From a virus: a DNA stretch of 62,411 bases. Shown in pieces: positions 1 to 62,411 of the stretch. Below the pieces are notes generated by a model. The model worked only from the letters and a program-made list of their open reading frames with translations, did no database searches and had not been told where the DNA came from. Location: IMG/VR virus record IMGVR_UViG_3300024239_000003, positions 1-62,411 of that record; one strand, 5' to 3'. Within the stretch, counting starts at the first letter, position 1. Every line of letters begins with the position of its first letter. Made by a program: the position numbers and the translations under genes.

Positions 1-127
1 CTGGCATTGGCGGTCAGGTCCTCGGCGAAGGGTACGCAGTTGAAGTCTTTGGCCATGCGGACGATGTGGCGCTCTGCGGCGCGGCGGCCTTCCGCCTTCT
101 CGATGGCGATGATTTCCCTGGCGGCCT
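1..127. repeat. Terminal overlap, copy 1 (identical to 62285..62411)
   Basis: Read directly: the first 127 nt (ctggcattggcggtcagg...ccctggcggcct) are also the last 127 nt of the window. This implies a circular or circularly permuted molecule. Confidence 0.97.
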
Positions 128-149
128 CGATGTGATCGAACTGTTCCAT
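1..149 (-). CDS. Hypothetical early protein, 5' end (same gene as 61903..62411; it wraps the circular junction)
   Basis: ATG at 149 (minus) preceded by GAGAGGTAGCAGC. It reads MEQFDHIEAAREIIAIEKAEGRRAAERHIVR in frame into MAKDFNCVPF, the start the ORF track gives at 62340. Confidence 0.75.
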   Translation of the reverse strand, partial: MEQFDHIEAAREIIAIEKAEGRRAAERHIVRMAKDFNCVPFAEDLTANA

Positions 150-201
150 GCTGCTACCTCTCGGTCGGTTGCTGTCCGGCATTGCTTGCCGTGTTGAGAT
201 C

Positions 202-230
202 ATCTTAGGTTAGCGTTAGAACTAACGCAA
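202..230 (-). promoter_or_regulatory. Candidate sigma70-type early promoter: TTGCGT, 17 nt, TAAGAT (minus strand)
   Basis: In the only AT-rich patch upstream of the minus-strand early operon. -35 is at 225-230 and -10 at 202-207, with an exact 17-nt spacer. Confidence 0.4.
213..228. promoter_or_regulatory. Operator-like palindrome GCGTTAG-AA-CTAACGC
   Basis: Perfect 7-2-7 inverted repeat lying in the spacer of the candidate early promoter. Confidence 0.5.
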
Positions 231-365
231 TCATAAGAAGTAGAAACCCGACGAACGGTAGTATTTAAATTTGCAAATCTGTATCGGGCTGGCAGATACT
301 TCGCTCCACCAGCTCACCTGCTGGACCAGTACAGCCTGGAAAGACGGGCGGACAGCCGGAGAGAC

Positions 366-424
366 GGCCCGATCACCTCCCACGGCTCCTGGCGGAAAAC
401 GGGAGGCTGCATCGGAAAGAGGGC
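366..424 (+). ncRNA. Hairpin module X1 (GGCCCGATCACCTCCC...GGGAGGCTGCATCGGAAAGAGGGC)
   Basis: Helix CCGAT(369-373)/ATCGG(411-415) stacked on CCTCCC(376-381)/GGGAGG(401-406). The flanks are conserved with X2. Confidence 0.4.
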
Positions 425-828
425 GGCCCGTGCAAAAAGCTGAGCAGGGCGCACGAGCAATGCGAACGGCCGGACGCAGTGCGCCATAGCTGTCAGGTTC
501 CCTCTTTCCAATGCAGAACATGGCGAAAGCCGGAAGTCTGAAAGCCAGCCACCCATGAGGTGCTTTCTGCGGTCCCCAATGCTGGATAGGGCCGCCCCCA
601 AGGGTCACGGGGAGAGTGTTGCGGAACGCCGGTCCAACAAGCAGACCTTAAACCCAGGCGTGACGGCTCGGAGAGACGAGCACTGAACAATGCAGCACCC
701 GCCGTTCGGGCATGAGCAGCAGCGCGGGAGCTTCACGAGTGGCACGACACGATCCCGTTGGTCTCATGCGGATGCGGGTGGAAACAGCGCCAGACCATGG
801 CGATACCCTGGCAAGCCGGTGGAAGTCC

Positions 829-884
829 GGCCCGATCACCTCGCCATCCCCTCGGGTAAGCTGGCGAGGCTGCATCGGAGAGGG
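829..884 (+). ncRNA. Hairpin module X2 (GGCCCGATCACCTCGCCA...TGGCGAGGCTGCATCGGAGAGGGC)
   Basis: Same flanks and outer helix as X1 (CCGAT 832-836/ATCGG 874-878). The inner helix is CCTCGCCA/TGGCGAGG, with a C:G to G:C swap relative to X1. It abuts tRNA-like element 1. Confidence 0.4.
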
Positions 885-985
885 CAATGGGTAGCTCAGC
901 GCGGTAGAGCAGCGAGCGCAAGCGGTCATGAACGCGAACGCTCATCCCCCCATGCAGGTCGCGGGTTCGACCCCCGCCTCATTGC
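885..985 (+). ncRNA. tRNA-like element 1 (34-nt anticodon-loop region instead of 7)
   Basis: Acceptor CAATGGG/CTCATTG, U8-A9, D arm GCTC-AGCGCGGTA-GAGC, variable loop AGGTC, T arm GCGGG-TTCGACC-CCCGC. Between GCGAG(912-916) and CATGC(951-955) lie 34 nt that can fold into an extended hairpin with loop GTCATGAA. Confidence 0.55.
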
Positions 986-1003
986 CTTCCCCGATGCAGA
1001 TGT

Positions 1004-1178
1004 ACCCCACTCGTCCAGTTGGTCAGGACACCATGAACCGGAGCGCCGAGGATCGCCGCCGACCTTGCACAGCGGCGGAAGGATGCGGAGCGAAGGGTAG
1101 TGTCAGGATGTTGCGTAAGTGCTGCGCAATTGAATGCCGCGAGCCGTGGAGACCGTGGTTCGATCCCACGGTGGGGCG
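1004..1178 (+). ncRNA. tRNA-like element 2 (109-nt insertion where the anticodon loop should be)
   Basis: Acceptor ACCCCAC/GTGGGGC, D arm GTCC-AGTTGGTCA-GGAC, anticodon stem CCATG(1031-35)/CGTGG(1145-49), T arm CGTGG-TTCGATC-CCACG. Bases 1036-1144 replace the 7-nt loop and contain hairpins plus AAGGATG and CAGGATG. Confidence 0.5.
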
Positions 1179-1383
1179 CCTAATCCCCGTCAACTCACTC
1201 CGGGGGCCGGCTCTGAGGCGAAGGAAGCGCCAAGGAGTAACGACGTGGAATTGCCCGCCATCGGCGCAAGGGCATGCTGGCGGGTAAGCCGCCCTTGAAA
1301 TTCTAGAGGTTGACGCCGGCAATCATGGCCAGAGGTCGAGGGCCGGCGCCTGACTTATCAGTGATCCAGCTCACAATGGGCGA

Positions 1384-1683
1384 TCACTTCGTATCAGACA
1401 GGCGATCCCCCGGCGGGGGCGTGCAGTCAGAGCGCAACGCTATCACATGCGCGACCGCGCCAGCTCTCGACCACACGTAGGCTTTCCACAGCGACACATC
1501 GTACAGTTCCACTCCGGCCAAGCGACAGGCATCTTCAAGAGCGCCACGCCAGCCCACATATCCCAGGTCAACCTCGACCGCGTCGGGAGGAACCTGGGGC
1601 TCCCCCGTGATGCGCTCGGTGTCTTGGAACCGGAAAACCCCGTTCCCCATCTCCACCACGGTGAACTCGATAGCCGTTTGCAC
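1384..1683 (-). CDS. Hypothetical protein (99 aa)
   Basis: Protein-like composition (MQTAIEFTVVEMGNGVFRFQD...). Isolated minus-strand gene between the RNA locus and terS. Confidence 0.7.
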   Translation of the reverse strand: MQTAIEFTVVEMGNGVFRFQDTERITGEPQVPPDAVEVDLGYVGWRGALEDACRLAGVELYDVSLWKAYVWSRAGAVAHVIALRSDCTPPPGDRLSDTK

Positions 1684-1696
1684 TATATCCGCTCCG

Positions 1697-1712
1697 TTTT
1701 TACAATCGAAAC
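1697..1712 (+). promoter_or_regulatory. AATCGAAAC motif site (TTTTTACAATCGAAAC)
   Basis: Member of the recurring motif family. Lies 60 nt upstream of terS. Confidence 0.4.
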
Positions 1713-1772
1713 AGTCACGCCTGAATCACCATCTCAGGCGATTCGTCAATACCGGAGTCGGATCAACGAGTT

Positions 1773-2531
1773 ATGCCCACGAAGCGCGCGCAAGATGCAG
1801 CGGCATCCCCGAAGAAACCCAGGCCCCTGACGCCCAAGCAGCAGGCTTTCGTGGACGAGTATCTCGTTGACATGAATGCAACGCAGGCGGCCATCCGCGC
1901 GAAATACAGCGCCAAGACCGCAGGCCAGATCGGCGAGAAGCTGCTGAAAAAAGCTGAAATCGCCCAGGCCATCGAGGCAGCACGCAAGGAGCTGTCTGCA
2001 CGGACGCAAATCACGCAAGAAATGGTGCTCAAACGCTGGTGGGAGATCGCCACCGCTGACCCGAACGAGCTGATCCAGCATCGCCGCGTCTGCTGCCGGC
2101 ATTGCTATGGCCGGGACCACGCCTACCACTGGAAGGACGAGGCCGAGTACGAGCGCGCTTGCGACAACGCCGCGAAGGATGACCGCGAGCCGCCCAGCGA
2201 CGAGGGCGGATACGGCTTCGACCCGACCCTGCCGCCGCATCCCAGGTGCCCGAAGTGCTTCGGCGAAGGGCACGGCGATGTATTCGTGGCCGACACCCGC
2301 CACCTCGGCCCGTCAGCCCGAGCGCTCTACGCCGGCGTGAAGGTCACGAAGGAAGGCTTGGAGATCAAGATGCAGGACCAGGGCAAGGCCCTGGAGAACG
2401 TCGCGCGCCACCTGGGCATGTTCAACGACAAGCTGACCCTGAAGGGCGACGCGGAGAACCCGATTGCGCTGCTGCTGCAACAGGTCTCCGGCGCCACGCT
2501 GAAGCCATCCGGCCAGGGAGGCGATCAGTGA
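1773..2531 (+). CDS. terS: Terminase small subunit
   Basis: N-terminus PKKPRPLTPKQQAFVDEYLVDMNATQAAIRAKYS is the typical Terminase_2/P27-type small-subunit HTH. Sits upstream of terL. Confidence 0.9.
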   Translation: MPTKRAQDAAASPKKPRPLTPKQQAFVDEYLVDMNATQAAIRAKYSAKTAGQIGEKLLKKAEIAQAIEAARKELSARTQITQEMVLKRWWEIATADPNELIQHRRVCCRHCYGRDHAYHWKDEAEYERACDNAAKDDREPPSDEGGYGFDPTLPPHPRCPKCFGEGHGDVFVADTRHLGPSARALYAGVKVTKEGLEIKMQDQGKALENVARHLGMFNDKLTLKGDAENPIALLLQQVSGATLKPSGQGGDQ

Positions 2532-2722
2532 AGCCAGGGCTGCGCGATCTTTTCGGCGCCCAGGTACAGCGCCGCGCAGGCCAGGGCCGTGCGCTTGCTT
2601 ATCTCGGTCTTCCCCGTCTCCATCGCCCTGTAGGCGTTCTCGGTCATGCCGAGGGCGGCCGCCGCGCGCCGTTTGCTGAGCTTCATGGTGCCGCGCCACG
2701 CGGCCAGTTCTTCGGGCTTCAC
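2525..2722 (-). CDS. Small HTH (XRE-like) DNA-binding protein, antisense between terS and terL
   Basis: 65 aa with GTG start. LSKRRAAAALGMTENAYRAMETGKTEISKRTALACAAL is an HTH pattern. The 3' end overlaps the terS stop by 7 nt. Confidence 0.65.
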   Translation of the reverse strand: MKPEELAAWRGTMKLSKRRAAAALGMTENAYRAMETGKTEISKRTALACAALYLGAEKIAQPWLH

Positions 2723-2956
2723 TCCACCACCACCATAAAATGCGCTATTGGAGCCGGGAATATAGCTCAGTTTCTGCGCTTTCGCGCGTCGCTACGTGAA
2801 ATCTGGCCACCAGCGTGGGGGATTGCCCAGCGCTTTTCGCGTAGGAGCGGGCTGCTGGCCTGCCGCCTGGGCTTTCATCGCCATCAGTTCCGAGAGGAGC
2901 GCGACATCCGCGTCCAGCTCATCACCGGCGGCGAGCCACTGACCATCGGCGAGGAG

Positions 2957-3052
2957 ATGCGCTGGAGCTGCAAGCGATGCGGCGTGACCTTGCTGGTCGC
3001 TCGCTGGTTCAAGTCGGCGCACCACCGGCGAGTGTGGGAGATGCTTCAGTGA
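2957..3052 (+). CDS. Possible small Cys-containing ORF translationally coupled to terL (start uncertain)
   Basis: The frame ending at TGA 3050-3052 overlaps the terL GTG as GTGA and has strong G/C third-position bias from about 2822. The only canonical start is ATG 2957 (MRWSCKRCGVTLLVARWFK...), and its SD abuts the ATG. Confidence 0.3.
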   Translation: MRWSCKRCGVTLLVARWFKSAHHRRVWEMLQ

Positions 3053-4620
3053 GCGCCCGCGTCGGCATCGACCTCGACTTCCGCCCGAACACGCCCGAGG
3101 AGCTGGCGGCCTGCCTCGCTGATCCATGGTGGCGCCTGTGCTCCGGCGCCCTGTACAAGATCATCGTCAAGACCGAGGGCGATGGCGAGGACGGCCTGGT
3201 TCTCCCGTTCCGTCCCAACCGCGCCCAGCGCCGCCTGCTGAAGAACCTGCACACGCGCAATCTGATCCTGAAGGCGCGCCAGCTCGGTTTCACGACGCTG
3301 ATCGCGATTTTCTTCCTCGACTGCGTTCTGTTCCGGGCGAACGTGCGCGCCGGCATCATCGCCCAGGACCGGAGCGCGGTGGAGACGATCTTCCGCGACA
3401 AGGTGAAGTTCGCCTACGACAATCTGCCGGACGCCCTGCGCGAGGCCATGCCGCTCGCCGTCGAGAGCAAGACCGAGCTGCTGTTCGCCCACAACAACAG
3501 CAGCATCCGCGTCGGCACGTCCATGCGCTCCGGCACGATGCACTACCTGCACGTCTCCGAGATGGGGAAGATCGGCGCCAAGTTCCCCGAGAAGGCCAAG
3601 GAGGTCGTCACGGGCTCCATTCCTGCCGTGCCTGATGACGGCATGCTGTTCATCGAGAGCACGGCCGAGGGCCAGGAAGGCGAGTTCTACAACCTCGCCA
3701 TGCGCGCCAAGCGGCTGGCGGACGGCGGCAAGCGCCTGACCAGCAAGGACCTGAAGTTCCACTTCTACCCCTGGTGGGGCGAGATGACGTATCGCTCCGA
3801 CCCGGACCTCGTGGTCATCACCCAGCGCGAGCACGAGTATTTCGACGAGATCGAGGCGAAGACAGGCGCCGTGATCGACATCGAGCAGCGCGCATGGTGG
3901 ATCGACACGCGCGACAGCCTGTTCTCCGGCCAGGACGAGAAGATGTGGCAGGAGTACCCGTCCACCCCGGACGAGGCGTTCAAGAAGTCGCTCGAAGGCT
4001 GCTACTACACCCGCCAGATCGTCGCCGCGCGCAAGGAGCGCCGGATCGGCGTCGTGCCCTACATGCCCGGCTATCCGGTCAATACCTACTGGGACATCGG
4101 CGCCGGCGACGGGACCGCCATCTGGTTCCATCAGCACATCGGCCAGCAGCATCGGTTCATCAAGTTCATGGAGGGCTGGGGCGAGCCGTACTCCTACTTC
4201 GTCGGCCAGATGCAGGCGCTCGGCTGGGTTTGGGGCACGCACTACCTGCCGCACGACGGCGCGCACATCCGCCAGGGCATGGACGCCAACCTGTCGCCGC
4301 GCGAGCAGTTGGAGAAGCTGGGGCTGAAGAACATCGAGATCGTTGACCGCGTGCAGGAGCTACAACACGGCATCCAGGCAGTCCGCGACATCTTCCCGGC
4401 CTGCTGGTTCGACGAAGAAGGCTGCAAGGAGGGCATCGCTCACCTTGAGCTGTACCGCAAGAAGTTCAACACCACGACGCAGACGTTCACCGACCAGCCG
4501 CTCAAGGACATCCACACCGAGGGCGCCGACAGCTTCCGGCAGTTCGCCCAGGGCTACAAGGTCGTCAACGTCCGCGCCGGGCAGCGGCCGAAGCGGAAGG
4601 TCAGCGCGAGGGCTGTTTAG
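3049..4620 (+). CDS. terL: Terminase large subunit
   Basis: The ORF track gives 2977..4620. Coding-type codon bias begins at GTG 3049, preceded by GGGAGA. Large ATPase/nuclease-sized protein between terS and portal (…LILKARQLGFTTL…MLFIESTAEGQEGEFY…). Confidence 0.88.
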   Translation: MSARVGIDLDFRPNTPEELAACLADPWWRLCSGALYKIIVKTEGDGEDGLVLPFRPNRAQRRLLKNLHTRNLILKARQLGFTTLIAIFFLDCVLFRANVRAGIIAQDRSAVETIFRDKVKFAYDNLPDALREAMPLAVESKTELLFAHNNSSIRVGTSMRSGTMHYLHVSEMGKIGAKFPEKAKEVVTGSIPAVPDDGMLFIESTAEGQEGEFYNLAMRAKRLADGGKRLTSKDLKFHFYPWWGEMTYRSDPDLVVITQREHEYFDEIEAKTGAVIDIEQRAWWIDTRDSLFSGQDEKMWQEYPSTPDEAFKKSLEGCYYTRQIVAARKERRIGVVPYMPGYPVNTYWDIGAGDGTAIWFHQHIGQQHRFIKFMEGWGEPYSYFVGQMQALGWVWGTHYLPHDGAHIRQGMDANLSPREQLEKLGLKNIEIVDRVQELQHGIQAVRDIFPACWFDEEGCKEGIAHLELYRKKFNTTTQTFTDQPLKDIHTEGADSFRQFAQGYKVVNVRAGQRPKRKVSARAV

Positions 4621-4631
4621 TGGCCCGAGTG

Positions 4632-4647
4632 TTGCTAAAATCGAAAC
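4632..4647 (+). promoter_or_regulatory. AATCGAAAC motif site (TTGCTAAAATCGAAAC)
   Basis: Intergenic, just after the terL stop. A possible -10 AAAATA follows 17 nt after TTGCTA. Confidence 0.4.
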
Positions 4648-4684
4648 GACCTGCAAAATAGCGGAACAAAACGGGGGTATCGGC

Positions 4685-4912
4685 GTGCAACTGATCGAAG
4701 ACTGGCGGAAGGCGTGGAAGATGGCGAGCGTCCGCATCGCTGTCGTGATCATCATCCTGAACGCCGCCCTGGCGCTCCTCCCGCAGCTCGGCCTGTCGCC
4801 GACCGCCTACGCCATCCTGAACAGCGCCCTCGGCACGCTCGTGGCTATCGCCCGCGTCGTCCGCCAGCCGGGCCTGCACACCGACACCACGACCGAGGAC
4901 CGCCAGCAGTGA
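4685..4912 (+). CDS. Small membrane protein (2 predicted TM helices)
   Basis: GTG 4685 after GGGGGT. VRIAVVIIILNAALALLPQLGLSPTAYAILNSALGTLVAIARVV is hydrophobic. Confidence 0.6.
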   Translation: MQLIEDWRKAWKMASVRIAVVIIILNAALALLPQLGLSPTAYAILNSALGTLVAIARVVRQPGLHTDTTTEDRQQ

Positions 4913-5334
4913 GCACCCGCATCGCCCTGGACCTGACCAAGCACGCATTCCGCCGCCAGCACGGCGACATCACCGTCTACGGCACATGGTTCGGCGAGCA
5001 ACAGCGCCCGGCCCTGGTGCTGGTCCCGAGCTACCGGGAAGGCTTCGAGCGCGTCACCCCTTGCGTCGTCCCCCTGGAGAACGCCTGGAAGTGGAGCGAG
5101 GAGGTCGGCGACCATCAGGACGCGGTACAGACCGCATTCCAGTTCGCCGAGTGCCTGGGCCTCGACGGCTTCAACCGCTTCACCCTCATGCGCATCCTGT
5201 CCATCGTCCGCGACGAGCTGGGCGAGCTGCTGAAAATCCCGCCCAAGCCTACCGAGTCCGTAGTCGTCGCCGATGCCTTCCGCACCGACCAGAACGGCAA
5301 CGTTCGCCACATCGAGATCAAAGAGCATGTTTGA
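4909..5334 (+). CDS. Hypothetical protein (141 aa)
   Basis: GTG 4909 overlaps the upstream stop (GTGA). Normal composition from VSTRIALDLTKHAF onward, whereas the upstream part of ORF 4714..5334 is R/P-rich off-frame text. Confidence 0.7.
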   Translation: MSTRIALDLTKHAFRRQHGDITVYGTWFGEQQRPALVLVPSYREGFERVTPCVVPLENAWKWSEEVGDHQDAVQTAFQFAECLGLDGFNRFTLMRILSIVRDELGELLKIPPKPTESVVVADAFRTDQNGNVRHIEIKEHV

Positions 5335-7669
5335 CGCCGACCACATGCAGGGCCCGGACATCGCCGCCGCGCGCGTCAAGAAAGACGACGCATGGTCGCG
5401 CAACGCCAACGACAACCCGGCGCCGAAAGGGAAGAAGGCGAACCAGCTCGATAGCGAGCGCATGAAGCGCTTCCACTGCGAAATCCTGGGCATCTACGAG
5501 CAGGAGCTGGACCGTCAGGCCGAGAACCGCGCTCAGATGGCGGTGGACGAAGACTTCTACGACAACATCCAGTGGACGCCCGAGGACGCCCAGGTCCTGC
5601 GCGACCGTGGCCAGGAGCCGCTGGTCTACAACGTCATCACCCAGGCGCTGAACTGGGTGATCGGCACCGAGAAGCGCGGGCGCTCCGACTTCCGCGTGCT
5701 ACCGCGCCGCAAGGAGTCCGGCCGGCAGGCCCGCCGCAAGACCCAGTTGCTCAAGTACCTGGGCGACGTGAACCGCACACCGTTCCACCGCTCGCGCGCC
5801 TTCGAGGATTGCGTGAAGGTCGGCGTCGGCTGGCTGGAAGACGGCGTGCAGGACGACGGCGACGAAGAGCCCGTCTACTCGCGCTACGAGTCCTGGCGCA
5901 ACATGCTGTGGGACAGCGCCTCGACCGAGAAGGACCTGAGCGACTGCCGCTATGTGTTCCGCTCCAAGTGGGTGGACCTCGACGTGGCCGAAGCCATGTT
6001 CCCGAAGCGCATCGGCATGCTGCGCACCTCCGCCCGCGACACCGACAGCTACGGCATCGACACCCAGGGCGATGAGGCGATGGACTCGGCCGAGATCGAG
6101 CTGCAAGACTACAGCAGCTCCCGGTCGAACCTGCGCGAGTACCAGCGCAACCGCGTGCGCCTGATCGAGGGCTGGATACGCCGGCCCGTCACCGTCAAGC
6201 AGATGTACGGCGGCGAGTTCAAGGGCGAGGTCTACGACAAGTACAGCCCAGGCCACCGCGCCGCCATCGAGGCCGGCGAGTCCGTGGTCGTGGACAAGAT
6301 CATGATGCGGATGCACGTCTGCATCTTCACCTCGTCGGGCATCCTGTACTACGGCGAGAGCCCATACCGGCACAACCGCTTCCCGTTCACGCCCATCTGG
6401 TGCTACCGGCGCGGCCGCGACGGGCTGCCCTACGGCATGATCCGGGGCATGCGCGACATCCAGTACGACATCAACAAGCGCGCAGCGAAGGCCCTGCACA
6501 TCCTGAGCACCAACAAGGTGATCATGGACGAGGGCGCCGTCGATGACCTCGACGAGTTCAAGGAAGAGGTCGCCCGGCCCGACGCGGTGATCGTCAAGAA
6601 GTCCGGCAAGGAGATCGTGCTGAACGCCGAGCGCGAGCTGGCCGCCGCCCACCTCGAAATGATGGGCCGCTCGATCAACATGATCCAAACGCTGTCGGGC
6701 GTGACCGACGAGCTGCTGGGCCGCACCACGAACGCCACGTCCGGCAAGGCCATCGGTCTCCGCCAGGAACAAGGCAGCATGGCGACCGCCGGCATCTTCG
6801 ACAACCTGCGCTTCGCCACGCAAATCCAGGGCGAGAAGCAGCTTTCCCTCGTCGAGCAGTTCTTCAGCGAGGAAAAGCAGTTCCGCATCACCAACATGCG
6901 CGGCACGCCCGAGTACATCGTCATCAACGACGGCTTGCCGGAGAACGACATCACCCGGACCAAGGCTGACTTCGTGATCAGCGAGTCCGACTGGCGCGCC
7001 ACGATCCGCCAGAACCAAGCCGAGGAGCTGCTGGCGATGCTCGCCCAGCTCGCGCCGGTGGCGCCGCAGCTCGCCCTGGTGATGATCGACCTGATCGTCG
7101 AGGAGATGGACATCGGCAACCGCGAGGAGCTGGTGAAGCGCATCCGCCAAGTCACCGGCATGCGCGACCCGGACGCCGAGGAGCCGACGCCCGAGGAAAT
7201 CCAGCAGGAGCAGGCGAAGCAGGCCCAGGCCGAAATGCAGCAGCGCGCCACCATGGCCGACATCGCCAAGAAGGAGGCGGACGCGCAGAAGGCAGCAGCC
7301 GACGCGCAGAAGTCTACCGCCGACGCCCAGCGGATCGCCGTGCAGGCGCAGCAGATCGCCAGCCAGCTCGCCGGCCAGAACGTGGACACCCAGCGCAAGG
7401 CGCTCGAAACCGCCCTCGCCATGATCAGCGCGCCCCAGGTTGTCCCAATCGCCGATACCGTCCTGCACGAGGCTGGCTTCCAGTCGCGCACCGAGCAGGA
7501 GACAATCGCCCAGCAGCAGGCCGCCGCCGAGCAGCAGGCGATGGTCGAGGCCCAGGCACAGCAGCAGGCCGCCCAAGAGCAAGCAGCCCAGGAGCAGGCC
7601 GCACAGCAGCAACAGGCACAGCAGGAACAGCCGCCGGCTGATCCCGCGCAGCAGCAACCACCCATGTAA
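5327..7669 (+). CDS. Portal protein
   Basis: 780 aa immediately after terL. ATG 5327 overlaps the upstream stop. Size and position are typical of a portal. The C-terminal tail is Q/A-rich. Confidence 0.85.
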   Translation: MFDADHMQGPDIAAARVKKDDAWSRNANDNPAPKGKKANQLDSERMKRFHCEILGIYEQELDRQAENRAQMAVDEDFYDNIQWTPEDAQVLRDRGQEPLVYNVITQALNWVIGTEKRGRSDFRVLPRRKESGRQARRKTQLLKYLGDVNRTPFHRSRAFEDCVKVGVGWLEDGVQDDGDEEPVYSRYESWRNMLWDSASTEKDLSDCRYVFRSKWVDLDVAEAMFPKRIGMLRTSARDTDSYGIDTQGDEAMDSAEIELQDYSSSRSNLREYQRNRVRLIEGWIRRPVTVKQMYGGEFKGEVYDKYSPGHRAAIEAGESVVVDKIMMRMHVCIFTSSGILYYGESPYRHNRFPFTPIWCYRRGRDGLPYGMIRGMRDIQYDINKRAAKALHILSTNKVIMDEGAVDDLDEFKEEVARPDAVIVKKSGKEIVLNAERELAAAHLEMMGRSINMIQTLSGVTDELLGRTTNATSGKAIGLRQEQGSMATAGIFDNLRFATQIQGEKQLSLVEQFFSEEKQFRITNMRGTPEYIVINDGLPENDITRTKADFVISESDWRATIRQNQAEELLAMLAQLAPVAPQLALVMIDLIVEEMDIGNREELVKRIRQVTGMRDPDAEEPTPEEIQQEQAKQAQAEMQQRATMADIAKKEADAQKAAADAQKSTADAQRIAVQAQQIASQLAGQNVDTQRKALETALAMISAPQVVPIADTVLHEAGFQSRTEQETIAQQQAAAEQQAMVEAQAQQQAAQEQAAQEQAAQQQQAQQEQPPADPAQQQPPM

Positions 7670-7687
7670 CCACGAGAGGATCGAGGA

Positions 7688-8566
7688 ATGTCCCCTGAAG
7701 AACTTGCTCTGCTGACCGAAGAAGAACGCGCCGGGCTCGACGAAGAGCATAGCGACGACCTGCCGGCCGACGACGACACCGATACCGACGACGATCAGGA
7801 CGGCGACGGCAAGGACGGCGAGCAGAACCCGGACGATCAGCAGCAGCCCGGCCGCGACGACGGCAACGATGACCAGCCCGGCGACGATGACCAGGGCGAG
7901 GACGACAGCGCACGCCCGTTGCCGCTGCTGAAGGTCGAGACCGTCGAGGACGCCGAGGCGAAGCTGGCCGACATCGACAAGCGCGAGGACGAAATCTCGC
8001 AGAAGTTCGAGGACGGCGACCTGACCACGGCGGAATACCGCGCCGAGCTGCGCAAGCTGGAGAAGGAGCGCGGCACCATCGAGCGCCAGCAACTGGAGGC
8101 CGACTTCGCCGAGAAGCACAATCAGGCGCAGATCGACGCCATGTGGCAGGCGAACGTCCAGACCTTCCTCGAAGGCCACCCGGAGATCGGCAAGAGCGAG
8201 CTGCGCTGGAACGCCTTCGATAGCGTCGTCCGCAAGGTCACGGCCGAGACCATGCAGGCCGGCAAGAACCCCGGCATGGCCGACCTGAAGAAGGCCTACA
8301 AGCAGTGGGCCGAGGACCTGGGCCTGCCGGCCGAGCAGCCCAAGGCGGACGACAAGAGCGGCAAGGAGCCGGCCAGGAAGCAGGAGCGCCAGCAGCGCGA
8401 GATTCCCCCGAGCCTCGCCAAGGTCCCGGCGGCGGACATCAACGACACCGACGATGGCCGGTGGGCGAGCCTCGACCGCCTGATGGATACCGACCCGCTC
8501 GGCTTCGAGAAGGCCTTCGGCAAGCTGTCCGAGGCCGACCAAGAAGCCTACCTCGCAAGCCGCTAG
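7688..8566 (+). CDS. Scaffolding protein
   Basis: Very acidic N-terminus (DDDTDTDDDQDGDGKDGE...) followed by coiled-coil-like sequence. Lies between portal and capsid genes. Confidence 0.75.
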   Translation: MSPEELALLTEEERAGLDEEHSDDLPADDDTDTDDDQDGDGKDGEQNPDDQQQPGRDDGNDDQPGDDDQGEDDSARPLPLLKVETVEDAEAKLADIDKREDEISQKFEDGDLTTAEYRAELRKLEKERGTIERQQLEADFAEKHNQAQIDAMWQANVQTFLEGHPEIGKSELRWNAFDSVVRKVTAETMQAGKNPGMADLKKAYKQWAEDLGLPAEQPKADDKSGKEPARKQERQQREIPPSLAKVPAADINDTDDGRWASLDRLMDTDPLGFEKAFGKLSEADQEAYLASR

Positions 8567-8575
8567 GAGAGAAAC

Positions 8576-8761
8576 GTGGCCCTGAAGATCGACCTGCGCC
8601 CAGGACAGAGCGTCCAGATCGGCGATGTCACCGTGAAGATGGTCAAGAAGTCAGGCCAGATCGCCAGTCTGGTGATCGAGGCGCCCCAGGATGTCCAGAT
8701 CAAGGGGCCACACCTGCGAGATGTTAGCCAGCAGGCACCTATGGCAGCCGCCATGCCATAG
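8576..8761 (+). CDS. CsrA-like small RNA-binding protein (61 aa)
   Basis: MALKIDLRPGQSVQIGDVTVKMVKKSGQIASLVIEAPQDVQIKG aligns by eye with CsrA ([47 protein letters not shown]) and has the same length. The HREEI-equivalent segment differs. Confidence 0.55.
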   Translation: MALKIDLRPGQSVQIGDVTVKMVKKSGQIASLVIEAPQDVQIKGPHLRDVSQQAPMAAAMP

Positions 8762-8763
8762 GT

Positions 8764-8780
8764 GTTTGCGTTTTGCAATC
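8764..8780. promoter_or_regulatory. GTTTGC-N5-GCAAxC operator-like site (GTTTGCGTTTTGCAATC)
   Basis: Its first 15 nt are identical to the site at 47763. It overlaps the -35 of the capsid promoter. Confidence 0.45.
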
Positions 8781-8794
8781 ACTTACCCGATAAT
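8766..8794 (+). promoter_or_regulatory. Candidate sigma70 promoter: TTGCGT, 17 nt, GATAAT, upstream of the major capsid gene
   Basis: -35 at 8766-8771, -10 at 8789-8794, exact 17-nt spacer. A near-motif ATAATCGGAAC follows. Confidence 0.45.
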
Positions 8795-8866
8795 CGGAAC
8801 GGACGGCGCTGCGCAAGACGTGCGGTATCGACGTGCAAGCATCAACCCGCATGAGGGCACAGCGCT

Positions 8867-9967
8867 ATGGCTCAAACAGTTATTCCCTTCGGTGATCCGA
8901 AGGCCATCAAGAAATGGTCCGCCAAGCTGTTCTTGGAAACCGCCAAGAAAAGCTACTGGGACACCCGCTTCGTCGGCGAGTCCGAGAACAGCGTCATCCA
9001 GCGTAAGACCGAGCTGGAGAGCGACGCGGGCGACCGCATCTCCTTCGACCTGTCGGTACAACTCCGGGGCAAGCCGGTGCATGGCGATAACCGCGCCAAG
9101 GGCACCGAGGAGAACCTGAAGTTCTACACCGACGAGGTCATCATCGACCAAATCCGTAAGACCGTCTCCGCCGGCGGCAAGATGACCCGCAAGCGCACCG
9201 CGCACGACCTGCGCCGCGTCGCAAAGGATCGTCTGTCCGACTACTGGTCCATGTACATCGACGAGCTGTACTTCATGTACATGTCCGGTGCGCGCGGCAT
9301 CAACGAGGACTTCATCGAGCCGACCGACTACACCGGCCACGCGGGCAATGCGTTCCTGCCGCCGGATGCGCAGCACCTGCTGTACGGCGGTGATGCGCAG
9401 TCCAAGGCCACCCTGGACGCCACCGACGTGATGACCCGCCTCATGATCGAGCGCGCCGTCGTCAAGGCGAAGATGATGCGCGCCAAGGACCCGAAGACCG
9501 CGAACATGATGCCGGTCACGGTCAACGGCGAGAAGCACTACGTCTGCCTGATGTCGCCGTTCCAAGAGCACGACCTGCGCAACGAGACCGGCGAACGCGG
9601 CTGGCTCGAAGTGCAGAAGGCTGCCGCCGGCGCCGAAGGTCGCAACAACCCGATCTTCAAGGGCTCCATGGGCATGATCAACAACGTCGTGCTGCACAGC
9701 CACGAGTCGGCGATCCGCTTCAACGACTACGGCGCTGGTAGCAACGTCGCCGCAGCCCGCGCCCTGTTCATGGGCCGTCAGGCTGGCGTCGTTGCGTTCG
9801 GCACCGCCGGCGGCCTGCGCTTCACATGGAAGGAAGAGATGGACGACTTCGACAACGAGCCGACCGTCTGCGCTGGCACCATCATCGGCGTGACCAAGAC
9901 CCGCTTCAACGGCCGGGACTTCGGTATCTGCGCCATCGACACCGCTGCCAAAGACCCGAACGCCTAA
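8867..9967 (+). CDS. Major capsid protein
   Basis: 366 aa after the scaffold gene. The N-terminus (IPFGDPKAIKKWSAKLFLETAKKSYWDTRF...) and overall pattern resemble the podovirus/N4-type capsid family as I recall it. Confidence 0.85.
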   Translation: MAQTVIPFGDPKAIKKWSAKLFLETAKKSYWDTRFVGESENSVIQRKTELESDAGDRISFDLSVQLRGKPVHGDNRAKGTEENLKFYTDEVIIDQIRKTVSAGGKMTRKRTAHDLRRVAKDRLSDYWSMYIDELYFMYMSGARGINEDFIEPTDYTGHAGNAFLPPDAQHLLYGGDAQSKATLDATDVMTRLMIERAVVKAKMMRAKDPKTANMMPVTVNGEKHYVCLMSPFQEHDLRNETGERGWLEVQKAAAGAEGRNNPIFKGSMGMINNVVLHSHESAIRFNDYGAGSNVAAARALFMGRQAGVVAFGTAGGLRFTWKEEMDDFDNEPTVCAGTIIGVTKTRFNGRDFGICAIDTAAKDPNA

Positions 9968-9994
9968 GTTCGGGTCAACAGGAGGAGCTGAGTA

Positions 9995-10444
9995 ATGGCA
10001 ATCATCCAATCCGCTTGGGCCAAGGGCAACCGTCAGGCTGTCCGCCCGCAAACCGCCGGCGCCAGTCATACGCAGAAGTTCACCTTCGACTTCAGCAGTA
10101 AGGCCGTCGCCTCCGCCGACATTCTGGAGATCGGCGAACTGCCGCCCTTCTGCCAGATCGGCGCCGCGACCCTGGTGCCCGAAGGCGACTTCACCGGCGT
10201 TACTGTCGATGTGGGCCTGATGTCGGGCGCCTACGGCGACGCCGAGGACACCGCTCGGACCTCGGGCAACGAGCTGTTCGCGGCCCAGGCCGTGCAGTTC
10301 GCCTCCCTGAGCAAGGGCGAGGCTCTGCTGATCAAGTCCGTCGAGGGCTCGCGCGGAATCGGCGTGAAGTTCTCCGGCAACATCGGCGCAGCCGCCGGCA
10401 AGAAGTTGCATCTGGTACTGTTCTACTACCAGACCGGCGAGTGA
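9995..10444 (+). CDS. Virion structural protein (possible capsid decoration)
   Basis: 149 aa, SD GGAGGAG upstream, directly after the capsid gene and followed by a terminator. Confidence 0.7.
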   Translation: MAIIQSAWAKGNRQAVRPQTAGASHTQKFTFDFSSKAVASADILEIGELPPFCQIGAATLVPEGDFTGVTVDVGLMSGAYGDAEDTARTSGNELFAAQAVQFASLSKGEALLIKSVEGSRGIGVKFSGNIGAAAGKKLHLVLFYYQTGE

Positions 10445-10452
10445 TCCGACCA

Positions 10453-10478
10453 AGAGCCGGCTTATGCCGGCTCTTTCC
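10453..10478 (+). terminator. Rho-independent terminator
   Basis: AGAGCCGGC-TTAT-GCCGGCTCT followed by TTTCC. Confidence 0.7.
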
Positions 10479-10494
10479 TACCGAGGGAATCCCC

Positions 10495-11154
10495 ATGAAG
10501 ATCGAGAGCATCATCCGCCGCAAGAACGGCACGCGCGTCGAGCTGGACGATCAGGTCTACCACTTCAAGCCGACGCCGGAGGATGAACGCCACCTTGCCG
10601 ACGTGAGCATCCGCGCGCACATCCAGCGCTTCCTGTCCATTCCCGAGGGCTTCCAGCCCGCCGAGATCGACGAGCCCAACCCGTCGCCAGCGTCTGCGCC
10701 CGTGCAGGAGCAGCCGGCGCCGACAGTGCAGGCTTCTCCGCTGAACACCGATCAGCCGGTGCTCGGCACCCTGGCCGGCGTGCAGAATAAGGACGGCAGC
10801 ATCTCCACCCTGTCGCAGCTCCCGCGCGAGCAACTGCTGGTTCTGGCCCGCGACATGGACATCGAGAACGCCGAGAGCCTGAGCGACGAGGAGCTGGTCA
10901 AGGCCATCGAGGCCGAGCCGGTCGAGCCCGTCGATGGCGCCGACACCGACGACAAGGGCGGCGACGACGGCAAAGGCGACGAGACCAAGGGTGACGCCAG
11001 CACCGCCGGCGGCGACAAGTCTGCCGAGCAGCCTGCACCCCTGGACCGCGATGCCCTGGCCGAGCAGTACAAGGAGCGCTTCAAAAAGGCGCCTCACCAC
11101 AAGCTGACTGCCGAGCGCATCAAGCAAATCCTCGACGAAGACGAGGGTGAGTAA
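10495..11154 (+). CDS. Hypothetical acidic protein with Rho-N/HeH-like motif
   Basis: ATG 10495 after GAGGGAAT. LSQLPREQLLVLARDMDIENAESLSDEELVKAIE resembles the Rho N-terminal/SAP-like helix-extended-helix motif. Confidence 0.7.
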   Translation: MKIESIIRRKNGTRVELDDQVYHFKPTPEDERHLADVSIRAHIQRFLSIPEGFQPAEIDEPNPSPASAPVQEQPAPTVQASPLNTDQPVLGTLAGVQNKDGSISTLSQLPREQLLVLARDMDIENAESLSDEELVKAIEAEPVEPVDGADTDDKGGDDGKGDETKGDASTAGGDKSAEQPAPLDRDALAEQYKERFKKAPHHKLTAERIKQILDEDEGE

Positions 11155-11780
11155 TGCCCATTCCGGTCAGCGAAGTCCTTGAGCGTGCTGGGATCATCCT
11201 GAACGATGATCAGTTCGTTCGTTGGACCAAGGAAGAACTGATCGGATGGATCAACGACGGGGCCGCCGAGATCGTTATCCGGCGCCCGTCTGCGCACGCC
11301 ATCACCGTGACCGTCGAGCTGCAAGCCGGCGTGCTCCAGCGCATCCCGGTGGGCGGCATCCAGCTCCTCGACATCCCTGCAACGGAAGACGGCTACCCGG
11401 TGCGCCGCGTTGATCGCCAGCTCCTCGACGATCAGTACCCAGGCTGGCGCCGCGCGAAGGCCGGTCGGACCAAGCACTACACCTATGACGAGCGCACGGC
11501 GACGACCTTCTACGTTTACCCGGCGGCCGTGGCTGGCGCCAAGGTGGAGATGTTCTACAGCTCGCCGCCTCCCGAGGTAGCAAGCGACACCGACAGCTTG
11601 GACCTCGACCGCGTGTACATGAGCCCGCTGGTCAGCTTCGTGCTGTACCGCGCCCTGGCGAAGGACAGCGAGTACGCCGATGGAGTGCTCGCCGCCGCGC
11701 ATTACGGCGCCTTCGGCGATGCCCTTGGACAGCAGAACGAGACCGCCGCAGCGGCCTCTCCGAACGTGGGTAGCGTATGA
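11154..11780 (+). CDS. Virion structural protein (head completion/adaptor, by position)
   Basis: 208 aa, start coupled to the upstream stop, within the morphogenesis block. Confidence 0.75.
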   Translation: MPIPVSEVLERAGIILNDDQFVRWTKEELIGWINDGAAEIVIRRPSAHAITVTVELQAGVLQRIPVGGIQLLDIPATEDGYPVRRVDRQLLDDQYPGWRRAKAGRTKHYTYDERTATTFYVYPAAVAGAKVEMFYSSPPPEVASDTDSLDLDRVYMSPLVSFVLYRALAKDSEYADGVLAAAHYGAFGDALGQQNETAAAASPNVGSV

Positions 11781-12394
11781 CCGACCTCGACGTGTTTCTC
11801 CCGAGCATCATGCCCTACGCGCCCGGCTGCCCGGAGCCAACCGCGTTCGCGGCCATCATCAACGCGGCGCAACAGTTCTGCGAGCGCACGCGCCTGTGGC
11901 GTGACGCGGATTGCTTCGAGGTGACTGGCGACGACTGCAACGTCGTGTGCGTGCCAGAAGGCGCCGAGCTGCTGGAGATCGAGTCCGCGACCTTCAACGA
12001 CCAGCCGATCGACCCTATCGCCTACGCTGATCTTCAGCGCGACTATCCGACGTGGCGCACCCATGACGGCGACCCGCGCTTCGTCTCCCAGGCATCCATG
12101 GACAGCATCGTCCTGGCGCCGCGAGGCCATGGCGGCAAGCTCCATCTGAGCCTGTACCTGAAGCCGACGAACGAGGCCGAGCAGCTCCCCGACTTCCTGT
12201 CGAAGCATTACCTGCGCGTGATCGCTGACGGCGCGCTGGGCGAAATCCTGATGCTGCCGCTACAATCGTTCAGCGATCCCGAGCGAGCCCAGTTCTACGC
12301 GCTGCGCTTCAGCCAGAGGCTCGACTCCCTGTCCACCCGCAACATTAAAGGCCAGCAGCGGGCGCCCGCCCGGACGCGGCCGAGTTTCTTCTAA
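11777..12394 (+). CDS. Virion structural protein
   Basis: 205 aa, start overlaps the upstream stop (ATGA), normal composition. Confidence 0.75.
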   Translation: MTDLDVFLPSIMPYAPGCPEPTAFAAIINAAQQFCERTRLWRDADCFEVTGDDCNVVCVPEGAELLEIESATFNDQPIDPIAYADLQRDYPTWRTHDGDPRFVSQASMDSIVLAPRGHGGKLHLSLYLKPTNEAEQLPDFLSKHYLRVIADGALGEILMLPLQSFSDPERAQFYALRFSQRLDSLSTRNIKGQQRAPARTRPSFF

Positions 12395-12403
12395 GGAGGC
12401 CAC

Positions 12404-12826
12404 ATGTCCGCTGCATCCGACTACCTCGAAAACAAGCTCTACGACAACCTGCTGCGCGGCGTGAACTTTCCGCCACCGGCCGCGATCTATGTCGCCCTGC
12501 ACACCGCCAGCCCCGGTGACACCGGCGCGAACGAGGTCACGCTTGCGGCGTTCCCAGCCTACAAGCGCCAGGACGCGGCCAAGGGTAGCGGCAACGTCGC
12601 GGACGGCTGGACCCCGCCGGCCGGCGGCTCCGGCAAGAACGCGCTGCAACTGATCTTCCCAGTGTTCGACGGCGCGGCGCCGATTACCGTCACCCACTAC
12701 ACCCTGTGGGATGCGCTGACCGGCGGCAACTGCCTGGTCTCGGGCCAGCTCGCATCCAGCCGGACGCTCAACGCCGGCGACGTGTTCGTCGTGGACGTGC
12801 AGAAGCTGACTGTCTCGGTGCTGTAA
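12404..12826 (+). CDS. Virion structural protein
   Basis: 140 aa, SD AAGGAGG upstream. Confidence 0.75.
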   Translation: MSAASDYLENKLYDNLLRGVNFPPPAAIYVALHTASPGDTGANEVTLAAFPAYKRQDAAKGSGNVADGWTPPAGGSGKNALQLIFPVFDGAAPITVTHYTLWDALTGGNCLVSGQLASSRTLNAGDVFVVDVQKLTVSVL

Positions 12827-12827
12827 C

Positions 12828-13676
12828 GTGAACCTGTTCCCCGTCAATGCAGCCGAGGTCAACGGCTCCAACGAGGTTTGGAGTTGGTACGGCTCGTCTG
12901 AATTGGCGGTTCAGGCGGGGGGCGAGATGCTTATCGGCGTCCCCCTGTCTGGCTCCGCGAGCATCGAGGTCAACAGCTCCGTAGAGGCGCGCGCGATCTT
13001 TTATCCGAGCTTTCCCGAAGCCGGCATCGCGCTCACCTCTACTGGCGAGGCGCTGTATGGCCGAACCGGCTCCGGCACCTCCATCATCGAGATCAGCAGC
13101 ACGGCGGACGGAACCCGCTGGGTGCTGGGTGAAAGTACGTCGGACATCGTCTTCGAGGCCGAAGGCGAAGCCCAGGTTGTCGCGCCGGCGGCTGCCTCGT
13201 TCGACATCATCATCAGCTCGACCATCGAGGAGCGCGTTACCCCGGCCATCATGGGCGCTGGACAGTCTCTGATCGAGCTGCGCACCGACCTTGCTGGCGC
13301 CGTTGGCAGGGCTGTCCGCCTGGAGGCCAGCTCGCAGATCGTGCTCGCCAGCAGGGCGATCCCGCGCCTCGTGATCGACTCTCCTCCGGGCAGCTCCGAC
13401 ATCCTGCTGAATGCGCTGGGTGATGCACGCTTCGGGCGGAAAGTGTACCTTGAGCCAAGCGAGGCCGTGATCGAGCTGTTCTCGCGTGGCGAAAGCGGGC
13501 GGCAGCGGTACATCTACGGCGAGGGCGGGTCTGTGATCGCCATTCTCGCCGGAATGCTCCAGGCCGGCATCCCGCCGATCCCGGCAATCTACGTCCCGGC
13601 GCCGAGGTCTCGCACCATCATCGTTCAACGCGATCCGCGCGACATGATCGTCGCGCGAGAGAACAGGAGTATCTGA
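12828..13676 (+). CDS. Virion structural protein
   Basis: 282 aa, GTG start right after the upstream stop, within the tail-gene block. Confidence 0.7.
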   Translation: MNLFPVNAAEVNGSNEVWSWYGSSELAVQAGGEMLIGVPLSGSASIEVNSSVEARAIFYPSFPEAGIALTSTGEALYGRTGSGTSIIEISSTADGTRWVLGESTSDIVFEAEGEAQVVAPAAASFDIIISSTIEERVTPAIMGAGQSLIELRTDLAGAVGRAVRLEASSQIVLASRAIPRLVIDSPPGSSDILLNALGDARFGRKVYLEPSEAVIELFSRGESGRQRYIYGEGGSVIAILAGMLQAGIPPIPAIYVPAPRSRTIIVQRDPRDMIVARENRSI

Positions 13677-13972
13677 TGCTCGCAGTCAACAAGCGCGCAG
13701 ATGATCGGCTCGACTACGACGTGAAGTTCGAGAAGTGGGTCTCGGACGACGACACGATTACCGGTGCCGAGGCTCAGGCCAGCATCAAGAGCACCGATCC
13801 CGATGCAGTGACCGACCTGACCATCGACTCGGTGCAGGTCTTCGGCCTGACCGTGAAGCTGTGGCTCTCCGGCGGAACCTCTGGCGCGACTTATGCCGTG
13901 CTCGTCACCGCCTCCACCGGACAGGGCCGCGTGAAAGAAGAAAAGTTCGTTATTCGCATAAAGGATTGCTGA
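13676..13972 (+). CDS. Small virion protein
   Basis: 98 aa, ATG overlaps the upstream TGA, beta-rich composition. Confidence 0.7.
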   Translation: MLAVNKRADDRLDYDVKFEKWVSDDDTITGAEAQASIKSTDPDAVTDLTIDSVQVFGLTVKLWLSGGTSGATYAVLVTASTGQGRVKEEKFVIRIKDC

Positions 13973-13973
13973 T

Positions 13974-15128
13974 ATGTCCGTCTTGATCAAAAACAATGCG
14001 TCGAGCCGGCTTGCGTCATCGCTGGCGGTTGGCGGAACCTCTTTCGCAGTGTCGGCCGGCGAAGGCGCGAAGTTTCCCGTGTGCGCTCCGCCCGATTGGT
14101 TCCCGGTCACTGTCATCAATTCCGCCGGCGAGATGGAGATCATGCGCTGCACTTCGCGCAGTGGCGACGTGCTTACCGTTGTGCGCGCAAGCGAAGGGAC
14201 GGCAGCGCGGGCATTCAGTCCTGGCGACCGTGTCGAGCTGCGTATCACGCAAGCAGTAATGGCTGAATTTTTGCAGAACGCTGATTCACGCCTTGGATCG
14301 GCCGCCTGGGTCAATGCGCAGGCGTCCGTTGGCGACACGACTGCTGGAAGCCTTATGCGTCTCGGAGCCTTTGGCTGGGGCACCGAAACTCTGGAGACTG
14401 CAAGCTCGATACATTCCTATCGGACATCCGCTAGGCTATTCACTCCCGAGACGACAGACGTAGCTGCAACTGGCCTTCAATATGGAACGATGGTCACTTT
14501 TGCATTTGAGGTGCCATCTTTCAGGGCGGCGCAACTGTTCTTCTCGCAAATACCTTCCAATAAGATCATGTTTCGAGTTGGCGATTTCCGCTCCGCGCCT
14601 ATTCTCGAACTTTGGCATACCGGAAACTTCAACCCTGCCGTCAAGGTGACTGGAGACTATTCGACGGTAATGGGCCTGTACGGCAATAACCTGAGCGTGC
14701 CCTACATGCGTCGGGACTCCGATGGTGCGATCTGCTGGTTGCAGCCGGCGCTCAACTTCACCCCGGTCCAGCAGGGCGGAGGCGCCTACCAGACCAATGA
14801 CAAGGTTTACCTTGGGTACAACGGATCAACCGCAGTCCGTGTTCAGGTGGGCGGCAGCTTCGATATGGGTGACATCCTGACCGACTCGAATAGTAAGGAG
14901 AAAATCCGTCAGCGATTGGTAGACTTCAATACTGGCGAGATTGGAACTTATGCGTTCTTGAGGAACAACACGGGCGGGAATGTTAACCCTGGCGGCACTT
15001 ACTCTGGAGCAAATCTTATCTACGGCTCCAGCTACCCTGGAGATGGTGGTTTATCGCCGGGCGGGGTGTGGCGCTGCATGGGTGCTGCTTCGGTCAACCA
15101 AGTGACACTTTTCTTGAGGATTAGTTGA
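13974..15128 (+). CDS. Tail fibre A
   Basis: The first ~95 aa (MSVLIKNNASSRLASSLAVGG...GDRVELRITQAVMAEF) are paralogous to the N-terminus of 15723..16706. The C-terminal part is visibly lower in GC. Confidence 0.85.
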   Translation: MSVLIKNNASSRLASSLAVGGTSFAVSAGEGAKFPVCAPPDWFPVTVINSAGEMEIMRCTSRSGDVLTVVRASEGTAARAFSPGDRVELRITQAVMAEFLQNADSRLGSAAWVNAQASVGDTTAGSLMRLGAFGWGTETLETASSIHSYRTSARLFTPETTDVAATGLQYGTMVTFAFEVPSFRAAQLFFSQIPSNKIMFRVGDFRSAPILELWHTGNFNPAVKVTGDYSTVMGLYGNNLSVPYMRRDSDGAICWLQPALNFTPVQQGGGAYQTNDKVYLGYNGSTAVRVQVGGSFDMGDILTDSNSKEKIRQRLVDFNTGEIGTYAFLRNNTGGNVNPGGTYSGANLIYGSSYPGDGGLSPGGVWRCMGAASVNQVTLFLRIS

Positions 15129-15595
15129 TGAGCGATGAAGTGAAAGAATTTGAACCTTACGTGCCGCCGCCCGTATACACGGGTGCTCGGCTCCCTCGCT
15201 GGGCCGATGCTGCGCACACGATGATCGACCTACTGGTGACGTTCCCCAATTTCGGGGAGTTGATGTTTACAGCCAGCCCGCGCGACACGGCGGAGCACGG
15301 CCGCGAGCTTTTCGCGCGCGCCCTAAAAGGCGATTTCGGCCCCATTGCTCCGTATCAGCCTCCCACTTATACCGACGAGCAGCTTGCGCAAATGGCGCGT
15401 GACAAGCGCGATCAGCTCCTTGGCGAGGCAGCAATACGCATAGCTCCGCTACAGGACGCGGTTGATCTTGGCGAAGCTACCCCGGAGGAGACGGCTGCTC
15501 TCACGGCCTGGAAGCGATACCGTATCGCGCTCAACCGGATCGAGCTGCAAGCGAGCTTTCCGCGCGACATCCAATGGCCGGAAAGGCCGGCTTGA
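15128..15595 (+). CDS. Tail fibre assembly chaperone
   Basis: C-terminus ...APLQDAVDLGEATPEETAALTAWKRYRIALNRI... is the classic tail-fibre-assembly motif. ATG 15128 overlaps the fibre stop (TGATG). Confidence 0.85.
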   Translation: MSDEVKEFEPYVPPPVYTGARLPRWADAAHTMIDLLVTFPNFGELMFTASPRDTAEHGRELFARALKGDFGPIAPYQPPTYTDEQLAQMARDKRDQLLGEAAIRIAPLQDAVDLGEATPEETAALTAWKRYRIALNRIELQASFPRDIQWPERPA

Positions 15596-15638
15596 CGCTC
15601 GCATGAGCGAGGCGGGAGAATCGGCGGCATGATCAAGC

Positions 15639-15719
15639 GAAATCTCACTCTGGTGTCACGCCAACCCTGAAACGCCCAGGGGCGCCCTCGTGCGCGCGTG
15701 TTCACCAGAATGAGATTTC
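15639..15719. repeat. 17-bp inverted repeat (one mismatch) ending 3 nt before the fibre B start
   Basis: GAAATCTCACTCTGGTG (15639-15655) pairs with CACCAGAATGAGATTTC (15703-15719). The loop is 47 nt. Confidence 0.8.
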
Positions 15720-15722
15720 ACC

Positions 15723-16706
15723 ATGCCCGTATTGCTCGCCAATAACGCGACCAGCCGTTTGGCTGGCTCCATCGCAACGACCGATGAGCAGATCGCCCTG
15801 AACGCAGGCGACGGCTCTCGGTTCCCTTCCCCTGGTACTGGCGAATGGTTCCCGCTGACCATAATCAACGCCGCCGGCGTCATGGAGATCGTTCACGCGA
15901 CCGCGCGCAGTGGCGACGTGGTGACGGTCCTGCGCGGCCGCGAGGGAACGCAACCAGCAGCATTCGCCGCCGGCGACCGGATCGAGCTGCGCGTGACCGC
16001 CGCTGTCATGGCCGAGAAGTTCGACAAGGGTGGCGGCACCATTACCGGGCCGGTCACGCTGACCGCCGACCTCACGACCTATCGGCCGGCATCGCCTGGA
16101 ACCGGCGTGGTCTTCCTCGGGAACAGCGGAAGCCGCTACCTGCACTGGGATGGCTCGAACTACATCATGCCCGGCGGGCATCTGTACGTGAACGGCAATC
16201 CGGTGTGGACCTCTGGCAACTTCAACCCGGCGAACTACCTGCCGCTCTCCGGCGGGACGATCAGCGGCGGGTTTCAGATCAACAGCACCGCGCCGCAGAT
16301 CAACCTGTACGACACCGACTGGGGCATGCGCTACCTGCACTGCAACGGCGGCCTCGTGGGCTTCCTGACCAGTGGCGGGGGCTGGGCCTGCTACTCGCAG
16401 AACGACGGAACTTTCATCGCCTCGGGCAACATCGGGGCGTATTCCGACCGCAAGCACAAGAAGCGCATCAGGCCGATCCGTGGCGCCCTGGCGCTGATCG
16501 AGCGCCTGCGCGGCGTGCGGTATGTGGACAAGCGCACCGGAGTCCAGCGCGTCGGCGTCATCGCTCAGGAGGTGCGCGGGGAGCTGCCGGAAGTTGTTGG
16601 CGAAGGGCCGGACGGCCTGCACGTCGATTACGGCAACATCGTCGGCCCGCTGATCGAGGCTGTGAAGGAGCTGGCGGCCAAAGTGCGCAAGCTGGAGGCT
16701 CGGTAA
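15723..16706 (+). CDS. Tail fibre B with C-terminal S74-type intramolecular chaperone domain
   Basis: The N-terminus is paralogous to fibre A. C-terminus SDRKHKKRIRPIRGALALIERLRGVRYVDK...GVIAQEV...VDYGNIVGPLIEAVKELAAKVRKLE matches the peptidase S74 chaperone pattern. Confidence 0.88.
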   Translation: MPVLLANNATSRLAGSIATTDEQIALNAGDGSRFPSPGTGEWFPLTIINAAGVMEIVHATARSGDVVTVLRGREGTQPAAFAAGDRIELRVTAAVMAEKFDKGGGTITGPVTLTADLTTYRPASPGTGVVFLGNSGSRYLHWDGSNYIMPGGHLYVNGNPVWTSGNFNPANYLPLSGGTISGGFQINSTAPQINLYDTDWGMRYLHCNGGLVGFLTSGGGWACYSQNDGTFIASGNIGAYSDRKHKKRIRPIRGALALIERLRGVRYVDKRTGVQRVGVIAQEVRGELPEVVGEGPDGLHVDYGNIVGPLIEAVKELAAKVRKLEAR

Positions 16707-17383
16707 TGGCTCTCCCAGGCTCTGGAACGATCTGGATTTCCCAGTTGCGCGACGAGTTCGGGAACTGGGGACCGCCCAACTACCTGTCGCACTACTATCG
16801 TGGTGCACTAACAACCGCGAACAACCTGAATGTGCCGACCGGCGGCGCGATCTACCTGAGCCAGTTCTACGGCGCGCAGAAGTCGGTCGCTGGCTCTCGC
16901 AGCTTCACGAGCCCCGGCACCTACAGCTTTACGATTCCGGTCTACAGCACTCTGCGCATCGACGTTCGCGGCGCAGGTGGCGGCGGTGGCGGATCTACCT
17001 ATGATGCTGGTTATCCTGGCTCGAATGGTGCTGCTGGCGGCGATGCAACGGTTTCCGGCACCGGCCTTCGAGGGAACGGTGGCGCAGGCGGCCAGGGCTC
17101 GTACTACAACAAGCCGGGCAAAGCGGCCAGCGGGTCCGGGTCCGGTGGTAACGTGCTGAACAGCACTGGCGCTGGCGCAGACGGCGGCGTCGGCGGAACC
17201 TACGGGGCGACCAAGGGCGGAGACGGTGGCGATGGCGGTCGCGCGGTTAGCGACTACGGGCCGGGCGCGCTCGGCGTCGGCGCAACGCTCACGGTGACGG
17301 TTCCATCGGGCGGTAATGGTGGTGCTGGGCAGGCGGCCGGCGCCAAAGGCGGGAATGGGGCGGTCTACATCTCGTGGACCTAA
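16706..17383 (+). CDS. Glycine-rich tail-associated protein
   Basis: ATG 16706 overlaps TAA. It carries ...RGAGGGGGGSTYDAGYPGSNGAAGGDA...GGNGGAGQAAGAKGGNGAVYISWT. The upstream part of ORF 15845..17383 is off-frame text. Confidence 0.75.
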   Translation: MALPGSGTIWISQLRDEFGNWGPPNYLSHYYRGALTTANNLNVPTGGAIYLSQFYGAQKSVAGSRSFTSPGTYSFTIPVYSTLRIDVRGAGGGGGGSTYDAGYPGSNGAAGGDATVSGTGLRGNGGAGGQGSYYNKPGKAASGSGSGGNVLNSTGAGADGGVGGTYGATKGGDGGDGGRAVSDYGPGALGVGATLTVTVPSGGNGGAGQAAGAKGGNGAVYISWT

Positions 17384-17422
17384 GCGAGGTAGAATGCGGC
17401 AAACAGCGAGGGCTGGAAAGAA

Positions 17423-19174
17423 ATGGCAATCATCAAGCTGATCGGCTTCACGGGAGAGGTCCCGAAGCTGAATGCGCGGCTCCTGCCGGACAACGCATCG
17501 CAGAACGCATTCAACACGCGCCTGACCGGCGGTGATCTGCGGCCGATCCGGCGCTCGCGCTTTCGCCACTTCTTCGGCGATGTGCCTCCCGGCGGATACA
17601 AGACGATCTACAAGAACGGTGCCGAGTGGCTGGGCTGGCCTGGGATCGTCAACGCTGCACCCGGACCTGTCGCGCAGGATCGTCTGTACTACATGGGCGA
17701 TGGAGCGCCCAAGATGCGCGTCGCTGGCACGGTCTACAATCTGGCCGTGCCGCGCCCGGCCAGCGCGCTGACCGCAAGCCTTGTTGGCACTCCATCGTCC
17801 ACGAGCCTCAGTGAAAGCCGGCTCTACGTCTACACCTTCGTGACCGCGTTCGGCGAGGAGTCGGAGCCGTGCCCTATCAGCAACGAGGTGGTCTGGAACC
17901 CTGGGCAGACCGTCACGCTGTCCGGCTTCCAGTCTCCGCCGGCTGGCCGGAATATCACCTTGCAGCGCATCTATCGCTCGCAATCCAGCACCAGCGGCAC
18001 TCAGCTCTATTTCATCGCCGAGCGCGCCGCGTCCAATGCCAACTTCTCCGACACCGTACCGCCGGCATCCATCGGCGAGCCGCTGCCGTCGCTCGACTGG
18101 AACGCTCCGCCTGACGGGCTGAAGGGCCTGATTCCGCTGCCCAACGGCATGATGGCCGCGTTCATGGGCAAGGACCTGTACTTCTGCGAGCCCTGGATGC
18201 CGCATGCGTGGCCCGAGAAGTACATCCTGACAATGGACTACGACATCGTCGGCCTGGGCGCATACGGCACTACGGTCGTGGTGATGACCACGGGCAACCC
18301 GTACATCGTCAGCGGCACCGCACCGGAGAACATGCAGTCGGAGAAGCTGGAGTTCAACCTGCCGTGTATCAACGCGCGCGGCATCCAAGACCTCGGCTAT
18401 GCCATAGCCTACCCGTCGAACGACGGCTTGGTGCTGGCGTCCGCCGGCGGCGTGCGCGTGGCGACCGAGGAGCTTTTCACACGGGAGAGCTGGCAGCAGC
18501 TTATCCCAGCGACGATGATCGCCGGCCAGCACGACGGGCGCTATTTCGCGGCCTACTCCTATTCCGACCGCACGAACCAAGAGCACCAGGGCAGCATTAT
18601 CCTTGATCTGGCGGGACGCGAAGGCTTCGTCTCCCGCGCCAGCATCTACCCGGATGCGTTCTTCTACGACATCACCGAGAGCAGGCTCTACTACCTCCTC
18701 GGCTCCGATGTGTACGAGTGGGATGCTATCGGCGAGGTAAACGAAATCCAGTCCTGGCGCTCGAAGCCCTTCATCTTGCCCAAGCCGACGAACATGGGCG
18801 CTGTCCTCATCGAAGCTCAGGTCGCACTCAGCGACGACGAGATCGCAGCTCTGGAGCAACTGGCTGAACAAATTCGGGCCGAGAACGCGGTGATTTTCGC
18901 GGCCGGCGACCTCGGCGGCGAGCTGAATGGCGCTGCCGTCAACGCCTTCGCAGTCAACGGCGACAAGCTCAAGCCGGTGCCGAGCGTCAGCCAGACCTGC
19001 TCGGTCAACGTGTACGCGGACGGAAAGCTGGCGGCCTCGATTGGCAGGCTCAACCGCATGGCACGCCTGCCGTCCGGCTTCAAGGCGCAGAAGTGGGAGG
19101 TCGAGGTGACGGGCGACATGGTCGTCGATCAGGTGCTCGTCGCCGGTACGGGCGCCGAGCTGGCGCAAGCGTGA
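17423..19174 (+). CDS. Large tail structural protein (nozzle/tubular-type, by position)
   Basis: 583 aa, SD GGAAAGAA upstream, normal composition, within the tail block. Confidence 0.8.
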   Translation: MAIIKLIGFTGEVPKLNARLLPDNASQNAFNTRLTGGDLRPIRRSRFRHFFGDVPPGGYKTIYKNGAEWLGWPGIVNAAPGPVAQDRLYYMGDGAPKMRVAGTVYNLAVPRPASALTASLVGTPSSTSLSESRLYVYTFVTAFGEESEPCPISNEVVWNPGQTVTLSGFQSPPAGRNITLQRIYRSQSSTSGTQLYFIAERAASNANFSDTVPPASIGEPLPSLDWNAPPDGLKGLIPLPNGMMAAFMGKDLYFCEPWMPHAWPEKYILTMDYDIVGLGAYGTTVVVMTTGNPYIVSGTAPENMQSEKLEFNLPCINARGIQDLGYAIAYPSNDGLVLASAGGVRVATEELFTRESWQQLIPATMIAGQHDGRYFAAYSYSDRTNQEHQGSIILDLAGREGFVSRASIYPDAFFYDITESRLYYLLGSDVYEWDAIGEVNEIQSWRSKPFILPKPTNMGAVLIEAQVALSDDEIAALEQLAEQIRAENAVIFAAGDLGGELNGAAVNAFAVNGDKLKPVPSVSQTCSVNVYADGKLAASIGRLNRMARLPSGFKAQKWEVEVTGDMVVDQVLVAGTGAELAQA

Positions 19175-19182
19175 GGTGATTC

Positions 19183-19527
19183 ATGTCCAGAAGCGGTAGC
19201 GAGATTGCACGCGCTCGCGCGCAGAATGCCCGGCAGACTCAGGGCGGGGTCGGCGTCGATCTGGCGACCGAGCGCGCGATAACCTCGATAGTCGAGCGCA
19301 TTATGAGCCAGCGCACGTCCGAGCAGGCCAAGGCTACGGAAAAGGTGCAGGTTCTCCTCGGCGAGCGCGGCGAAAAGCGGGACAGCGCCCTCCGGCGCGG
19401 TGAGCTTCTGCTGGGACTGGAACGCCTGCCCAGGGCTACGGCCGCGCCGACCATGGATCAGTACAATGCTCTCGTTGACGCCTTCAACAGCCTGATCATT
19501 GCCCTGGCCGATCTGGCACGCAAATAG
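19183..19527 (+). CDS. Hypothetical protein (114 aa)
   Basis: Compact ORF following the tail gene. Confidence 0.65.
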   Translation: MSRSGSEIARARAQNARQTQGGVGVDLATERAITSIVERIMSQRTSEQAKATEKVQVLLGERGEKRDSALRRGELLLGLERLPRATAAPTMDQYNALVDAFNSLIIALADLARK

Positions 19528-19537
19528 CTGGCCCGCT

Positions 19538-19552
19538 GTTTCGCTTTCGCAT
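19538..19552 (-). promoter_or_regulatory. AATCGAAAC-family site, inverted orientation (ATGCGAAAGCGAAAC)
   Basis: Plus strand reads GTTTCGCTTTCGCAT. Matches 13 of 15 positions of TTGCGAAATCGAAAC. Confidence 0.35.
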
Positions 19553-19557
19553 AGACT

Positions 19558-19574
19558 GTTTGCATTCGGCAAAC
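19558..19574. promoter_or_regulatory. Perfect palindrome GTTTGC-ATTCG-GCAAAC
   Basis: 6-5-6 inverted repeat with the same arms as the site at 47763. Lies 10 nt upstream of the GNAT start. Confidence 0.5.
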
Positions 19575-19583
19575 GGTGATGGT

Positions 19584-20018
19584 ATGGCGCGGATCATCTA
19601 CAACGACCCGGAACGACTGAAGGACTGGGCCGTCGAGCACTACCCTGACGCGGCAGTAGACGGCGACACCCATTCCATAGGGATGGAAATCGACGGTCAG
19701 CTCGTGGTCGTCACCCTGTACAACAACTTCACCCCCCACATGTGCAACATGCACGTCGTCAGCGATGGCGGCCGCCGCTGGTGTACGCGGGGGTTCCTCG
19801 CCGCAGCCTTCGCCTACCCATTCCACCAGCTCGGACTGAACAGGGTCACGGCCCTGGTGCCGGCAAAGAATAAGGCCGCGCTGAAGCTCGACATGTGGCT
19901 CGGGTTCAAGCCGGAGGGAACCATGGCCGAGGCCATGGGCGACGATGACCTGATCGTGCTGGGCATGCTCCGGCGCGACTGCATTTGGCTACCGGAGGAG
20001 CAGCATGGGCGGCGGTAA
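19584..20018 (+). CDS. GNAT-family N-acetyltransferase
   Basis: ...RRWCTRGFLAAAFAYPFHQLGLNRVTALVPAKNKAALKLDMWLGFKPEG... fits the GNAT core (acetyl-CoA motif A region). Confidence 0.7.
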   Translation: MARIIYNDPERLKDWAVEHYPDAAVDGDTHSIGMEIDGQLVVVTLYNNFTPHMCNMHVVSDGGRRWCTRGFLAAAFAYPFHQLGLNRVTALVPAKNKAALKLDMWLGFKPEGTMAEAMGDDDLIVLGMLRRDCIWLPEEQHGRR

Positions 20019-21144
20019 GGGCAAGAGCAAGGCTCCGGCGCCGGACCCGAATATCGGGCTCGCGGCGATGAAACAGGCGGAGATCGCCAGCGAATGGCTG
20101 GACTTCTCCAGGGAACAGTTCGGCGTGGCGAACGAGCGCCAGAAGGACATCGACGCGCTGACCAAGCGCGTGACCGAGCAGCAACTGGCAACCCAGGATC
20201 AGGCGAACCAGTGGGCCAAGGAAGACCGTTCCCGCTACATTGGCACCTATCGCCCGCTGGAAGACCAGTTCATCAACGAGGCGAAGACCTGGGACAGCGC
20301 CGACCGGCAGGCAGCGGCCGCCAGCGAGGCGCGCGCCGACGTGCTGGGCGCGGCAGACATGCAGCGCCAGACCAGCAATCGCCAGATGTCCGCCATGGGC
20401 GTAAACCCGAACAGCGGCCGCTTCGCCGGAACCCAGCGCGCGGGCGAGACTGCTACAGCCTTGGCCGCCGCCGGCGCCGCGAACAACTCCCGCGACCGTG
20501 TCCGCCAGCAGGGCATCGCCATGCGCGCCGACGCGATCAACATGGGGCGAGGCCTGCCATCCCAGGCGGCCGGCTCCGCAGGCCTCGGCCTGTCCGCCGG
20601 TAACTCGGCCCTGGGGAACAACCTGAGCGCCAATGCCTCGTGGCAGAACGGCCTGGGGATCATGACAAGCGGCTACGGCGGCGCGATGCAGGGCTACGGC
20701 AGTCAGGCGAGCATCCTGAATCAGCAGTATGCGAACCAGCTCAACGCCTGGAACTCGCAGCAGCAGGCGAACGCGCAGGGTACCGCCGGCCTGTGGAGCG
20801 GCATCGGCACCGCCGCCGGCCTCGGCATGATGGCCTTCTCCTCGAAGGAGCTGAAGGAGGACAAGGCGCCTGTCGATGGTGCGCTGGACGCAGTCAACTC
20901 TATGCCCGTCGAGGAGTGGAGCTACAAGGAAGGCGTCGCCGACGAGGGCCGCCACATCGGCCCCTATGCCGAAGACTTCCAGGCAGCCACCGGCATGGGC
21001 GACGGCAAGACCATCAACCTGATCGACGCGGTCGGCGTGAACATGAAGGCCGTGCAGGAGCTGGACCAGAAGGTCGAGAAGCTGGCTCGCAGCATTGGCA
21101 AGCGGCCGAAGGCTGGCAAATCGGAGCGGAGGGCAAACGCATGA
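20005..21144 (+). CDS. Internal virion protein with C-terminal S74-like chaperone domain
   Basis: Q/N/G/A-rich body. C-terminus SSKELKEDKAPVDGALDAVNSMPVEEWSYKEG...IGPYAEDF...LIDAVGVNMKAVQELDQKVEKL resembles the S74 domain. Confidence 0.75.
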   Translation: MGGGKGKSKAPAPDPNIGLAAMKQAEIASEWLDFSREQFGVANERQKDIDALTKRVTEQQLATQDQANQWAKEDRSRYIGTYRPLEDQFINEAKTWDSADRQAAAASEARADVLGAADMQRQTSNRQMSAMGVNPNSGRFAGTQRAGETATALAAAGAANNSRDRVRQQGIAMRADAINMGRGLPSQAAGSAGLGLSAGNSALGNNLSANASWQNGLGIMTSGYGGAMQGYGSQASILNQQYANQLNAWNSQQQANAQGTAGLWSGIGTAAGLGMMAFSSKELKEDKAPVDGALDAVNSMPVEEWSYKEGVADEGRHIGPYAEDFQAATGMGDGKTINLIDAVGVNMKAVQELDQKVEKLARSIGKRPKAGKSERRANA

Positions 21145-21416
21145 GCGGAGTAGGACTCGGGGCTTTCGCGCAAGGGCTCGCCGGTGGCGTGTCCATGGCC
21201 AAGTCTTTCAAGGACGGCAAGAAGAAGGGCGCTCCCGGCGCGGCCGCTGTCGCCGATCAGAAGCCCCTCGGCCTGGGCATCATCCAGTCTCTCGCAGGCG
21301 GCGATGGCGGATCGGCTGAGATCGTCGGCTCCGCACCGGCCGACAGCAGCGCCGGATCGTGGAGCGCGCTGGCGAACATCCTGGGCGGCATCATCAATTC
21401 GGACACGGGGGCCTGA
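21141..21416 (+). CDS. Small Gly/Ala-rich virion protein
   Basis: ATG 21141 overlaps the upstream stop (ATGA). 91 aa: MSGVGLGAFAQGLAGGVSMAKSF... Confidence 0.6.
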   Translation: MSGVGLGAFAQGLAGGVSMAKSFKDGKKKGAPGAAAVADQKPLGLGIIQSLAGGDGGSAEIVGSAPADSSAGSWSALANILGGIINSDTGA

Positions 21417-21418
21417 AG

Positions 21419-22651
21419 ATGGCAGGCAATTTCGGTATCGGCGTCGGCGCATTCATGGCCGGCTTGAACCAGGGCGTGCAGGCCTACGACACGATCCAGA
21501 AGGCGCGCGACCGCAAGGCGCTGCGCGACATCGCCACCCAGGGCACCGATGCGGCGAAGGCCGCGCGCGAGGCTGACATCGGCCGGTCGATCAACGTCGG
21601 CAGCAGGTCCGAGAACGGTGTCACCGTGCCGACCTACGAGGTCGGCGGCCAGAGCTACGCGAGCGAGGGTGACGCGCGCGCAGCCGCCGAGAAGCAGGTC
21701 GGCTCCTTCATGGACTACTACTCCAAGAGCGTGCTCCCGAAGTACCAAGAGCATTGGATGCAGACCGGCGAGGTGGACAAGGCTCAGGCGCTGGAAAAGT
21801 GGATGCAGGATCAGAACGTGCAGAAGGGCGTCAAGGCATGGGCCGGCGCCGTGCGCGCGTTTCAGGTGGGCGACCGCGAGGGGTTCAAGAAGAACCTGAT
21901 GGCCGCCTACAACCAGCAGGGCTATTTCCAAGACGGCATGGAAGCCGTGAGCATCGACGATGTGAACGACGACAAGGGCAACCTGCTCGGCTACAAGATC
22001 AAGTTCAAGGACCCGAAGGGCAAAGTCACCGAGCAGACCTACGACGGCGAGGACGTGGCGCGCCTTGGCCTGAACGCTCTGTCGCCGGCTGAGGTGCTGT
22101 CCTACGGCGTCGATCAGTTGAAGCAGGCCCAGGCCGCGCGCACCGAGCTGGCGAAGGAGAACCGCAAGTTCCAGCGCGACATCCAGGGCAAGAGCCTCGA
22201 CCAAGCCTACCGCCTGGAGGCCCAGGGCAACGCCTCGCAACTGCGCCGAGCCGAGGAGGCGGAGAAGCTGCGCACCGGCGGCGCCAGCACCAAGGTCCGC
22301 GACGCCGAGGCAATCGCCGCATGGCTGAAGCAGCAGGGCTACAGCGACGACTTCATCCGCGCCCAGGCGCCGCGACTGGTCGGCATCGAGGCGCAACAGA
22401 TGTCGCCGCAGAACCGGCTGAACTCCATTCTGGAGACGCTGAACAAGAGCCTCGACTTCCAAGACCTTTCGGACGACGAGAAGGTCCGCCGCGCCTACGA
22501 TGTCATGAAGATGCAGGACGAGATGCTGTCGAAGCGCTCTGGCGCTTCCGGCGGCGCGCCCAGTGGTGCGCCTGCTGCTGCCGCTCCGGTACAATCCGGC
22601 CGTGGCATCCCCGTGTGGGACAACAAGACGAACTCCCTGATTTATCGCTGA
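21419..22651 (+). CDS. Internal virion/ejection protein
   Basis: ATG 21419 right after the upstream TGA. 410 aa, immediately upstream of the giant virion gene. Confidence 0.75.
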   Translation: MAGNFGIGVGAFMAGLNQGVQAYDTIQKARDRKALRDIATQGTDAAKAAREADIGRSINVGSRSENGVTVPTYEVGGQSYASEGDARAAAEKQVGSFMDYYSKSVLPKYQEHWMQTGEVDKAQALEKWMQDQNVQKGVKAWAGAVRAFQVGDREGFKKNLMAAYNQQGYFQDGMEAVSIDDVNDDKGNLLGYKIKFKDPKGKVTEQTYDGEDVARLGLNALSPAEVLSYGVDQLKQAQAARTELAKENRKFQRDIQGKSLDQAYRLEAQGNASQLRRAEEAEKLRTGGASTKVRDAEAIAAWLKQQGYSDDFIRAQAPRLVGIEAQQMSPQNRLNSILETLNKSLDFQDLSDDEKVRRAYDVMKMQDEMLSKRSGASGGAPSGAPAAAAPVQSGRGIPVWDNKTNSLIYR

Positions 22652-22660
22652 GGAAAGCCC

Positions 22661-25600
22661 GTGGCAAAAGCACCGCTGTCGCCGCTCGAAAAGGTATTGT
22701 CGGAAGCCCCGTCCCAAGGTCTGCCGGACTTCCAATTCAACGCTACGGAGCGGCAGCCATCGGCTTCCAGCTCCGCCGCGCCGACCGAACTGATGCCGAT
22801 GTTCGAGCAGTCGGCGGTCAAGTACAACGTCCCGGTCAACGTCCTGCTCGCGCTCGGCGATCAGGAGTCGAGATTCAACCCGCGCGCGCTCGGCCAGCCT
22901 ACCAAGTGGGGCCGCGCCAAGGGGCTGATGCAGTATCTCGACAGCACCGCCGCGAACCTGGGGATCAACCCCTACGACCCGGCTCAGTCCATCGACGCCG
23001 CCGCGCGCCAGATACGCGAGCGTCTGGACAAGGGTTACTCCATGGAGGACGCGGTCAAGGAGCACTTCGCCGGCCCGGATCGCCGCCAGTGGGGGCCGAA
23101 GACCGCCCGCTACGGCGAGGAGGTCATGGAGAAGGTCGCAAAGTGGGGCGGCCAGTTCCAGCCGACCGGCGCCGCCGTTGCGTCCGGTGCGCCGGATCGC
23201 GCGGGCGCAGTTGCCGAACTCCAGAAGCAGCTCGATGCCGAGGAAGAAGGTCGGTACACGGCGCTTACGCCGGATCAGGTCGAGCGTTACCAGCGCCGCG
23301 CGGCTATGATGCAGGGCGATGCGCTCGCCGCCACCCAACCGTTTGTTCAGGTCAGCGCGCCGTCGCCGCTCACCATCGAGAACCAGCAGCGCCAGCAGCA
23401 ACAGCAGGCCGAGGCTCAGCCGTCGCCGCTCACCCTGGAGAACCAGAACCGTCTGGCCGCCGGCCTGCCGCCGAAGGACACCCGCGAGTATCAGGGTTTC
23501 CTCGAAGCCACGGGAGCATCGCTGGAAAACGTGCCCGAGCGCTTCCAGCAGTCGATTGCCGGCCTGATCCAGATGGCAGGCGAGGACCTGGGCCTGGAGC
23601 GCGAGCGCTTCATCGCTGACCGCGCGCGCCAGTACGGCATCACCCCCGGCGACATGAAGCTGCTGGCCTGGGCCGGCAACGAGAAGCTGATCGATCCGAA
23701 GACGCCGATCCCCGAGGCGCTGAAGACCGTCAAGCAGAACATCGCCCAGTCGCTCAACGAGCAGCAATTGAGGCAGCTCGACGCCGCCGGCATCATCAAC
23801 CCGAAGGAGATTTCGGCCTTCGCGCGTGACTGGCGCGAGCAGACAAAGAAGACCATGGTCGAGGTCCGCCCCGAGCCGGAGAGCATGGCCTACTACGGCA
23901 GCGCCGCCATTGGCTCGCTGGCCGAGATGGCGCCGATGCTGGCTGCTGCCGTCGTCACCCGTAATCCGCGCATCGCAACCGCCATCATGGGCGGTCAGGT
24001 GGGTGGTCAGGCCTACGCCACCGGCCGAGAGAGCGGCCTGAGCGAGGAGCAGGCGCAGACCTATGCCCTGCTGACTGCCGCCGCCGAGGCCGCGCCCGAG
24101 GCGCTTGTTCTCGGACGCCTGCTCAAGCCCGGCGCCGGCATCATGAAAAAGGCGCTCGAAGGCACCGTCTTGGAGGGCGCTCAGGAGGCGGTGACTGCCG
24201 CGCTCCAGGCTGGCATCGACAAGGGCTACATCAGCCCCGACATGACCTTGAAGGAAGCGCTGGTACAGGTGCGCGACAGCGCCATCATCGGTGCCATGAC
24301 CGGCGGCGCCTTGGGTGGCACGTTCGCCGGCGCCGAAAAGCTGACCAGCCGCAAGCCGGCGGAGCAGCGCGAGCGCATCGAGCCTACCGTCAGCGAGGAC
24401 GGCGCCACCCCGTCCGCCCAGCCGGCAGCGACCACTCCGGCCGCCCAGGCTGAAACGACCCCGGCCGCCGAGGCGCCGCAGGAAATCCAGGCCGCTCCGC
24501 CCGCGCCGCAGCCGGAGCCCCAGCCTGCACCGCAACCCGCTCCCCAGCCAGCACCGCAGCCGGAGCCGTCCGGCCAGCTCGGTCGCGCGCTCCAGAACGC
24601 CATGCCCGGCCGCGCCGAGGAGAGTGCCGCCGATGGTCAGCGCGTTGCCCTGATCGCCGAGGGCCTGGAGCCGATCACCGGCGCCGTGGTCTCCGAATCC
24701 CCGGACAGCCTGATGGTGCGCGGCGATGACGGCCAGAGCTACGAAATCACCCGCGACGAGATCGCCTCCGGCGCCGTCTCTGTGATGCCCGAGGAGCAGC
24801 TTGCCGCCCAGCAGGCCGCCGCGCCCGCTCAGGAACAGCAGGCCGCCCAGCCGGTCGAGGAGCCGGCTCCGGCGGAGCAGCAGGCCGAGCAGCAGGTCGA
24901 GCAACCGCAGTTGTTCGCCGAAACAGAACAGGCGGCTCCTATGTCCGAGCCCGCTCCCGAGGAGCGCAAGCCCGCGCGCACCTACGAGGAGATGGACGAG
25001 CCCGAGCTGCGCGAGCGCTTGAAGTACCTCGCCGGTCAGGCGCGCAACTCCGGCGGCTGGAACAAGACGCTCATGCAGGAGCGCCGGAAGATCGAGAAGG
25101 CCATCGAGGCGAAGAAGGCCGAGGCCGCCCCGGTCGAGCAGCCGGCCGTCGAGCCTGCGCCCGCCGTCGAACAGCCGACCGCCGAGCAGCCGGCCGCCGA
25201 GCAGGCGCCCGTCAAATGGTTCGGCAGTCGCGAGAAGGCCGATGCCTTCATCACCAAGAAGAAGCTGTCCGACAGCCACGAGGTTGTCGAAGCCGGCCGC
25301 TCGCGCTTCGAAATCCGCGAGAAGGCGCCCAAGGACGGTTGGGAAGACGTGCCCGGCTTCACCGACCGCAGCCGAAAGGAGGTCATGGACGCCGTCGTAG
25401 ACATGCGGAAGTTCAATCCAGGCATGGAGTTCCGCACCAAGGCAGTCGATGGAAAGCTGATCATCCAGAAGCGCAAGGCGCCTGCCGAGCAAGAGCAGGC
25501 CGCCCCGGCGCCTGCCGCGCAGCAGGAGCAGCCAAAGACCTCCGGCCACATCAACCGCGCCCGCAAGCTGATCGGCGCCGAGGTCGGCGATACCATCGTT

Positions 25601-28600
25601 CCGTCCGCCGATGTCGGCTATGCCTCCGGCGGAAAGCCCTACGTCATCGAGCGCATCGAGAAGAACGGCGAGGTCGTCGTCCGCAATGCGGAAACGAACT
25701 CCCGGACCAACCTGAGCCGGGCCGAGCTGGAGCGCGCCCGCCGCGCCGGAGTTACCTACGCCAAGCAGCAGGCCCTGGAAGAAGCCGGCGGCGACATGCG
25801 CGGCCAGGACATCAACAGCGAGTGGTCCGCGTTCGCGCCGGAGTCCGGCACCCTGAGCGTGCCGCGAGCCGAGATGCCGCAGATCAAGGCCGAGCATCGC
25901 GGCGCCATGGTCAACTTCCTGAACGCGCGCGGCATCGAGCACGAGGAGCAGACCGTCCCGGCCGACAGCCTGAAGCCGACGCAGGCGGAGTTCTCGCCCT
26001 CGAAGGTCGCCCAGGCGAAGGAGTTCACCGGCGGCGACCGCGCCATTCTCGTCTCCAGCGACGGCCATGTGCTGGACGGCCATCACCAGTGGCTCGCCAA
26101 GCGCGACGCCGGCGAGGACGTGCGCATCATCCGCCTGGACGCGCCGATCCGCGACCTGCTGCCGCTCGTGCATGAGTTCCCCAGCTCCACTCAGGCCGAA
26201 GGCGCATCTTCTGCTGCGCCGAGTGTTGCGAAAGCGGAAACTCCATCCGCAAAATCTGAACAGATCAATATCACCGTCGATGATGGCCTGATGCCGCGTG
26301 ATGACATGGCAAGAATCCAGAGCCGCGCCGGTGTTGAGGCATTCGCAATTGGCAGCGATCCAGAAACTGGCGCCGTTAAATTCAAGCGCGGCATGGAGTA
26401 CGGCGACTACAACATCAATCGTCTCGACACGAGCGGCGACTTCTACTCTCGTGAGGCATCCGCTAAGTTCAAGAACGATGGAACCTATCGCGTAGAGTTC
26501 GACGACGGCCGCGACCCGATTTCTGGAACATTCGACAAGGGCAACTACGTCGATAGCATCGTTGAGATATTGAAGCCGATTGCTGATGCTGTTCCGCGTG
26601 TAAACCGCTTCACTGGGAAACCAGTCGCAACCAAAGCACCTACCGCAGCGCCAAGCAAGGCGTCGCCAGCCGTCAGCGAGAACAAGGTCTTCACCGAGGA
26701 CGCCGCCGAGAAGGCCCGCGCCCTGCTGCGCTCGAAGCTGACCCAGCTGAACAGCGGTATTGACCCGGAGATCATGCAGGCCGGAATCACCCTGGCCGGC
26801 TACCATATCGAGAAGGGCGCGCGCACCTTCGCGGCCTATGCAAAGGCCATGGTCGGCGACCTGGGCGATGTCGTTCGCCCCTACCTGAAGTCGTGGTATA
26901 TGGGCGTGAAGTACGACCCGCGCGCCGCCGGCTTCGACGGAATGAGCACGGCGGCCGAGGTCGAAACTTTCGACGTGGACGCCCTGAGCGAGGAGACCCC
27001 GAATGAACCTGAACAGTTGGATCAGCCAAGCCAGGGAGCACTGGAAGGAGCACCTGCCGAACCGGTACAAGGAGCTGCAAGCCAAGAACCAGCTCGGGAA
27101 CGCCCTGCGCGGAGCAGCGGAGCGGACGCACGCCGAGATGAGCGAGCTGGAAGCGGCCGGGATGACGACGCACGAGGCCTGGGAAGCGACGAGGGAGCTG
27201 TACCTGTTCCCGCCGCAGGAGCAAGCCGAGACGGACGAGGCGGCGACCGGAGCGCTGTTCAACGAGGCGATGCAGGTAATCCAGCCCGATCCCGAGGACG
27301 GGGTGGTCGAGAGCCGCGCGGCGTAACACCGTCGCTGGGCGTCGTCGCCGAGCAGCGCCCTGCGAACTACACCATCACCGAGGCCGACGAGATCGGCCAG
27401 GGCGGCGCCAAGACCAAGTACCGGAACAACGTCGCCGCGATCCGGCTGCTGAAGCAGTTGGAGACCGATGGCCGCGCCGCTACCGCCTCGGAGCAGGTGG
27501 TCCTGGCGAAATACGTCGGCTGGGGCGGCATTCCGCAGGCCTTCGAGCGCAGCGACGGCAGCGCCAGCAAGGGCTGGGATAGCGAAGTCGCCGAGCTGAT
27601 GGGCCTGCTGACCGCCGAGGAATACCGCGCCGCCGCATCCTCCTCGAAGAACGCCCACTACACCGCGCCGGAGATCGTGCGCGCGATGTGGGGCGCCGTG
27701 GCCCGCCTGGGCTTCAACGGCGGCCGGGTGCTGGAGCCGTCTGTCGGCGTCGGCAACTTCTTCGGCCTGATGCCGCACGAGCTGCGCAAGGCTGCCGCGC
27801 TGAACGGCGTTGAGCTGGATCGCGTTACCAGCGGAATCGCCACCCAGCTCTACCCCGAGGCGAAGATCGCCCGCATGGGCTATCAGGACTACCTGATCCC
27901 TGACGGTCACTTCGATGTCGCCATCGGCAACCCGCCGTTCGGCCGCGAAAGCCTGTACGACGGGCGCCGCAAGGACCTGAGCGGCTTCAGTATCCACAAC
28001 TATTTCTTCGCCAAGAGCCTGGACGGCCTGCGCCCCGGCGGCGTGCTCGCCATGGTCGTGACCAATCGCATGATGGACGTGCCGGGCGACAAGGCGCGCC
28101 GCTACATGGCCGACCGCGCCGACTTCCTGGGCGCGATCCGCCTGCCGAACGACGCCTTCATGGCGAACGCCGGCACGTCCGTGACCACGGACATCATCTT
28201 CATGCGCCGCCGCGCCGAGGGCGAGCAGCCCGCCGGCGAGAGCTGGATGGAGGTGCGCGACTACACCGACAAGGACGGCAACACCGTCCCGCTGAACGAG
28301 TATTTCCACCGCCACCCGGAAATGATGCTCGGCGACTTCGGCGCCTACGGCTCCATGTACCGCGACGGCGAGCCTGCCCTGGTCGCCCGCGAGGGCCAGG
28401 ACACCCAGGCCGAGCTGACGCGCGCCATCGGCCGCCTGCCCGAGGGCGTCATGACCCAGTCGGCGCCGGTGAAGCCGGAGACCGCCGAGACCGTGCGCGC
28501 CGAGAACGTGCGCGTCGGCTCCATGTTCCTCGACGGCGACACCGTGAAGGTGCGCGGCGACGACGTGCTGGGCGAGAACACCGCCGAGGCTGTGACCTTC

Positions 28601-31600
28601 CCGAACGAGAAGGCCCGCGAGCGCGTCGTCGGCATGATCGGTATCCGCGACGTGCTGGCCCGCCTGCGCGGCCTGCAACTGGACCCGAGCGCCACCGACA
28701 AGCGGATCGAGGTCGCCCGCAAGGAGCTGAACGCAGCCTATGATGCCTTCGTCAAGGCGAACGGCCCGATCAACCTCGATGCCAACAAGCGCCTGTTCCG
28801 CGACGATCCGACGTGGCCGCAGCTCTCCGCCCTGGAGGACAACTTCGACAAGGGGCTGTCCGCCGCCATGGCGAAGAAGACCGGCGAGGAGCCGCGCAAG
28901 CCGAGCGCGCAGAAGGCCGCGATCTTCAGCAAGCGCACCCAGCAGCCGTATCAGGCGCCGACCAGCGCCGCGTCGGCGAAGGACGCCCTGGTCGCCAGTC
29001 TCGCCGAGACCGGCCGCGTAGACCTCGACCTGATGAGCGAGCTGTACGGCAAATCGCCCGACACCATCGTCAAGGAGCTGGGCGACCTCGTCTTCCGCGA
29101 CCCGGTGAAGGGCTACGTCACCCGCGACGAGTACCTGAGCGGTAACGTGAAGGCGAAGCTGGCCCAGGCCCGCGAGGCGGCCAAGAGCGATCCGGCATTC
29201 GCCGCGAACGTCGATGCCCTGGAGGCTGTGCAGCCTGCCGACATCGAGGCCGTGGACATCAACGTCAAGCCCGGCGCGCCGTGGGTTCCGCAGGAGACCA
29301 TGGCCGAGTTCGCCAACCACATCGCCGAGGGCAGCCGTGCCCGCGCGATCTACAACCCGGCGACCGCGAAGTGGTCGTTCCTGAACGTCGATGCCACCAC
29401 CGCAGCCGACCAGCGCTTCGCCACCGGCCGCGTCACCCTGACCGGCATCCTCGAAGCCGCGGCGAACCAGAAGACCCTACAGGTCTACGACTCGCACCCG
29501 GACGGCAGCCGCACCTTGAACGAGGGCGAAACCCAGCTCGCTAACGACAAGGTGAACGCGGTCAAGGAGGCTTGGGATCGTTGGGTTTGGGCGGATGATG
29601 CCCGGCGCGAGCGCCTGGGCCGCATCTACAACGACACCTACAACACCAACGTCGCGCGCGACTACGACGGCTCGCACCTGACATTCCCCGGCAAGGTCGG
29701 CGACGACATCATTTCCCTGCGCCCTCACCAGGGGAACGCCGTGTGGCGGATCGTGCAGGCCGATACGACCCTGCTGGATCACGTCGTCGGCGCCGGCAAG
29801 ACCTTCACCATGGTCGCCGGCGCGATGGAGCTGCGCCGCATGGGCCTCGCCAAGAAGCCCATGTTCGTGGTGCCGAACCACCTCGTCAGCCAGTGGGCCG
29901 CCGACTTCACCAAGCTCTACCCAGGCGCCAACGTGCTCGCGGCGAACAAGAAGGACTTCGAGAAGGAGAACCGCAAGCGCCTGTTCGCCCGGATCGCCAC
30001 CGGCGACTGGGACGCGGTGATCGTCGCGCACTCCAGTTTCGGCAAGGTCGAGGTGGAGCCGCACGAGCAGGCCGCATTCATTCAGGAGCAGGTCGATGAC
30101 CTCGACGCCTCTATCGAGCTGATGCGTCTGGTAGACGGCAAGAACAGCCGGAACGTCAAGGAGACGCAGAAGCGCCGCGACGCCTTGCAGGAGAAGCTGA
30201 AGAAGCTGATCGACGCCGACAACAAGGACGACAGCCTGTACTGGGGCGAGCTGGGCGTGGACGCCCTGTTCGTGGACGAGGCGCACGAGTTCAAGAACCT
30301 CGCGTTCTCCACCTCCATGAACCGCGTCGCAGGCCTGGGCGCGCAGACCGGCAGCCAGAAGGCGGCCGACCTGTTCCTGAAGGTCCGGCAGGTACTGAAG
30401 GCTACCGGCGGCCGCAACGTCGTGTTCGCTACCGGCACGCCGATCAGCAACACCATGGCCGAGATGTACACCATGCAGCGGTATCTCGACTATGTGAACC
30501 TGAAGGGCCAGGGCCTGAGCCACTTCGACGCCTGGGCGCGCATGTTCGGCGAGGTCGTGACCGACTGGGAGCTGTCGCCGTCCGGCAAGTACAAGATGAA
30601 CAGCCGGTTCGCCAAGTTCGTGAACATGCCGGAGCTGATGCAGCGCTACGGCTCCTTCGCCGACGTGGTGAACCGTGCGGACATCAACCGCATGCTCGCC
30701 GCCCAGGGCAAGAAGCTGCCGGTGCCGAAGGTGCGCGGCGGCAAGCCGGAGAACGTGGTCGTTCCGCGCAGCCAGGACCAAGCCAACTACATCGGCGAGC
30801 CGATCAAGGACGCGGACGGCAACGACACTGACGACTACCCGCGCGGCACGCTGGTATGGCGCTCCGAGAACCTGCCGAAGAAGGCGGAGAAGGGCTCGGA
30901 CAACATGCTGAAGATCATGGGCGACGCCCGGAAGGCCGCCCTGGATATGCGCCTGATCGACCCGAGCTACCCGGACTACGCCGGCAGCAAGGTCAACGAG
31001 GCCGCCGGCCGCATGAAGGAGCTGTACGACCGCTGGCACGAGGATCGCGGCACGCAACTGGTCTTCATCGACCTGTCCACGCCGAAGAACGCCCGTTCCG
31101 CCGAGGCCGAGCGCCTGCGCGACCTCGCCCGCCGGGCCGATGATGGCGACGAGGACGCGGCCGCCGAGCTGGATAAGGTCAGCCCCGACGAGCTGATGGC
31201 CCTGGACGGCGACTTCTCGGTCTACGACGACCTGAAGCAGAAGCTGATCGCCAAGGGCATCCCTGCCGACGAGATCGCCTTCATCCACGATGCCAAGACC
31301 GACCTCCAGAAGGAGGAGCTTTTCGGCAAGGTCCGCTCCGGCCGCGTGCGCTTCCTGTTCGGCTCCACCGCGAAGATGGGCGCCGGCACCAACGTGCAGG
31401 ACCGGCTGGTCGGCCTGCACCACATGGACGCCCCGTGGCGGCCTTCCGATCTGGAGCAGCGCGAGGGGCGGATCATCCGCCAGGGCAACAAGCTGTACGA
31501 GCGTGATCCCGAGGGCTTCGAGGTGGCGATCTTCCGCTACGCCACGAAGCAGACCCTGGACAGCCGCATGTGGCAGACCATCGAGGGCAAGGCCAACTTC

Positions 31601-34600
31601 ATCGAGCAGGTGCGCAAGGGCGCGTCCGGCACCCGCGAGATCGAGGACGTTGCCGGCGAGGCCGCGAACGCCGCCGAGATGAAGGCGGCCGCCAGCGGCA
31701 ACCCGCTGATCCTCGAAGAGATGAGCCTACGCCAGAAGATCAGGAAGCTCGAAAATGAGCGGATGAACCACGAGCGCGAGCAGTTCCGCCTGCGCGACAG
31801 CGTCCGCTCGGCGAAGCGCAGCATCGAGCGCGCTGACCGCCTGCTAGCCGAGCTGCGCGCCGACGCCAAGCGCGAGCTGCCCAAGGAGTTCGCCCTGACC
31901 ATCAACGGCGTGGAGTTCGACAAGCGCAAGGACGCTGGCGAGGCGATCCTGGCCCAGGCCGCCAAGATGGAGGCGAACGGAACCGAGGAGGCCGAGATCG
32001 GCCGCTACGGCGACTTCACCATTCGCCTGGAGCGCATCACCAAGGAGCGCTACGAGGCGCAGGTCGTGGGCGATGGCACCTATACCGCCGCCTTTGAACT
32101 CGACACCGATCCGCTCGGCCTGTCCATGCGCGTGACCAACACCGTCAAGGACCTGGGCGGAGCCATCGAGCAGGTCGAGCAGCGCAAGGCCCGTGCCCAG
32201 GCCGACATCCCGAAACTGGAGGAGCAGGCCGCCGACTGGTCGAAGCGCGACGAGCTGTCCCAGGCCAAGGGGCGCCACAACGACGTGCTCACCCAGTTGA
32301 AGCCGAAGAAGAAGGAGACGCCGCCGGCGCAGCAGCAGCCGGAGATCAAGGCGTCCATTGCAAAGCAGACGAGCACGCCCGAGTTCAAGCGCTGGTTCGG
32401 CGACAGCAAGGTGGTGGACGAGGACGGCCAGCCGCTGGTGGTCTATCACGGCTCCATCGTCCGCGACAGCCCGCGCACGCCGGGCATGGGCGACATCCAA
32501 GCGTTCGACCGCCTGTACACCACGCGATTCCGCAAGCCCTCCGTGGACACCATGGGGAGCTGGTTCAGCACCAACCCTGGCGAAGGTGGCGCACAGAAGT
32601 ATTCTGGCGCCCGCGAAGGCTCGGTGATCTATCCTGTCTACCTGTCCATCCAGAACCCGCAGGAAACCACGTTCCAGCTCCTGCTGCGCCGCGCCCGCCT
32701 GCTGGCCAATGGCGTCGATGATGGTCGCATGGTCGGTGAAGCGGAGGTTAACGCCTACCGCAAGTGGCTGAAGGAAATGGGCAAGGACGGCATCAAGATC
32801 GTCCATGATGAGTACGCCGAGAACGGTTCCACCGAGTTCAAGGACCAAACCGCGTGGGTTGTACTCGAACCCGAGCAGATCAAGAGCGCCACCGGAAACC
32901 GTGGCACCTTCGATCCGAACAGTGCAGACATTCGTTACTCCATCGCCGATCAGCTCCAGCGTGCGCTGAACGACGGGTCGCGTGTCGATGCCGTGGTGGA
33001 TGGCGAGCGTTTCAGCGTGCAGCCGGACGGCATGTACGAGCTGATCCGCTCCGACGCTATCGACCTGAAGTCTCCGGCGGAGATCGCCAGCCTCCCGGTG
33101 GCGGACGCCCGCGCCCGCGTCTTCGACGCTCTGCTGGCGAAGCGCGGCATCTCTATGCAGCACCAGAAGCTCGGCGCCATCAACTTCAACCGGGCCGGCA
33201 TCACCAAGAGCCGGGCGAACAGCAACGACCCGGCCAAGGTGAAGACCATCCCGCTGCTGGATCGCATCGTGGACGGCGCGCCTTACCTGGGCCGCCGCGA
33301 GGCTGACGGCACCGTCTATCACTACCTGGGCCGCCGCATCCGCGTGGACGGTGAGCCGATCACCACCATGATCACGCTGCGCGAGACCCCGGACGGTCGG
33401 ATCACCTACTACAACCACACCATGCTCAACGACGTTCGCACGATCATGGTGGAGCCGGACGATCCGTCCGTGAATGATCGGTACTACCGCCGCCCGGACC
33501 TGCGCTACGAGCTGATGAGCCTGTCGGCGCCGGCGAGCCCCGAGCGCATCCGTGCCGTGCTCACCGGCGGCCCGCTGGGCGCGCAGTTGCAGAAGCTGAT
33601 GGATGCCGGCCGGCTGGTCGTGCATGCCGACGCCAGCACCGTGCCGGGCGCGAGCGTTCCGGGCATGCAGGCCAAGACCTACGACGACGGAAGCGTCCAC
33701 ATGGTCGCCGCCAACGTCACGCCGCAGAACGCCCTGGCGGTCCTGCTGCACGAGATGTTCCACTCGGGCGCCCGTCCGCTGGTCGGGACGCGCCGCTGGG
33801 CGCAGCTCATGGTCCGCCTGGAGCAACTGTACAAGCAGTTCGAGAAGTCGAACGGTCGCGCGCGCCAGTTCTTCGACGCCGCCCGCAACCGCGTCGAGAC
33901 CGCCAAGCGCTACCTGCCGATGAGCGATGTGCTGGCGGTCGAGGAGTTCGGCGCCTACGCCATCGAGGAGTACGAGAGTGCGCCGGCAGCCGTCCGCCGC
34001 TGGGTGGACGACGTGATCGGCGCCATCAAGGACTTCCTGTTCCGCACCTTCGGCGTGCAGCTCGGGCAGGTCACGCCGGCGCAACTGCGCGCCATGGCCC
34101 TGGCTGCGATCCGCAGCGAGGCCCAGGCGCCGGGCGCCTCCTCGATGGACGGGGAGCGGTACTCCATCGCCAGCCTGCCGGAGAATGCCCCGAACGATAC
34201 CGAGGTGGAAGGCTGGTTCAGCCGGAAGCTGACCGACGCCATGGCCGGGCCGCGCAGCGGCGGCCGGTGGAGCATCCTCTCCCTGGCGCCCATGGACCGG
34301 ATGGTCGAGGAGCTGGCCGGCGGGAACCAACCGGCGCAGGAGTACCTGAACCTGAAGCGCGACATGGACGCCTACCGCTCGAAGAAGCATCAGCAGTTCG
34401 ACACCATCGCCCAGCGTTGGCTGAAGCTGATCGCCTTCGACCGGAAGGGCGCGCAGGAGATGGCCGACATCATGCACGAGGCCACCCTGGCGCAGACCGA
34501 CCCGGCCGAGCCGTTCAAGACCTCGATCACCAAGGCCGACGAGCAGGTGATGCAGTACCGTCCGAACAGCGAGGCCGCCGAGGAGGCCTTCGCCAAGAAG

Positions 34601-37000
34601 GCGGCCGACGAGCGGCGACGCGAGGAGCACAAGGCCCTGGCCGAGCGCTTCCGCAAGCTGTCGCCCGAGTTGCAGGCGCAGTACCGCGAGGTCCGCGACG
34701 CCTACAAGCAGATGACCGAGGAGCTGGACGCCATCCTGATGGCGAACCTCGGGCAGGCCCTGGACATCGCCGGCCGCAAGGCTGAGCGCCAGTACGAGAA
34801 GGACATGCAGGAAATCCGCGACGACGGCCTGACCGGCGACGCGCGGAAGGAGGCCGAGGCCGCCGCGCTGAAGAAGTACAACACCGCCATGTCCAAACAG
34901 CGGTGGAACAAGCGCGCCCGCATGACCGAGCTGCGCCAGCAACTGGAATCGAACCGCGTCGCCGGCCCGTATTTCCCGCTCGCCCGGTTCGGCGACTACT
35001 TCGTCACCGTGCGCGACCGCGACAGCGGCGAGGTCCTGAGCTTCTCGCGCTTCGAGACCCGTGCCGAGCAGCAGCGTTTCGCCAAGCAGGCGGCGCGCCT
35101 GGGCTCTGTGCAGACCGGCCTGCTGAACAACGACGCCGACGTTCGCGGCTCGGTCGATCCGCGCTTTGTCTCGGACGTTGAGGACATCCTGTCCGGCGCC
35201 AGCGTTCCCGATTCCGTCAAGGATCAGGTCTGGCAGCGCTTCCTCGAAAGCATGCCGGACATGAGCATGCGCAAGGGCTTCATCCACCGGAAGGGCCGCT
35301 CCGGCTTCAGCTCCGACGCCCTGCGCGCCTTCGCCTCGCGCATGTTCCACGGCGCGCACCAGCTCGGCCGCCTGAAGTACGGCGCGCAGATGCAGGAGCA
35401 GCTCGACCTCGCCAAGGATGCGGCGCGCGTCAGCGGCAACCCGGAGCGCGACACCGCCGTGGTGAACGAGCTGAACCGCCGGCATGACTACGTCATGAAC
35501 CCGAAAGGCGGGGCGCTCGCCCAGCACATCACGTCCGCCGCGTTCGTCTACCACCTGTCGATGTCGCCGGCGGCCGCGCTGGTGAACCTGTCGCAGACCG
35601 TCGTCCTGGGCGTGCCGATCATGGGCGCCAAGTACGGCGCCGCCCGCACCACTGTGGAGCTGAACCGCGCCCTGGGCAACTTCATCACCGGGCGCGGCCG
35701 CGCCGAGCGCTCCTCCGGCCTGACTGAGGACGAGCGCAAGGCAATGCGGGCGGCCTACGACTCCGGCGTGGTGGACAGCTCGCAGTCGCACAACCTCGCC
35801 GGCGTCGGCGAAACCGGCGTCGAGTACAGCCCGGTACGGAACAAGGTCATGGGCATCATTGCGTGGCAGTTCCATCAGGCCGAACGGCTCAACCGTGAGG
35901 TGACTTTCCTGGCTGCCTACCGGATGGCCCGGAAGGATGGCCTGGACCACGAGCGCGCCGTCGATCAGGCCTCGCGCATGACCTACAAGGTGCATTTCGA
36001 CTACGGCAACACCAACCGCCCGCGCGCTATGCACGGCGACGTGGCGAAGGTCGCCCTGGTCTTCCGCAACTACCAGATCAACATGCTGTGGCGCCTGTTC
36101 CGCGATACCCATCAGGCGCTGCGCGGGGACAAGGAAGGCCGCCGCGAGGCCGTGCGCCAGTTGGCGGGCGTCACCGGCCTGATGGCTCTGAACGCCGGCG
36201 TGCGCGGCGTGTGGCTGTACGGTCTGGCGATGGCCCTGGCCAGCATGTTCTTCGGCGACGACGCGGAGGAGCGCTTCAAGAAGGCGACCGTGGACCTGCT
36301 CGGCCCGACCGCCGCCGGCTTCCTGCTGAACGGCGTGCCCGGCCATGCCCTGGGCATCTCCATCTCCGAGCGCGTCGGTATGCCTGACCTGTGGTTCCGC
36401 TCGCCCGACCGCCAGCTCGAAGGCGAAGACGAGTTCAACTACTGGCAGACCCAGCTCCTCGGCGCCGTTCCCGGCATCGCGCAAAACATGTGGCGCGGCT
36501 GGAATCAGATGCTCGACGGGCACGTCTTCCGTGGCGTCGAGACCATGTCGCCGAAGTTCATCAAAGACATGATGCGGGCTGGCCGGTTCGCCACCGAGGG
36601 AGCGCAGACCCTGCGCGGCGATGCCCTGGTGGACCGCTTCAAGCCGAACGAGATCGTGGCGCAGTTGCTCGGCTTCACCCCGGCGGTGCTCGCGGAGCAG
36701 TACGAGCGCAACTCGGCCCTGAAGAACGCCGAGAAGCGGATCATGGACGAGCGCCGGCGCCTGATGGACCGCTACGCCACGGCCTACAAGCTGAAGGACC
36801 GGGAGGAGATGCAGGCGATCCGCGAGGACGTGAAGGCCTTCAACAAGGAGCACCGGGAGGTCGCCATCACGGCCGAGACCATCACCCGGTCGATCCGGTC
36901 GCGGCAGCGGTACAGCCAGCGCACCGAGGGCGGCGTCGCGCTGAACCCACGACTTGACCGGCGCCTTCGTGATAACCTCGGTGACGCTATCTATCGGTAA
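22661..37000 (+). CDS. Giant polyvalent virion protein (4779 aa): SLT, ParB-like, N6-A MTase, SNF2/DEAH helicase, ART-like, HExxH peptidase, PLxRFG
   Basis: Motifs read in frame: LALGDQESRFNP (E codon at 22865); DSLKPTQ...LDGHHQWLA (25963-26100); VLEPSVGVGNF plus NPPF (27928-27939); GAGKT and DEAH (30275-30286); FKRWFGDSKVVDEDGQPLVVYHGS (32384-); HEMFH (33749-33763); PLARFG (34976-34993). Confidence 0.9.
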   Translation: MAKAPLSPLEKVLSEAPSQGLPDFQFNATERQPSASSSAAPTELMPMFEQSAVKYNVPVNVLLALGDQESRFNPRALGQPTKWGRAKGLMQYLDSTAANLGINPYDPAQSIDAAARQIRERLDKGYSMEDAVKEHFAGPDRRQWGPKTARYGEEVMEKVAKWGGQFQPTGAAVASGAPDRAGAVAELQKQLDAEEEGRYTALTPDQVERYQRRAAMMQGDALAATQPFVQVSAPSPLTIENQQRQQQQQAEAQPSPLTLENQNRLAAGLPPKDTREYQGFLEATGASLENVPERFQQSIAGLIQMAGEDLGLERERFIADRARQYGITPGDMKLLAWAGNEKLIDPKTPIPEALKTVKQNIAQSLNEQQLRQLDAAGIINPKEISAFARDWREQTKKTMVEVRPEPESMAYYGSAAIGSLAEMAPMLAAAVVTRNPRIATAIMGGQVGGQAYATGRESGLSEEQAQTYALLTAAAEAAPEALVLGRLLKPGAGIMKKALEGTVLEGAQEAVTAALQAGIDKGYISPDMTLKEALVQVRDSAIIGAMTGGALGGTFAGAEKLTSRKPAEQRERIEPTVSEDGATPSAQPAATTPAAQAETTPAAEAPQEIQAAPPAPQPEPQPAPQPAPQPAPQPEPSGQLGRALQNAMPGRAEESAADGQRVALIAEGLEPITGAVVSESPDSLMVRGDDGQSYEITRDEIASGAVSVMPEEQLAAQQAAAPAQEQQAAQPVEEPAPAEQQAEQQVEQPQLFAETEQAAPMSEPAPEERKPARTYEEMDEPELRERLKYLAGQARNSGGWNKTLMQERRKIEKAIEAKKAEAAPVEQPAVEPAPAVEQPTAEQPAAEQAPVKWFGSREKADAFITKKKLSDSHEVVEAGRSRFEIREKAPKDGWEDVPGFTDRSRKEVMDAVVDMRKFNPGMEFRTKAVDGKLIIQKRKAPAEQEQAAPAPAAQQEQPKTSGHINRARKLIGAEVGDTIVPSADVGYASGGKPYVIERIEKNGEVVVRNAETNSRTNLSRAELERARRAGVTYAKQQALEEAGGDMRGQDINSEWSAFAPESGTLSVPRAEMPQIKAEHRGAMVNFLNARGIEHEEQTVPADSLKPTQAEFSPSKVAQAKEFTGGDRAILVSSDGHVLDGHHQWLAKRDAGEDVRIIRLDAPIRDLLPLVHEFPSSTQAEGASSAAPSVAKAETPSAKSEQINITVDDGLMPRDDMARIQSRAGVEAFAIGSDPETGAVKFKRGMEYGDYNINRLDTSGDFYSREASAKFKNDGTYRVEFDDGRDPISGTFDKGNYVDSIVEILKPIADAVPRVNRFTGKPVATKAPTAAPSKASPAVSENKVFTEDAAEKARALLRSKLTQLNSGIDPEIMQAGITLAGYHIEKGARTFAAYAKAMVGDLGDVVRPYLKSWYMGVKYDPRAAGFDGMSTAAEVETFDVDALSEETPNEPEQLDQPSQGALEGAPAEPVQGAASQEPARERPARSSGADARRDERAGSGRDDDARGLGSDEGAVPVPAAGASRDGRGGDRSAVQRGDAGNPARSRGRGGREPRGVTPSLGVVAEQRPANYTITEADEIGQGGAKTKYRNNVAAIRLLKQLETDGRAATASEQVVLAKYVGWGGIPQAFERSDGSASKGWDSEVAELMGLLTAEEYRAAASSSKNAHYTAPEIVRAMWGAVARLGFNGGRVLEPSVGVGNFFGLMPHELRKAAALNGVELDRVTSGIATQLYPEAKIARMGYQDYLIPDGHFDVAIGNPPFGRESLYDGRRKDLSGFSIHNYFFAKSLDGLRPGGVLAMVVTNRMMDVPGDKARRYMADRADFLGAIRLPNDAFMANAGTSVTTDIIFMRRRAEGEQPAGESWMEVRDYTDKDGNTVPLNEYFHRHPEMMLGDFGAYGSMYRDGEPALVAREGQDTQAELTRAIGRLPEGVMTQSAPVKPETAETVRAENVRVGSMFLDGDTVKVRGDDVLGENTAEAVTFPNEKARERVVGMIGIRDVLARLRGLQLDPSATDKRIEVARKELNAAYDAFVKANGPINLDANKRLFRDDPTWPQLSALEDNFDKGLSAAMAKKTGEEPRKPSAQKAAIFSKRTQQPYQAPTSAASAKDALVASLAETGRVDLDLMSELYGKSPDTIVKELGDLVFRDPVKGYVTRDEYLSGNVKAKLAQAREAAKSDPAFAANVDALEAVQPADIEAVDINVKPGAPWVPQETMAEFANHIAEGSRARAIYNPATAKWSFLNVDATTAADQRFATGRVTLTGILEAAANQKTLQVYDSHPDGSRTLNEGETQLANDKVNAVKEAWDRWVWADDARRERLGRIYNDTYNTNVARDYDGSHLTFPGKVGDDIISLRPHQGNAVWRIVQADTTLLDHVVGAGKTFTMVAGAMELRRMGLAKKPMFVVPNHLVSQWAADFTKLYPGANVLAANKKDFEKENRKRLFARIATGDWDAVIVAHSSFGKVEVEPHEQAAFIQEQVDDLDASIELMRLVDGKNSRNVKETQKRRDALQEKLKKLIDADNKDDSLYWGELGVDALFVDEAHEFKNLAFSTSMNRVAGLGAQTGSQKAADLFLKVRQVLKATGGRNVVFATGTPISNTMAEMYTMQRYLDYVNLKGQGLSHFDAWARMFGEVVTDWELSPSGKYKMNSRFAKFVNMPELMQRYGSFADVVNRADINRMLAAQGKKLPVPKVRGGKPENVVVPRSQDQANYIGEPIKDADGNDTDDYPRGTLVWRSENLPKKAEKGSDNMLKIMGDARKAALDMRLIDPSYPDYAGSKVNEAAGRMKELYDRWHEDRGTQLVFIDLSTPKNARSAEAERLRDLARRADDGDEDAAAELDKVSPDELMALDGDFSVYDDLKQKLIAKGIPADEIAFIHDAKTDLQKEELFGKVRSGRVRFLFGSTAKMGAGTNVQDRLVGLHHMDAPWRPSDLEQREGRIIRQGNKLYERDPEGFEVAIFRYATKQTLDSRMWQTIEGKANFIEQVRKGASGTREIEDVAGEAANAAEMKAAASGNPLILEEMSLRQKIRKLENERMNHEREQFRLRDSVRSAKRSIERADRLLAELRADAKRELPKEFALTINGVEFDKRKDAGEAILAQAAKMEANGTEEAEIGRYGDFTIRLERITKERYEAQVVGDGTYTAAFELDTDPLGLSMRVTNTVKDLGGAIEQVEQRKARAQADIPKLEEQAADWSKRDELSQAKGRHNDVLTQLKPKKKETPPAQQQPEIKASIAKQTSTPEFKRWFGDSKVVDEDGQPLVVYHGSIVRDSPRTPGMGDIQAFDRLYTTRFRKPSVDTMGSWFSTNPGEGGAQKYSGAREGSVIYPVYLSIQNPQETTFQLLLRRARLLANGVDDGRMVGEAEVNAYRKWLKEMGKDGIKIVHDEYAENGSTEFKDQTAWVVLEPEQIKSATGNRGTFDPNSADIRYSIADQLQRALNDGSRVDAVVDGERFSVQPDGMYELIRSDAIDLKSPAEIASLPVADARARVFDALLAKRGISMQHQKLGAINFNRAGITKSRANSNDPAKVKTIPLLDRIVDGAPYLGRREADGTVYHYLGRRIRVDGEPITTMITLRETPDGRITYYNHTMLNDVRTIMVEPDDPSVNDRYYRRPDLRYELMSLSAPASPERIRAVLTGGPLGAQLQKLMDAGRLVVHADASTVPGASVPGMQAKTYDDGSVHMVAANVTPQNALAVLLHEMFHSGARPLVGTRRWAQLMVRLEQLYKQFEKSNGRARQFFDAARNRVETAKRYLPMSDVLAVEEFGAYAIEEYESAPAAVRRWVDDVIGAIKDFLFRTFGVQLGQVTPAQLRAMALAAIRSEAQAPGASSMDGERYSIASLPENAPNDTEVEGWFSRKLTDAMAGPRSGGRWSILSLAPMDRMVEELAGGNQPAQEYLNLKRDMDAYRSKKHQQFDTIAQRWLKLIAFDRKGAQEMADIMHEATLAQTDPAEPFKTSITKADEQVMQYRPNSEAAEEAFAKKAADERRREEHKALAERFRKLSPELQAQYREVRDAYKQMTEELDAILMANLGQALDIAGRKAERQYEKDMQEIRDDGLTGDARKEAEAAALKKYNTAMSKQRWNKRARMTELRQQLESNRVAGPYFPLARFGDYFVTVRDRDSGEVLSFSRFETRAEQQRFAKQAARLGSVQTGLLNNDADVRGSVDPRFVSDVEDILSGASVPDSVKDQVWQRFLESMPDMSMRKGFIHRKGRSGFSSDALRAFASRMFHGAHQLGRLKYGAQMQEQLDLAKDAARVSGNPERDTAVVNELNRRHDYVMNPKGGALAQHITSAAFVYHLSMSPAAALVNLSQTVVLGVPIMGAKYGAARTTVELNRALGNFITGRGRAERSSGLTEDERKAMRAAYDSGVVDSSQSHNLAGVGETGVEYSPVRNKVMGIIAWQFHQAERLNREVTFLAAYRMARKDGLDHERAVDQASRMTYKVHFDYGNTNRPRAMHGDVAKVALVFRNYQINMLWRLFRDTHQALRGDKEGRREAVRQLAGVTGLMALNAGVRGVWLYGLAMALASMFFGDDAEERFKKATVDLLGPTAAGFLLNGVPGHALGISISERVGMPDLWFRSPDRQLEGEDEFNYWQTQLLGAVPGIAQNMWRGWNQMLDGHVFRGVETMSPKFIKDMMRAGRFATEGAQTLRGDALVDRFKPNEIVAQLLGFTPAVLAEQYERNSALKNAEKRIMDERRRLMDRYATAYKLKDREEMQAIREDVKAFNKEHREVAITAETITRSIRSRQRYSQRTEGGVALNPRLDRRLRDNLGDAIYR
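27003..27326 (+). CDS. Nested +1-frame ORF (107 aa) inside the giant gene
   Basis: GAGGAG lies 7 nt before ATG 27003, and the ORF ends at TAA 27324-27326. G/C third-position bias follows this frame over exactly this interval. The product MNLNSWISQAREHWKEHLPNRYKELQAK... looks globular. Confidence 0.55.
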   Translation: MNLNSWISQAREHWKEHLPNRYKELQAKNQLGNALRGAAERTHAEMSELEAAGMTTHEAWEATRELYLFPPQEQAETDEAATGALFNEAMQVIQPDPEDGVVESRAA

Positions 37001-37011
37001 CGGGGAGCACG

Positions 37012-37043
37012 CCGCGCAACTGGCACCCGATCTGGTTGCGCGG
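37012..37043 (+). terminator. Hairpin after the giant gene (CCGCGCAAC-14 nt-GTTGCGCGG)
   Basis: 9-bp stem 12 nt after the stop codon. No clear U-tract, so terminator function is uncertain. Confidence 0.35.
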
Positions 37044-37102
37044 ATCACCTCTTGGACCATGGCGACGGGCATGGAATCGGGCGCATCCCGTCACTTCACT
37101 GT

Positions 37103-37131
37103 TTCGATAATGGCAATATGCTGTATAGAAT
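37103..37131 (+). promoter_or_regulatory. Candidate promoter for the lysis cassette: TTCGAT, 17 nt, TAGAAT
   Basis: In an AT-rich patch (ttcgataatggcaatatgctgtatagaat) between the giant gene and the endolysin gene. Confidence 0.35.
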
Positions 37132-37183
37132 GTGATCAGCAGCGCATGACGTGCCGCCCCCCGTGGAAACTGGAGGCACGTCT

Positions 37184-37783
37184 GTGCGCAAGAAACTCAC
37201 CGAACCCGATATTCAGAAAGCCGCCGACTCCCTGTCGGTGCCGGTCGCAGCCGTGAAAGCGGTCTGCGCTGTCGAGAGCCGTGGCGACGGCTTCCTGCCG
37301 GATGGCCGACCGGTCGTCCTGTTCGAGCGCCACATCATGTACCGGCGCACCAAGGCCAAGTACGGCTTCACCCGCGCCGACGCCCTGGTCGAGCGCTACC
37401 CTGACATCATCAATCCGAAGCCCGGCGCCTACGGCAAGGAGTCCGCGCAGCCTGATCGCATGGACCGCGCCGCCAAGCTGATCGACCGGGAGTGCGCCCT
37501 GGAGTCGGCGAGCTGGGGTCTGTTCCAGATCATGGGCTACCACTGGGATACGCTCGGTTATCCCACGCTCCAGGCCTTCATCAACGCCATGTACTACACC
37601 GAGGGCGACCAGCTCGACGCCTTCGTCCGGTTCGTCAAGGCGAACCCGAAGCTGCACGAGGCGCTGAAGCGTCAGGACTGGAAGACCTTCGCGCTCCTCT
37701 ACAACGGCCCGAACTACGCGGCGAACCAGTACGACACCAAGCTGGCAGCCGCCTTCAAGAGCGCGGGAGGGGGCATTGCCTGA
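37184..37783 (+). CDS. Endolysin (N-acetylmuramidase family, DUF3380-type)
   Basis: ...VKAVCAVESRGDGFLPDGRPVVLFERHIMYR...ASWGLFQIMGYHW...FALLYNGPNYAANQYDTKL matches the muramidase family pattern. GTG 37184 follows GGAGG. Confidence 0.85.
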   Translation: MRKKLTEPDIQKAADSLSVPVAAVKAVCAVESRGDGFLPDGRPVVLFERHIMYRRTKAKYGFTRADALVERYPDIINPKPGAYGKESAQPDRMDRAAKLIDRECALESASWGLFQIMGYHWDTLGYPTLQAFINAMYYTEGDQLDAFVRFVKANPKLHEALKRQDWKTFALLYNGPNYAANQYDTKLAAAFKSAGGGIA

Positions 37784-38148
37784 TGGACGAGCAACCGCAA
37801 ACCCTGTGGGGGATGATCGGCGCCGGCCTGACCAGTCTTGTGATGGGCGGCCTGTGGCTCCGCACGAAGCTCTCCAAGGACGCGGCGGAGATCGCCAACT
37901 CCAGGGCCGAAGTGGACATGATCGACCGGCTCCAAGAGGAGAACAAAGAGCTGCGCATGAGCCTGCAAGAGGTCACAGCCGAGCGCAACAAGCTCTACCG
38001 GGAGGTAGGCGAGCTGATCGGCAGCGTCCGCGCCCTGGAAACCAGCCAGAAGATGCTGGAATCGCGCATCGAACAGATGAAGCAGGAAATTGTCACACTG
38101 CGGGGGGCGCTGGAGAGGACTGGAGATGAACGACGGTCGCAGCACTAA
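37783..38148 (+). CDS. Membrane-anchored coiled-coil protein (lysis cassette; holin/antiholin candidate)
   Basis: ATG overlaps the endolysin stop (TGATG). N-terminal TM (WGMIGAGLTSLVMGGLWL) followed by coiled coil. Confidence 0.65.
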   Translation: MDEQPQTLWGMIGAGLTSLVMGGLWLRTKLSKDAAEIANSRAEVDMIDRLQEENKELRMSLQEVTAERNKLYREVGELIGSVRALETSQKMLESRIEQMKQEIVTLRGALERTGDERRSQH

Positions 38149-38407
38149 CTGCAAGGTCGGCTTCCGCAGCGCGGAAACCTGGGGCATCGTCGGCGTGCTG
38201 TTCGCCGCCGGCGTCGCCATCGGGTTCCCGCTGGGGATGATGTGGGAGCGGAGCAGCGCGGAACAGCGTATCTCCGCCCTGAATGCCGCCTATGCCGAGG
38301 CGCTGAGCGCCAAGGACGAGTCCATTCACATCTGCATCGCCAAAGCGACCGAGGCCGCCAACAAGGCGGAAACGGCGGTCGAGAAGGCTACGGAGCAGGC
38401 GAAGTGA
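38126..38407 (+). CDS. Single-TM protein (holin candidate)
   Basis: ATG 38126 after GGAGAGGACTGGAG. TM helix WGIVGVLFAAGVAIGFPLGMMW. Confidence 0.6.
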   Translation: MNDGRSTNCKVGFRSAETWGIVGVLFAAGVAIGFPLGMMWERSSAEQRISALNAAYAEALSAKDESIHICIAKATEAANKAETAVEKATEQAK

Positions 38408-38940
38408 CGCTCAAGGGCTACGCCGTTCTCATCCTCTCCTCAATCCTGGCCGGCGCCATCGCCGCCGGCACCGCGCAGGGCTGGCGCTACGGCGAGAAGC
38501 TCGCCGACAAGGACAAGGCCTACAGCCAGCTCCAGACCGACCACGCGACCGAACTGAAGCGCATCTCCGACGAGGCGCAGCGGGCGACCGCCGGCGCCCT
38601 GGAAAAGCAGCAGGCCGCCGAGCAGCGGCTGGCCGACTCCGACCGCAAGCACACCGAGGACCTGAAGAATGCCCAAGCCGAGAACGCTCGTCTTGCTAAT
38701 GCTGTTGCCGCTGGCGAGCGCCGGCTGCGCGTCCAAGCCCGCTGTCCAGCTCCAGCCGGTGGCGACCAAGGCGGCCAGAATGCCGCCGCCGGCGGCCTGG
38801 GCGATGACACCACCGTCGAACTCGCTGGAGCTGCTGGACGCAACGTTCTTGCCGCCCGAGGAGGCATCCTCGAAGACCGGGCGAAGATAGCCTATCTGCA
38901 AGACTACGCGCGGCAGTGTCAGGCGCTCCAGCAGCCGTGA
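38404..38940 (+). CDS. Rz: i-spanin (Rz)
   Basis: N-terminal TM, coiled coil, and ...ANAVAAGERRLRVQARCPA..., the Rz signature (compare lambda Rz ...GKRRLRIKAVC...). GTG overlaps the upstream stop. Confidence 0.85.
   Translation: MTLKGYAVLILSSILAGAIAAGTAQGWRYGEKLADKDKAYSQLQTDHATELKRISDEAQRATAGALEKQQAAEQRLADSDRKHTEDLKNAQAENARLANAVAAGERRLRVQARCPAPAGGDQGGQNAAAGGLGDDTTVELAGAAGRNVLAARGGILEDRAKIAYLQDYARQCQALQQP
38669..38890 (+). CDS. Rz1: o-spanin (Rz1), embedded in Rz in the +1 frame
   Basis: Lipoprotein signal with lipobox LLPLASAGC, then a Pro-rich mature part. Entirely nested in Rz. Confidence 0.85.
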   Translation: MPKPRTLVLLMLLPLASAGCASKPAVQLQPVATKAARMPPPAAWAMTPPSNSLELLDATFLPPEEASSKTGRR

Positions 38941-39035
38941 TACAGTAGCACCGCAGCTAGGCCGGCCAGCCGAAAAGGAGTCCGCTCACTCCCTGCTGCA
39001 TCCCCACCCGAGCGATCACATGGAGAGCGCCATGT

Positions 39036-39527
39036 ATGAAGCAGCAGCTTCCCACCAAGGCAGAGCTTGAACGCCTTCTTTCCTACGATCCAGAGACCGG
39101 CATTTTCCGGTGGAAGGTAGCGCGCGGCAGGGTTCGCCCTGGCGACATCGCCGGCAAAACCAACAAGGACGGGTATCGGGTTATCAAGGTCAGTCAGGAG
39201 TACCACTACGCGCATCGCCTCGCGTGGCTATTTGTGACGGGCTCCTGGCCGGCGGGCGAGATCGACCATCGCAACCGCCGGCGCGCCGATAACCGATTCG
39301 ATAACCTACGCGACGCAACGCACGCACAGAACCTGCTCAATCAGCCAGGGCGCGGCCGTTCTGGCGCCAAGGGTGTCAGTTGGAAGAAGAAAGCCAGGAA
39401 ATGGAGGGTGCGCGTGCGCATCGAGGGAACCCCGCGCGAGATCGGTCTGTTCGACGACTTCGAGCTGGCCGAGTTCGTCGCGGCGGAAGCGCGAAACCTC
39501 TACCACGGCGAGTTCGCCTGTCACTGA
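39036..39527 (+). CDS. HNH homing endonuclease with AP2-like DNA-binding domain
   Basis: ...YHYAHRLAWLFVTGSWPAGEIDHRNRRRADNRFDNLRDATHAQN (HNH_3 pattern), followed by GVSWKKKARKWRVRVRIEG...LGLFDDFELA (AP2-like). Confidence 0.85.
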   Translation: MKQQLPTKAELERLLSYDPETGIFRWKVARGRVRPGDIAGKTNKDGYRVIKVSQEYHYAHRLAWLFVTGSWPAGEIDHRNRRRADNRFDNLRDATHAQNLLNQPGRGRSGAKGVSWKKKARKWRVRVRIEGTPREIGLFDDFELAEFVAAEARNLYHGEFACH

Positions 39528-39661
39528 ACTGTGGATAACCGGCGCGCGTGGTAGAGATCGTGGTATACCCCGCGCCGGGTACGGAAATTCCGCAAGCGTA
39601 GCAGTACCTTAGCTGAACAGTTCGAGCGTCTCCGTCTCCGCCATTTACCTTTCCCAGCTTT

Positions 39662-39734
39662 TCCCGACCTGATCAAAACCTGTTGATAATTCAACGGGTT
39701 AGGCCTCCTTTTCCGTCCCATTCACTCCCGACCT
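39662..39734. repeat. Candidate attP elements: direct repeats TCCCGACCT (39662-70, 39726-34) flanking the imperfect IR AACCTGTTGA-TAAT-TCAACGGGTT (39677-39700)
   Basis: Read directly in the 290-nt non-coding stretch upstream of int. The assignment as arm and core sites is inference. Confidence 0.3.
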
Positions 39735-39820
39735 TTCCCGCCCAATCCCAGCGCCACCTGGGTAGGAAACGTGGACCGGGTATGCTGAAACCTGGGTATC
39801 GCAACAGCCGAGGAAATCGA

Positions 39821-41083
39821 ATGCTGACCGATACCCAGCTCAGGAAAATCAAACCCACCGAGAAGACTCAGAAACTCGCCGATGGCGGCGGCCTCTATCT
39901 GTTCGTCCAGCCCAACGGCTCCAAGCTGTGGCGCATGCGGTTCTTCTTCGCCGGCAAGGAGAGCATGCTGTCGTTCGGGCCTTACCCAGGCGTTACCCTG
40001 GCCGAGGCCAGGGAGAAGCGCGAGGAGGTCAAGGCGCTGCTCCGGCAGGGTAAGAACCCGGCCACGGCCAGGAAGGAGCAGGAGGCTGCCGCGATCTTCG
40101 ACGCCGGCACCACCTTCGAGGCGGTCGCCCGCGAGTGGCACGAGGCCAACAAAGCGAAGTGGACGCCCGTTCACTGCTACGACGTGTTGCACAGCCTGGA
40201 GCGCGACGTGTTCCCCGAGCTGGGCGCCCTGCCAATCAAGTCGATCACCGCGCCCATGGTGCTGAAGGTCCTGCGCGCCATCGAGAAGCGGCCGGCGGTG
40301 GAGACCGCCCGGCGCATCCGGCAGCGGATGTCCGCCGTGTTCGTCTACGCCATCGCCTCCGGCCGTGGCGAGAATGACCCGGCCGCCATCGTCCAGGGCG
40401 CCATGGCCCCGCTGAAGAAGGGCCGGCAGCCGGCCATCACCGACCTCGAACAGGCGCGCGAAATCATCCGCAAGGTGGACCGCGAGGGCGCACACCCGGC
40501 GACGAAGCTGGCGATCCGGCTGCTGGCGCTGACCGCGCTCCGCCCCGGAACCCTGGCGACCACGCCCTGGGAGGAGCTGGAGGATGTCGAGGACCTGTGG
40601 ATCGTGCCGGCGGCGCGGATGAAGCTGGCGCTGCACCTGAAGGACGACGAGGCCCGCGACCACCTCGTCCCGCTGTCACGGCAGGCCCGCGAGGTGATCG
40701 AGACGCTGCGCCCGCTGACCGGCCGCTGCCCGTTCGTGTTCCCGAACGGCCGGCACGCGCACAAGCCGATGAGCGAGAACGCCATGGGGTATCTGCTGAA
40801 CCGGGCGGGGTATCACCACCGCCATGTACCCCACGGCTGGCGGTCAACGTTCTCGACGGTGATGAACGAGCGCCACCCCCAGGACAGCCGCATCATCGAC
40901 CTGATGCTGGCGCACACGCCAAAGGACAAGGTCGAGGCGGCGTACAATCGCGCGGCGCATCTGGCGCGCCGCCGCGAGCTGGCCCAAGAATGGGCGGACC
41001 TGCTGATCGTCGATCAGATGCCGCTGGAAGAAGTCGTTTCCGGCCGCAGGCGCGGCAAGGCGTCGATCCACGCCTCGACCTGA
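39821..41083 (+). CDS. int: Tyrosine integrase, P4 type (N-terminal DUF4102 arm-binding domain)
   Basis: MLTDTQLRKIKPTEKTQKLADGGGLYLFVQPNGSKLWRMRFFFAGKESMLSFGPYP...AREKREE is the P4-integrase N-terminal signature. C-terminus has HGWRSTFST...LAH. ATG 39821 follows AGGAAA. Confidence 0.92.
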   Translation: MLTDTQLRKIKPTEKTQKLADGGGLYLFVQPNGSKLWRMRFFFAGKESMLSFGPYPGVTLAEAREKREEVKALLRQGKNPATARKEQEAAAIFDAGTTFEAVAREWHEANKAKWTPVHCYDVLHSLERDVFPELGALPIKSITAPMVLKVLRAIEKRPAVETARRIRQRMSAVFVYAIASGRGENDPAAIVQGAMAPLKKGRQPAITDLEQAREIIRKVDREGAHPATKLAIRLLALTALRPGTLATTPWEELEDVEDLWIVPAARMKLALHLKDDEARDHLVPLSRQAREVIETLRPLTGRCPFVFPNGRHAHKPMSENAMGYLLNRAGYHHRHVPHGWRSTFSTVMNERHPQDSRIIDLMLAHTPKDKVEAAYNRAAHLARRRELAQEWADLLIVDQMPLEEVVSGRRRGKASIHAST

Positions 41084-41247
41084 GACTCGCGCCACCGCGC
41101 GGTAAACCCGCCGATCTTGACCGGCGCCGGGAAGGTGCCGGCCTGGATGTAGCGGTAGATCGTAGAGGAGCCCAGCCCGGTCTTCGTCTTCACGTCGCGC
41201 AGGCGGAGCAGGCGATCACCGGACTGGATGGAATGAGCAGACGACAA
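41014..41247 (-). CDS. xis: AlpA/Xis-type excisionase-regulator
   Basis: LLRLRDVKTKTGLGSSTIYRYIQAGTFPAPVKIGGFTARWRESQVEAWI is the AlpA-family HTH. TTG 41247 follows AGGAGGG. The 3' end overlaps the int 3' end by 70 nt (convergent genes). Confidence 0.8.
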   Translation of the reverse strand: MSSAHSIQSGDRLLRLRDVKTKTGLGSSTIYRYIQAGTFPAPVKIGGFTARWRESQVEAWIDALPRLRPETTSSSGI

Positions 41248-41260
41248 GGAGCCCTCCTGT

Positions 41261-41275
41261 TTGCGAAATCGAAAC
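41261..41275 (+). promoter_or_regulatory. Motif TTGCGAAATCGAAAC (exact copy 1), nested in a 10-bp IR CCTGTTTGCG...CGCAAACAGG
   Basis: Lies immediately upstream of the xis start. Identical 15-mer to the one at 48435-48449 on the other strand. Confidence 0.5.
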
Positions 41276-41330
41276 GCTCGATAGCACGACGCAAACAGGA
41301 GGGAAAGGGACAAGGTGGGGCGCAGCAGGA

Positions 41331-41489
41331 TTAGAAATGGCACCCCCACTGCCATCCGATCAGGCTCTTGATCAGCGGGAGGGCCAGCGCGGCGCCGCCA
41401 ATGACCGTCGCGGCGATCAATGCCGATCCCCAGGTAATGGCCCTGACGCGCAGTATGCTCCGGTTTATTTCGTTCAGACTCTTTTTCAT
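41331..41489 (-). CDS. Small membrane protein (52 aa; below the ORF-track cutoff)
   Basis: Hand-translated: MKKSLNEINRSILRVRAITWGSALIAATVIGGAALALPLIKSLIGWQWGCHF. SD GAGGTG upstream. Confidence 0.55.
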   Translation of the reverse strand: MKKSLNEINRSILRVRAITWGSALIAATVIGGAALALPLIKSLIGWQWGCHF

Positions 41490-41519
41490 GCCTTCACCTC
41501 GACCAGCTTCGCAGGATGT

Positions 41520-41657
41520 TCATTTGACTTCGGCCTCCGGCCAGATCACCCGAGCGGCGGCCAGCGCCTCGTCAAAGTCCATCTTGGCGCCGACCATGAA
41601 GAACGGCTTCCGGCCAGGAAGGCAGACGAGCCAGCAGGATTTGCTTTCGGTAGCCAT
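41520..41657 (-). CDS. Small protein (45 aa; below the ORF-track cutoff)
   Basis: MATESKSCWLVCLPGRKPFFMVGAKMDFDEALAAARVIWPEAEVK. SD GGAGGG lies in the end of the upstream gene. Confidence 0.45.
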   Translation of the reverse strand: MATESKSCWLVCLPGRKPFFMVGAKMDFDEALAAARVIWPEAEVK

Positions 41658-41660
41658 GGA

Positions 41661-42164
41661 TCAGGCCCTCCACTCGACGAGCTGGGTGTCGTAACCGAGC
41701 ATGAGCGGGTGCTTGGGATCGCCGCGCTTGGTCAGGCCCAGGTGGCAAATCGGCTTCGCTGGGTGCCGCAGCAGGTGGAGCACGTCGCTCGGGCGGTCGC
41801 GCAGCACCTTCGGGATTTTCCCTCGGTCGCCCCAGCACGGCACCAGCAGATCGGCGTTTCGGATGATGTCGAGCAGGTATCGCGACTCGATGGCGAACAG
41901 CGGGCGGGTCTCGAATGGATCGAGATACGCACGGCGCAGCTCCCGCACGTCGGTCGCGCGGTAGGCGAACAGGTTGCCGACGATGATCCTGCTGTAGCCC
42001 CACCGGCGGGCGAAGCCGACCATCTTGCGGATGGTGGCGTCGTCCTCGGTGGCGTCGGCGGTGGACGGGTTAACGCCGATGAAGGCGACGACCGGCCCGG
42101 CCACGCCGGTCTCGCGCTCCAGGCGGTAGCGGTAGCGGCCGCACTCGCTGATGATGGCGCTCAC
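41661..42164 (-). CDS. DUF1643-family protein
   Basis: The N-terminus ...CGRYRYRLERE...VAFIGVNPSTADATEDDATIRK... matches my recollection of the DUF1643 pattern. Confidence 0.75.
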   Translation of the reverse strand: MSAIISECGRYRYRLERETGVAGPVVAFIGVNPSTADATEDDATIRKMVGFARRWGYSRIIVGNLFAYRATDVRELRRAYLDPFETRPLFAIESRYLLDIIRNADLLVPCWGDRGKIPKVLRDRPSDVLHLLRHPAKPICHLGLTKRGDPKHPLMLGYDTQLVEWRA

Positions 42165-43498
42165 GCCGCACCCCCTTCGCCGGCCGGCAGCGCTTCCTCG
42201 GGCAGCCCAGGGCGCATGCTCGTGTTGGCGCCCAGGATCGCGGCGTGCCAGTTGTTCATCGCGGCCGCCGTGCTGATGCAGTGGTGCAAGGCCTTCTCGG
42301 TGTCGCCGGCGAGCTGCGCCATCATGGCCTTCTGCGCGAGGTAGCCGATCAGCCAGAACCAGTCGGCCGGCTGCTTCCCTTCGTCGTGGTTGCCGCCCCA
42401 GCGCTCGCGCTGGTGCGCCGCCTCCAGCACCGCGCCCTTGGCGAAGTCGTGAAGCTCGGGGCTGTCGATCAGGCCGCGCAGCCGCTCGTTCTCCTTCGCC
42501 TCGTCGCGGTAGCGGTTCTCCCAGTACCGTTCGGACGGATGGACCAAATGCCGGCGCCAGGAGGCATCGAGTGCCGCCATCCGGCGCCCGTGCAGGGCGA
42601 CGGTCATAAGCTGGTCTTCTGTCACCGTGCAGCCACGCTCACGCCAGTGCGCTACCTGCGCGTCGTGCGGGTCCTTGAAGTAGTTGATCGCCTTGTGCGG
42701 CTGACCGTGCTTCGGATGTTCGGCAGTGGCGAGATAGGCCACCACCTCCACCTCGCCGAGGTCTTCCGGCTTCAGCTCCCAGCCCTGGGATGCGGCCGCT
42801 TCGGCAAGGCATTCCGGCGAGTGATCGCCCGTCGTTGTTCCGCAGTTGGTGCCCTGGCAACCAACAGCCTCTTCCGGTTCGGCGAGCTGGCGGATCGCGT
42901 CTCGCCATCCCTCAAGCCCCGACTTCGGCTCTGCCTGCTCGCCCTGCGCTGCGAGACACTTCCCAGCCTCGTCGAAATGGTCGGGACCGACGCCTTTGGC
43001 GAAACATCCGTAGCAGAGGATTCTGTCACCGGGCTTTTCCTCTTCCGGCGCCGGGGAGGGTTGCGCCAGGGCGGCACGGGCTTGCCACGCTTCCCACGCC
43101 CATTGAGTCGGCGGCATGTAGAGGTCTGGTCGCAGGTACTGCCGATCCATCGGTAAATGCGTAGCCCACGCCTCGAACGCCGCGCGCTCATCCCCGCCTG
43201 CCTGCTCTCCCGATGCCGGATGCACCGGGCACGGATGGCGGAGCGATCCGTCGCCGCTCGGGCATGTGCAGCCCGCCGAGCGGTGTTGGGCAATGGCCGC
43301 CGGCAGCATGTCCAGGCACTTCTGCCGGTTGCGCCACGCGGTAGGCTCGTCGCGGTTCTCCACCGTTACACCTGTTGGGAGATGGGTAATGCGCACCGCT
43401 GTTCGGCTGGTGTGGAAAAAGCCGCTGTGCTCGCCAGCGTGGAAGGTGTCGATGCGAATGCTATCGGCCGTGATGACGACCGTTTCGTCGGTTTTCAT
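42161..43498 (-). CDS. Multidomain protein with an N-terminal class-I release-factor (RF-1/GGQ-type) domain that lacks GGQ
   Basis: [52 protein letters not shown] aligns with RF [50 protein letters not shown]. GGQ is replaced (codons 43418-43429). Cys-rich middle region. The C-terminus carries HQRERWG...[13 protein letters not shown]. Confidence 0.8.
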   Translation of the reverse strand: [445 protein letters not shown]

Positions 43499-44376
43499 GC
43501 GGGGATTGCCTCTTGTTGTTCGCCGGGCAGCGGGAGCACGCCATCGGCGGTGGCTTCTTGGATGCGCTCGAACAGCCTGCGCAGTCGTTGGACCTCGGCG
43601 TCTTCGGCAAGGCGCCGGGCGGCCTGCCGGACGGCGTCACACAGCTCGCTCGTCGTGGTTTCCGCTGGCAGGCCAAGCGCTTTGGCCAGATCGCGCAGCT
43701 CGGCGGACAGGTAAGCGCTTTCGGCCTCGATGCGCTCGCGCGCCCACTTCAGCTCGCGGTGTGTTCCGGCGTTGATCTCCTGGCGCTGTTCCTCGGCGTG
43801 CCGGATCGCGTTCTCTACGCCCTCGCGCGATCTCATAGCCTGGGCGATCAGCTCGGCGATCTCGCCGCCGACTTTCTTCCGCAGCATCTGCTGCACCGTC
43901 CAAGAGTTCGGCGCGTGGCGTAGCCTGGGCTCGTCGCGCTGCTTTACGGCGCGCTCGATGCCGTCGATCACCAGCTTCATCCAGGCTTCATGCGGAAGCG
44001 TTTCGATCACCTGCATGGTCGGCCGCTTGACCGTGCGCCATACCTCGTCGTGGCGAACGATCAGACCGCAGCCGGCCGGCACGTCGGCCTTGTTGATCAG
44101 CCCGGCGGGCACCGCGAAGATCACGCCGCTGGAGAACTTCAGGTAGCCCTGCCACTTTCCGGAGGTGACATCGCTTCGGAAGTCGCTGACGCTGACCTTC
44201 ACCTCGTAGGTCACGGGCGCGAAGGTCGAGTAGCGCTTCTTCAGCAGGTACACGTCCGGGCGGATGGAGCCCGAAGGCCCCATCTGCATGTTCTCCCAAA
44301 CGATGTGCTCGGGATTCACCCGGAGGCTCTGTGCGAGGTCGTGGGCCAGCTCGTCATGACCCCACGCCCGGCTCAC
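43495..44376 (-). CDS. PD-(D/E)xK nuclease-like protein (MmcB-like)
   Basis: ...IRPDVYLLKK...VTYEVKVSVSDFRSD... gives a D...E-x-K arrangement. The C-terminal half is coiled coil. Confidence 0.65.
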   Translation of the reverse strand: MSRAWGHDELAHDLAQSLRVNPEHIVWENMQMGPSGSIRPDVYLLKKRYSTFAPVTYEVKVSVSDFRSDVTSGKWQGYLKFSSGVIFAVPAGLINKADVPAGCGLIVRHDEVWRTVKRPTMQVIETLPHEAWMKLVIDGIERAVKQRDEPRLRHAPNSWTVQQMLRKKVGGEIAELIAQAMRSREGVENAIRHAEEQRQEINAGTHRELKWARERIEAESAYLSAELRDLAKALGLPAETTTSELCDAVRQAARRLAEDAEVQRLRRLFERIQEATADGVLPLPGEQQEAIPA

Positions 44377-44759
44377 ACGGCACCGCCTTCGCCGGCCTTG
44401 TCGGCGTGATCGTTCATCGCCCTGACCATGGCGAGGACCTGGGCGTCGTTCAGTTGCTCAGGTTTCAGGTTCCGAAGCGTGTCGCGGGCGTTCTCCAGCC
44501 TGACACGACGCCGGGCCTCCTTCGTCGGCTTTTCCAGGGAGTCGCTGCTGCCCCACCTGGGCGGGCTCTCGTACTGGCGGCCGTCCTTTCGGCGGAAGCG
44601 ACGATTACCTTCGAGCACGATCAGCGTTGGAGTGACACGGGCAACCTTGGCGACGCAATCTCGATTGTGAAAGCCGTAGCCGGATTTCAGGATCACGGCG
44701 TCGCCGGGCTTCAGGCTCTCCAACCACTCGTCGTAGGCTTTCCGCTCCGCGATATTCAT
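44373..44759 (-). CDS. Hypothetical protein (128 aa)
   Basis: ATG 44759 after GGAGGG. Upstream of it the tracked ORF reads as off-frame text. Confidence 0.65.
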   Translation of the reverse strand: MNIAERKAYDEWLESLKPGDAVILKSGYGFHNRDCVAKVARVTPTLIVLEGNRRFRRKDGRQYESPPRWGSSDSLEKPTKEARRRVRLENARDTLRNLKPEQLNDAQVLAMVRAMNDHADKAGEGGAV

Positions 44760-45208
44760 TCCGGCATGCCCTCCACCTGCTGCACCAGGGAGGAGCCGCA
44801 GTCCGGGCAGCCGCAGCGCGCCGCCGGGCGATCCATGGTTTCGCACCAGCGGCCAGCCGGGAAGCCGATGTCGGCGAACGGATCGACCCACAGACCATGC
44901 TTCAGGGCGATGTGCATGGTCTTCTCGGCGAAGTGCATCCACTCCTGGCTCGTCGTCACCGCGACTTCATCCATCCAGGCCATGTGCGGATCGAGCTTTT
45001 CCACCAGCTCGGGGTTGTGGTTGAGTTCGGCGCTGAAACGCAGCAGGCGGGCCTCGCGCAGCAGCTCCAGGCGGTTGATGCCCTTGATCGAGGCGTCCAC
45101 CTCGGCGACGGCGCAGTGCTCGACGGCCTCGCGCAGCTCGCGCCATTGCGCGGCCTCGGTTTCGGTCGTGGCTTCGGCGATGCGTTGGTCAATCAGACTC
45201 AGGTTCAT
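44756..45208 (-). CDS. Hypothetical protein (150 aa)
   Basis: ATG 45208 after GAGGAAACGAACC. Begins MNLSLIDQRIAEATTETEAAQWRELREAVEH... Confidence 0.7.
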   Translation of the reverse strand: MNLSLIDQRIAEATTETEAAQWRELREAVEHCAVAEVDASIKGINRLELLREARLLRFSAELNHNPELVEKLDPHMAWMDEVAVTTSQEWMHFAEKTMHIALKHGLWVDPFADIGFPAGRWCETMDRPAARCGCPDCGSSLVQQVEGMPE

Positions 45209-45464
45209 GGTTCGTTTCCTCGTAGAGTTTTTCGTTGTAGATGCAGCTCCCGCCTCCGCGCCGATGAGGCGCACCACGGATCGAGAACCAGACACCATCG
45301 CAGTGACAGAGCTTGCTCTTGGCGCGCCAGGGCCGGCTGTTCGCCCACTTGTCCACCCGGTAGGTGCCGCCGCACGGGCAGCGCCTGGGGCGCAGGTACT
45401 CCTCCGGCCGCTGGCTCAGGGTTTTTCGGGCGCCGCACTTGCGGCATCGGCAGTGGATTCGCAT
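45189..45464 (-). CDS. Cys-rich (zinc-ribbon-like) small protein
   Basis: MRIHCRCRKCGARKTL...RRCPCGGTYRVDKW...CHCDG contains several CxxC-type pairs. Confidence 0.6.
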   Translation of the reverse strand: MRIHCRCRKCGARKTLSQRPEEYLRPRRCPCGGTYRVDKWANSRPWRAKSKLCHCDGVWFSIRGAPHRRGGGSCIYNEKLYEETNHEPESD

Positions 45465-45670
45465 TGCGCTCCCTGCTTCTGGCGGTCTTCGAACTCGATC
45501 ACCTCGGAAAGGCGGTAGGTCACGCCCTGGCCGAAGCCCCCTTTCTTGCCGAGCGGATAGGAGGGCGGCACCTTGCCGCCTCCTTCCTTGCGCCAGCGCT
45601 TGATCGTGCGCTCCGATTTGCCCCAGCGCACCGCAAGCTCCCGCTCGGAGATCATGCGGTCGTCGGTCAT
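45416..45670 (-). CDS. Small HTH DNA-binding protein
   Basis: ISERELAVRWGKSERTIKRWRKEG is an MerR/Xis-like HTH. Confidence 0.7.
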   Translation of the reverse strand: MTDDRMISERELAVRWGKSERTIKRWRKEGGGKVPPSYPLGKKGGFGQGVTYRLSEVIEFEDRQKQGAQCESTADAASAAPEKP

Positions 45671-46380
45671 ACGCGGACGCTCACGCTCTTGTCCTCGTAG
45701 GGTTCGCAGCCCGGAATGCTCAGGCTGCCCTTCAGCGCCTTCGCCAGCCCGTCGAGGACCTGCTGATTGACTTCGAGGAGCGCCATGTCGGCGCGGCCCT
45801 CGGCCACGGCCTTGATCAGCGCCATCTTGTCGGTCACGCGGCCTTTCCAGACCGAGCGGGTGCTGATGCCGGAGAGCTTGGTCTGCTCGGCCTGGGGAAC
45901 GACGGGCGCGAAGGTCAGCTCCTCGCTGATCGCGGCGGCGGCTTCGTGGTCGCCGGCAGCCTCGGCCTCGGCGATGCGCTCCTGGCGCTCCTCCTCCTGG
46001 CGCTGGCGCTCGGCCTCTGCCTCGGCGTTGATCCGGCGCTGCTCTTCTTCGATGCGGCGCTGCTCGGCCGCCTGGAAGTTCACGATGGCGCCCTTCAGCA
46101 CCTTCTCGGCGTTCGCCAGGAAGTCGAGCGGCCGCTTGAAATGCTTGTCGATGGCGCGGCCTTCTTCCAGGCTCGGCTTCTTCAGAGTGGTGCGCAGGTT
46201 GTCGAGGTCCTTGGCCTTGGCCTTGATCGACTTCAGGTCCTCGGCGGCGGCCTCGGCCATCTCCGGGGAGTCGATGACGTAGGACTTCGCCACCTGTTCC
46301 CAGTTGATGGCCTCCTTCTCGGCGGCCATGGCCTCTTTGCTGTCGGTGATGATGGCGGGGAGCTTGATTTCAGTTGCCAT
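45667..46380 (-). CDS. Hypothetical coiled-coil protein adjacent to the recombination genes
   Basis: 237 aa with a central E/R/Q-rich helix (QRRIEEEQRRINAEAEAERQRQEEERQERIAEAEAA). Confidence 0.75.
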   Translation of the reverse strand: MATEIKLPAIITDSKEAMAAEKEAINWEQVAKSYVIDSPEMAEAAAEDLKSIKAKAKDLDNLRTTLKKPSLEEGRAIDKHFKRPLDFLANAEKVLKGAIVNFQAAEQRRIEEEQRRINAEAEAERQRQEEERQERIAEAEAAGDHEAAAAISEELTFAPVVPQAEQTKLSGISTRSVWKGRVTDKMALIKAVAEGRADMALLEVNQQVLDGLAKALKGSLSIPGCEPYEDKSVSVRV

Positions 46381-46954
46381 TGCGGAGTCTCCAATGGTGG
46401 CAAGTAAGGGCCGCGAGGAAGACCGAGCGGTCGTCTCGGGCGGTCATGGGTTCAAAGCGGTATTGATCGGTGCCCAGGCGGAGGATCACCCGGTCATCGG
46501 TTTTCAGCCCGTCCTGCTCCTCCAGGGCGAGGTCGTAGGCGGCCGTCTGCAAGCCCATCACGGGGTACACGTCGGCCGTGGTCTTGATGTCCGCGAGCGT
46601 GGCGCGCCCGTTCAGGTAGCCCCACAGGTCGAGCGTGCCGGCGAAGCGATACTTGCGGCTGAGGACGCGACGCTCGGTCAGGACAACCTCGAAACCGCTC
46701 TGCTCCAGAAACAGCAGGTACTGGTCCACATACGGGCGCGCCTCGTCGTCGAGCGCGTCGTAGTCGAGCGTTCCGTGGTTGACCTGCTCGCAGGCGGTAT
46801 GCACGGCCGTGCCGAGCGCTGCCTTGCGGGCCAGCACCTCCGGCGGGATGTGGCTGAGGTCATTCAGCGGCTTCAGGATCGTGGTGACGCCCGGAATGAC
46901 CTTGCCGTCCAGCCGGTAGGTGTGGGTTGCGGCGTCGAACGTCAGGCCGCTCAC
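46370..46954 (-). CDS. PD-(D/E)xK exonuclease (RecB/Cas4-like phage exonuclease)
   Basis: ...HTYRLDGKVIPGVTTIL...GTAVH...FAGTLDLWGYLNGRATLADIKT... gives D...D-x-K catalytic spacing. Lies next to ERF. Confidence 0.75.
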   Translation of the reverse strand: MSGLTFDAATHTYRLDGKVIPGVTTILKPLNDLSHIPPEVLARKAALGTAVHTACEQVNHGTLDYDALDDEARPYVDQYLLFLEQSGFEVVLTERRVLSRKYRFAGTLDLWGYLNGRATLADIKTTADVYPVMGLQTAAYDLALEEQDGLKTDDRVILRLGTDQYRFEPMTARDDRSVFLAALTCHHWRLRNGN

Positions 46955-47691
46955 GACTTGATCCAGTCCATCGCGTCGTTGACGAGCGAGCGCGGGATGT
47001 CTTCGAGCGCGGCGACGCCGAAGTGCTCCAGCAGCGCCTCGACGCTCTTGTCGGCGGCGGCCAGCTTCGTATGGAGCATCTTGATCATGCCATCGGTCAG
47101 GCCGGCGCTACCGGCCGGCGCCTCGGGGTTGGCCGGCTGCTGCTCGACCTGCTGCTCGACCTGCTGCTTCGCCGGCGCCTGCTTCTGCCCTGGTTTGTTG
47201 GTGCGCGGGCTGCGCGGCTTGCTCTTGCCGGTCGGCTCGTCTTCCGGCTGCTGGCCGTTCTCGTCGAGATCGTCATCGGCGGAGACGCCGAGGATCGCGG
47301 TCACGGCATAGCGGCGCAGGTAGCTGATTTCGGCGCCGTAGTGCTTCAGGTCGGCCATGGCCGCCGGGTCGTGCAGCGGAATCGACGAAGTGATGACGCC
47401 GCCATCGGCGTGCATCAGCATCGTGTCGAGGTAGACGCCGCCATTGTCCTCGCGGATCGGCTGCACCAGGGCGAGCCCGTTCGCAGCGAGCGCCGGACGG
47501 GTGGCGGCCAGAATGGTCTCCAGATCGGCATAGCGGAACTGGTAGGAGGTTTCCTGCTGGGTGTGCTTGTTGCGGCCGCGAATGGTGACATCGCGGTTCT
47601 TGGCGATTGGCTTGAACTCGCCTTGAGCTTTCGCCAGGGCAGCATAGAGCGCGGGCATGGGATCGCGCGCCGGAACGGCGTTTTCTTCCAT
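46951..47691 (-). CDS. erf: ERF-family single-strand annealing protein
   Basis: ...ALAKAQGEFKPIAKNRDV...SYQFRYADLETILAATRPALAANGLAL... is the ERF signature. ATG 47691. Confidence 0.85.
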   Translation of the reverse strand: MEENAVPARDPMPALYAALAKAQGEFKPIAKNRDVTIRGRNKHTQQETSYQFRYADLETILAATRPALAANGLALVQPIREDNGGVYLDTMLMHADGGVITSSIPLHDPAAMADLKHYGAEISYLRRYAVTAILGVSADDDLDENGQQPEDEPTGKSKPRSPRTNKPGQKQAPAKQQVEQQVEQQPANPEAPAGSAGLTDGMIKMLHTKLAAADKSVEALLEHFGVAALEDIPRSLVNDAMDWIKS

Positions 47692-47762
47692 CGGGGATTG
47701 CCTCGGATTGTCGGTTGATTTGGGGCGCGTCTTGCGCCGTCGTTCCGATAGTAGATCAACCT

Positions 47763-47779
47763 GTTTGCGTTTTGCAAAC
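47763..47779. promoter_or_regulatory. Perfect palindrome GTTTGC-GTTTT-GCAAAC between the repressor gene and the ERF operon
   Basis: Overlaps a minus-strand promoter candidate (TTGCAA, 18 nt, TACTAT) for the ERF operon and a plus-strand candidate (TTGCGT, 17 nt, CAAATA). Confidence 0.5.
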
Positions 47780-47821
47780 ACCTTTGGCAAATAGAAAGCG
47801 CATCGAGTGCGCTTTGCTGAT

Positions 47822-48397
47822 TCAGTGGCGGGTTATGAGGACCGGCGAGGCAGAGGCCACGCGCTCGTTGAGCAGGGTATTGATGCCGAAGAGATTGAAG
47901 GTCCCAGGAGTGTATCCGCGCCTGATGGTTGCCGGGAGCTGCCGACCGTCGGCGAGCTTCACTACGCAATACCGATCCAGAAGCTCCTCGGGGGCGTGCT
48001 CGCCATTGCAGAACATCACCCACCCATCCATGAAGCCGAGCGGGCTTTCGGCGGTGCGGGCCTGGACTGCGAAAACCTCTGACGGCATCCCGTCTGGCAC
48101 CATCACGCGCTCGATGGAGTCCTTCTCCACCTCCGTGATGAAGCCGTTGCCGTTGAGCACGCCGACCACCTTGCAGCGACGAGCGGTAGCCTCGACGATG
48201 CCGGCCGCCGCCATGACCTCGTTGAGTGGGGCGCCAAGGAGCTGCGATATGCGCACAGCCTCGGCCATCTGCATGCGGCGCTTCCCGTTGAAGGTCAGCG
48301 AGAGCTGCGACGGCAGGACATCCATGCGCTTCGCCAACTGGCGGAGCGACATGCCCTTGCTGACGAGCAGATCGTCGAAGAAAGCCTTGTTCACCAT
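47822..48397 (-). CDS. CI-like repressor (N-terminal XRE HTH)
   Basis: LVSKGMSLRQLAKRMDVLPSQLSLTFNGKRRMQMAEAVRISQLLG is an XRE-type HTH. Transcribed divergently from a Cro-like gene. Confidence 0.8.
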   Translation of the reverse strand: MVNKAFFDDLLVSKGMSLRQLAKRMDVLPSQLSLTFNGKRRMQMAEAVRISQLLGAPLNEVMAAAGIVEATARRCKVVGVLNGNGFITEVEKDSIERVMVPDGMPSEVFAVQARTAESPLGFMDGWVMFCNGEHAPEELLDRYCVVKLADGRQLPATIRRGYTPGTFNLFGINTLLNERVASASPVLITRH

Positions 48398-48434
48398 ACT
48401 GCACTCCAGAATCTGAGCCCCTTATGCACCGCCT

Positions 48435-48485
48435 GTTTCGATTTCGCAATTGCTTTTCTTGAATCGGCGTTTCGATTATGCAAAC
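48435..48485 (-). promoter_or_regulatory. Immunity-switch region with two motif copies: TTGCGAAATCGAAAC (48435-49) and GTTTGCATAATCGAAAC (48469-85)
   Basis: Both read on the minus strand, upstream of the repressor gene. CATAAG lies 17 nt after TTGCGA. Confidence 0.5.
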
Positions 48486-48519
48486 ATTGCCCCGGAATCA
48501 TCGACACCCAGGTGGGAAA

Positions 48520-48873
48520 GTGGAAATCAAAAACGAAAATGACATCAACGGTGTGGCGTCCCTGGAGCTTCGCACGAAGCTGAAGCTGACGCAGAAAGAG
48601 TTTTGGGGGGCCGTTTGCGTTTCCGGCTCGCGCGGATGCGCATACGAAACAGGCAAAACGCCGATACCGGCGGCAGTTCGCCGACTGCTGTTCCTCCATT
48701 ACGTGCTCGGCATCCCTACGGACATCAATGACCGCGAGGTCAAGGAACTGGCGAAGGTGGCCGCCCCGGCGCGGCGCGCACGCCGCCAGATGGATGCCGC
48801 CTCCAGCCTGATCGACGAGGCGGCCGTCCTGCTCAACCGCGCGAAGGAGACGATGAATGCTCCTCTCCCGTAG
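48520..48873 (+). CDS. Cro/CII-like HTH regulator
   Basis: LRTKLKLTQKEFWGAVCVSGSRGCAYETGKTPIP is an HTH pattern. The ORF track starts it at 48478, but GTG 48520 after AGGTGGG is the preferred start. Confidence 0.7.
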   Translation: MEIKNENDINGVASLELRTKLKLTQKEFWGAVCVSGSRGCAYETGKTPIPAAVRRLLFLHYVLGIPTDINDREVKELAKVAAPARRARRQMDAASSLIDEAAVLLNRAKETMNAPLP

Positions 48874-49312
48874 CCACATCGACCAACGCGAGGCCGACCG
48901 CGCGATGATCGCCGCCGCAACTGAGCGTTTCCTGGCCGCTGGCAATGCCGTGAAGGAGTTCTCCTCCGGCGCCTGCGCTGACCTGGGCGAAGGCCGTGAC
49001 CGGATGGCTCGCGTCTTCACCATCAACCCGCAGTCGAAAGAGGATCGGCCGCGTCCCCGCAGGAAGGCGCCGGCGCGCCGCGCTCCATCCCAGGGCAACC
49101 CGGAGGCGCTGAAGAAAGCGCATGCCGTGAAAAGCGAGATGCGCCGCCGCGAGCGCGAGGTCCTGTCCGCGAAAGTGGCGATCCATGCCGGGCTCGGCGA
49201 CACCATCACGGAAACCGCCAGGGCGCTCGGCATCAGCCGGAATCACCTGAAGCGGATCGCCCGCGAGCACAACATCAGCTTCACCACCACCCCCGGCCGC
49301 AAGGCCCAATAA
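48857..49312 (+). CDS. Hypothetical protein with C-terminal HTH
   Basis: ...[26 protein letters not shown] is an HTH at the C-terminus. Confidence 0.7.
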
Positions 49313-49329
49313 CCAAGAGGAAAGCCCCC

Positions 49330-50232
49330 ATGTTCTTCCGTAACGCACTGATCTACCGCTTCGCCCAGCACATCGACCTGAAGCCCGACGCCCTGGCCGA
49401 GGCCCTGGCCACCAAGCCGCACCGCGAGCCGGCATCCCAGGAGCTGACGACCTACGGCTTTGTCCCGCCGTTCGGCTCTGAGCTGGTGCAGCACGTCGAT
49501 GGCGCGATGCTGATCGCCGCCAAGAAGACCGAGCGCATCCTGCCCGGCGCCGTGGTCCGCGAGGAGCTGGCGAAGAAGGTCGCCGAGATCGAAGAGCAGC
49601 AGATGCGCAAGGTCTACAAGAAGGAGAAGGACCAGCTCAAAGACGAGATCATTCTGAACCTGCTGCCGCGCGCGTTCCTGCGCCACAAGGCGACCTTCGC
49701 CATCATCGGCGAGGAGTTCATCATCGTGGACGCCACCAGCGCGCGCCACGCCGAGGACCTGCTGTCTACCCTGCGCGAAGCCCTGGGCTCCCTGCCGGTG
49801 CGGCCGCTGGCCGTGAAGGTCGCGCCGACCGCCAGCATGACCGACTGGGTGAAGACCCAGGAGGCGCCGGGCGACTTCCACCTCCTCGACGAATGTGACC
49901 TGCGCGACACCCACGAGGACGGCGGCATCGTCCGCTGCAAGCGCCAGGACCTGACCAGCGAGGAAACCCAGTTGCACCTGACCGCCGGCAAGCTGGTGAC
50001 GAAGCTGTCGATGGCCTGGGGCGACAAGCTCTCGTTCGTGCTGGACGACAAGCTGGCGATCAAGCGCCTCCGGTTCGAGGACCTGCTGCAAGAGCAGGCC
50101 GAGAAGGACGGCGGCGAAGATGCCCACGGACAGTTGGTCGCATCTCTGGCAATCGCGGCCGGCTCGCTCTACGAATTGATCGCCGCGCTTACCGAAGCGC
50201 TCGGCGGTGAAGAATTACCTACAGGGGTCTGA
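49330..50232 (+). CDS. rdgC: Recombination-associated protein RdgC
   Basis: [11 protein letters not shown]..., the 300-aa length and the overall pattern are typical of RdgC. Confidence 0.85.
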
Positions 50233-50233
50233 A

Positions 50234-50356
50234 ATGACTGGAATGCTCTTGGCCGGCATCGTGATCGGCGCGGTCCTCGGATACTTCGGGCGCATGCTGG
50301 ATGAACGGCAGCGCCACCGGAATGGATGGGAGAAAGGTGAAACTCTACGTTCGTAA
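50234..50356 (+). CDS. Possible 40-aa membrane peptide
   Basis: Hand-translated MTGMLLAGIVIGAVLGYFGRMLDERQRHRNGWEKGETLRS. Starts 2 nt after the rdgC stop. Confidence 0.35.
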   Translation: MTGMLLAGIVIGAVLGYFGRMLDERQRHRNGWEKGETLRS

Positions 50357-50807
50357 GGTCCAAGGGGGCGTGCTCGTCCCTGACAACGACGAGACCGCCG
50401 AATGGCTCCAGAAGGTGAAGAACGGTGAGGCCCTGGCCGCCGAGATCACGCGGCCACGGAATTACAAGTTCTTCAAGAAGATGTTCGCCCTGGCCCGCGT
50501 GTGTTTCGACTACTTCGTCGAGCAGTACGACACCGGCCTTGAGTACAAGGGCATGAAGGCGCAGCCCTCATTCGAGCGGTTCCGCAAGGATATGACGATC
50601 CTGGCAGGCCACTACGACGCGACCTACGACATCAACGGTCGCGTCCGCCTGGAGGCGAAGTCTTGGTCCTGGGCGAACTGCTCGGAGGAGGAGCAGCAGC
50701 AAATCTACTCCGACTTCATCAACGTGGCGCTCAAGAAGGTCTTCAGGATGTCCGTGTCCGAGGAGCAGCTACGGAAGATGGTCGATGACATATTGGCATT
50801 CGCATGA
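50337..50807 (+). CDS. DUF1367-family protein
   Basis: VKLYVRKVQGGVLVPDNDETAEWLQKVKNGEALAAEITRPRNYKFFKKMFAL... GTG 50337 follows GGGAGAAAG. Confidence 0.7.
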   Translation: MKLYVRKVQGGVLVPDNDETAEWLQKVKNGEALAAEITRPRNYKFFKKMFALARVCFDYFVEQYDTGLEYKGMKAQPSFERFRKDMTILAGHYDATYDINGRVRLEAKSWSWANCSEEEQQQIYSDFINVALKKVFRMSVSEEQLRKMVDDILAFA

Positions 50808-51115
50808 GAGTTGAGAGCCAGAAATACCGCGACTTCGCGCGCGGCCAGGACTGCACCGTCCGCTTTCCGGGCGTGTGCAACTTCAATCCAGAGACAACCG
50901 TGCTGGCGCACCTGCCCTGTGGACAGAAGGGCACCGGCATGAAGGGCTTCGATACGGTCGCCGTCGATGCGTGCTCCGCCTGCCATGACGTGATCGACGG
51001 CCGGGTCGCCGGCGTCGAGATCGACTGGCGCGACATGCTCCGTGCCGTCGCTGAAACCCAAGAGCGCCGGATCGCCGCCGGCATCATCACCATCAAGGGC
51101 ATGAAAGCCCGCTGA
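50804..51115 (+). CDS. DUF1364/YbcO-like putative nuclease
   Basis: ...ARGQDCTVRFPGVCNFNPETTVLAHLP...CSACHDVIDG... is a Cys/His pattern typical of DUF1364. Confidence 0.7.
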   Translation: MRVESQKYRDFARGQDCTVRFPGVCNFNPETTVLAHLPCGQKGTGMKGFDTVAVDACSACHDVIDGRVAGVEIDWRDMLRAVAETQERRIAAGIITIKGMKAR

Positions 51116-51128
51116 TCGAGGAAAGGAC

Positions 51129-51926
51129 GTGAAGCACAGCCATTACTTCAAGCCCGTTACCGGCCTGACGCACATCGACGTGTACCGCGTGCTGCGCCTG
51201 TTCGAAGTGACCGACCCGTGCCTCCAGCACGCCATCAAGAAACTTCTGGTGGCCGGTGGCCGGGGCGCCAAAGACATCAGCCAGGACGTGCAGGAGGCCG
51301 TCGATACCCTGGAGCGCTGGAAGGCTATGCGCGGCGAGGATGTTGCTACCGCTTGCCCGCCGTGTGACGCATGCGGCGCAGTCTTCGACGGCCCTTGCGG
51401 GCTTGGGGGCGGTGAGCACTGTCCCAGGACCGCCATCACCGGGACCGGGGTTGATCCCGTTGTCGTTGCCAACGTGAATGCGTTCAACGCTTTCGATGAG
51501 GCCCGCGCCGACATCATCGGCCAGAACGGCAACACCGGCGAGCACTACGAGGAGCAGGAGCCCGAGCGCCCGCGCCACGTCTGTAGCGGTTGCGGCCAGG
51601 GCCATCCGCTGCACCGCTGCACCGCCGGCAACGAGCCCGAGCAGGCTCCTGCCTACAGCCCCGTGAAGGTCGCGGAAAAGCAGGAGCTTCCGATCACTGA
51701 CGGCCTCGTCGATCCGACCGGGAAACCGTCGTGGGATGACGCCCCGCACTGGGCCATGTGGCTGACCCAGGACAAGGACGGAGTATGGCGCTTCTGGAAG
51801 AACAAGCCGGCCATCAGCGGCAACGTCTGGTATGCGCGCGGCATCTACCAAGAGTTCAACTCCGGCGAGGTCGTCGGCCGCTGGCAGGATCGCCTGGAAT
51901 CGGCGCCGGGGAGGATCGTGACATGA
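51129..51926 (+). CDS. Hypothetical protein (265 aa)
   Basis: GTG start after GAGGAAAGGAC, normal composition. Confidence 0.7.
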   Translation: MKHSHYFKPVTGLTHIDVYRVLRLFEVTDPCLQHAIKKLLVAGGRGAKDISQDVQEAVDTLERWKAMRGEDVATACPPCDACGAVFDGPCGLGGGEHCPRTAITGTGVDPVVVANVNAFNAFDEARADIIGQNGNTGEHYEEQEPERPRHVCSGCGQGHPLHRCTAGNEPEQAPAYSPVKVAEKQELPITDGLVDPTGKPSWDDAPHWAMWLTQDKDGVWRFWKNKPAISGNVWYARGIYQEFNSGEVVGRWQDRLESAPGRIVT

Positions 51927-52390
51927 GCGCTCGCCTCTCCGAAGCAGAGTTCGCCAAGCTGAAGGGCCGGGCCCGGCCCGCCTCCGGCCATAAGCGATGG
52001 CAGGCTCTCGGCCGCCTACCCAAGGGCACGATGAACAAGACCGAGCGCGAGTATGCCGACCTGCTGGACCAGCAGAAGGCGGCCGGCGAGATCATCGACT
52101 ACAAGTTCCACCCCATGCGCATCAGGCTGGCGGACAACACCTACTACGAGGTGGACTTCCTGGTCCTGCATGCCGACCAGTCGCTGGCGATCCACGAGAC
52201 CAAGGGCGGCTTCACCTCCGAAAAGGGACAGATGAAGATCAAGCTGGTCGCCGAGCTGATGCCCTGGTTCGGCTTCTTCAAGGCGGTCAAGCAGGCCAAG
52301 AAGGATGGCGGCGGCTTCAGGCTGGAGGACTTTTCTCGCGGCCTGAGTGTTGCGGAAATCGAAACAATACAGAAGGATGCAGAACAATGA
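51923..52390 (+). CDS. DUF1064-family PD-(D/E)xK endonuclease-like protein
   Basis: ...NKTEREYADLLDQQKAAGEIIDYKFHP...YYEVDFLVLH...AIHETKG... ATG 51923 overlaps the upstream stop. Confidence 0.7.
   Translation: MSARLSEAEFAKLKGRARPASGHKRWQALGRLPKGTMNKTEREYADLLDQQKAAGEIIDYKFHPMRIRLADNTYYEVDFLVLHADQSLAIHETKGGFTSEKGQMKIKLVAELMPWFGFFKAVKQAKKDGGGFRLEDFSRGLSVAEIETIQKDAEQ
52350..52365 (+). promoter_or_regulatory. AATCGAAAC motif site (TTGCGGAAATCGAAAC)
   Basis: Lies 22 nt upstream of the oxygenase gene start, inside the end of the preceding gene. Confidence 0.4.
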
Positions 52391-53130
52391 TTCACCGATT
52401 GCACCCCGACCTACGCACCCATCTGCCGGCGCTGCTGGAGATCATCACCTGCGCCAAGGAGGTGACGGACGATCCAGAGCGCCTGACCGAGCTGATCGAG
52501 GAGGATAGCGACTGGCTGGCCGCCTGGACCTGGGCGCGCGACCTACTGGTAAACAACCGCGTCACCGGTCTCGCCGGCTCCGCCTTCGGCCTGCCTCTCC
52601 TCGATCCGGCCTACTGCGACGAGCTGGTCGCCCACGCCGAGCGCCTGGGCAAGGAGGTCGGCCACCGGCCGAACCCCGAGGAGGAGTCGCCGTACCAGAT
52701 ACCCGAGCTGGTGCTGGCGCACGTAGCGCCCGAGCTGCATGCCGAGGTGGTGGAGCTGATCAGCTTCCTGAACGTCTGGTTCCTGCTGATCTACCAGATC
52801 GAGGCGCGCGGTATCGCCTCCATTCAGTTCGCCAAGTACGAGCCGAACGGCACCGCGCACGGCAACTGGCACCACGACCGCGACAGCGACCTGACCGCCG
52901 TGGTCAGCCTCGCGCCCGAGCTGCACCTGGGCGGCGGCACCGACGTGCGCATGAGCCCGGTGGACTACCTGAGCGTCCCGCCGCTGCCCAAGGGCTACGC
53001 CCTGGTCTTCGACGGCAAGCACATCCAGCACCGTGGCCGCGCCGTCGAGGCGGGCGTGCGCCATCTGCTGGTGTTCTGGCTGACTGCTGCCGGCAGTGTT
53101 CCGGTTTCCGAAACGGCACAGGTAGAATAG
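52387..53130 (+). CDS. 2OG-Fe(II) oxygenase superfamily protein
   Basis: ...NWHHDRDSDLTAVVSL...KHIQHRGRAV... gives the HxD...H facial triad plus a basic residue. Confidence 0.65.
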   Translation: MIHRLHPDLRTHLPALLEIITCAKEVTDDPERLTELIEEDSDWLAAWTWARDLLVNNRVTGLAGSAFGLPLLDPAYCDELVAHAERLGKEVGHRPNPEEESPYQIPELVLAHVAPELHAEVVELISFLNVWFLLIYQIEARGIASIQFAKYEPNGTAHGNWHHDRDSDLTAVVSLAPELHLGGGTDVRMSPVDYLSVPPLPKGYALVFDGKHIQHRGRAVEAGVRHLLVFWLTAAGSVPVSETAQVE

Positions 53131-53168
53131 CGACACGAAGTAGGCCGCGCTGAACGGCCAATAAAAAA

Positions 53169-53205
53169 CCCCCGATCTTCAGCGGCCTGCCAGCCTGATC
53201 GGGGG
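53169..53205. terminator. Hairpin CCCCCGATC-19 nt-GATCGGGGG flanked by an A-run and TT
   Basis: AAAAAACCCCCGATC...GATCGGGGGTT lies between the oxygenase gene and the next operon segment. Confidence 0.45.
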
Positions 53206-53230
53206 TTCCTCGCAAGGAGGTGCCCAGTAT

Positions 53231-53488
53231 ATGGCACACGACGGCGCTTTGCATAACCCCACCACCAACAGCCAGTGCGCCCGCATTCTCGCGTGGCTCC
53301 AGCTCGGCAAGCCCATCACCGCGCACGTCGCGCGCAGCGAGTTCGGATGCGACCGGCTCGCCGCCAGGATCAAGGACCTGCGCAACGACGGGCACACGAT
53401 CCACACCAAGACGATCAAGGTCTTCAACCGCGAGGGCCAGCCCTGCCGCGTAGCCGAATACTGGCTGGTGGAGGGCGGCTCGGTATGA
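53231..53488 (+). CDS. Winged-helix/HTH protein (HTH_39-like)
   Basis: NSQCARILAWLQLGKPITAHVARSEFGCDRLAARIKDLRNDGHTIHT... Confidence 0.7.
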   Translation: MAHDGALHNPTTNSQCARILAWLQLGKPITAHVARSEFGCDRLAARIKDLRNDGHTIHTKTIKVFNREGQPCRVAEYWLVEGGSV

Positions 53489-54237
53489 CCATGCAACGCA
53501 AGTTCCAGGGCGTTTGGATTCCGGCCGATCTTTGGCTGGATCGTTCTCTCTCGCTCGTGGAGAAGGTCATGCTGGTGGAAATCGGCAGCCTTCAGGACGA
53601 GGAGCGCGGCTGCTACGCCAGCAACGCCCACTTCGCCGAGTTCTTCGGCCTATCAATCTCCAGGGTGTCGGAGATCATCAGCGGCCTCGCCGAGAAGGGA
53701 TACCTGCGCGTCGAGCAGGTCCGCGAGGGCAAGCGCATCGTAGAGCGGCGCGTCTACCTGAAGGACCCCTTCGGAAAACCGAATACCCCTTCGGAAAAGG
53801 CGGTGAACCCCTTCGGAAAAGGCGGTGAACCCCCTTCGGAAAAGGCGAAGGGGAATAATACATCTGGGAGTAATACAGGGAATAAACCAGCTCTCTCTGA
53901 TGCTGAAAGTATCGACGCCCTGTTCGACGAGTTCTGGAAGGCATACCCGAGGAAAGTCGGCAAGGACGCGGCGCGGAAAGCCTTCTCCAAGCGCAAGCCG
54001 ACGCGCGAACTACTGGACCTGATGCTGGTCGCAGTGACTGAGCAGTCCAAGTCTTTCGACTGGAGGAAGGATGCCGGCCGCTTCATCCCGCACCCGGCCA
54101 CTTGGCTGAACCAGGGCCGGTGGCAGGACGAGATCGCGCCATCCGCGCGGGTCATGCCGGGCGGAAAGCACCATGGGCTTGATGCCAGGGACTACGGCAG
54201 CGGGTCCGAAGAGACCGTACTTGTCGGGGGGCTGTGA
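53485..54237 (+). CDS. Replication initiator (lambda O/DnaD-like N-terminal wHTH)
   Basis: ...WIPADLWLDRSLSLVEKVMLVEIGSLQDEERGCYASNAHFAEFFGLSISRVSEIISGLAEKGYLRVE... The gene contains iterons internally. Confidence 0.8.
   Translation: MTMQRKFQGVWIPADLWLDRSLSLVEKVMLVEIGSLQDEERGCYASNAHFAEFFGLSISRVSEIISGLAEKGYLRVEQVREGKRIVERRVYLKDPFGKPNTPSEKAVNPFGKGGEPPSEKAKGNNTSGSNTGNKPALSDAESIDALFDEFWKAYPRKVGKDAARKAFSKRKPTRELLDLMLVAVTEQSKSFDWRKDAGRFIPHPATWLNQGRWQDEIAPSARVMPGGKHHGLDARDYGSGSEETVLVGGL
53766..53845. repeat. Four iterons CCCCTTCGGAAAA(G/C)(G/C) at 53766, 53786, 53808 and 53831 (candidate origin)
   Basis: Direct repeats spaced 20-23 nt apart, each with internal dyad CCTT...AAGG. An AT-rich stretch (53851-53920) follows, all inside the initiator gene. 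Confidence 0.7.
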
Positions 54238-55025
54238 TGCAGGAGATTTCGACCATCATCAGCGAAATGGATCGTCGCTTCGGGATCACGAAGAAGCGCC
54301 GTAGCACCTGCGAGGTGCATGGCGACTTCGTGTCCGCGCTGATCGAGCGCACCGGCAACTGGACGAGCTGCCCGGAGTGCTCGCGCGAGGAGCAGAGCCG
54401 CATCGAGCAGGAGGAGCAGCAGCGCGAGCGCGAGCGCCGTGCATCGCAGCGCGTTATGGCGCTGCTTGGCCGCTCCGCGATCCCTCCGCGCTTCGAGAGC
54501 AAGACCTTTCAGGACTACCGCGTCGAGGGCGACCGCCAGCGCGCAGCCATGGAGGCCTGCCGCGACTATGCCGAGACCTTCCCTGAGCGCCTGGAGGACG
54601 GCCGCTGCCTGCTGTTGCTCGGCCCGCCGGGCACCGGAAAAACTCACCTCGCCACCGCCATCGCCGGCGAGGTGATCCGCCGGCACCGGATGTCCGCTGT
54701 CTACTCGACCGTCACCGACGCGGTGCGACAGTTCAAGGACAACTGGACGACCCGCGCCAGGGCGGAGAGCGACATCATCGACGCCTACGCCTCGCCGTCC
54801 CTGCTGGTGCTGGACGAGATCGGCATGGGCTGGGGGAGCGATACCGAGCTGCTGTACCTCTTCGAGATCATCAACGCCCGGTATCAGGCGAAGCGCCCGA
54901 CCGTGTTCGCCGGCAACATCGAGCGCGATCAGGTGCGCGCCTGCCTGGGCGACCGGGTTGCCGATCGACTGAACGAGGCCGGCGGCCGGACTATCCTCTG
55001 CAAGTGGGCGTCTGCTCGCGCGTAG
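54237..55025 (+). CDS. DnaC/IstB-like helicase loader ATPase
   Basis: Walker A LLGPPGTGKTHLA, Walker B LLVLDEIG. The start overlaps the initiator stop (GTGATG). Confidence 0.88.
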   Translation: MQEISTIISEMDRRFGITKKRRSTCEVHGDFVSALIERTGNWTSCPECSREEQSRIEQEEQQRERERRASQRVMALLGRSAIPPRFESKTFQDYRVEGDRQRAAMEACRDYAETFPERLEDGRCLLLLGPPGTGKTHLATAIAGEVIRRHRMSAVYSTVTDAVRQFKDNWTTRARAESDIIDAYASPSLLVLDEIGMGWGSDTELLYLFEIINARYQAKRPTVFAGNIERDQVRACLGDRVADRLNEAGGRTILCKWASARA

Positions 55026-55114
55026 AGCGCGGTGGCGGCATGGATGCTGCCGACGCCATGGGTAAGCGAAGAAAACGCCGCCTGCGCGAAATCTGGCGGC
55101 CTCCTGGGGGTGAT

Positions 55115-55594
55115 ATGTTCCTTTCCGTCGATGACTTTCCCGCGATCCGCTCGCTTGCCGGCCAGCTCCAGGCCCAGGCCGACCAGCTCCGCCAGTTCGC
55201 GGAGAACGCCTCGCGGTCGTTCATGGAGTGGCCGGAGCCGCTGCACGGCGGCGGCTGGGATGTGTTCGCGCTGAAGTGGCAGGGCGAGGTCGTGCTGCCG
55301 GTGATCGAGCTGTTTCCCTGGCTGGCGCGTGCCCTGGTGTTCAACGCCGGCTTCTCCAGGCTGGCGCCGGGCACGGTGATCGTGCCGCACGTCGGCTACA
55401 CGAGCGATGTCCTGCGCCTGCACCTGGGGCTCGACTGCCCGCCGGGCGCGAGCATCACTGTCGGGGAGGAAGCGCGCGAGTGGCGCGACGGGGAGGTCCT
55501 GCTGTTCGACGACACGCTACTGCACAGCGCGCGGAACGATGGGGATCGGGATCGGCTGATCCTGCTGGTGGACGTAATGAAAAGCGGGCACTAG
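55115..55594 (+). CDS. Aspartyl/asparaginyl beta-hydroxylase-family (cupin) oxygenase-like protein
   Basis: ...WDVFALKW...GTVIVPHVGYTSDVLRLHLGL...WRDGEVLLFDDTLLHSARNDGDRDRLILLVD matches the Asp/Asn hydroxylase pattern. An alternative start is ATG 55040. Confidence 0.65.
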   Translation: MFLSVDDFPAIRSLAGQLQAQADQLRQFAENASRSFMEWPEPLHGGGWDVFALKWQGEVVLPVIELFPWLARALVFNAGFSRLAPGTVIVPHVGYTSDVLRLHLGLDCPPGASITVGEEAREWRDGEVLLFDDTLLHSARNDGDRDRLILLVDVMKSGH

Positions 55595-55770
55595 GCCCGC
55601 TCAAGGAGTTGTTCGAGGAAGTCGGCCGGCTGCATGCCCGCCTTGCTGGCCAGGACCTCCAGTCGCGCCCTGGCCTTTGCGCTCACCCAGTAGGAGAGCT
55701 TCACCTTGCCCTCGGCGATCCGCTTCTCGTACAGGCGCTTCGCGCGCTCGTTTCTGGTTCTGTCGGTCAT
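55591..55770 (-). CDS. Ribbon-helix-helix (CopG/Arc-like) protein, 59 aa (below the ORF-track cutoff)
   Basis: Hand-translated MTDRTRNERAKRLYEKRIAEGKVKLSYWVSAKARARLEVLASKAGMQPADFLEQLLERA. Confidence 0.6.
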   Translation of the reverse strand: MTDRTRNERAKRLYEKRIAEGKVKLSYWVSAKARARLEVLASKAGMQPADFLEQLLERA

Positions 55771-55782
55771 TCTCTACTCCGG

Positions 55783-55953
55783 TTATGGGTGGAAGCGCTC
55801 AAGGAGCTTGCCGCCGAATTTCTTGCCGTCTGGCATCACCACTACCTCGCCGCGAGGGAGCGCGAGCAGAACATAGGGGATGCCCTCGTAAATGGCCTTG
55901 GCCTGGGCCAGCCTGATCTTTTCGAGATACCAGTCTCGGGAGTGCCTGCGCAT
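55783..55953 (-). CDS. Small protein, 56 aa (below the ORF-track cutoff)
   Basis: MRRHSRDWYLEKIRLAQAKAIYEGIPYVLLALPRGEVVVMPDGKKFGGKLLERFHP. Lies 12 nt upstream of the RHH gene. Confidence 0.5.
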   Translation of the reverse strand: MRRHSRDWYLEKIRLAQAKAIYEGIPYVLLALPRGEVVVMPDGKKFGGKLLERFHP

Positions 55954-55957
55954 CGCG

Positions 55958-56230
55958 TCATCCTCCCCGGCGCCGCCGGGCCGGTATCGTTGCGAAGACG
56001 AAGTAGCTCTCCGTCCAGCGCTCGAAGTAGCGCCCGCGCTCGCTGACCTCAGAGCGCCGGAACTCCATGCCCATGCCGGAGCCGCCGCGCATCGGCAGCA
56101 TGTCGCCCTCGATGAGCGTCTGCACGATGTCCGAGTCGGGGAAGAACTCGACGGTGTAGGTGATGCCCTCCAGCGCGAGCACGGCGCGCGCCGTGCTGCC
56201 TTGGGCCGATGGTCGGATCGCTTCGAACAT
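55958..56230 (-). CDS. Hypothetical protein (90 aa)
   Basis: ATG 56230 after GAGGTCCGCC. Begins MFEAIRPSAQGSTARAVLALEGITYTVEFFPDSDIV... Confidence 0.65.
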   Translation of the reverse strand: MFEAIRPSAQGSTARAVLALEGITYTVEFFPDSDIVQTLIEGDMLPMRGGSGMGMEFRRSEVSERGRYFERWTESYFVFATIPARRRRGG

Positions 56231-56238
56231 GGCGGACC

Positions 56239-56397
56239 TCAGATCAGGAAAGCCAGGACCAGCAGCAGGCCGGTCACGATCAGCTCGACCGGGCGCGGCA
56301 TGTCGCGGTCGCCGATCATGCGCTCTCCCAGGGCGTGCTGGCGCTCGATGTGCTGTTGAACCTGCGCCGGGGTGGCGCGCTCGGCCTGGCGCTTCAT
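56239..56397 (-). CDS. Tail-anchored small membrane protein, 52 aa (below the ORF-track cutoff)
   Basis: MKRQAERATPAQVQQHIERQHALGERMIGDRDMPRPVELIVTGLLLVLAFLI. Confidence 0.5.
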   Translation of the reverse strand: MKRQAERATPAQVQQHIERQHALGERMIGDRDMPRPVELIVTGLLLVLAFLI

Positions 56398-56840
56398 GCC
56401 TGCGATCCTCTGCCCAGGCGCTTCGCGCGCTCGGCCAGCATGGCGTCCGCGATGTCGTAAGCGGATTCAGCCATCGCCTCCGGCGTCGAGCCGCGAGTGT
56501 GGTATGCATCGATGAGCAGCGAGGGCAGCACGCGCATGGCGATGTCGTCGAGCAGGTCGTTGAGGAAGTCGGCGCCTTCGGCCTGAGCCTGGGAGCGCGG
56601 CGTCTGGCCGGTGTACGGCAGGCCTTTCTTGAAGCGCGCGATCATCTCGCGCAGCGCCGCCGGAGTGGTCACGGCGCCGGCGGTGTTGGTGAAGATCGCC
56701 GCCCAGCCACGGGACAGCTTCACCTGCATCAGCTCGAACTCGCCCTTGCCCTTCCGCCAGGGCAGCTTGTTCTCGTCCATCCAGCGCTGGAACGCCAGAA
56801 TATCGTCGGTTTTCAGCAGGTTGCGGTCATGGGAAGCCAT
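56394..56840 (-). CDS. Hypothetical early protein (148 aa)
   Basis: ATG after GAGAGGTAACACCCCC, normal composition. Confidence 0.75.
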   Translation of the reverse strand: MASHDRNLLKTDDILAFQRWMDENKLPWRKGKGEFELMQVKLSRGWAAIFTNTAGAVTTPAALREMIARFKKGLPYTGQTPRSQAQAEGADFLNDLLDDIAMRVLPSLLIDAYHTRGSTPEAMAESAYDIADAMLAERAKRLGRGSQA

Positions 56841-56868
56841 GGGGGTGTTACCTCTCGTTCTTGGGGAT

Positions 56869-56887
56869 GGGCGCCGCGCGGGCGCCC
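56869..56887 (-). other. Intercistronic hairpin GGGCGCC-GCGCG-GGCGCCC
   Basis: Between a stop codon (56898) and the next start (56840) of the minus-strand early operon. Confidence 0.6.
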
Positions 56888-56897
56888 GCCCTGGTGG

Positions 56898-57413
56898 TCA
56901 GCCCTTCGGCTGGTCGATGGTCTGGATCGCGGTGTTCAGGGCTAGCTGTACGCGCTCCTGAATGCGCTTGTTCGCCACTCGCACGACCTCGGCGTTGATT
57001 GCCTGCTCGATGCGCTGGTCCAGGGTTTCAAGGATCAGCGCGGCACGCTGCTTCACCAGCTTGTCGATGTGCTCAGCGTGGCGCTTGCTGAACTCGTCAC
57101 GCACGCGCACCGCGATGGCCTCGGCCATGTGCGAGCCATCCCGAACTTCCAGGCCGGCATTCCAGCCCTGCTTGCGGGCGAACGCCCGCGCGATTTGCTG
57201 CTCCAGATCGATGTGCGCGGCGACCTTGGACACGGCAGCATCGAGGTACTTCTGCACCTCCGGGCTGAGCTGGCCCTTGACGTACTGGCTCGCAGCCTGG
57301 GTGAGCACGGCATTCTGGAGCTGGACGCGGGCTTCGGTCCCCTCCGGGAAAAGCGCTTCGAGGGCCTGGGCATTCAGGCGGATGATCAGCTTGTTGCTGT
57401 CGCTATGAGACAT
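56898..57413 (-). CDS. Hypothetical early protein (171 aa)
   Basis: ATG 57413 after GAGGAG. Begins MSHSDSNKLIIRLNAQALEALFPEG... Confidence 0.75.
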   Translation of the reverse strand: MSHSDSNKLIIRLNAQALEALFPEGTEARVQLQNAVLTQAASQYVKGQLSPEVQKYLDAAVSKVAAHIDLEQQIARAFARKQGWNAGLEVRDGSHMAEAIAVRVRDEFSKRHAEHIDKLVKQRAALILETLDQRIEQAINAEVVRVANKRIQERVQLALNTAIQTIDQPKG

Positions 57414-57434
57414 GGGGAGTTCTCCTCGTTGTTG

Positions 57435-57451
57435 GGGCGCGCATGGCGCCC
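57435..57451 (-). other. Intercistronic hairpin GGGCGC-GCATG-GCGCCC
   Basis: Between stop 57460 and start 57413. Confidence 0.6.
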
Positions 57452-57459
57452 GGTGGTGG

Positions 57460-57660
57460 TCAGTGCTTGGTGATGCCGCCCATGTCCACCGCGACCAGAA
57501 TGGCGCGGCCTTCGCCAATCGAGGCGGCGCAGTCGTTCGCCATCTCCTGCATTGTGGCAATCGCCTGCCTGAGTTCATCGACGCCGCTGCAATGGCAGTT
57601 GGCGATGTAGGTCTCGATCAGTCGCTGCGCGAGCGTCCTGCGCTGCTGTTCAGTCAGCAT
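57460..57660 (-). CDS. Hypothetical early protein (66 aa)
   Basis: ATG after GAGGAAAGGAAC. Confidence 0.65.
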   Translation of the reverse strand: MLTEQQRRTLAQRLIETYIANCHCSGVDELRQAIATMQEMANDCAASIGEGRAILVAVDMGGITKH

Positions 57661-57677
57661 GTTCCTTTCCTCGGTGA

Positions 57678-57696
57678 GGGCGCCGCCAGGGCGCCC
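57678..57696 (-). other. Intercistronic hairpin GGGCGCC-GCCAG-GGCGCCC
   Basis: Between stop 57710 and start 57660. Confidence 0.6.
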
Positions 57697-57709
57697 GGTA
57701 GGTTGATGA

Positions 57710-58837
57710 TCAGATGTGGCAGTCGTAGACGGACAGCAGGGTATCGTCGGGCAGGCCTTCCACCAGCTTGCCGAACTCCTCGATCCATGCGCCCTGGTCT
57801 TTCTCGTCGGACACGCAGCCCCACCAGCCCATGCTGCCGCGCTCGTACCACTTGCCGTCCTTCACCACGGCGAAGGTCATGCTGGAGCGGATGCCCTGGT
57901 GGCGGATGTAGGTGGCGCGGTCGCCGGCGTAGTCCTCTGCATTCTCCCAGGTGTATTTCTCGCATTCGCGCAGGGCCTTGACTGCCGGCTGTTCGCGGTA
58001 GGCCTCGCGTGCCGCCTCGATGCCGCCGGGCAGCTCAGGCTCCGCGCCGTCCTCGCGCCAATACTGGCCGCGCACCTCGGCCCAGGACTGGACAGGCAGG
58101 TGCGGCTCGATGATCGCGCGGATAGCGTCGAACTTCTCGGCGGCCTTGGCCTCCGCCTCGGCGCGCATGCCCTCGAAGTCGATGTCCATCTTGAAGGCGC
58201 TGTCGGCATAGCCTTCCTTCGCCGGGCTGGTCATCAGGCCAGGGCGCCCCTGGATGCCGCGCACATGCGGTTTCATCTTGAAGAAGCCTGTCCAGCGCCC
58301 GCCCAGGACGTGCCAGTCCCATTTCTTGTTGGGGTTGGTGCGGTCGATGACTTCCAGAACCTCGCCGGCCGCGTCAACGCGAACCCAGCCCCATTTCTGC
58401 GCGCCTTCCAGATCAGGCTTCACGTTCTCGCCGATGGGCTCGCTTTCGCTGTCCTCGGTGACGTACTCCAAGAACGTCATCAGCTCGCGCACGGGAACTT
58501 CGATTTCCTCATAGCCCTCCGGCAACTGGAAGGTTCTGCGAGCGCCGCCAAGGGGGTCCTTCTCGCCCGTCTCCACGTAGAACATGCTCGCGTAGCGGCT
58601 GACGAGTGTTCCATGCGCAGGATGGCTTACCAGATCGCGTGTGCCATCCGGTACAACCACGCCGGCAGGAACCTTGACCATGTTGCGCGTGTCGCTCTCG
58701 TAGTCCTCGCGCTTCTCGGCGGTCAGGTCGATGCTCTGCACGAACTCATCGACCACGCCGGTGCATTCGAACTCGTGATACGGCGCGAGCTGCCTTTCCG
58801 GGTCCTGTCCGATTACCAGTACGGTGAAGTGACTCAT
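57710..58837 (-). CDS. Hypothetical early protein (375 aa)
   Basis: MSHFTVLVIGQDPERQLAPYHEFE...NKKWDWHVLGGRWTGFF... Well-formed ORF. I do not recognise a function. Confidence 0.8.
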   Translation of the reverse strand: MSHFTVLVIGQDPERQLAPYHEFECTGVVDEFVQSIDLTAEKREDYESDTRNMVKVPAGVVVPDGTRDLVSHPAHGTLVSRYASMFYVETGEKDPLGGARRTFQLPEGYEEIEVPVRELMTFLEYVTEDSESEPIGENVKPDLEGAQKWGWVRVDAAGEVLEVIDRTNPNKKWDWHVLGGRWTGFFKMKPHVRGIQGRPGLMTSPAKEGYADSAFKMDIDFEGMRAEAEAKAAEKFDAIRAIIEPHLPVQSWAEVRGQYWREDGAEPELPGGIEAAREAYREQPAVKALRECEKYTWENAEDYAGDRATYIRHQGIRSSMTFAVVKDGKWYERGSMGWWGCVSDEKDQGAWIEEFGKLVEGLPDDTLLSVYDCHI

Positions 58838-58875
58838 GGGGCTTTGCCTCTTTGGTTATTGGGCCTTGCGGCCGG

Positions 58876-59178
58876 TTATTCGTCGGGCTGGTTGTGGTAG
58901 TCCACGTAAGCCAGCAGCAGGATGTCGTGGATCGCGCGCCAGAACTCTTTGCTGATGGTCATTCCTGCGGCCCCGCCATCAATCCAGCCGCGCTCACGCC
59001 AGTCGCTGAGAATCTGGCGCTCCTCGTCGTTGATCTTTCGCGGGTCGATGCGCTGTTCGTTCAACATCACGTACTGCGCGTAGGGCATCAGGCGCAGCTC
59101 GACCTGGGTGATTTCCTTGCCAAGCAGCTCGCGCGCCTTGTCGGCTACGGCCTGGGTCAGTTGTCCGCGTTTAGCCAT
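58876..59178 (-). CDS. Hypothetical early protein (100 aa)
   Basis: ATG after GAGAGGGAATCCCC. Confidence 0.75.
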   Translation of the reverse strand: MAKRGQLTQAVADKARELLGKEITQVELRLMPYAQYVMLNEQRIDPRKINDEERQILSDWRERGWIDGGAAGMTISKEFWRAIHDILLLAYVDYHNQPDE

Positions 59179-59220
59179 GGGGATTCCCTCTCGTTATTGG
59201 GCCTTTGGGCCATGGAGAAA

Positions 59221-59238
59221 CCGGCCCCGAAGGGCCGG
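59221..59238 (-). terminator. Intercistronic hairpin CCGGCCC-TTCG-GGGCCGG followed by TTTCTC (minus-strand sense)
   Basis: Strongest hairpin of the series, with a UUCG tetraloop and a short U-tract. It could attenuate transcription or stabilise the transcript. Confidence 0.5.
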
Positions 59239-59256
59239 CGCTCGGTCGGTGGTTGA

Positions 59257-59649
59257 TCAGTGAGCGGTTTCCGAGGCCGGAGCTTCGGCCGGCTCCTCGT
59301 CGGTGCCGTGGCGCTCCATGGCTCCACTCGCCACAAGCATGACGCCTTCCAAATGGCGCCGCGATGCGGAGATGAGCATCAGCATCTCCGGCGGTGTATG
59401 CTCCATCGAGGGGAAGTGGTGGCTGCATGCTGCGCCGGTGTCGCCGTTGGCCTGTTGGGTATGCGTAATGACGGCGAAGAACGGGAGCCCGTGGCGCCGA
59501 CAGGCTTGGTGAAGTGCGAGCACCAGCGGCTCGATGTGTTCCTCGTACTCCGCCTTACGGTCGAAGGCGGCGGGCTTGCTTTCGATCCACTGCTCAAGGT
59601 TGAAACCTTCGCTTTCCTCGCGTTCGACTTCGGTAACTTTCTCGTTCAT
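59257..59649 (-). CDS. Hypothetical early protein (130 aa)
   Basis: ATG 59649 after GAAGGAAAG. Begins MNEKVTEVEREESEGFNLEQWIESKPAAFD... Confidence 0.7.
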   Translation of the reverse strand: MNEKVTEVEREESEGFNLEQWIESKPAAFDRKAEYEEHIEPLVLALHQACRRHGLPFFAVITHTQQANGDTGAACSHHFPSMEHTPPEMLMLISASRRHLEGVMLVASGAMERHGTDEEPAEAPASETAH

Positions 59650-59718
59650 CGGTAGCTTTCCTTCTTGGTTGGGTGCCGTCCATGCCGGGCCGGCTTCGGT
59701 TCTGGCCATGCGGCCGGA

Positions 59719-59892
59719 TCAGTTGTCGTAGGTGACGCACTCGACGCCTTCGCCGAATGCGCTGTAGTTGGGCTTCTCGTCCGCTGCGATGGTCAGGCAG
59801 ATGCGCAGCGCGTCGTGTTCGTCGGAGACGATAGGCGTTGCGGCCTCGCAGCTCGTGGCGGTCAGCCACCACACCAGCAGGGCGACGGTCAC
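59719..59892 (-). CDS. Small putative lipoprotein (57 aa; below the ORF-track cutoff in this frame)
   Basis: GTG overlaps the upstream stop (GTGA). VTVALLVWWLTATSCEAATPIV... has a lipobox-like ATSC. Confidence 0.45.
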   Translation of the reverse strand: MTVALLVWWLTATSCEAATPIVSDEHDALRICLTIAADEKPNYSAFGEGVECVTYDN

Positions 59893-59996
59893 AGCGGCAT
59901 CCCTCCCAGGTTCGCGGCGATGATCTCCAGCACCACGAAGGCGGCCAGGAGGGTCAGGGCGAGGCCGGCGACGGCCAGTTTCAGAAAGGGAGACAT
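59889..59996 (-). CDS. 35-aa hydrophobic peptide
   Basis: MSPFLKLAVAGLALTLLAAFVVLEIIAANLGGMPL, a single TM helix. Confidence 0.4.
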   Translation of the reverse strand: MSPFLKLAVAGLALTLLAAFVVLEIIAANLGGMPL

Positions 59997-60223
59997 TCGT
60001 TGAACGCCTTCGGCCAGGGAGTTTTGGCGGAGCAGTGGCCGGCGGCATTCCGCTCCAGCGTGAACAGCCGAGTGCTCTCCTCGTGGGTGAGCAGTCCGCT
60101 TTGCAGGGCGAAGTGGCGAGCGCCCTGGGCGTATCCGCGTGCGGTCTCGATGCTCTCGGGGTTGCCAGGGTCGCGCAGCCGGCAGAGCGCTTCGAGGATG
60201 AGTTTGCGCTGATACTTGTTCAT
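59981..60223 (-). CDS. Hypothetical early protein (80 aa)
   Basis: MNKYQRKLILEALCRLRDPGNPESIETARGYAQG... Confidence 0.65.
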   Translation of the reverse strand: MNKYQRKLILEALCRLRDPGNPESIETARGYAQGARHFALQSGLLTHEESTRLFTLERNAAGHCSAKTPWPKAFNECLPF

Positions 60224-60226
60224 GGA

Positions 60227-60424
60227 TCACCCCAGGAGGTAGACGGCGCGCGGCGCCGGGTTCTTGGCGATGTAGGCCGAGGCCTTCGCGCGGATGCGCT
60301 CCAGCTCCAGCGTCTGGCGCTCCAGCTCGGCGGCCTGGATCATGTCGGCGTCGTGCAGGGTGATGCGCGGCGCGGAGTACAGAGCGCGGTTCAGGCGCTC
60401 GCGGTAAGTCGGGAAGCGTTTCAT
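60227..60424 (-). CDS. Hypothetical early protein (65 aa)
   Basis: ATG 60424 after GAGGA is preferred to the tracked TTG at 60436. Confidence 0.6.
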   Translation of the reverse strand: MKRFPTYRERLNRALYSAPRITLHDADMIQAAELERQTLELERIRAKASAYIAKNPAPRAVYLLG

Positions 60425-60432
60425 GGTGATCC

Positions 60433-60720
60433 TCAAGCCGCGAAGCGCGGAAGGAAGCAGTCAGTGAGCTGGCCGGTGGTGCGGTCCATGTAGAGGCGGA
60501 TGCCGAACACATCGTGCGCGAAATTCGCGTCGTCGGCGTCCAGCAGCGCCTGGAACTTCAGCGGGCAGCCGTTCGCGTTGCAGGCGATAAGGTCCATCAG
60601 CAGGGACGTGCGGTCGATTTCCTGGCCGTACTTGCGCGCCATGCTCTCGGCACGCTCGACGATCAGTTGCGCGGTTTCCAGCTCGGTATCGGTGGCGGTG
60701 AAGCTGATTTCTCGGGTCAT
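60433..60720 (-). CDS. Hypothetical early protein (95 aa)
   Basis: MTREISFTATDTELETAQLIVERAESMARKYGQEIDR... Confidence 0.7.
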   Translation of the reverse strand: MTREISFTATDTELETAQLIVERAESMARKYGQEIDRTSLLMDLIACNANGCPLKFQALLDADDANFAHDVFGIRLYMDRTTGQLTDCFLPRFAA

Positions 60721-60763
60721 GGCGGGTTGATCCTCGCTCGTTGGTCATTGGCTGGCGTGTCGA

Positions 60764-61495
60764 TCACACCAGCGCCTTGTGGTCCGGCTCGAAGGCAATG
60801 AAATCGAGCCGACCGCGCTCAACAGGGTTGAAGGCAAAGAGAACCCCGCTGTCGAAACTGATCGGAATATCCAACCGATGGATTGCGCGCTTCGATCCCT
60901 TTTCACGGACCTCTACAACCATTCGGCATGCCGAGTGGCGGCGGGTCACAACGATGTCATGCGTCTCCTCGCGGAACTGGAGCATGGCCGGGGTCAGTCT
61001 TCGTGAGATTGCCTCATCGCGTCGTGCGGCGGCGCGCTTTTGATGACGGGCGACGCTCTCCATGAATTGCGGTGGGATGACGCCCTTCTTGTAGTTCTGG
61101 CGTTGAGTTTCGAGGGCATCCTCAATGCTCATGCCGTTTTTCATTCGGTAGCGAACGCTTTGCAGGCTAACCTTTCCGAAGCGCGACACCAGCTCAGGCA
61201 GAGTGCCGGTTACGCCAAACGCCGTGTATTTTTTGGCTTTATGGCGGCTACCAATGCAGGGTTTCGGAAAGAGTTCAGACTGAGGCTTGCCCCGGCGAGA
61301 CTCATGGAGCCTTGCAAGCTGTTCCTGCCTTGCGAGGCAACGGTGAGGATTCGGCCATTCGATATCGTTGACCCCCAGGCTCTCCAGTAAGCTCTTGAGC
61401 TGATACGAGTAGTCGAATCCGACAAGCTGTGCGGTGCGATTGAAGCTGTGGCCGCGACGCGCACAATCGCGGATGAAATCCAGATCGGTGCTCAT
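60764..61495 (-). CDS. Hypothetical protein in a lower-GC island (243 aa)
   Basis: ATG 61495 after GGGAGAAACCTTC. Codon usage is visibly more A/T-rich than in neighbouring genes. Confidence 0.7.
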   Translation of the reverse strand: MSTDLDFIRDCARRGHSFNRTAQLVGFDYSYQLKSLLESLGVNDIEWPNPHRCLARQEQLARLHESRRGKPQSELFPKPCIGSRHKAKKYTAFGVTGTLPELVSRFGKVSLQSVRYRMKNGMSIEDALETQRQNYKKGVIPPQFMESVARHQKRAAARRDEAISRRLTPAMLQFREETHDIVVTRRHSACRMVVEVREKGSKRAIHRLDIPISFDSGVLFAFNPVERGRLDFIAFEPDHKALV

Positions 61496-61553
61496 GAAGG
61501 TTTCTCCCTGGTCGTGCTCTCGACAGCGCACCGCTCTGGATGCGCTCTCGGGA

Positions 61554-61572
61554 GGCCCGGCTTCCGGCCGGG
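61554..61572 (-). other. Intercistronic hairpin GCCCGGC-TTCCG-GCCGGGC
   Basis: Between stop 61580 and start 61495. Confidence 0.55.
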
Positions 61573-61579
61573 CGGCGGG

Positions 61580-61675
61580 TTAAGAGTTCAGCCACTCCTC
61601 GAAGGTCTTCACCGTCCAGCCGAGGTCGGTGGCGCAGCGGACGTAGATTTCGTAGCGGTCACGAAGGCTTTGCAT
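61580..61675 (-). CDS. 31-aa protein
   Basis: Strong SD AAGGAGA lies 8 nt before ATG 61675. MQSLRDRYEIYVRCATDLGWTVKTFEEWLNS. The longer tracked ORF upstream reads as off-frame text. Confidence 0.55.
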   Translation of the reverse strand: MQSLRDRYEIYVRCATDLGWTVKTFEEWLNS

Positions 61676-61697
61676 GTTGGTGTCTCCTTTGGTGATG

Positions 61698-61713
61698 CCC
61701 CGGCGTACCGGGG
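61698..61713 (-). other. Intercistronic hairpin CCCCGG-CGTA-CCGGGG
   Basis: Between stop 61722 and start 61675. Confidence 0.55.
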
Positions 61714-61721
61714 CGGGTTGA

Positions 61722-61886
61722 TTAGCGGCCGTGATGTTCGCGGATGCATTTCGCCTCGTCATGCATCGCGCGAATTTGCTTCGCCCACGGGTGGCCGGCA
61801 AAGCTGAAGCCGTGCCATCTGTTCGAAAGCATGTCGCGAAGCATCCAAGCGCGTTTGTTTTGAAGCCTTGCCAGTGCTGCGTTCAT
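61722..61886 (-). CDS. 54-aa protein
   Basis: ATG 61886 after GGGAGGG. MNAALARLQNKRAWMLRDMLSNRWHGFSFAGHPWAKQIRAMHDEAKCIREHHGR. Confidence 0.55.
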   Translation of the reverse strand: MNAALARLQNKRAWMLRDMLSNRWHGFSFAGHPWAKQIRAMHDEAKCIREHHGR

Positions 61887-61902
61887 CGTCTTGCCCTCCC
61901 GG

Positions 61903-62411
61903 TCAGAAGTTGTAGTCGTAGAACCGGCGCGGCTTGGCCTCGCGGCGGAACTTGCTGCCCTGGTGGTAGAAGCACCCATCCTTGCGCAGGTGCAGGCGGA
62001 TGACCGGGGCGCTCTCGTCGCTGGTGATGATCCAGCGCTGTTCATGCTGGTTGGTGCAGTGGGCAGCGAAGCCGCCAGGGATCATCTCGGGCTTCCAAGT
62101 CGGGTCGCGCTCGGCCTTCATCGCGCGCACCTCGATGATCTTGTCGGAGACTTCCCGCACGATTTCGTAGGGATGCACGTCGCTGTAGCCGATGTGGTTG
62201 GCGAACTTCCCAACGGCGCTGTTCAGGGTGTCGGCGATCCAACGAAGGGTGGACGGCAGCACGTTCAGCACGTCGGCCAGCTCGCTGGCATTGGCGGTCA
62301 GGTCCTCGGCGAAGGGTACGCAGTTGAAGTCTTTGGCCATGCGGACGATGTGGCGCTCTGCGGCGCGGCGGCCTTCCGCCTTCTCGATGGCGATGATTTC
62401 CCTGGCGGCCT
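61903..62411 (-). CDS. Hypothetical early protein, first gene of the early operon (5' end continues at 1..149)
   Basis: The ORF track starts it at ATG 62340, but the frame stays open to the window edge. Through the 127-nt overlap it reaches ATG at position 149, giving 176 aa. Confidence 0.75.
   Translation of the reverse strand, partial: AAREIIAIEKAEGRRAAERHIVRMAKDFNCVPFAEDLTANASELADVLNVLPSTLRWIADTLNSAVGKFANHIGYSDVHPYEIVREVSDKIIEVRAMKAERDPTWKPEMIPGGFAAHCTNQHEQRWIITSDESAPVIRLHLRKDGCFYHQGSKFRREAKPRRFYDYNF
62285..62411. repeat. Terminal overlap, copy 2 (identical to 1..127)
   Basis: Exact 127-nt duplicate of the window start. Confidence 0.97.

What the first reader, a model, noticed from the sequence alone, without database searches (positions are those of the whole stretch)
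42161..43498. Phage protein with a class-I release-factor catalytic domain that has lost the GGQ motif
Residues about 13-65 align almost position by position with the peptidyl-tRNA-hydrolase domain of RF1/RF2/ArfB (IRIDTF-A-G......[17 protein letters not shown]). The universally conserved GGQ loop is replaced by HSGF, with one residue deleted (codons at 43418-43429). A GGQ-less RF domain could still dock in the ribosomal A site or peptidyl-transferase centre without releasing the peptide. That would fit a termination or rescue inhibitor, a stalled-ribosome sensor, or a decoy. It is fused to a Cys-rich middle region and a C-terminal HQRERWG...[13 protein letters not shown] module that I only vaguely associate with phage NTP-pyrophosphohydrolase-like proteins. 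The gene lies between a DUF1643 gene and a nuclease-like gene in the recombination operon.
Basis: partly seen in the sequence, partly recalled or inferred. Interest (0 to 1): 0.68.

Follow-up and report, generated by a model that had tools for sequence, protein, structure and literature searches.

The report
Phage release-factor domain lacking its catalytic motif
A Pseudomonas phage gene carries a well-conserved copy of the ribosome-binding catalytic domain of bacterial release factors that lacks the GGQ catalytic motif, and similar GGQ-less mini-domains, mislabelled "release factor/peptidyl-tRNA hydrolase", occur in several other phage groups and may act on host translation.

Summary
ORF 42161-43498 (-) encodes 445 aa. 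Residues 6-72 match Pfam RF-1 (E=8e-9, 35.9 bits against a cut-off of 35), E. coli RF1 in the PDB (E=2e-8) and TIGR prfA (E=5e-12). "[11 protein letters not shown]" is replaced by "[11 protein letters not shown]", one residue shorter.

- **Not decay.** About ten cluster representatives among 1.84 billion share a near-invariant (A/D)-EHSGF-x-HT loop, and dN/dS is 0.07-0.15.
- **Wider family.** The domain fits a phage signature, small-small-[W/F]-[V/L/I], also seen in Septimatrevirus gp01, phage LPPA15 and the 76-78-aa proteins inside the tRNA arrays of Acinetobacter T4-like phages. Mycobacteriophage versions keep GGQ.
- **Swappable cassette.** The domain lies on a 622-bp cassette (42860-43481) absent from the 96.6%-identical phage Itty13. 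Other alleles swap it for unrelated modules.
- **Host gene.** The gene belongs to a hypervariable mosaic family of more than 1,387 proteins, almost all from P. aeruginosa, between integrase/AlpA and Erf/exonuclease.
- **C-terminal module.** It is a confident helical bundle with no NTP-pyrophosphatase similarity.

It cannot be a canonical hydrolase. The best guess is a non-hydrolysing ligand of the 50S A site/PTC or the tRNA acceptor end. This is unproven, and an isolated ArfB GGQ domain does not bind ribosomes. I found no description of this phage family in the literature searched.

The parts
42161..43498 (-). Whole gene, 445 aa, a mosaic early-operon protein. It is translationally coupled to both neighbours.
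   Evidence: The exact protein is present in public collections, on a 62,467-bp contig.
43283..43483 (-). Module A, residues 6-72: GGQ-less RF domain-3 ('mini-RF') core, three beta-strands plus a helix.
   Evidence: Pfam RF-1 E=7.9e-9; PDB RF1 E=2.3e-8; phrog_20323 E=2.8e-13. The AF2 core has pLDDT 85-87 and superposes on ribosome-bound RF1/RF2 domain 3 at 2.3-3.1 A over ~71 residues.
43400..43438 (-). Replacement loop, residues 21-33, [13 protein letters not shown], in place of [13 protein letters not shown]. H24-F27 = 43418-43429.
   Evidence: Alignments. The loop is 62% invariant within the clade. Loop pN is 0.03-0.14 against pS 0.41-0.68.
43217..43270 (-). Module B, residues 77-94, [18 protein letters not shown]: a Cys/His-rich linker (possible zinc knuckle) and the commonest recombination junction in the family.
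   Evidence: 56 homologue alignments start at residue 77 and 17 at residue 73. Window 43044-43271, which spans this linker and module C, is shared at 89-93% DNA identity with unrelated Pseudomonas phages. The AF2 model is unconfident here.
43034..43213 (-). Module C, residues ~96-155, 'AAFEAWA...[10 protein letters not shown]'. Function unknown.
   Evidence: phrog_33008 E=1.7e-9 and phrog_343 E=9e-4. It is swapped for another module in P0004.
42749..43030 (-). Module D, residues ~157-250: Cys-rich (CYGC...C; CQGTNC...HSPEC). Function unknown.
   Evidence: Breakpoints; part of phrog_3956.
42560..42748 (-). Module E, residues ~251-313, 'VEVVAY...LMTVALH'. Function unknown.
   Evidence: Breakpoints at 251 and 308-314; phrog_3956.
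42164..42505 (-). Module F, residues ~332-445, '[20 protein letters not shown]..KA...HH.I..AA..NWH..MRPG': a helical bundle of unknown function.
   Evidence: phrog_25267 E=1e-30. AF2 pLDDT 83 with four helices. No PDB fold or sequence match.
42860..43481 (-). 622-bp cassette (codons ~7-213: modules A-C and most of D) that has no counterpart in phage Itty13 gp75.
   Evidence: blastn: window 43482-43616 is 98.5% identical and 42102-42859 is 95.4% identical to Itty13, with nothing in between. Protein comparison.

Best explanation
Identity (confidence about 0.9). Residues 6-72 are a phage-specific, catalytically disabled derivative of domain 3 (the GGQ/peptidyl-hydrolase domain) of a bacterial class-I release factor, closest to RF1. 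It keeps the three strands and the first half of helix alpha7. The GGQ loop is replaced by a selected motif, ...EHSGF(F/L)HT..., which fits a signature shared by several phage lineages: small-small-[W/F]-[V/L/I]. The domain is an autonomous ~65-aa unit. It also exists as stand-alone 66-79-aa proteins. Here it rides on a 622-bp cassette inserted just after the start codon of a hypervariable mosaic gene. That gene lies in the early operon of an Itty13-like temperate P. aeruginosa phage, between integrase/AlpA and the Erf/exonuclease recombination genes.

Mechanism (inferred, confidence about 0.35-0.4). Because the di-glycine and the glutamine are both gone, the domain cannot catalyse canonical peptidyl-tRNA hydrolysis. 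The RF-like surface is retained: R-x-T-H-x-P-T-G, the N-[K/R] pair at the start of the helix, and R56, which corresponds to RF2 Lys282 facing the P-tRNA acceptor arm. This suggests it still recognises the ancestral partner, the 50S A-site/peptidyl-transferase-centre region or the acceptor end of tRNA. There it would present the conserved aromatic residue instead of the water-positioning glutamine. It would then occupy the site without releasing the peptide. That would modulate or block termination, ribosome rescue or elongation during early infection. The other modules, or oligomerisation, would have to supply the affinity that an isolated GGQ domain lacks.
For: Homology: (E from 8e-9 to 5e-12). 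Fold. An exhaustive HMMER search of 1.84 billion representatives gives a discrete clade of about ten at 60-99% identity, and every member carries (H/Y)A(G/D)EHSGF(L/F)HT. The loop is as conserved as the strands (entropy 0.33 against 0.70 for the helix). dN/dS is 0.07-0.15 with synonymous sites near saturation. Other phage lineages have the same kind of loop: TehO/phage 73 PGASAWVAS, LPPA15 SGSAWV, Berthold/PhT2/ZZ1 GGARRWVN/KGASNWIN/GKHSNWVN, and P0012, P0016, P0099, P0316. The link to translation comes from three Twarogvirinae genera, where the gene sits in or beside the tRNA array; two of these arrays include a tRNA(CUA). Cassette behaviour. Published analogies: inactive RF-type domains (Dom34, MRPS35, baeRF-1 families) have been proposed as non-catalytic A-site binders (PMC6514570). 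RF2 Lys282 in helix alpha7 faces the P-tRNA acceptor arm (PMC6742477).
Against: There is no direct evidence of ribosome or tRNA binding. The YaeJ/ArfB GGQ domain alone is 0% ribosome-bound (PMC3950681). This protein has no PCRF/codon-recognition domain and no basic C-terminal tail. Only profile positions 4-72 of 116 are present, so half of helix alpha7 and the switch loop are missing. The window's copy is the most divergent clade member at the start of the helix (DEPTAW against DERSVH). The cassette is dispensable for phage viability, since Itty13 lacks it. The clade is rare, with singleton clusters and none in IMG/VR. No tRNA genes lie near the Pseudomonas-type members. The structural model was built from an alignment dominated by true RFs, so it is biased toward that fold.
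Confidence: 0.4

Rival explanations
1. Repurposed binding module with a non-ribosomal target. The RF-domain scaffold would be kept only as a stable fold, and the new loop would bind some other RNA, DNA or protein. The precedent is plant PrfB3, an RF2 paralogue that lost SPF and GGQ and now stabilises the petB mRNA 3' end.
For: PrfB3 precedent (PMC5897788). The domain is fused to many unrelated modules and sits in a recombination/early operon, not a translation context, in Pseudomonas phages. An isolated GGQ domain has no ribosome affinity. Loops differ between lineages.
Against: The positions conserved across all phage lineages are the same ones conserved in true RFs (R-x-T-H-x-P-T-G and N-[K/R]). 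That is more than fold maintenance usually demands at 40-48% identity to cellular RFs. The conserved placement in or beside the tRNA array in Acinetobacter phages points to translation.
Confidence: 0.28
2. Decoy or anti-defence module. It would mimic RF domain 3 to titrate a host factor that normally engages that domain, such as the PrmC/HemK methyltransferase, or a toxin or immune sensor that acts at the A site.
For: The gene lies in a hypervariable accessory region with presence/absence and module-swap polymorphism, which is typical of arms-race loci. The same genome encodes a 4,779-aa polyvalent anti-restriction-type protein. RF1 domain 3 forms a complex with PrmC (PDB 2b3t appears among the hits).
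Against: PrmC recognises the glutamine of GGQ, which is missing here (inference from established knowledge). There is no PADLOC hit and no known defence system that targets RF domain 3.
Confidence: 0.12
3. Still a hydrolase. The new Glu-His-Ser...His loop would supply alternative chemistry for cleaving peptidyl- or aminoacyl-tRNA, on or off the ribosome.
For: E23, H24, S25 and H29 are invariant in the clade. GenBank annotators call relatives 'peptidyl-tRNA hydrolase'. The Gln side chain of GGQ is not strictly essential for catalysis in vitro (established knowledge, from memory).
Against: Both glycines, whose backbone geometry is required, are lost and the loop is a residue shorter. Sister lineages have chemically inert loops (ASAW, SGSAW, ASNW), so no common catalytic residues exist across the family.
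Confidence: 0.07
4. Functionless passenger: a decaying fragment of a captured prfA gene carried along by recombination in a mosaic gene.
For: The cassette is absent from the closest phage with no obvious cost. The Pfam score is barely above threshold. The clade is rare.
Against: dN/dS is 0.07-0.15 across members whose synonymous sites are near saturation, and the loop itself is conserved. The reading frame is intact and translationally coupled. Stand-alone versions are maintained in several phage genera.
Confidence: 0.05

Closest known systems
Domain 3 (GGQ / RF-1 domain, PF00472) of bacterial RF1/RF2
   Same: Significant sequence homology (38-42% identity to E. coli RF1 over ~70 residues). 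Same strand-loop-strand-turn-strand-helix layout, with the short RF1/RF2-type HLPTG turn. The model superposes at 2.3-3.1 A.
   Different: No GGQ, and the loop is one residue shorter. No PCRF/codon-recognition domain, no domain 1, no switch loop. Only profile positions 4-72 of 116 are present. Phage-encoded and fused to unrelated modules.
ArfB/YaeJ, ICT1, C12orf65 (stand-alone GGQ-domain rescue factors)
   Same: The RF-PH domain is used outside the three-domain release-factor architecture.
   Different: Those proteins keep GGQ and depend on a basic C-terminal tail for ribosome binding (PMC3950681). ArfB class 1 and ICT1 also have the alpha-i insertion. This domain has none of these features.
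Catalytically inactive RF-type domains: MRPS35 (bRF-PH), Dom34/Pelota and baeRF-1 families (aeRF-1 fold), plant PrfB3
   Same: Loss of the catalytic glutamine with the scaffold retained. For baeRF-1, a role as a non-catalytic A-site binder has been proposed (PMC6514570). PrfB3 shows that complete neofunctionalisation is possible (PMC5897788).
   Different: Different lineages and architectures, and none is phage-encoded. The survey in PMC6514570 does not mention phages at all.
Phage 'RF-1 domain peptide chain release factor' proteins (phrog_20323; Acinetobacter Twarogvirinae gp248-like; Pseudomonas phage 73 ORF037/TehO gp01; LPPA15)
   Same: The same ~65-aa core and the same type of GGQ-less loop (S/small-[G/A/N]-[W/F]-[V/L/I]); phrog_20323 E=2.8e-13.
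   Different: Those are stand-alone or carry other C-terminal extensions, and the Acinetobacter ones sit in tRNA arrays. The window's copy belongs to a separate EHSGF sub-clade and is embedded in a six-module mosaic protein. They are annotated as release factors or hydrolases without any note that the catalytic motif is missing.
Variable genes of the lambda exo-xis region (e.g. ea22)
   Same: Same genomic position, between int/xis and the recombination genes in the early leftward operon. Mosaic, accessory and hypervariable.
   Different: This is only a positional analogy recalled from general knowledge. No sequence relationship was tested or found.

Membership tests
Pfam RF-1 domain (PF00472) / bRF-PH superfamily | Score at or above the curated gathering threshold of the family HMM | tested here: met
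   35.9 bits against a cut-off of 35, E=7.9e-9. Near-identical allele P0159 scores 40.9 bits.
Pfam RF-1 domain (PF00472) / bRF-PH superfamily | Three-stranded sheet plus helix alpha7 fold of RF domain 3 | tested here: met
   AF2 model: E14-20, E33-39, E45-48, H54-74. Foldseek prob 1.0 to RF1/RF2 domain 3, rmsd 2.3-3.1 A. Caveat: the alignment was mostly true RFs.
Pfam RF-1 domain (PF00472) / bRF-PH superfamily | Catalytic GGQ tripeptide in the loop between strands 1 and 2 | tested here: not met
   The loop is [10 protein letters not shown], with no GGQ under any alignment. 246 of 269 related RF domains have GGQ at that position.
Class-I release factor RF1/RF2 (functional terminator) | PCRF/codon-recognition domain with the PxT or SPF motif, and a full-length equivalog score | tested here: not met
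   No PF03462 hit at E<=10. TIGR00019 45 bits against a cut-off of 423; TIGR00020 40 against 370.
ArfB/YaeJ-ICT1 rescue factors | GGQ plus a linker and a basic C-terminal helix that enters the mRNA channel; alpha-i insertion in class 1 | tested here: not met
   No GGQ. The turn is the 6-residue RF1/2 type (THLPTG). The helix is followed by [13 protein letters not shown]..., which is not basic. The requirement for the tail is from PMC3950681.
PrfH (RF-H) | Equivalog score; GGQ; RtcB neighbour | tested here: not met
   TIGR03072 23 bits against a cut-off of 167. No RtcB in the neighbourhood.
Phage GGQ-less mini-RF group (phrog_20323 and relatives; defined here) | Match to the ~70-aa phage profile over its whole length | tested here: met
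   phrog_20323 E=2.8e-13, profile positions 1-67 of 73.
Phage GGQ-less mini-RF group (phrog_20323 and relatives; defined here) | Loop signature small-[G/A/N]-[W/F]-[V/L/I] replacing G-G-Q-[H/Y/F]-[V/I] | tested here: met
   The window has S25-G26-F27-F28; 12 of the 14 GGQ-less sequences aligned fit a pattern of this kind. Whether they share a single origin was not tested by phylogeny.
MazG-like / NTP pyrophosphohydrolase (for C-terminal module F) | HMM or fold similarity to the all-alpha NTP-PPase family with its acidic metal-binding motifs | tested here: not met
   No Pfam hit, no PDB profile hit, best Foldseek E=4. The conserved residues are H/W/K, not the E/D pairs. One homologue (P0270) is named NTP pyrophosphatase by JGI, but Pfam finds nothing in it.
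Known anti-phage defence proteins (PADLOC) | Match to any PADLOC model | tested here: not met
   0 families for this protein and for both neighbours.

The most novel reading that the evidence does not exclude
GGQ-less mini-RF domains are an unrecognised, widespread class of phage-encoded ribosome ligands. They would insert a conserved aromatic residue into the peptidyl-transferase centre or A site in place of the catalytic glutamine. This would block or re-tune termination, ribosome rescue or elongation. In the Acinetobacter phages they might cooperate with the adjacent phage tRNAs, including a CUA-anticodon tRNA, to favour read-through over release. The window's gene would be one cassette-borne deployment of that tool.
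Probability: 0.2. Interest if true: 0.85.

Novelty: new variant of a known kind. Interest (0 to 1): 0.62.

Why it matters
Class-I release-factor domains are defined by GGQ. The known GGQ-less descendants are few and cellular: MRPS35, plant PrfB3 and, in the other fold, Dom34.

A selected, GGQ-less version that recurs in phages of Pseudomonas and Acinetobacter would be a new handle on how viruses manipulate termination, rescue or tRNA metabolism. It is small enough (~65 aa) to test directly by ribosome binding, PURE-system assays and cryo-EM.

There is also a practical point. Dozens of phage records (67 Acinetobacter records alone) carry genes labelled "peptide chain release factor" or "peptidyl-tRNA hydrolase" that lack the catalytic motif, so those annotations are probably misleading.

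Finally, the locus is a clean natural example of exon-like module shuffling inside one phage gene. Five alleles differ by whole modules, joined at a conserved Cys-rich linker.

Tried and rejected
- **IMG/VR scan.** A scan with a clade profile matched 8 pattern stretches, and none was confirmed. The clade is absent or too rare there.
- **GTDB genome scan.** It was swamped by genuine RF1/RF2 genes through the shared AVRITHLP pattern.
- **Word-indexed homologue searches.** A search with the N-terminal 99 aa and one with a GGQ-less profile returned only P0001/P0002 from the clade plus RF fragments. The clade was found only by the exhaustive HMMER search.
- **NTP-pyrophosphatase/MazG idea for module F.** Rejected.
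- **Defence-system membership.** Rejected.
- **tRNA or structured-RNA genes.** None in the window or near the Pseudomonas-type relatives, so the tRNA-array association holds only for the Acinetobacter phages.
- **PrmC-decoy idea.** Considered and downgraded, because PrmC needs the glutamine that is missing here (inference).
- **Recent capture of host prfA.** Rejected, because identity to cellular RFs is only ~40% and synonymous sites within the clade are near saturation.
- **Literature.** Searches for phage GGQ-less RF proteins found only genome-annotation mentions.
Full report
**1. What is at the coordinates**

The ORF 42161..43498 on the minus strand encodes 445 aa. Its ATG overlaps the stop of the upstream gene (ATGA), and its stop overlaps the GTG of the downstream DUF1643 gene. 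It is therefore embedded in an operon.

The window as a whole is an Itty13-like temperate Pseudomonas aeruginosa phage, 96.6% identical over this region to NC_070969. The exact protein exists in public collections on a 62.5-kb contig.

The flanking genes are, in order:
- integrase on the plus strand, then AlpA;
- two small ORFs and DUF1643 (E=7e-34);
- this gene;
- a weak MmcB-like PD-(D/E)XK protein, a ProQ-C-like protein and an HTH protein;
- a PDDEXK exonuclease and ERF.

This is the accessory stretch between int/xis and the recombination genes, a positional analogue of the lambda exo-xis region. That analogy comes from general knowledge and was not tested.

**2. The RF-domain claim**

The claim holds statistically.
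- Pfam RF-1 (PF00472): E=7.9e-9, 35.9 bits against a gathering cut-off of 35, residues 6-72 = profile 4-72 of 116.
- PDB: the best hits are E. coli RF1 chains, E=2.3e-8.
- NCBIfam ranks prfA (5e-12) above prfB (3e-10) and prfH (4e-5), all far below their full-length cut-offs.
- PHROGs gives phrog_20323 "RF-1 domain", E=2.8e-13 over the whole 73-position profile.

An AlphaFold2 model of residues 1-100 has a confident core (pLDDT 85-87; strands 14-20, 33-39 and 45-48; helix 54-74). The replacement loop (~59) and the Cys linker (<50) are not confident. Foldseek places the model on domain 3 of ribosome-bound RF1/RF2 with probability 1.0 and rmsd 2.3-3.1 A over ~71 residues. The alignment behind this model was dominated by true RFs, so the model is confirmatory and not independent evidence.

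The short THLPTG turn is of the RF1/RF2 type and not the ArfB/ICT1 alpha-i type. That distinction is described in PMC3950681.

**3. The GGQ loss**

HMMER aligns [26 protein letters not shown] with [25 protein letters not shown]. MAFFT alignments agree. There are 15 residues between the strands instead of 16, and no alignment restores GGQ.

**4. A maintained variant, not decay**

An exhaustive phmmer search of 1.84 billion representatives with residues 1-75 gave 1,196 hits. Only 12 were below 1e-10. There is a sharp break after about ten representatives at 60-99% identity.

Every member of that clade carries (H/Y)A(G/D)EHSGF(L/F)HT. The members are P0001, P0002, P0004-P0011 and the NCBI-named "peptide chain release factor-like protein" P0159.

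Within the clade the loop is as conserved as the strands: entropy 0.33 and 62% invariant, against 0.70 and 27% for the helix. For the four members whose DNA I hold, Nei-Gojobori dN/dS is 0.07-0.15 with pS 0.41-0.73. In the loop, pN is 0.03-0.14 against pS 0.41-0.68.

The clade is rare. All clusters but the window's own (4 members) are singletons, and none was found in IMG/VR.

**5. A wider phage family**

Other phage "RF-1 domain" proteins also lack GGQ, and they do so in a similar way.

| Phage or protein | Size | Loop |
|---|---|---|
| Septimatrevirus TehO gp01 / P8749 (phage 73 ORF037 matched by tblastn, not translated) | 164 aa | PGASAWVAS |
| Pseudomonas phage LPPA15 | 121 aa | SGSAWVPN |
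| Acinetobacter T4-like phage Berthold | 78 aa | GGARRWVN |
| Acinetobacter T4-like phage PhT2 | 78 aa | KGASNWIN |
| Acinetobacter T4-like phage ZZ1 | 76 aa | GKHSNWVN |
| Metagenomic P0012, P0016, P0099, P0316 | 66-405 aa | same type |

A joint alignment gives a shared signature: small-[G/A/N]-[W/F]-[V/L/I] where RFs have G-G-Q-[H/Y/F]-[V/I]. R-x-T-H-x-P-T-G and the N-[K/R] pair at the helix start remain (near-)invariant.

Not all phage versions are like this. Bxz1-type mycobacteriophages keep GNGGQ, and phiPsa347 has GAGGM. BFVD contains about 20 viral cluster representatives with this fold, mostly 60-135 aa.

In three Twarogvirinae genera the gene lies within or right beside the tRNA array. 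In Berthold and PhT2 that array also contains a tRNA with a CUA anticodon. This is the only contextual hint of function, and it points to translation. No tRNA genes accompany the Pseudomonas-type members.

**6. A cassette in a mosaic gene**

Itty13 gp75 (240 aa) starts with the same MK·DET and shares the last 237 residues at 93% identity, but it lacks residues ~7-208. At the DNA level, window 43482-43616 is 98.5% identical and 42102-42859 is 95.4% identical to Itty13. The 622 bp in between have no counterpart.

Other alleles differ by whole modules:
- P0004 swaps module C.
- P0154 (WP_241469113) replaces the RF-like module with a different Cys-rich one.
- P0159 keeps modules A-C but has an unrelated C-terminal half.

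The full-length protein has more than 1,387 partial homologues; nearly all of the named ones are from P. aeruginosa. Alignment breakpoints cluster at residues 73/77, 95, 151-157, 247-251, 308-314 and 332-335. The commonest junction is the [15 protein letters not shown] linker. The DNA of window 43044-43271, which spans this linker and module C, is 89-93% identical in otherwise unrelated Pseudomonas phages.

**7. The other modules**

Module F (residues ~332-445; phrog_25267, E=1e-30) gives a confident helical model with pLDDT 83. It has no PDB sequence match and no fold match, with a best Foldseek E of 4. Its invariant residues are His, Trp and Lys, not the acidic pairs of MazG enzymes.

Modules B-E match only PHROGs of unknown function. 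PADLOC finds nothing.

**8. Mechanism**

Shown:
- homology to RF domain 3;
- absence of GGQ;
- purifying selection on the new loop;
- modularity;
- the tRNA-array context in one phage group.

Inferred: the domain is not a canonical peptidyl-tRNA hydrolase, because the glycines and the glutamine that position the catalytic backbone and water are missing (established RF biochemistry, summarised in PMC6742477).

The RF-like surface is retained. This includes R56, which is equivalent to RF2 Lys282, a residue that faces the P-tRNA acceptor arm. That favours continued recognition of the 50S A site/PTC or the tRNA acceptor end, with the fixed aromatic residue taking the place of the catalytic tip. 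Burroughs and Aravind proposed the same logic for inactive baeRF-1 domains (PMC6514570).

The main objection is that the isolated YaeJ GGQ domain shows no ribosome association (PMC3950681). No anchor domain is recognisable here. I therefore put the ribosome/tRNA-ligand model at about 0.4. The rivals are:
- a repurposed binder of another target, with plant PrfB3 as the precedent (PMC5897788);
- a decoy or anti-defence module;
- an alternative hydrolase;
- a functionless passenger, which the dN/dS result disfavours.

**9. Novelty**

Databases already label such genes "RF-1 domain" (PHROGs, GenBank) or "peptide chain release factor-like" (NCBI). Genome papers repeat these labels (PMC3483164, PMC10484667).

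I found no paper noting that the catalytic motif is missing or that the loop is replaced by a conserved alternative. The most complete survey of RF peptidyl-hydrolase domains does not mention phages at all.

I therefore rate it a new variant of a known kind. The fold and ancestry are familiar. The GGQ-less, aromatic-loop, cassette-borne phage form is not described. Interest is moderate to high because the hypothesis is directly testable with a 65-aa domain, but there is as yet no functional evidence.

Noticed in passing
L092:1486-1722, L094:2001-2237, L095:1992-2222 (Acinetobacter phages Berthold, PhT2, ZZ1): 76-78-aa GGQ-less mini-RF genes lie in or right beside the phage tRNA arrays in three Twarogvirinae genera. 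In Berthold and PhT2 the same array has a tRNA with a CUA (amber-reading) anticodon, which ARAGORN calls tRNA-Pyl. The genes are annotated 'RF-1 domain peptide chain release factor' or 'peptidyl-tRNA hydrolase' although the catalytic motif is absent.
   Followed up: partly
window 22661-37000 (+): A 4,779-aa ORF with SLT transglycosylase, Eco57I-type methylase, ResIII/SNF2 helicase, ART-PolyVal ADP-ribosyltransferase, LPD3 and LPD39 domains. This is a DarB-like 'polyvalent' protein.
   Followed up: partly
window 43217-43270 (residues 77-94) and window 43044-43271: The [18 protein letters not shown] Cys/His linker is the commonest alignment start point among more than 100 mosaic homologues. The DNA around it is 89-93% identical in otherwise unrelated Pseudomonas phages such as Turba, Meadow and PA11. 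It may be both a zinc knuckle and a recombination hot spot for module exchange.
   Followed up: partly
P0018 (129 aa, metagenomic): Two tandem, degenerate GGQ-less RF-like domains in one small protein, both with shortened loops.
   Followed up: no
L097:1195-1590 (Pseudomonas phage phiPsa347 gp006) and P0358: A 'GGM' variant: the di-glycine is kept and Gln is replaced by Met. This is intermediate between GGQ-positive mycobacteriophage proteins (L096:1426-1836, GNGGQ) and the loop-replaced forms.
   Followed up: no
L086:5327-7448 (contig carrying P0012): Downstream of a 405-aa GGQ-less RF-like protein are a 263-aa protein with a faint ribosome-modulation-factor (RMF) hit and a BCS1-type AAA ATPase. 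The RMF hit is too weak to interpret.
   Followed up: no
window 42164-42505 (module F) and homologue P0270: Module F is a conserved helical module (invariant HQ-R-W, [18 protein letters not shown], MRPG) with no fold match in the PDB. In P0270 it follows a region that JGI names NTP pyrophosphatase, but Pfam finds nothing there.
   Followed up: partly
window 43495-44376 (-) and 44373-44759 (-): The upstream neighbours are a 293-aa protein with a marginal MmcB-like PD-(D/E)XK hit (24.6 bits, cut-off 22) plus a long coiled-coil tail, and a 'Phage ProQ C-terminal-like' protein.
   Followed up: no
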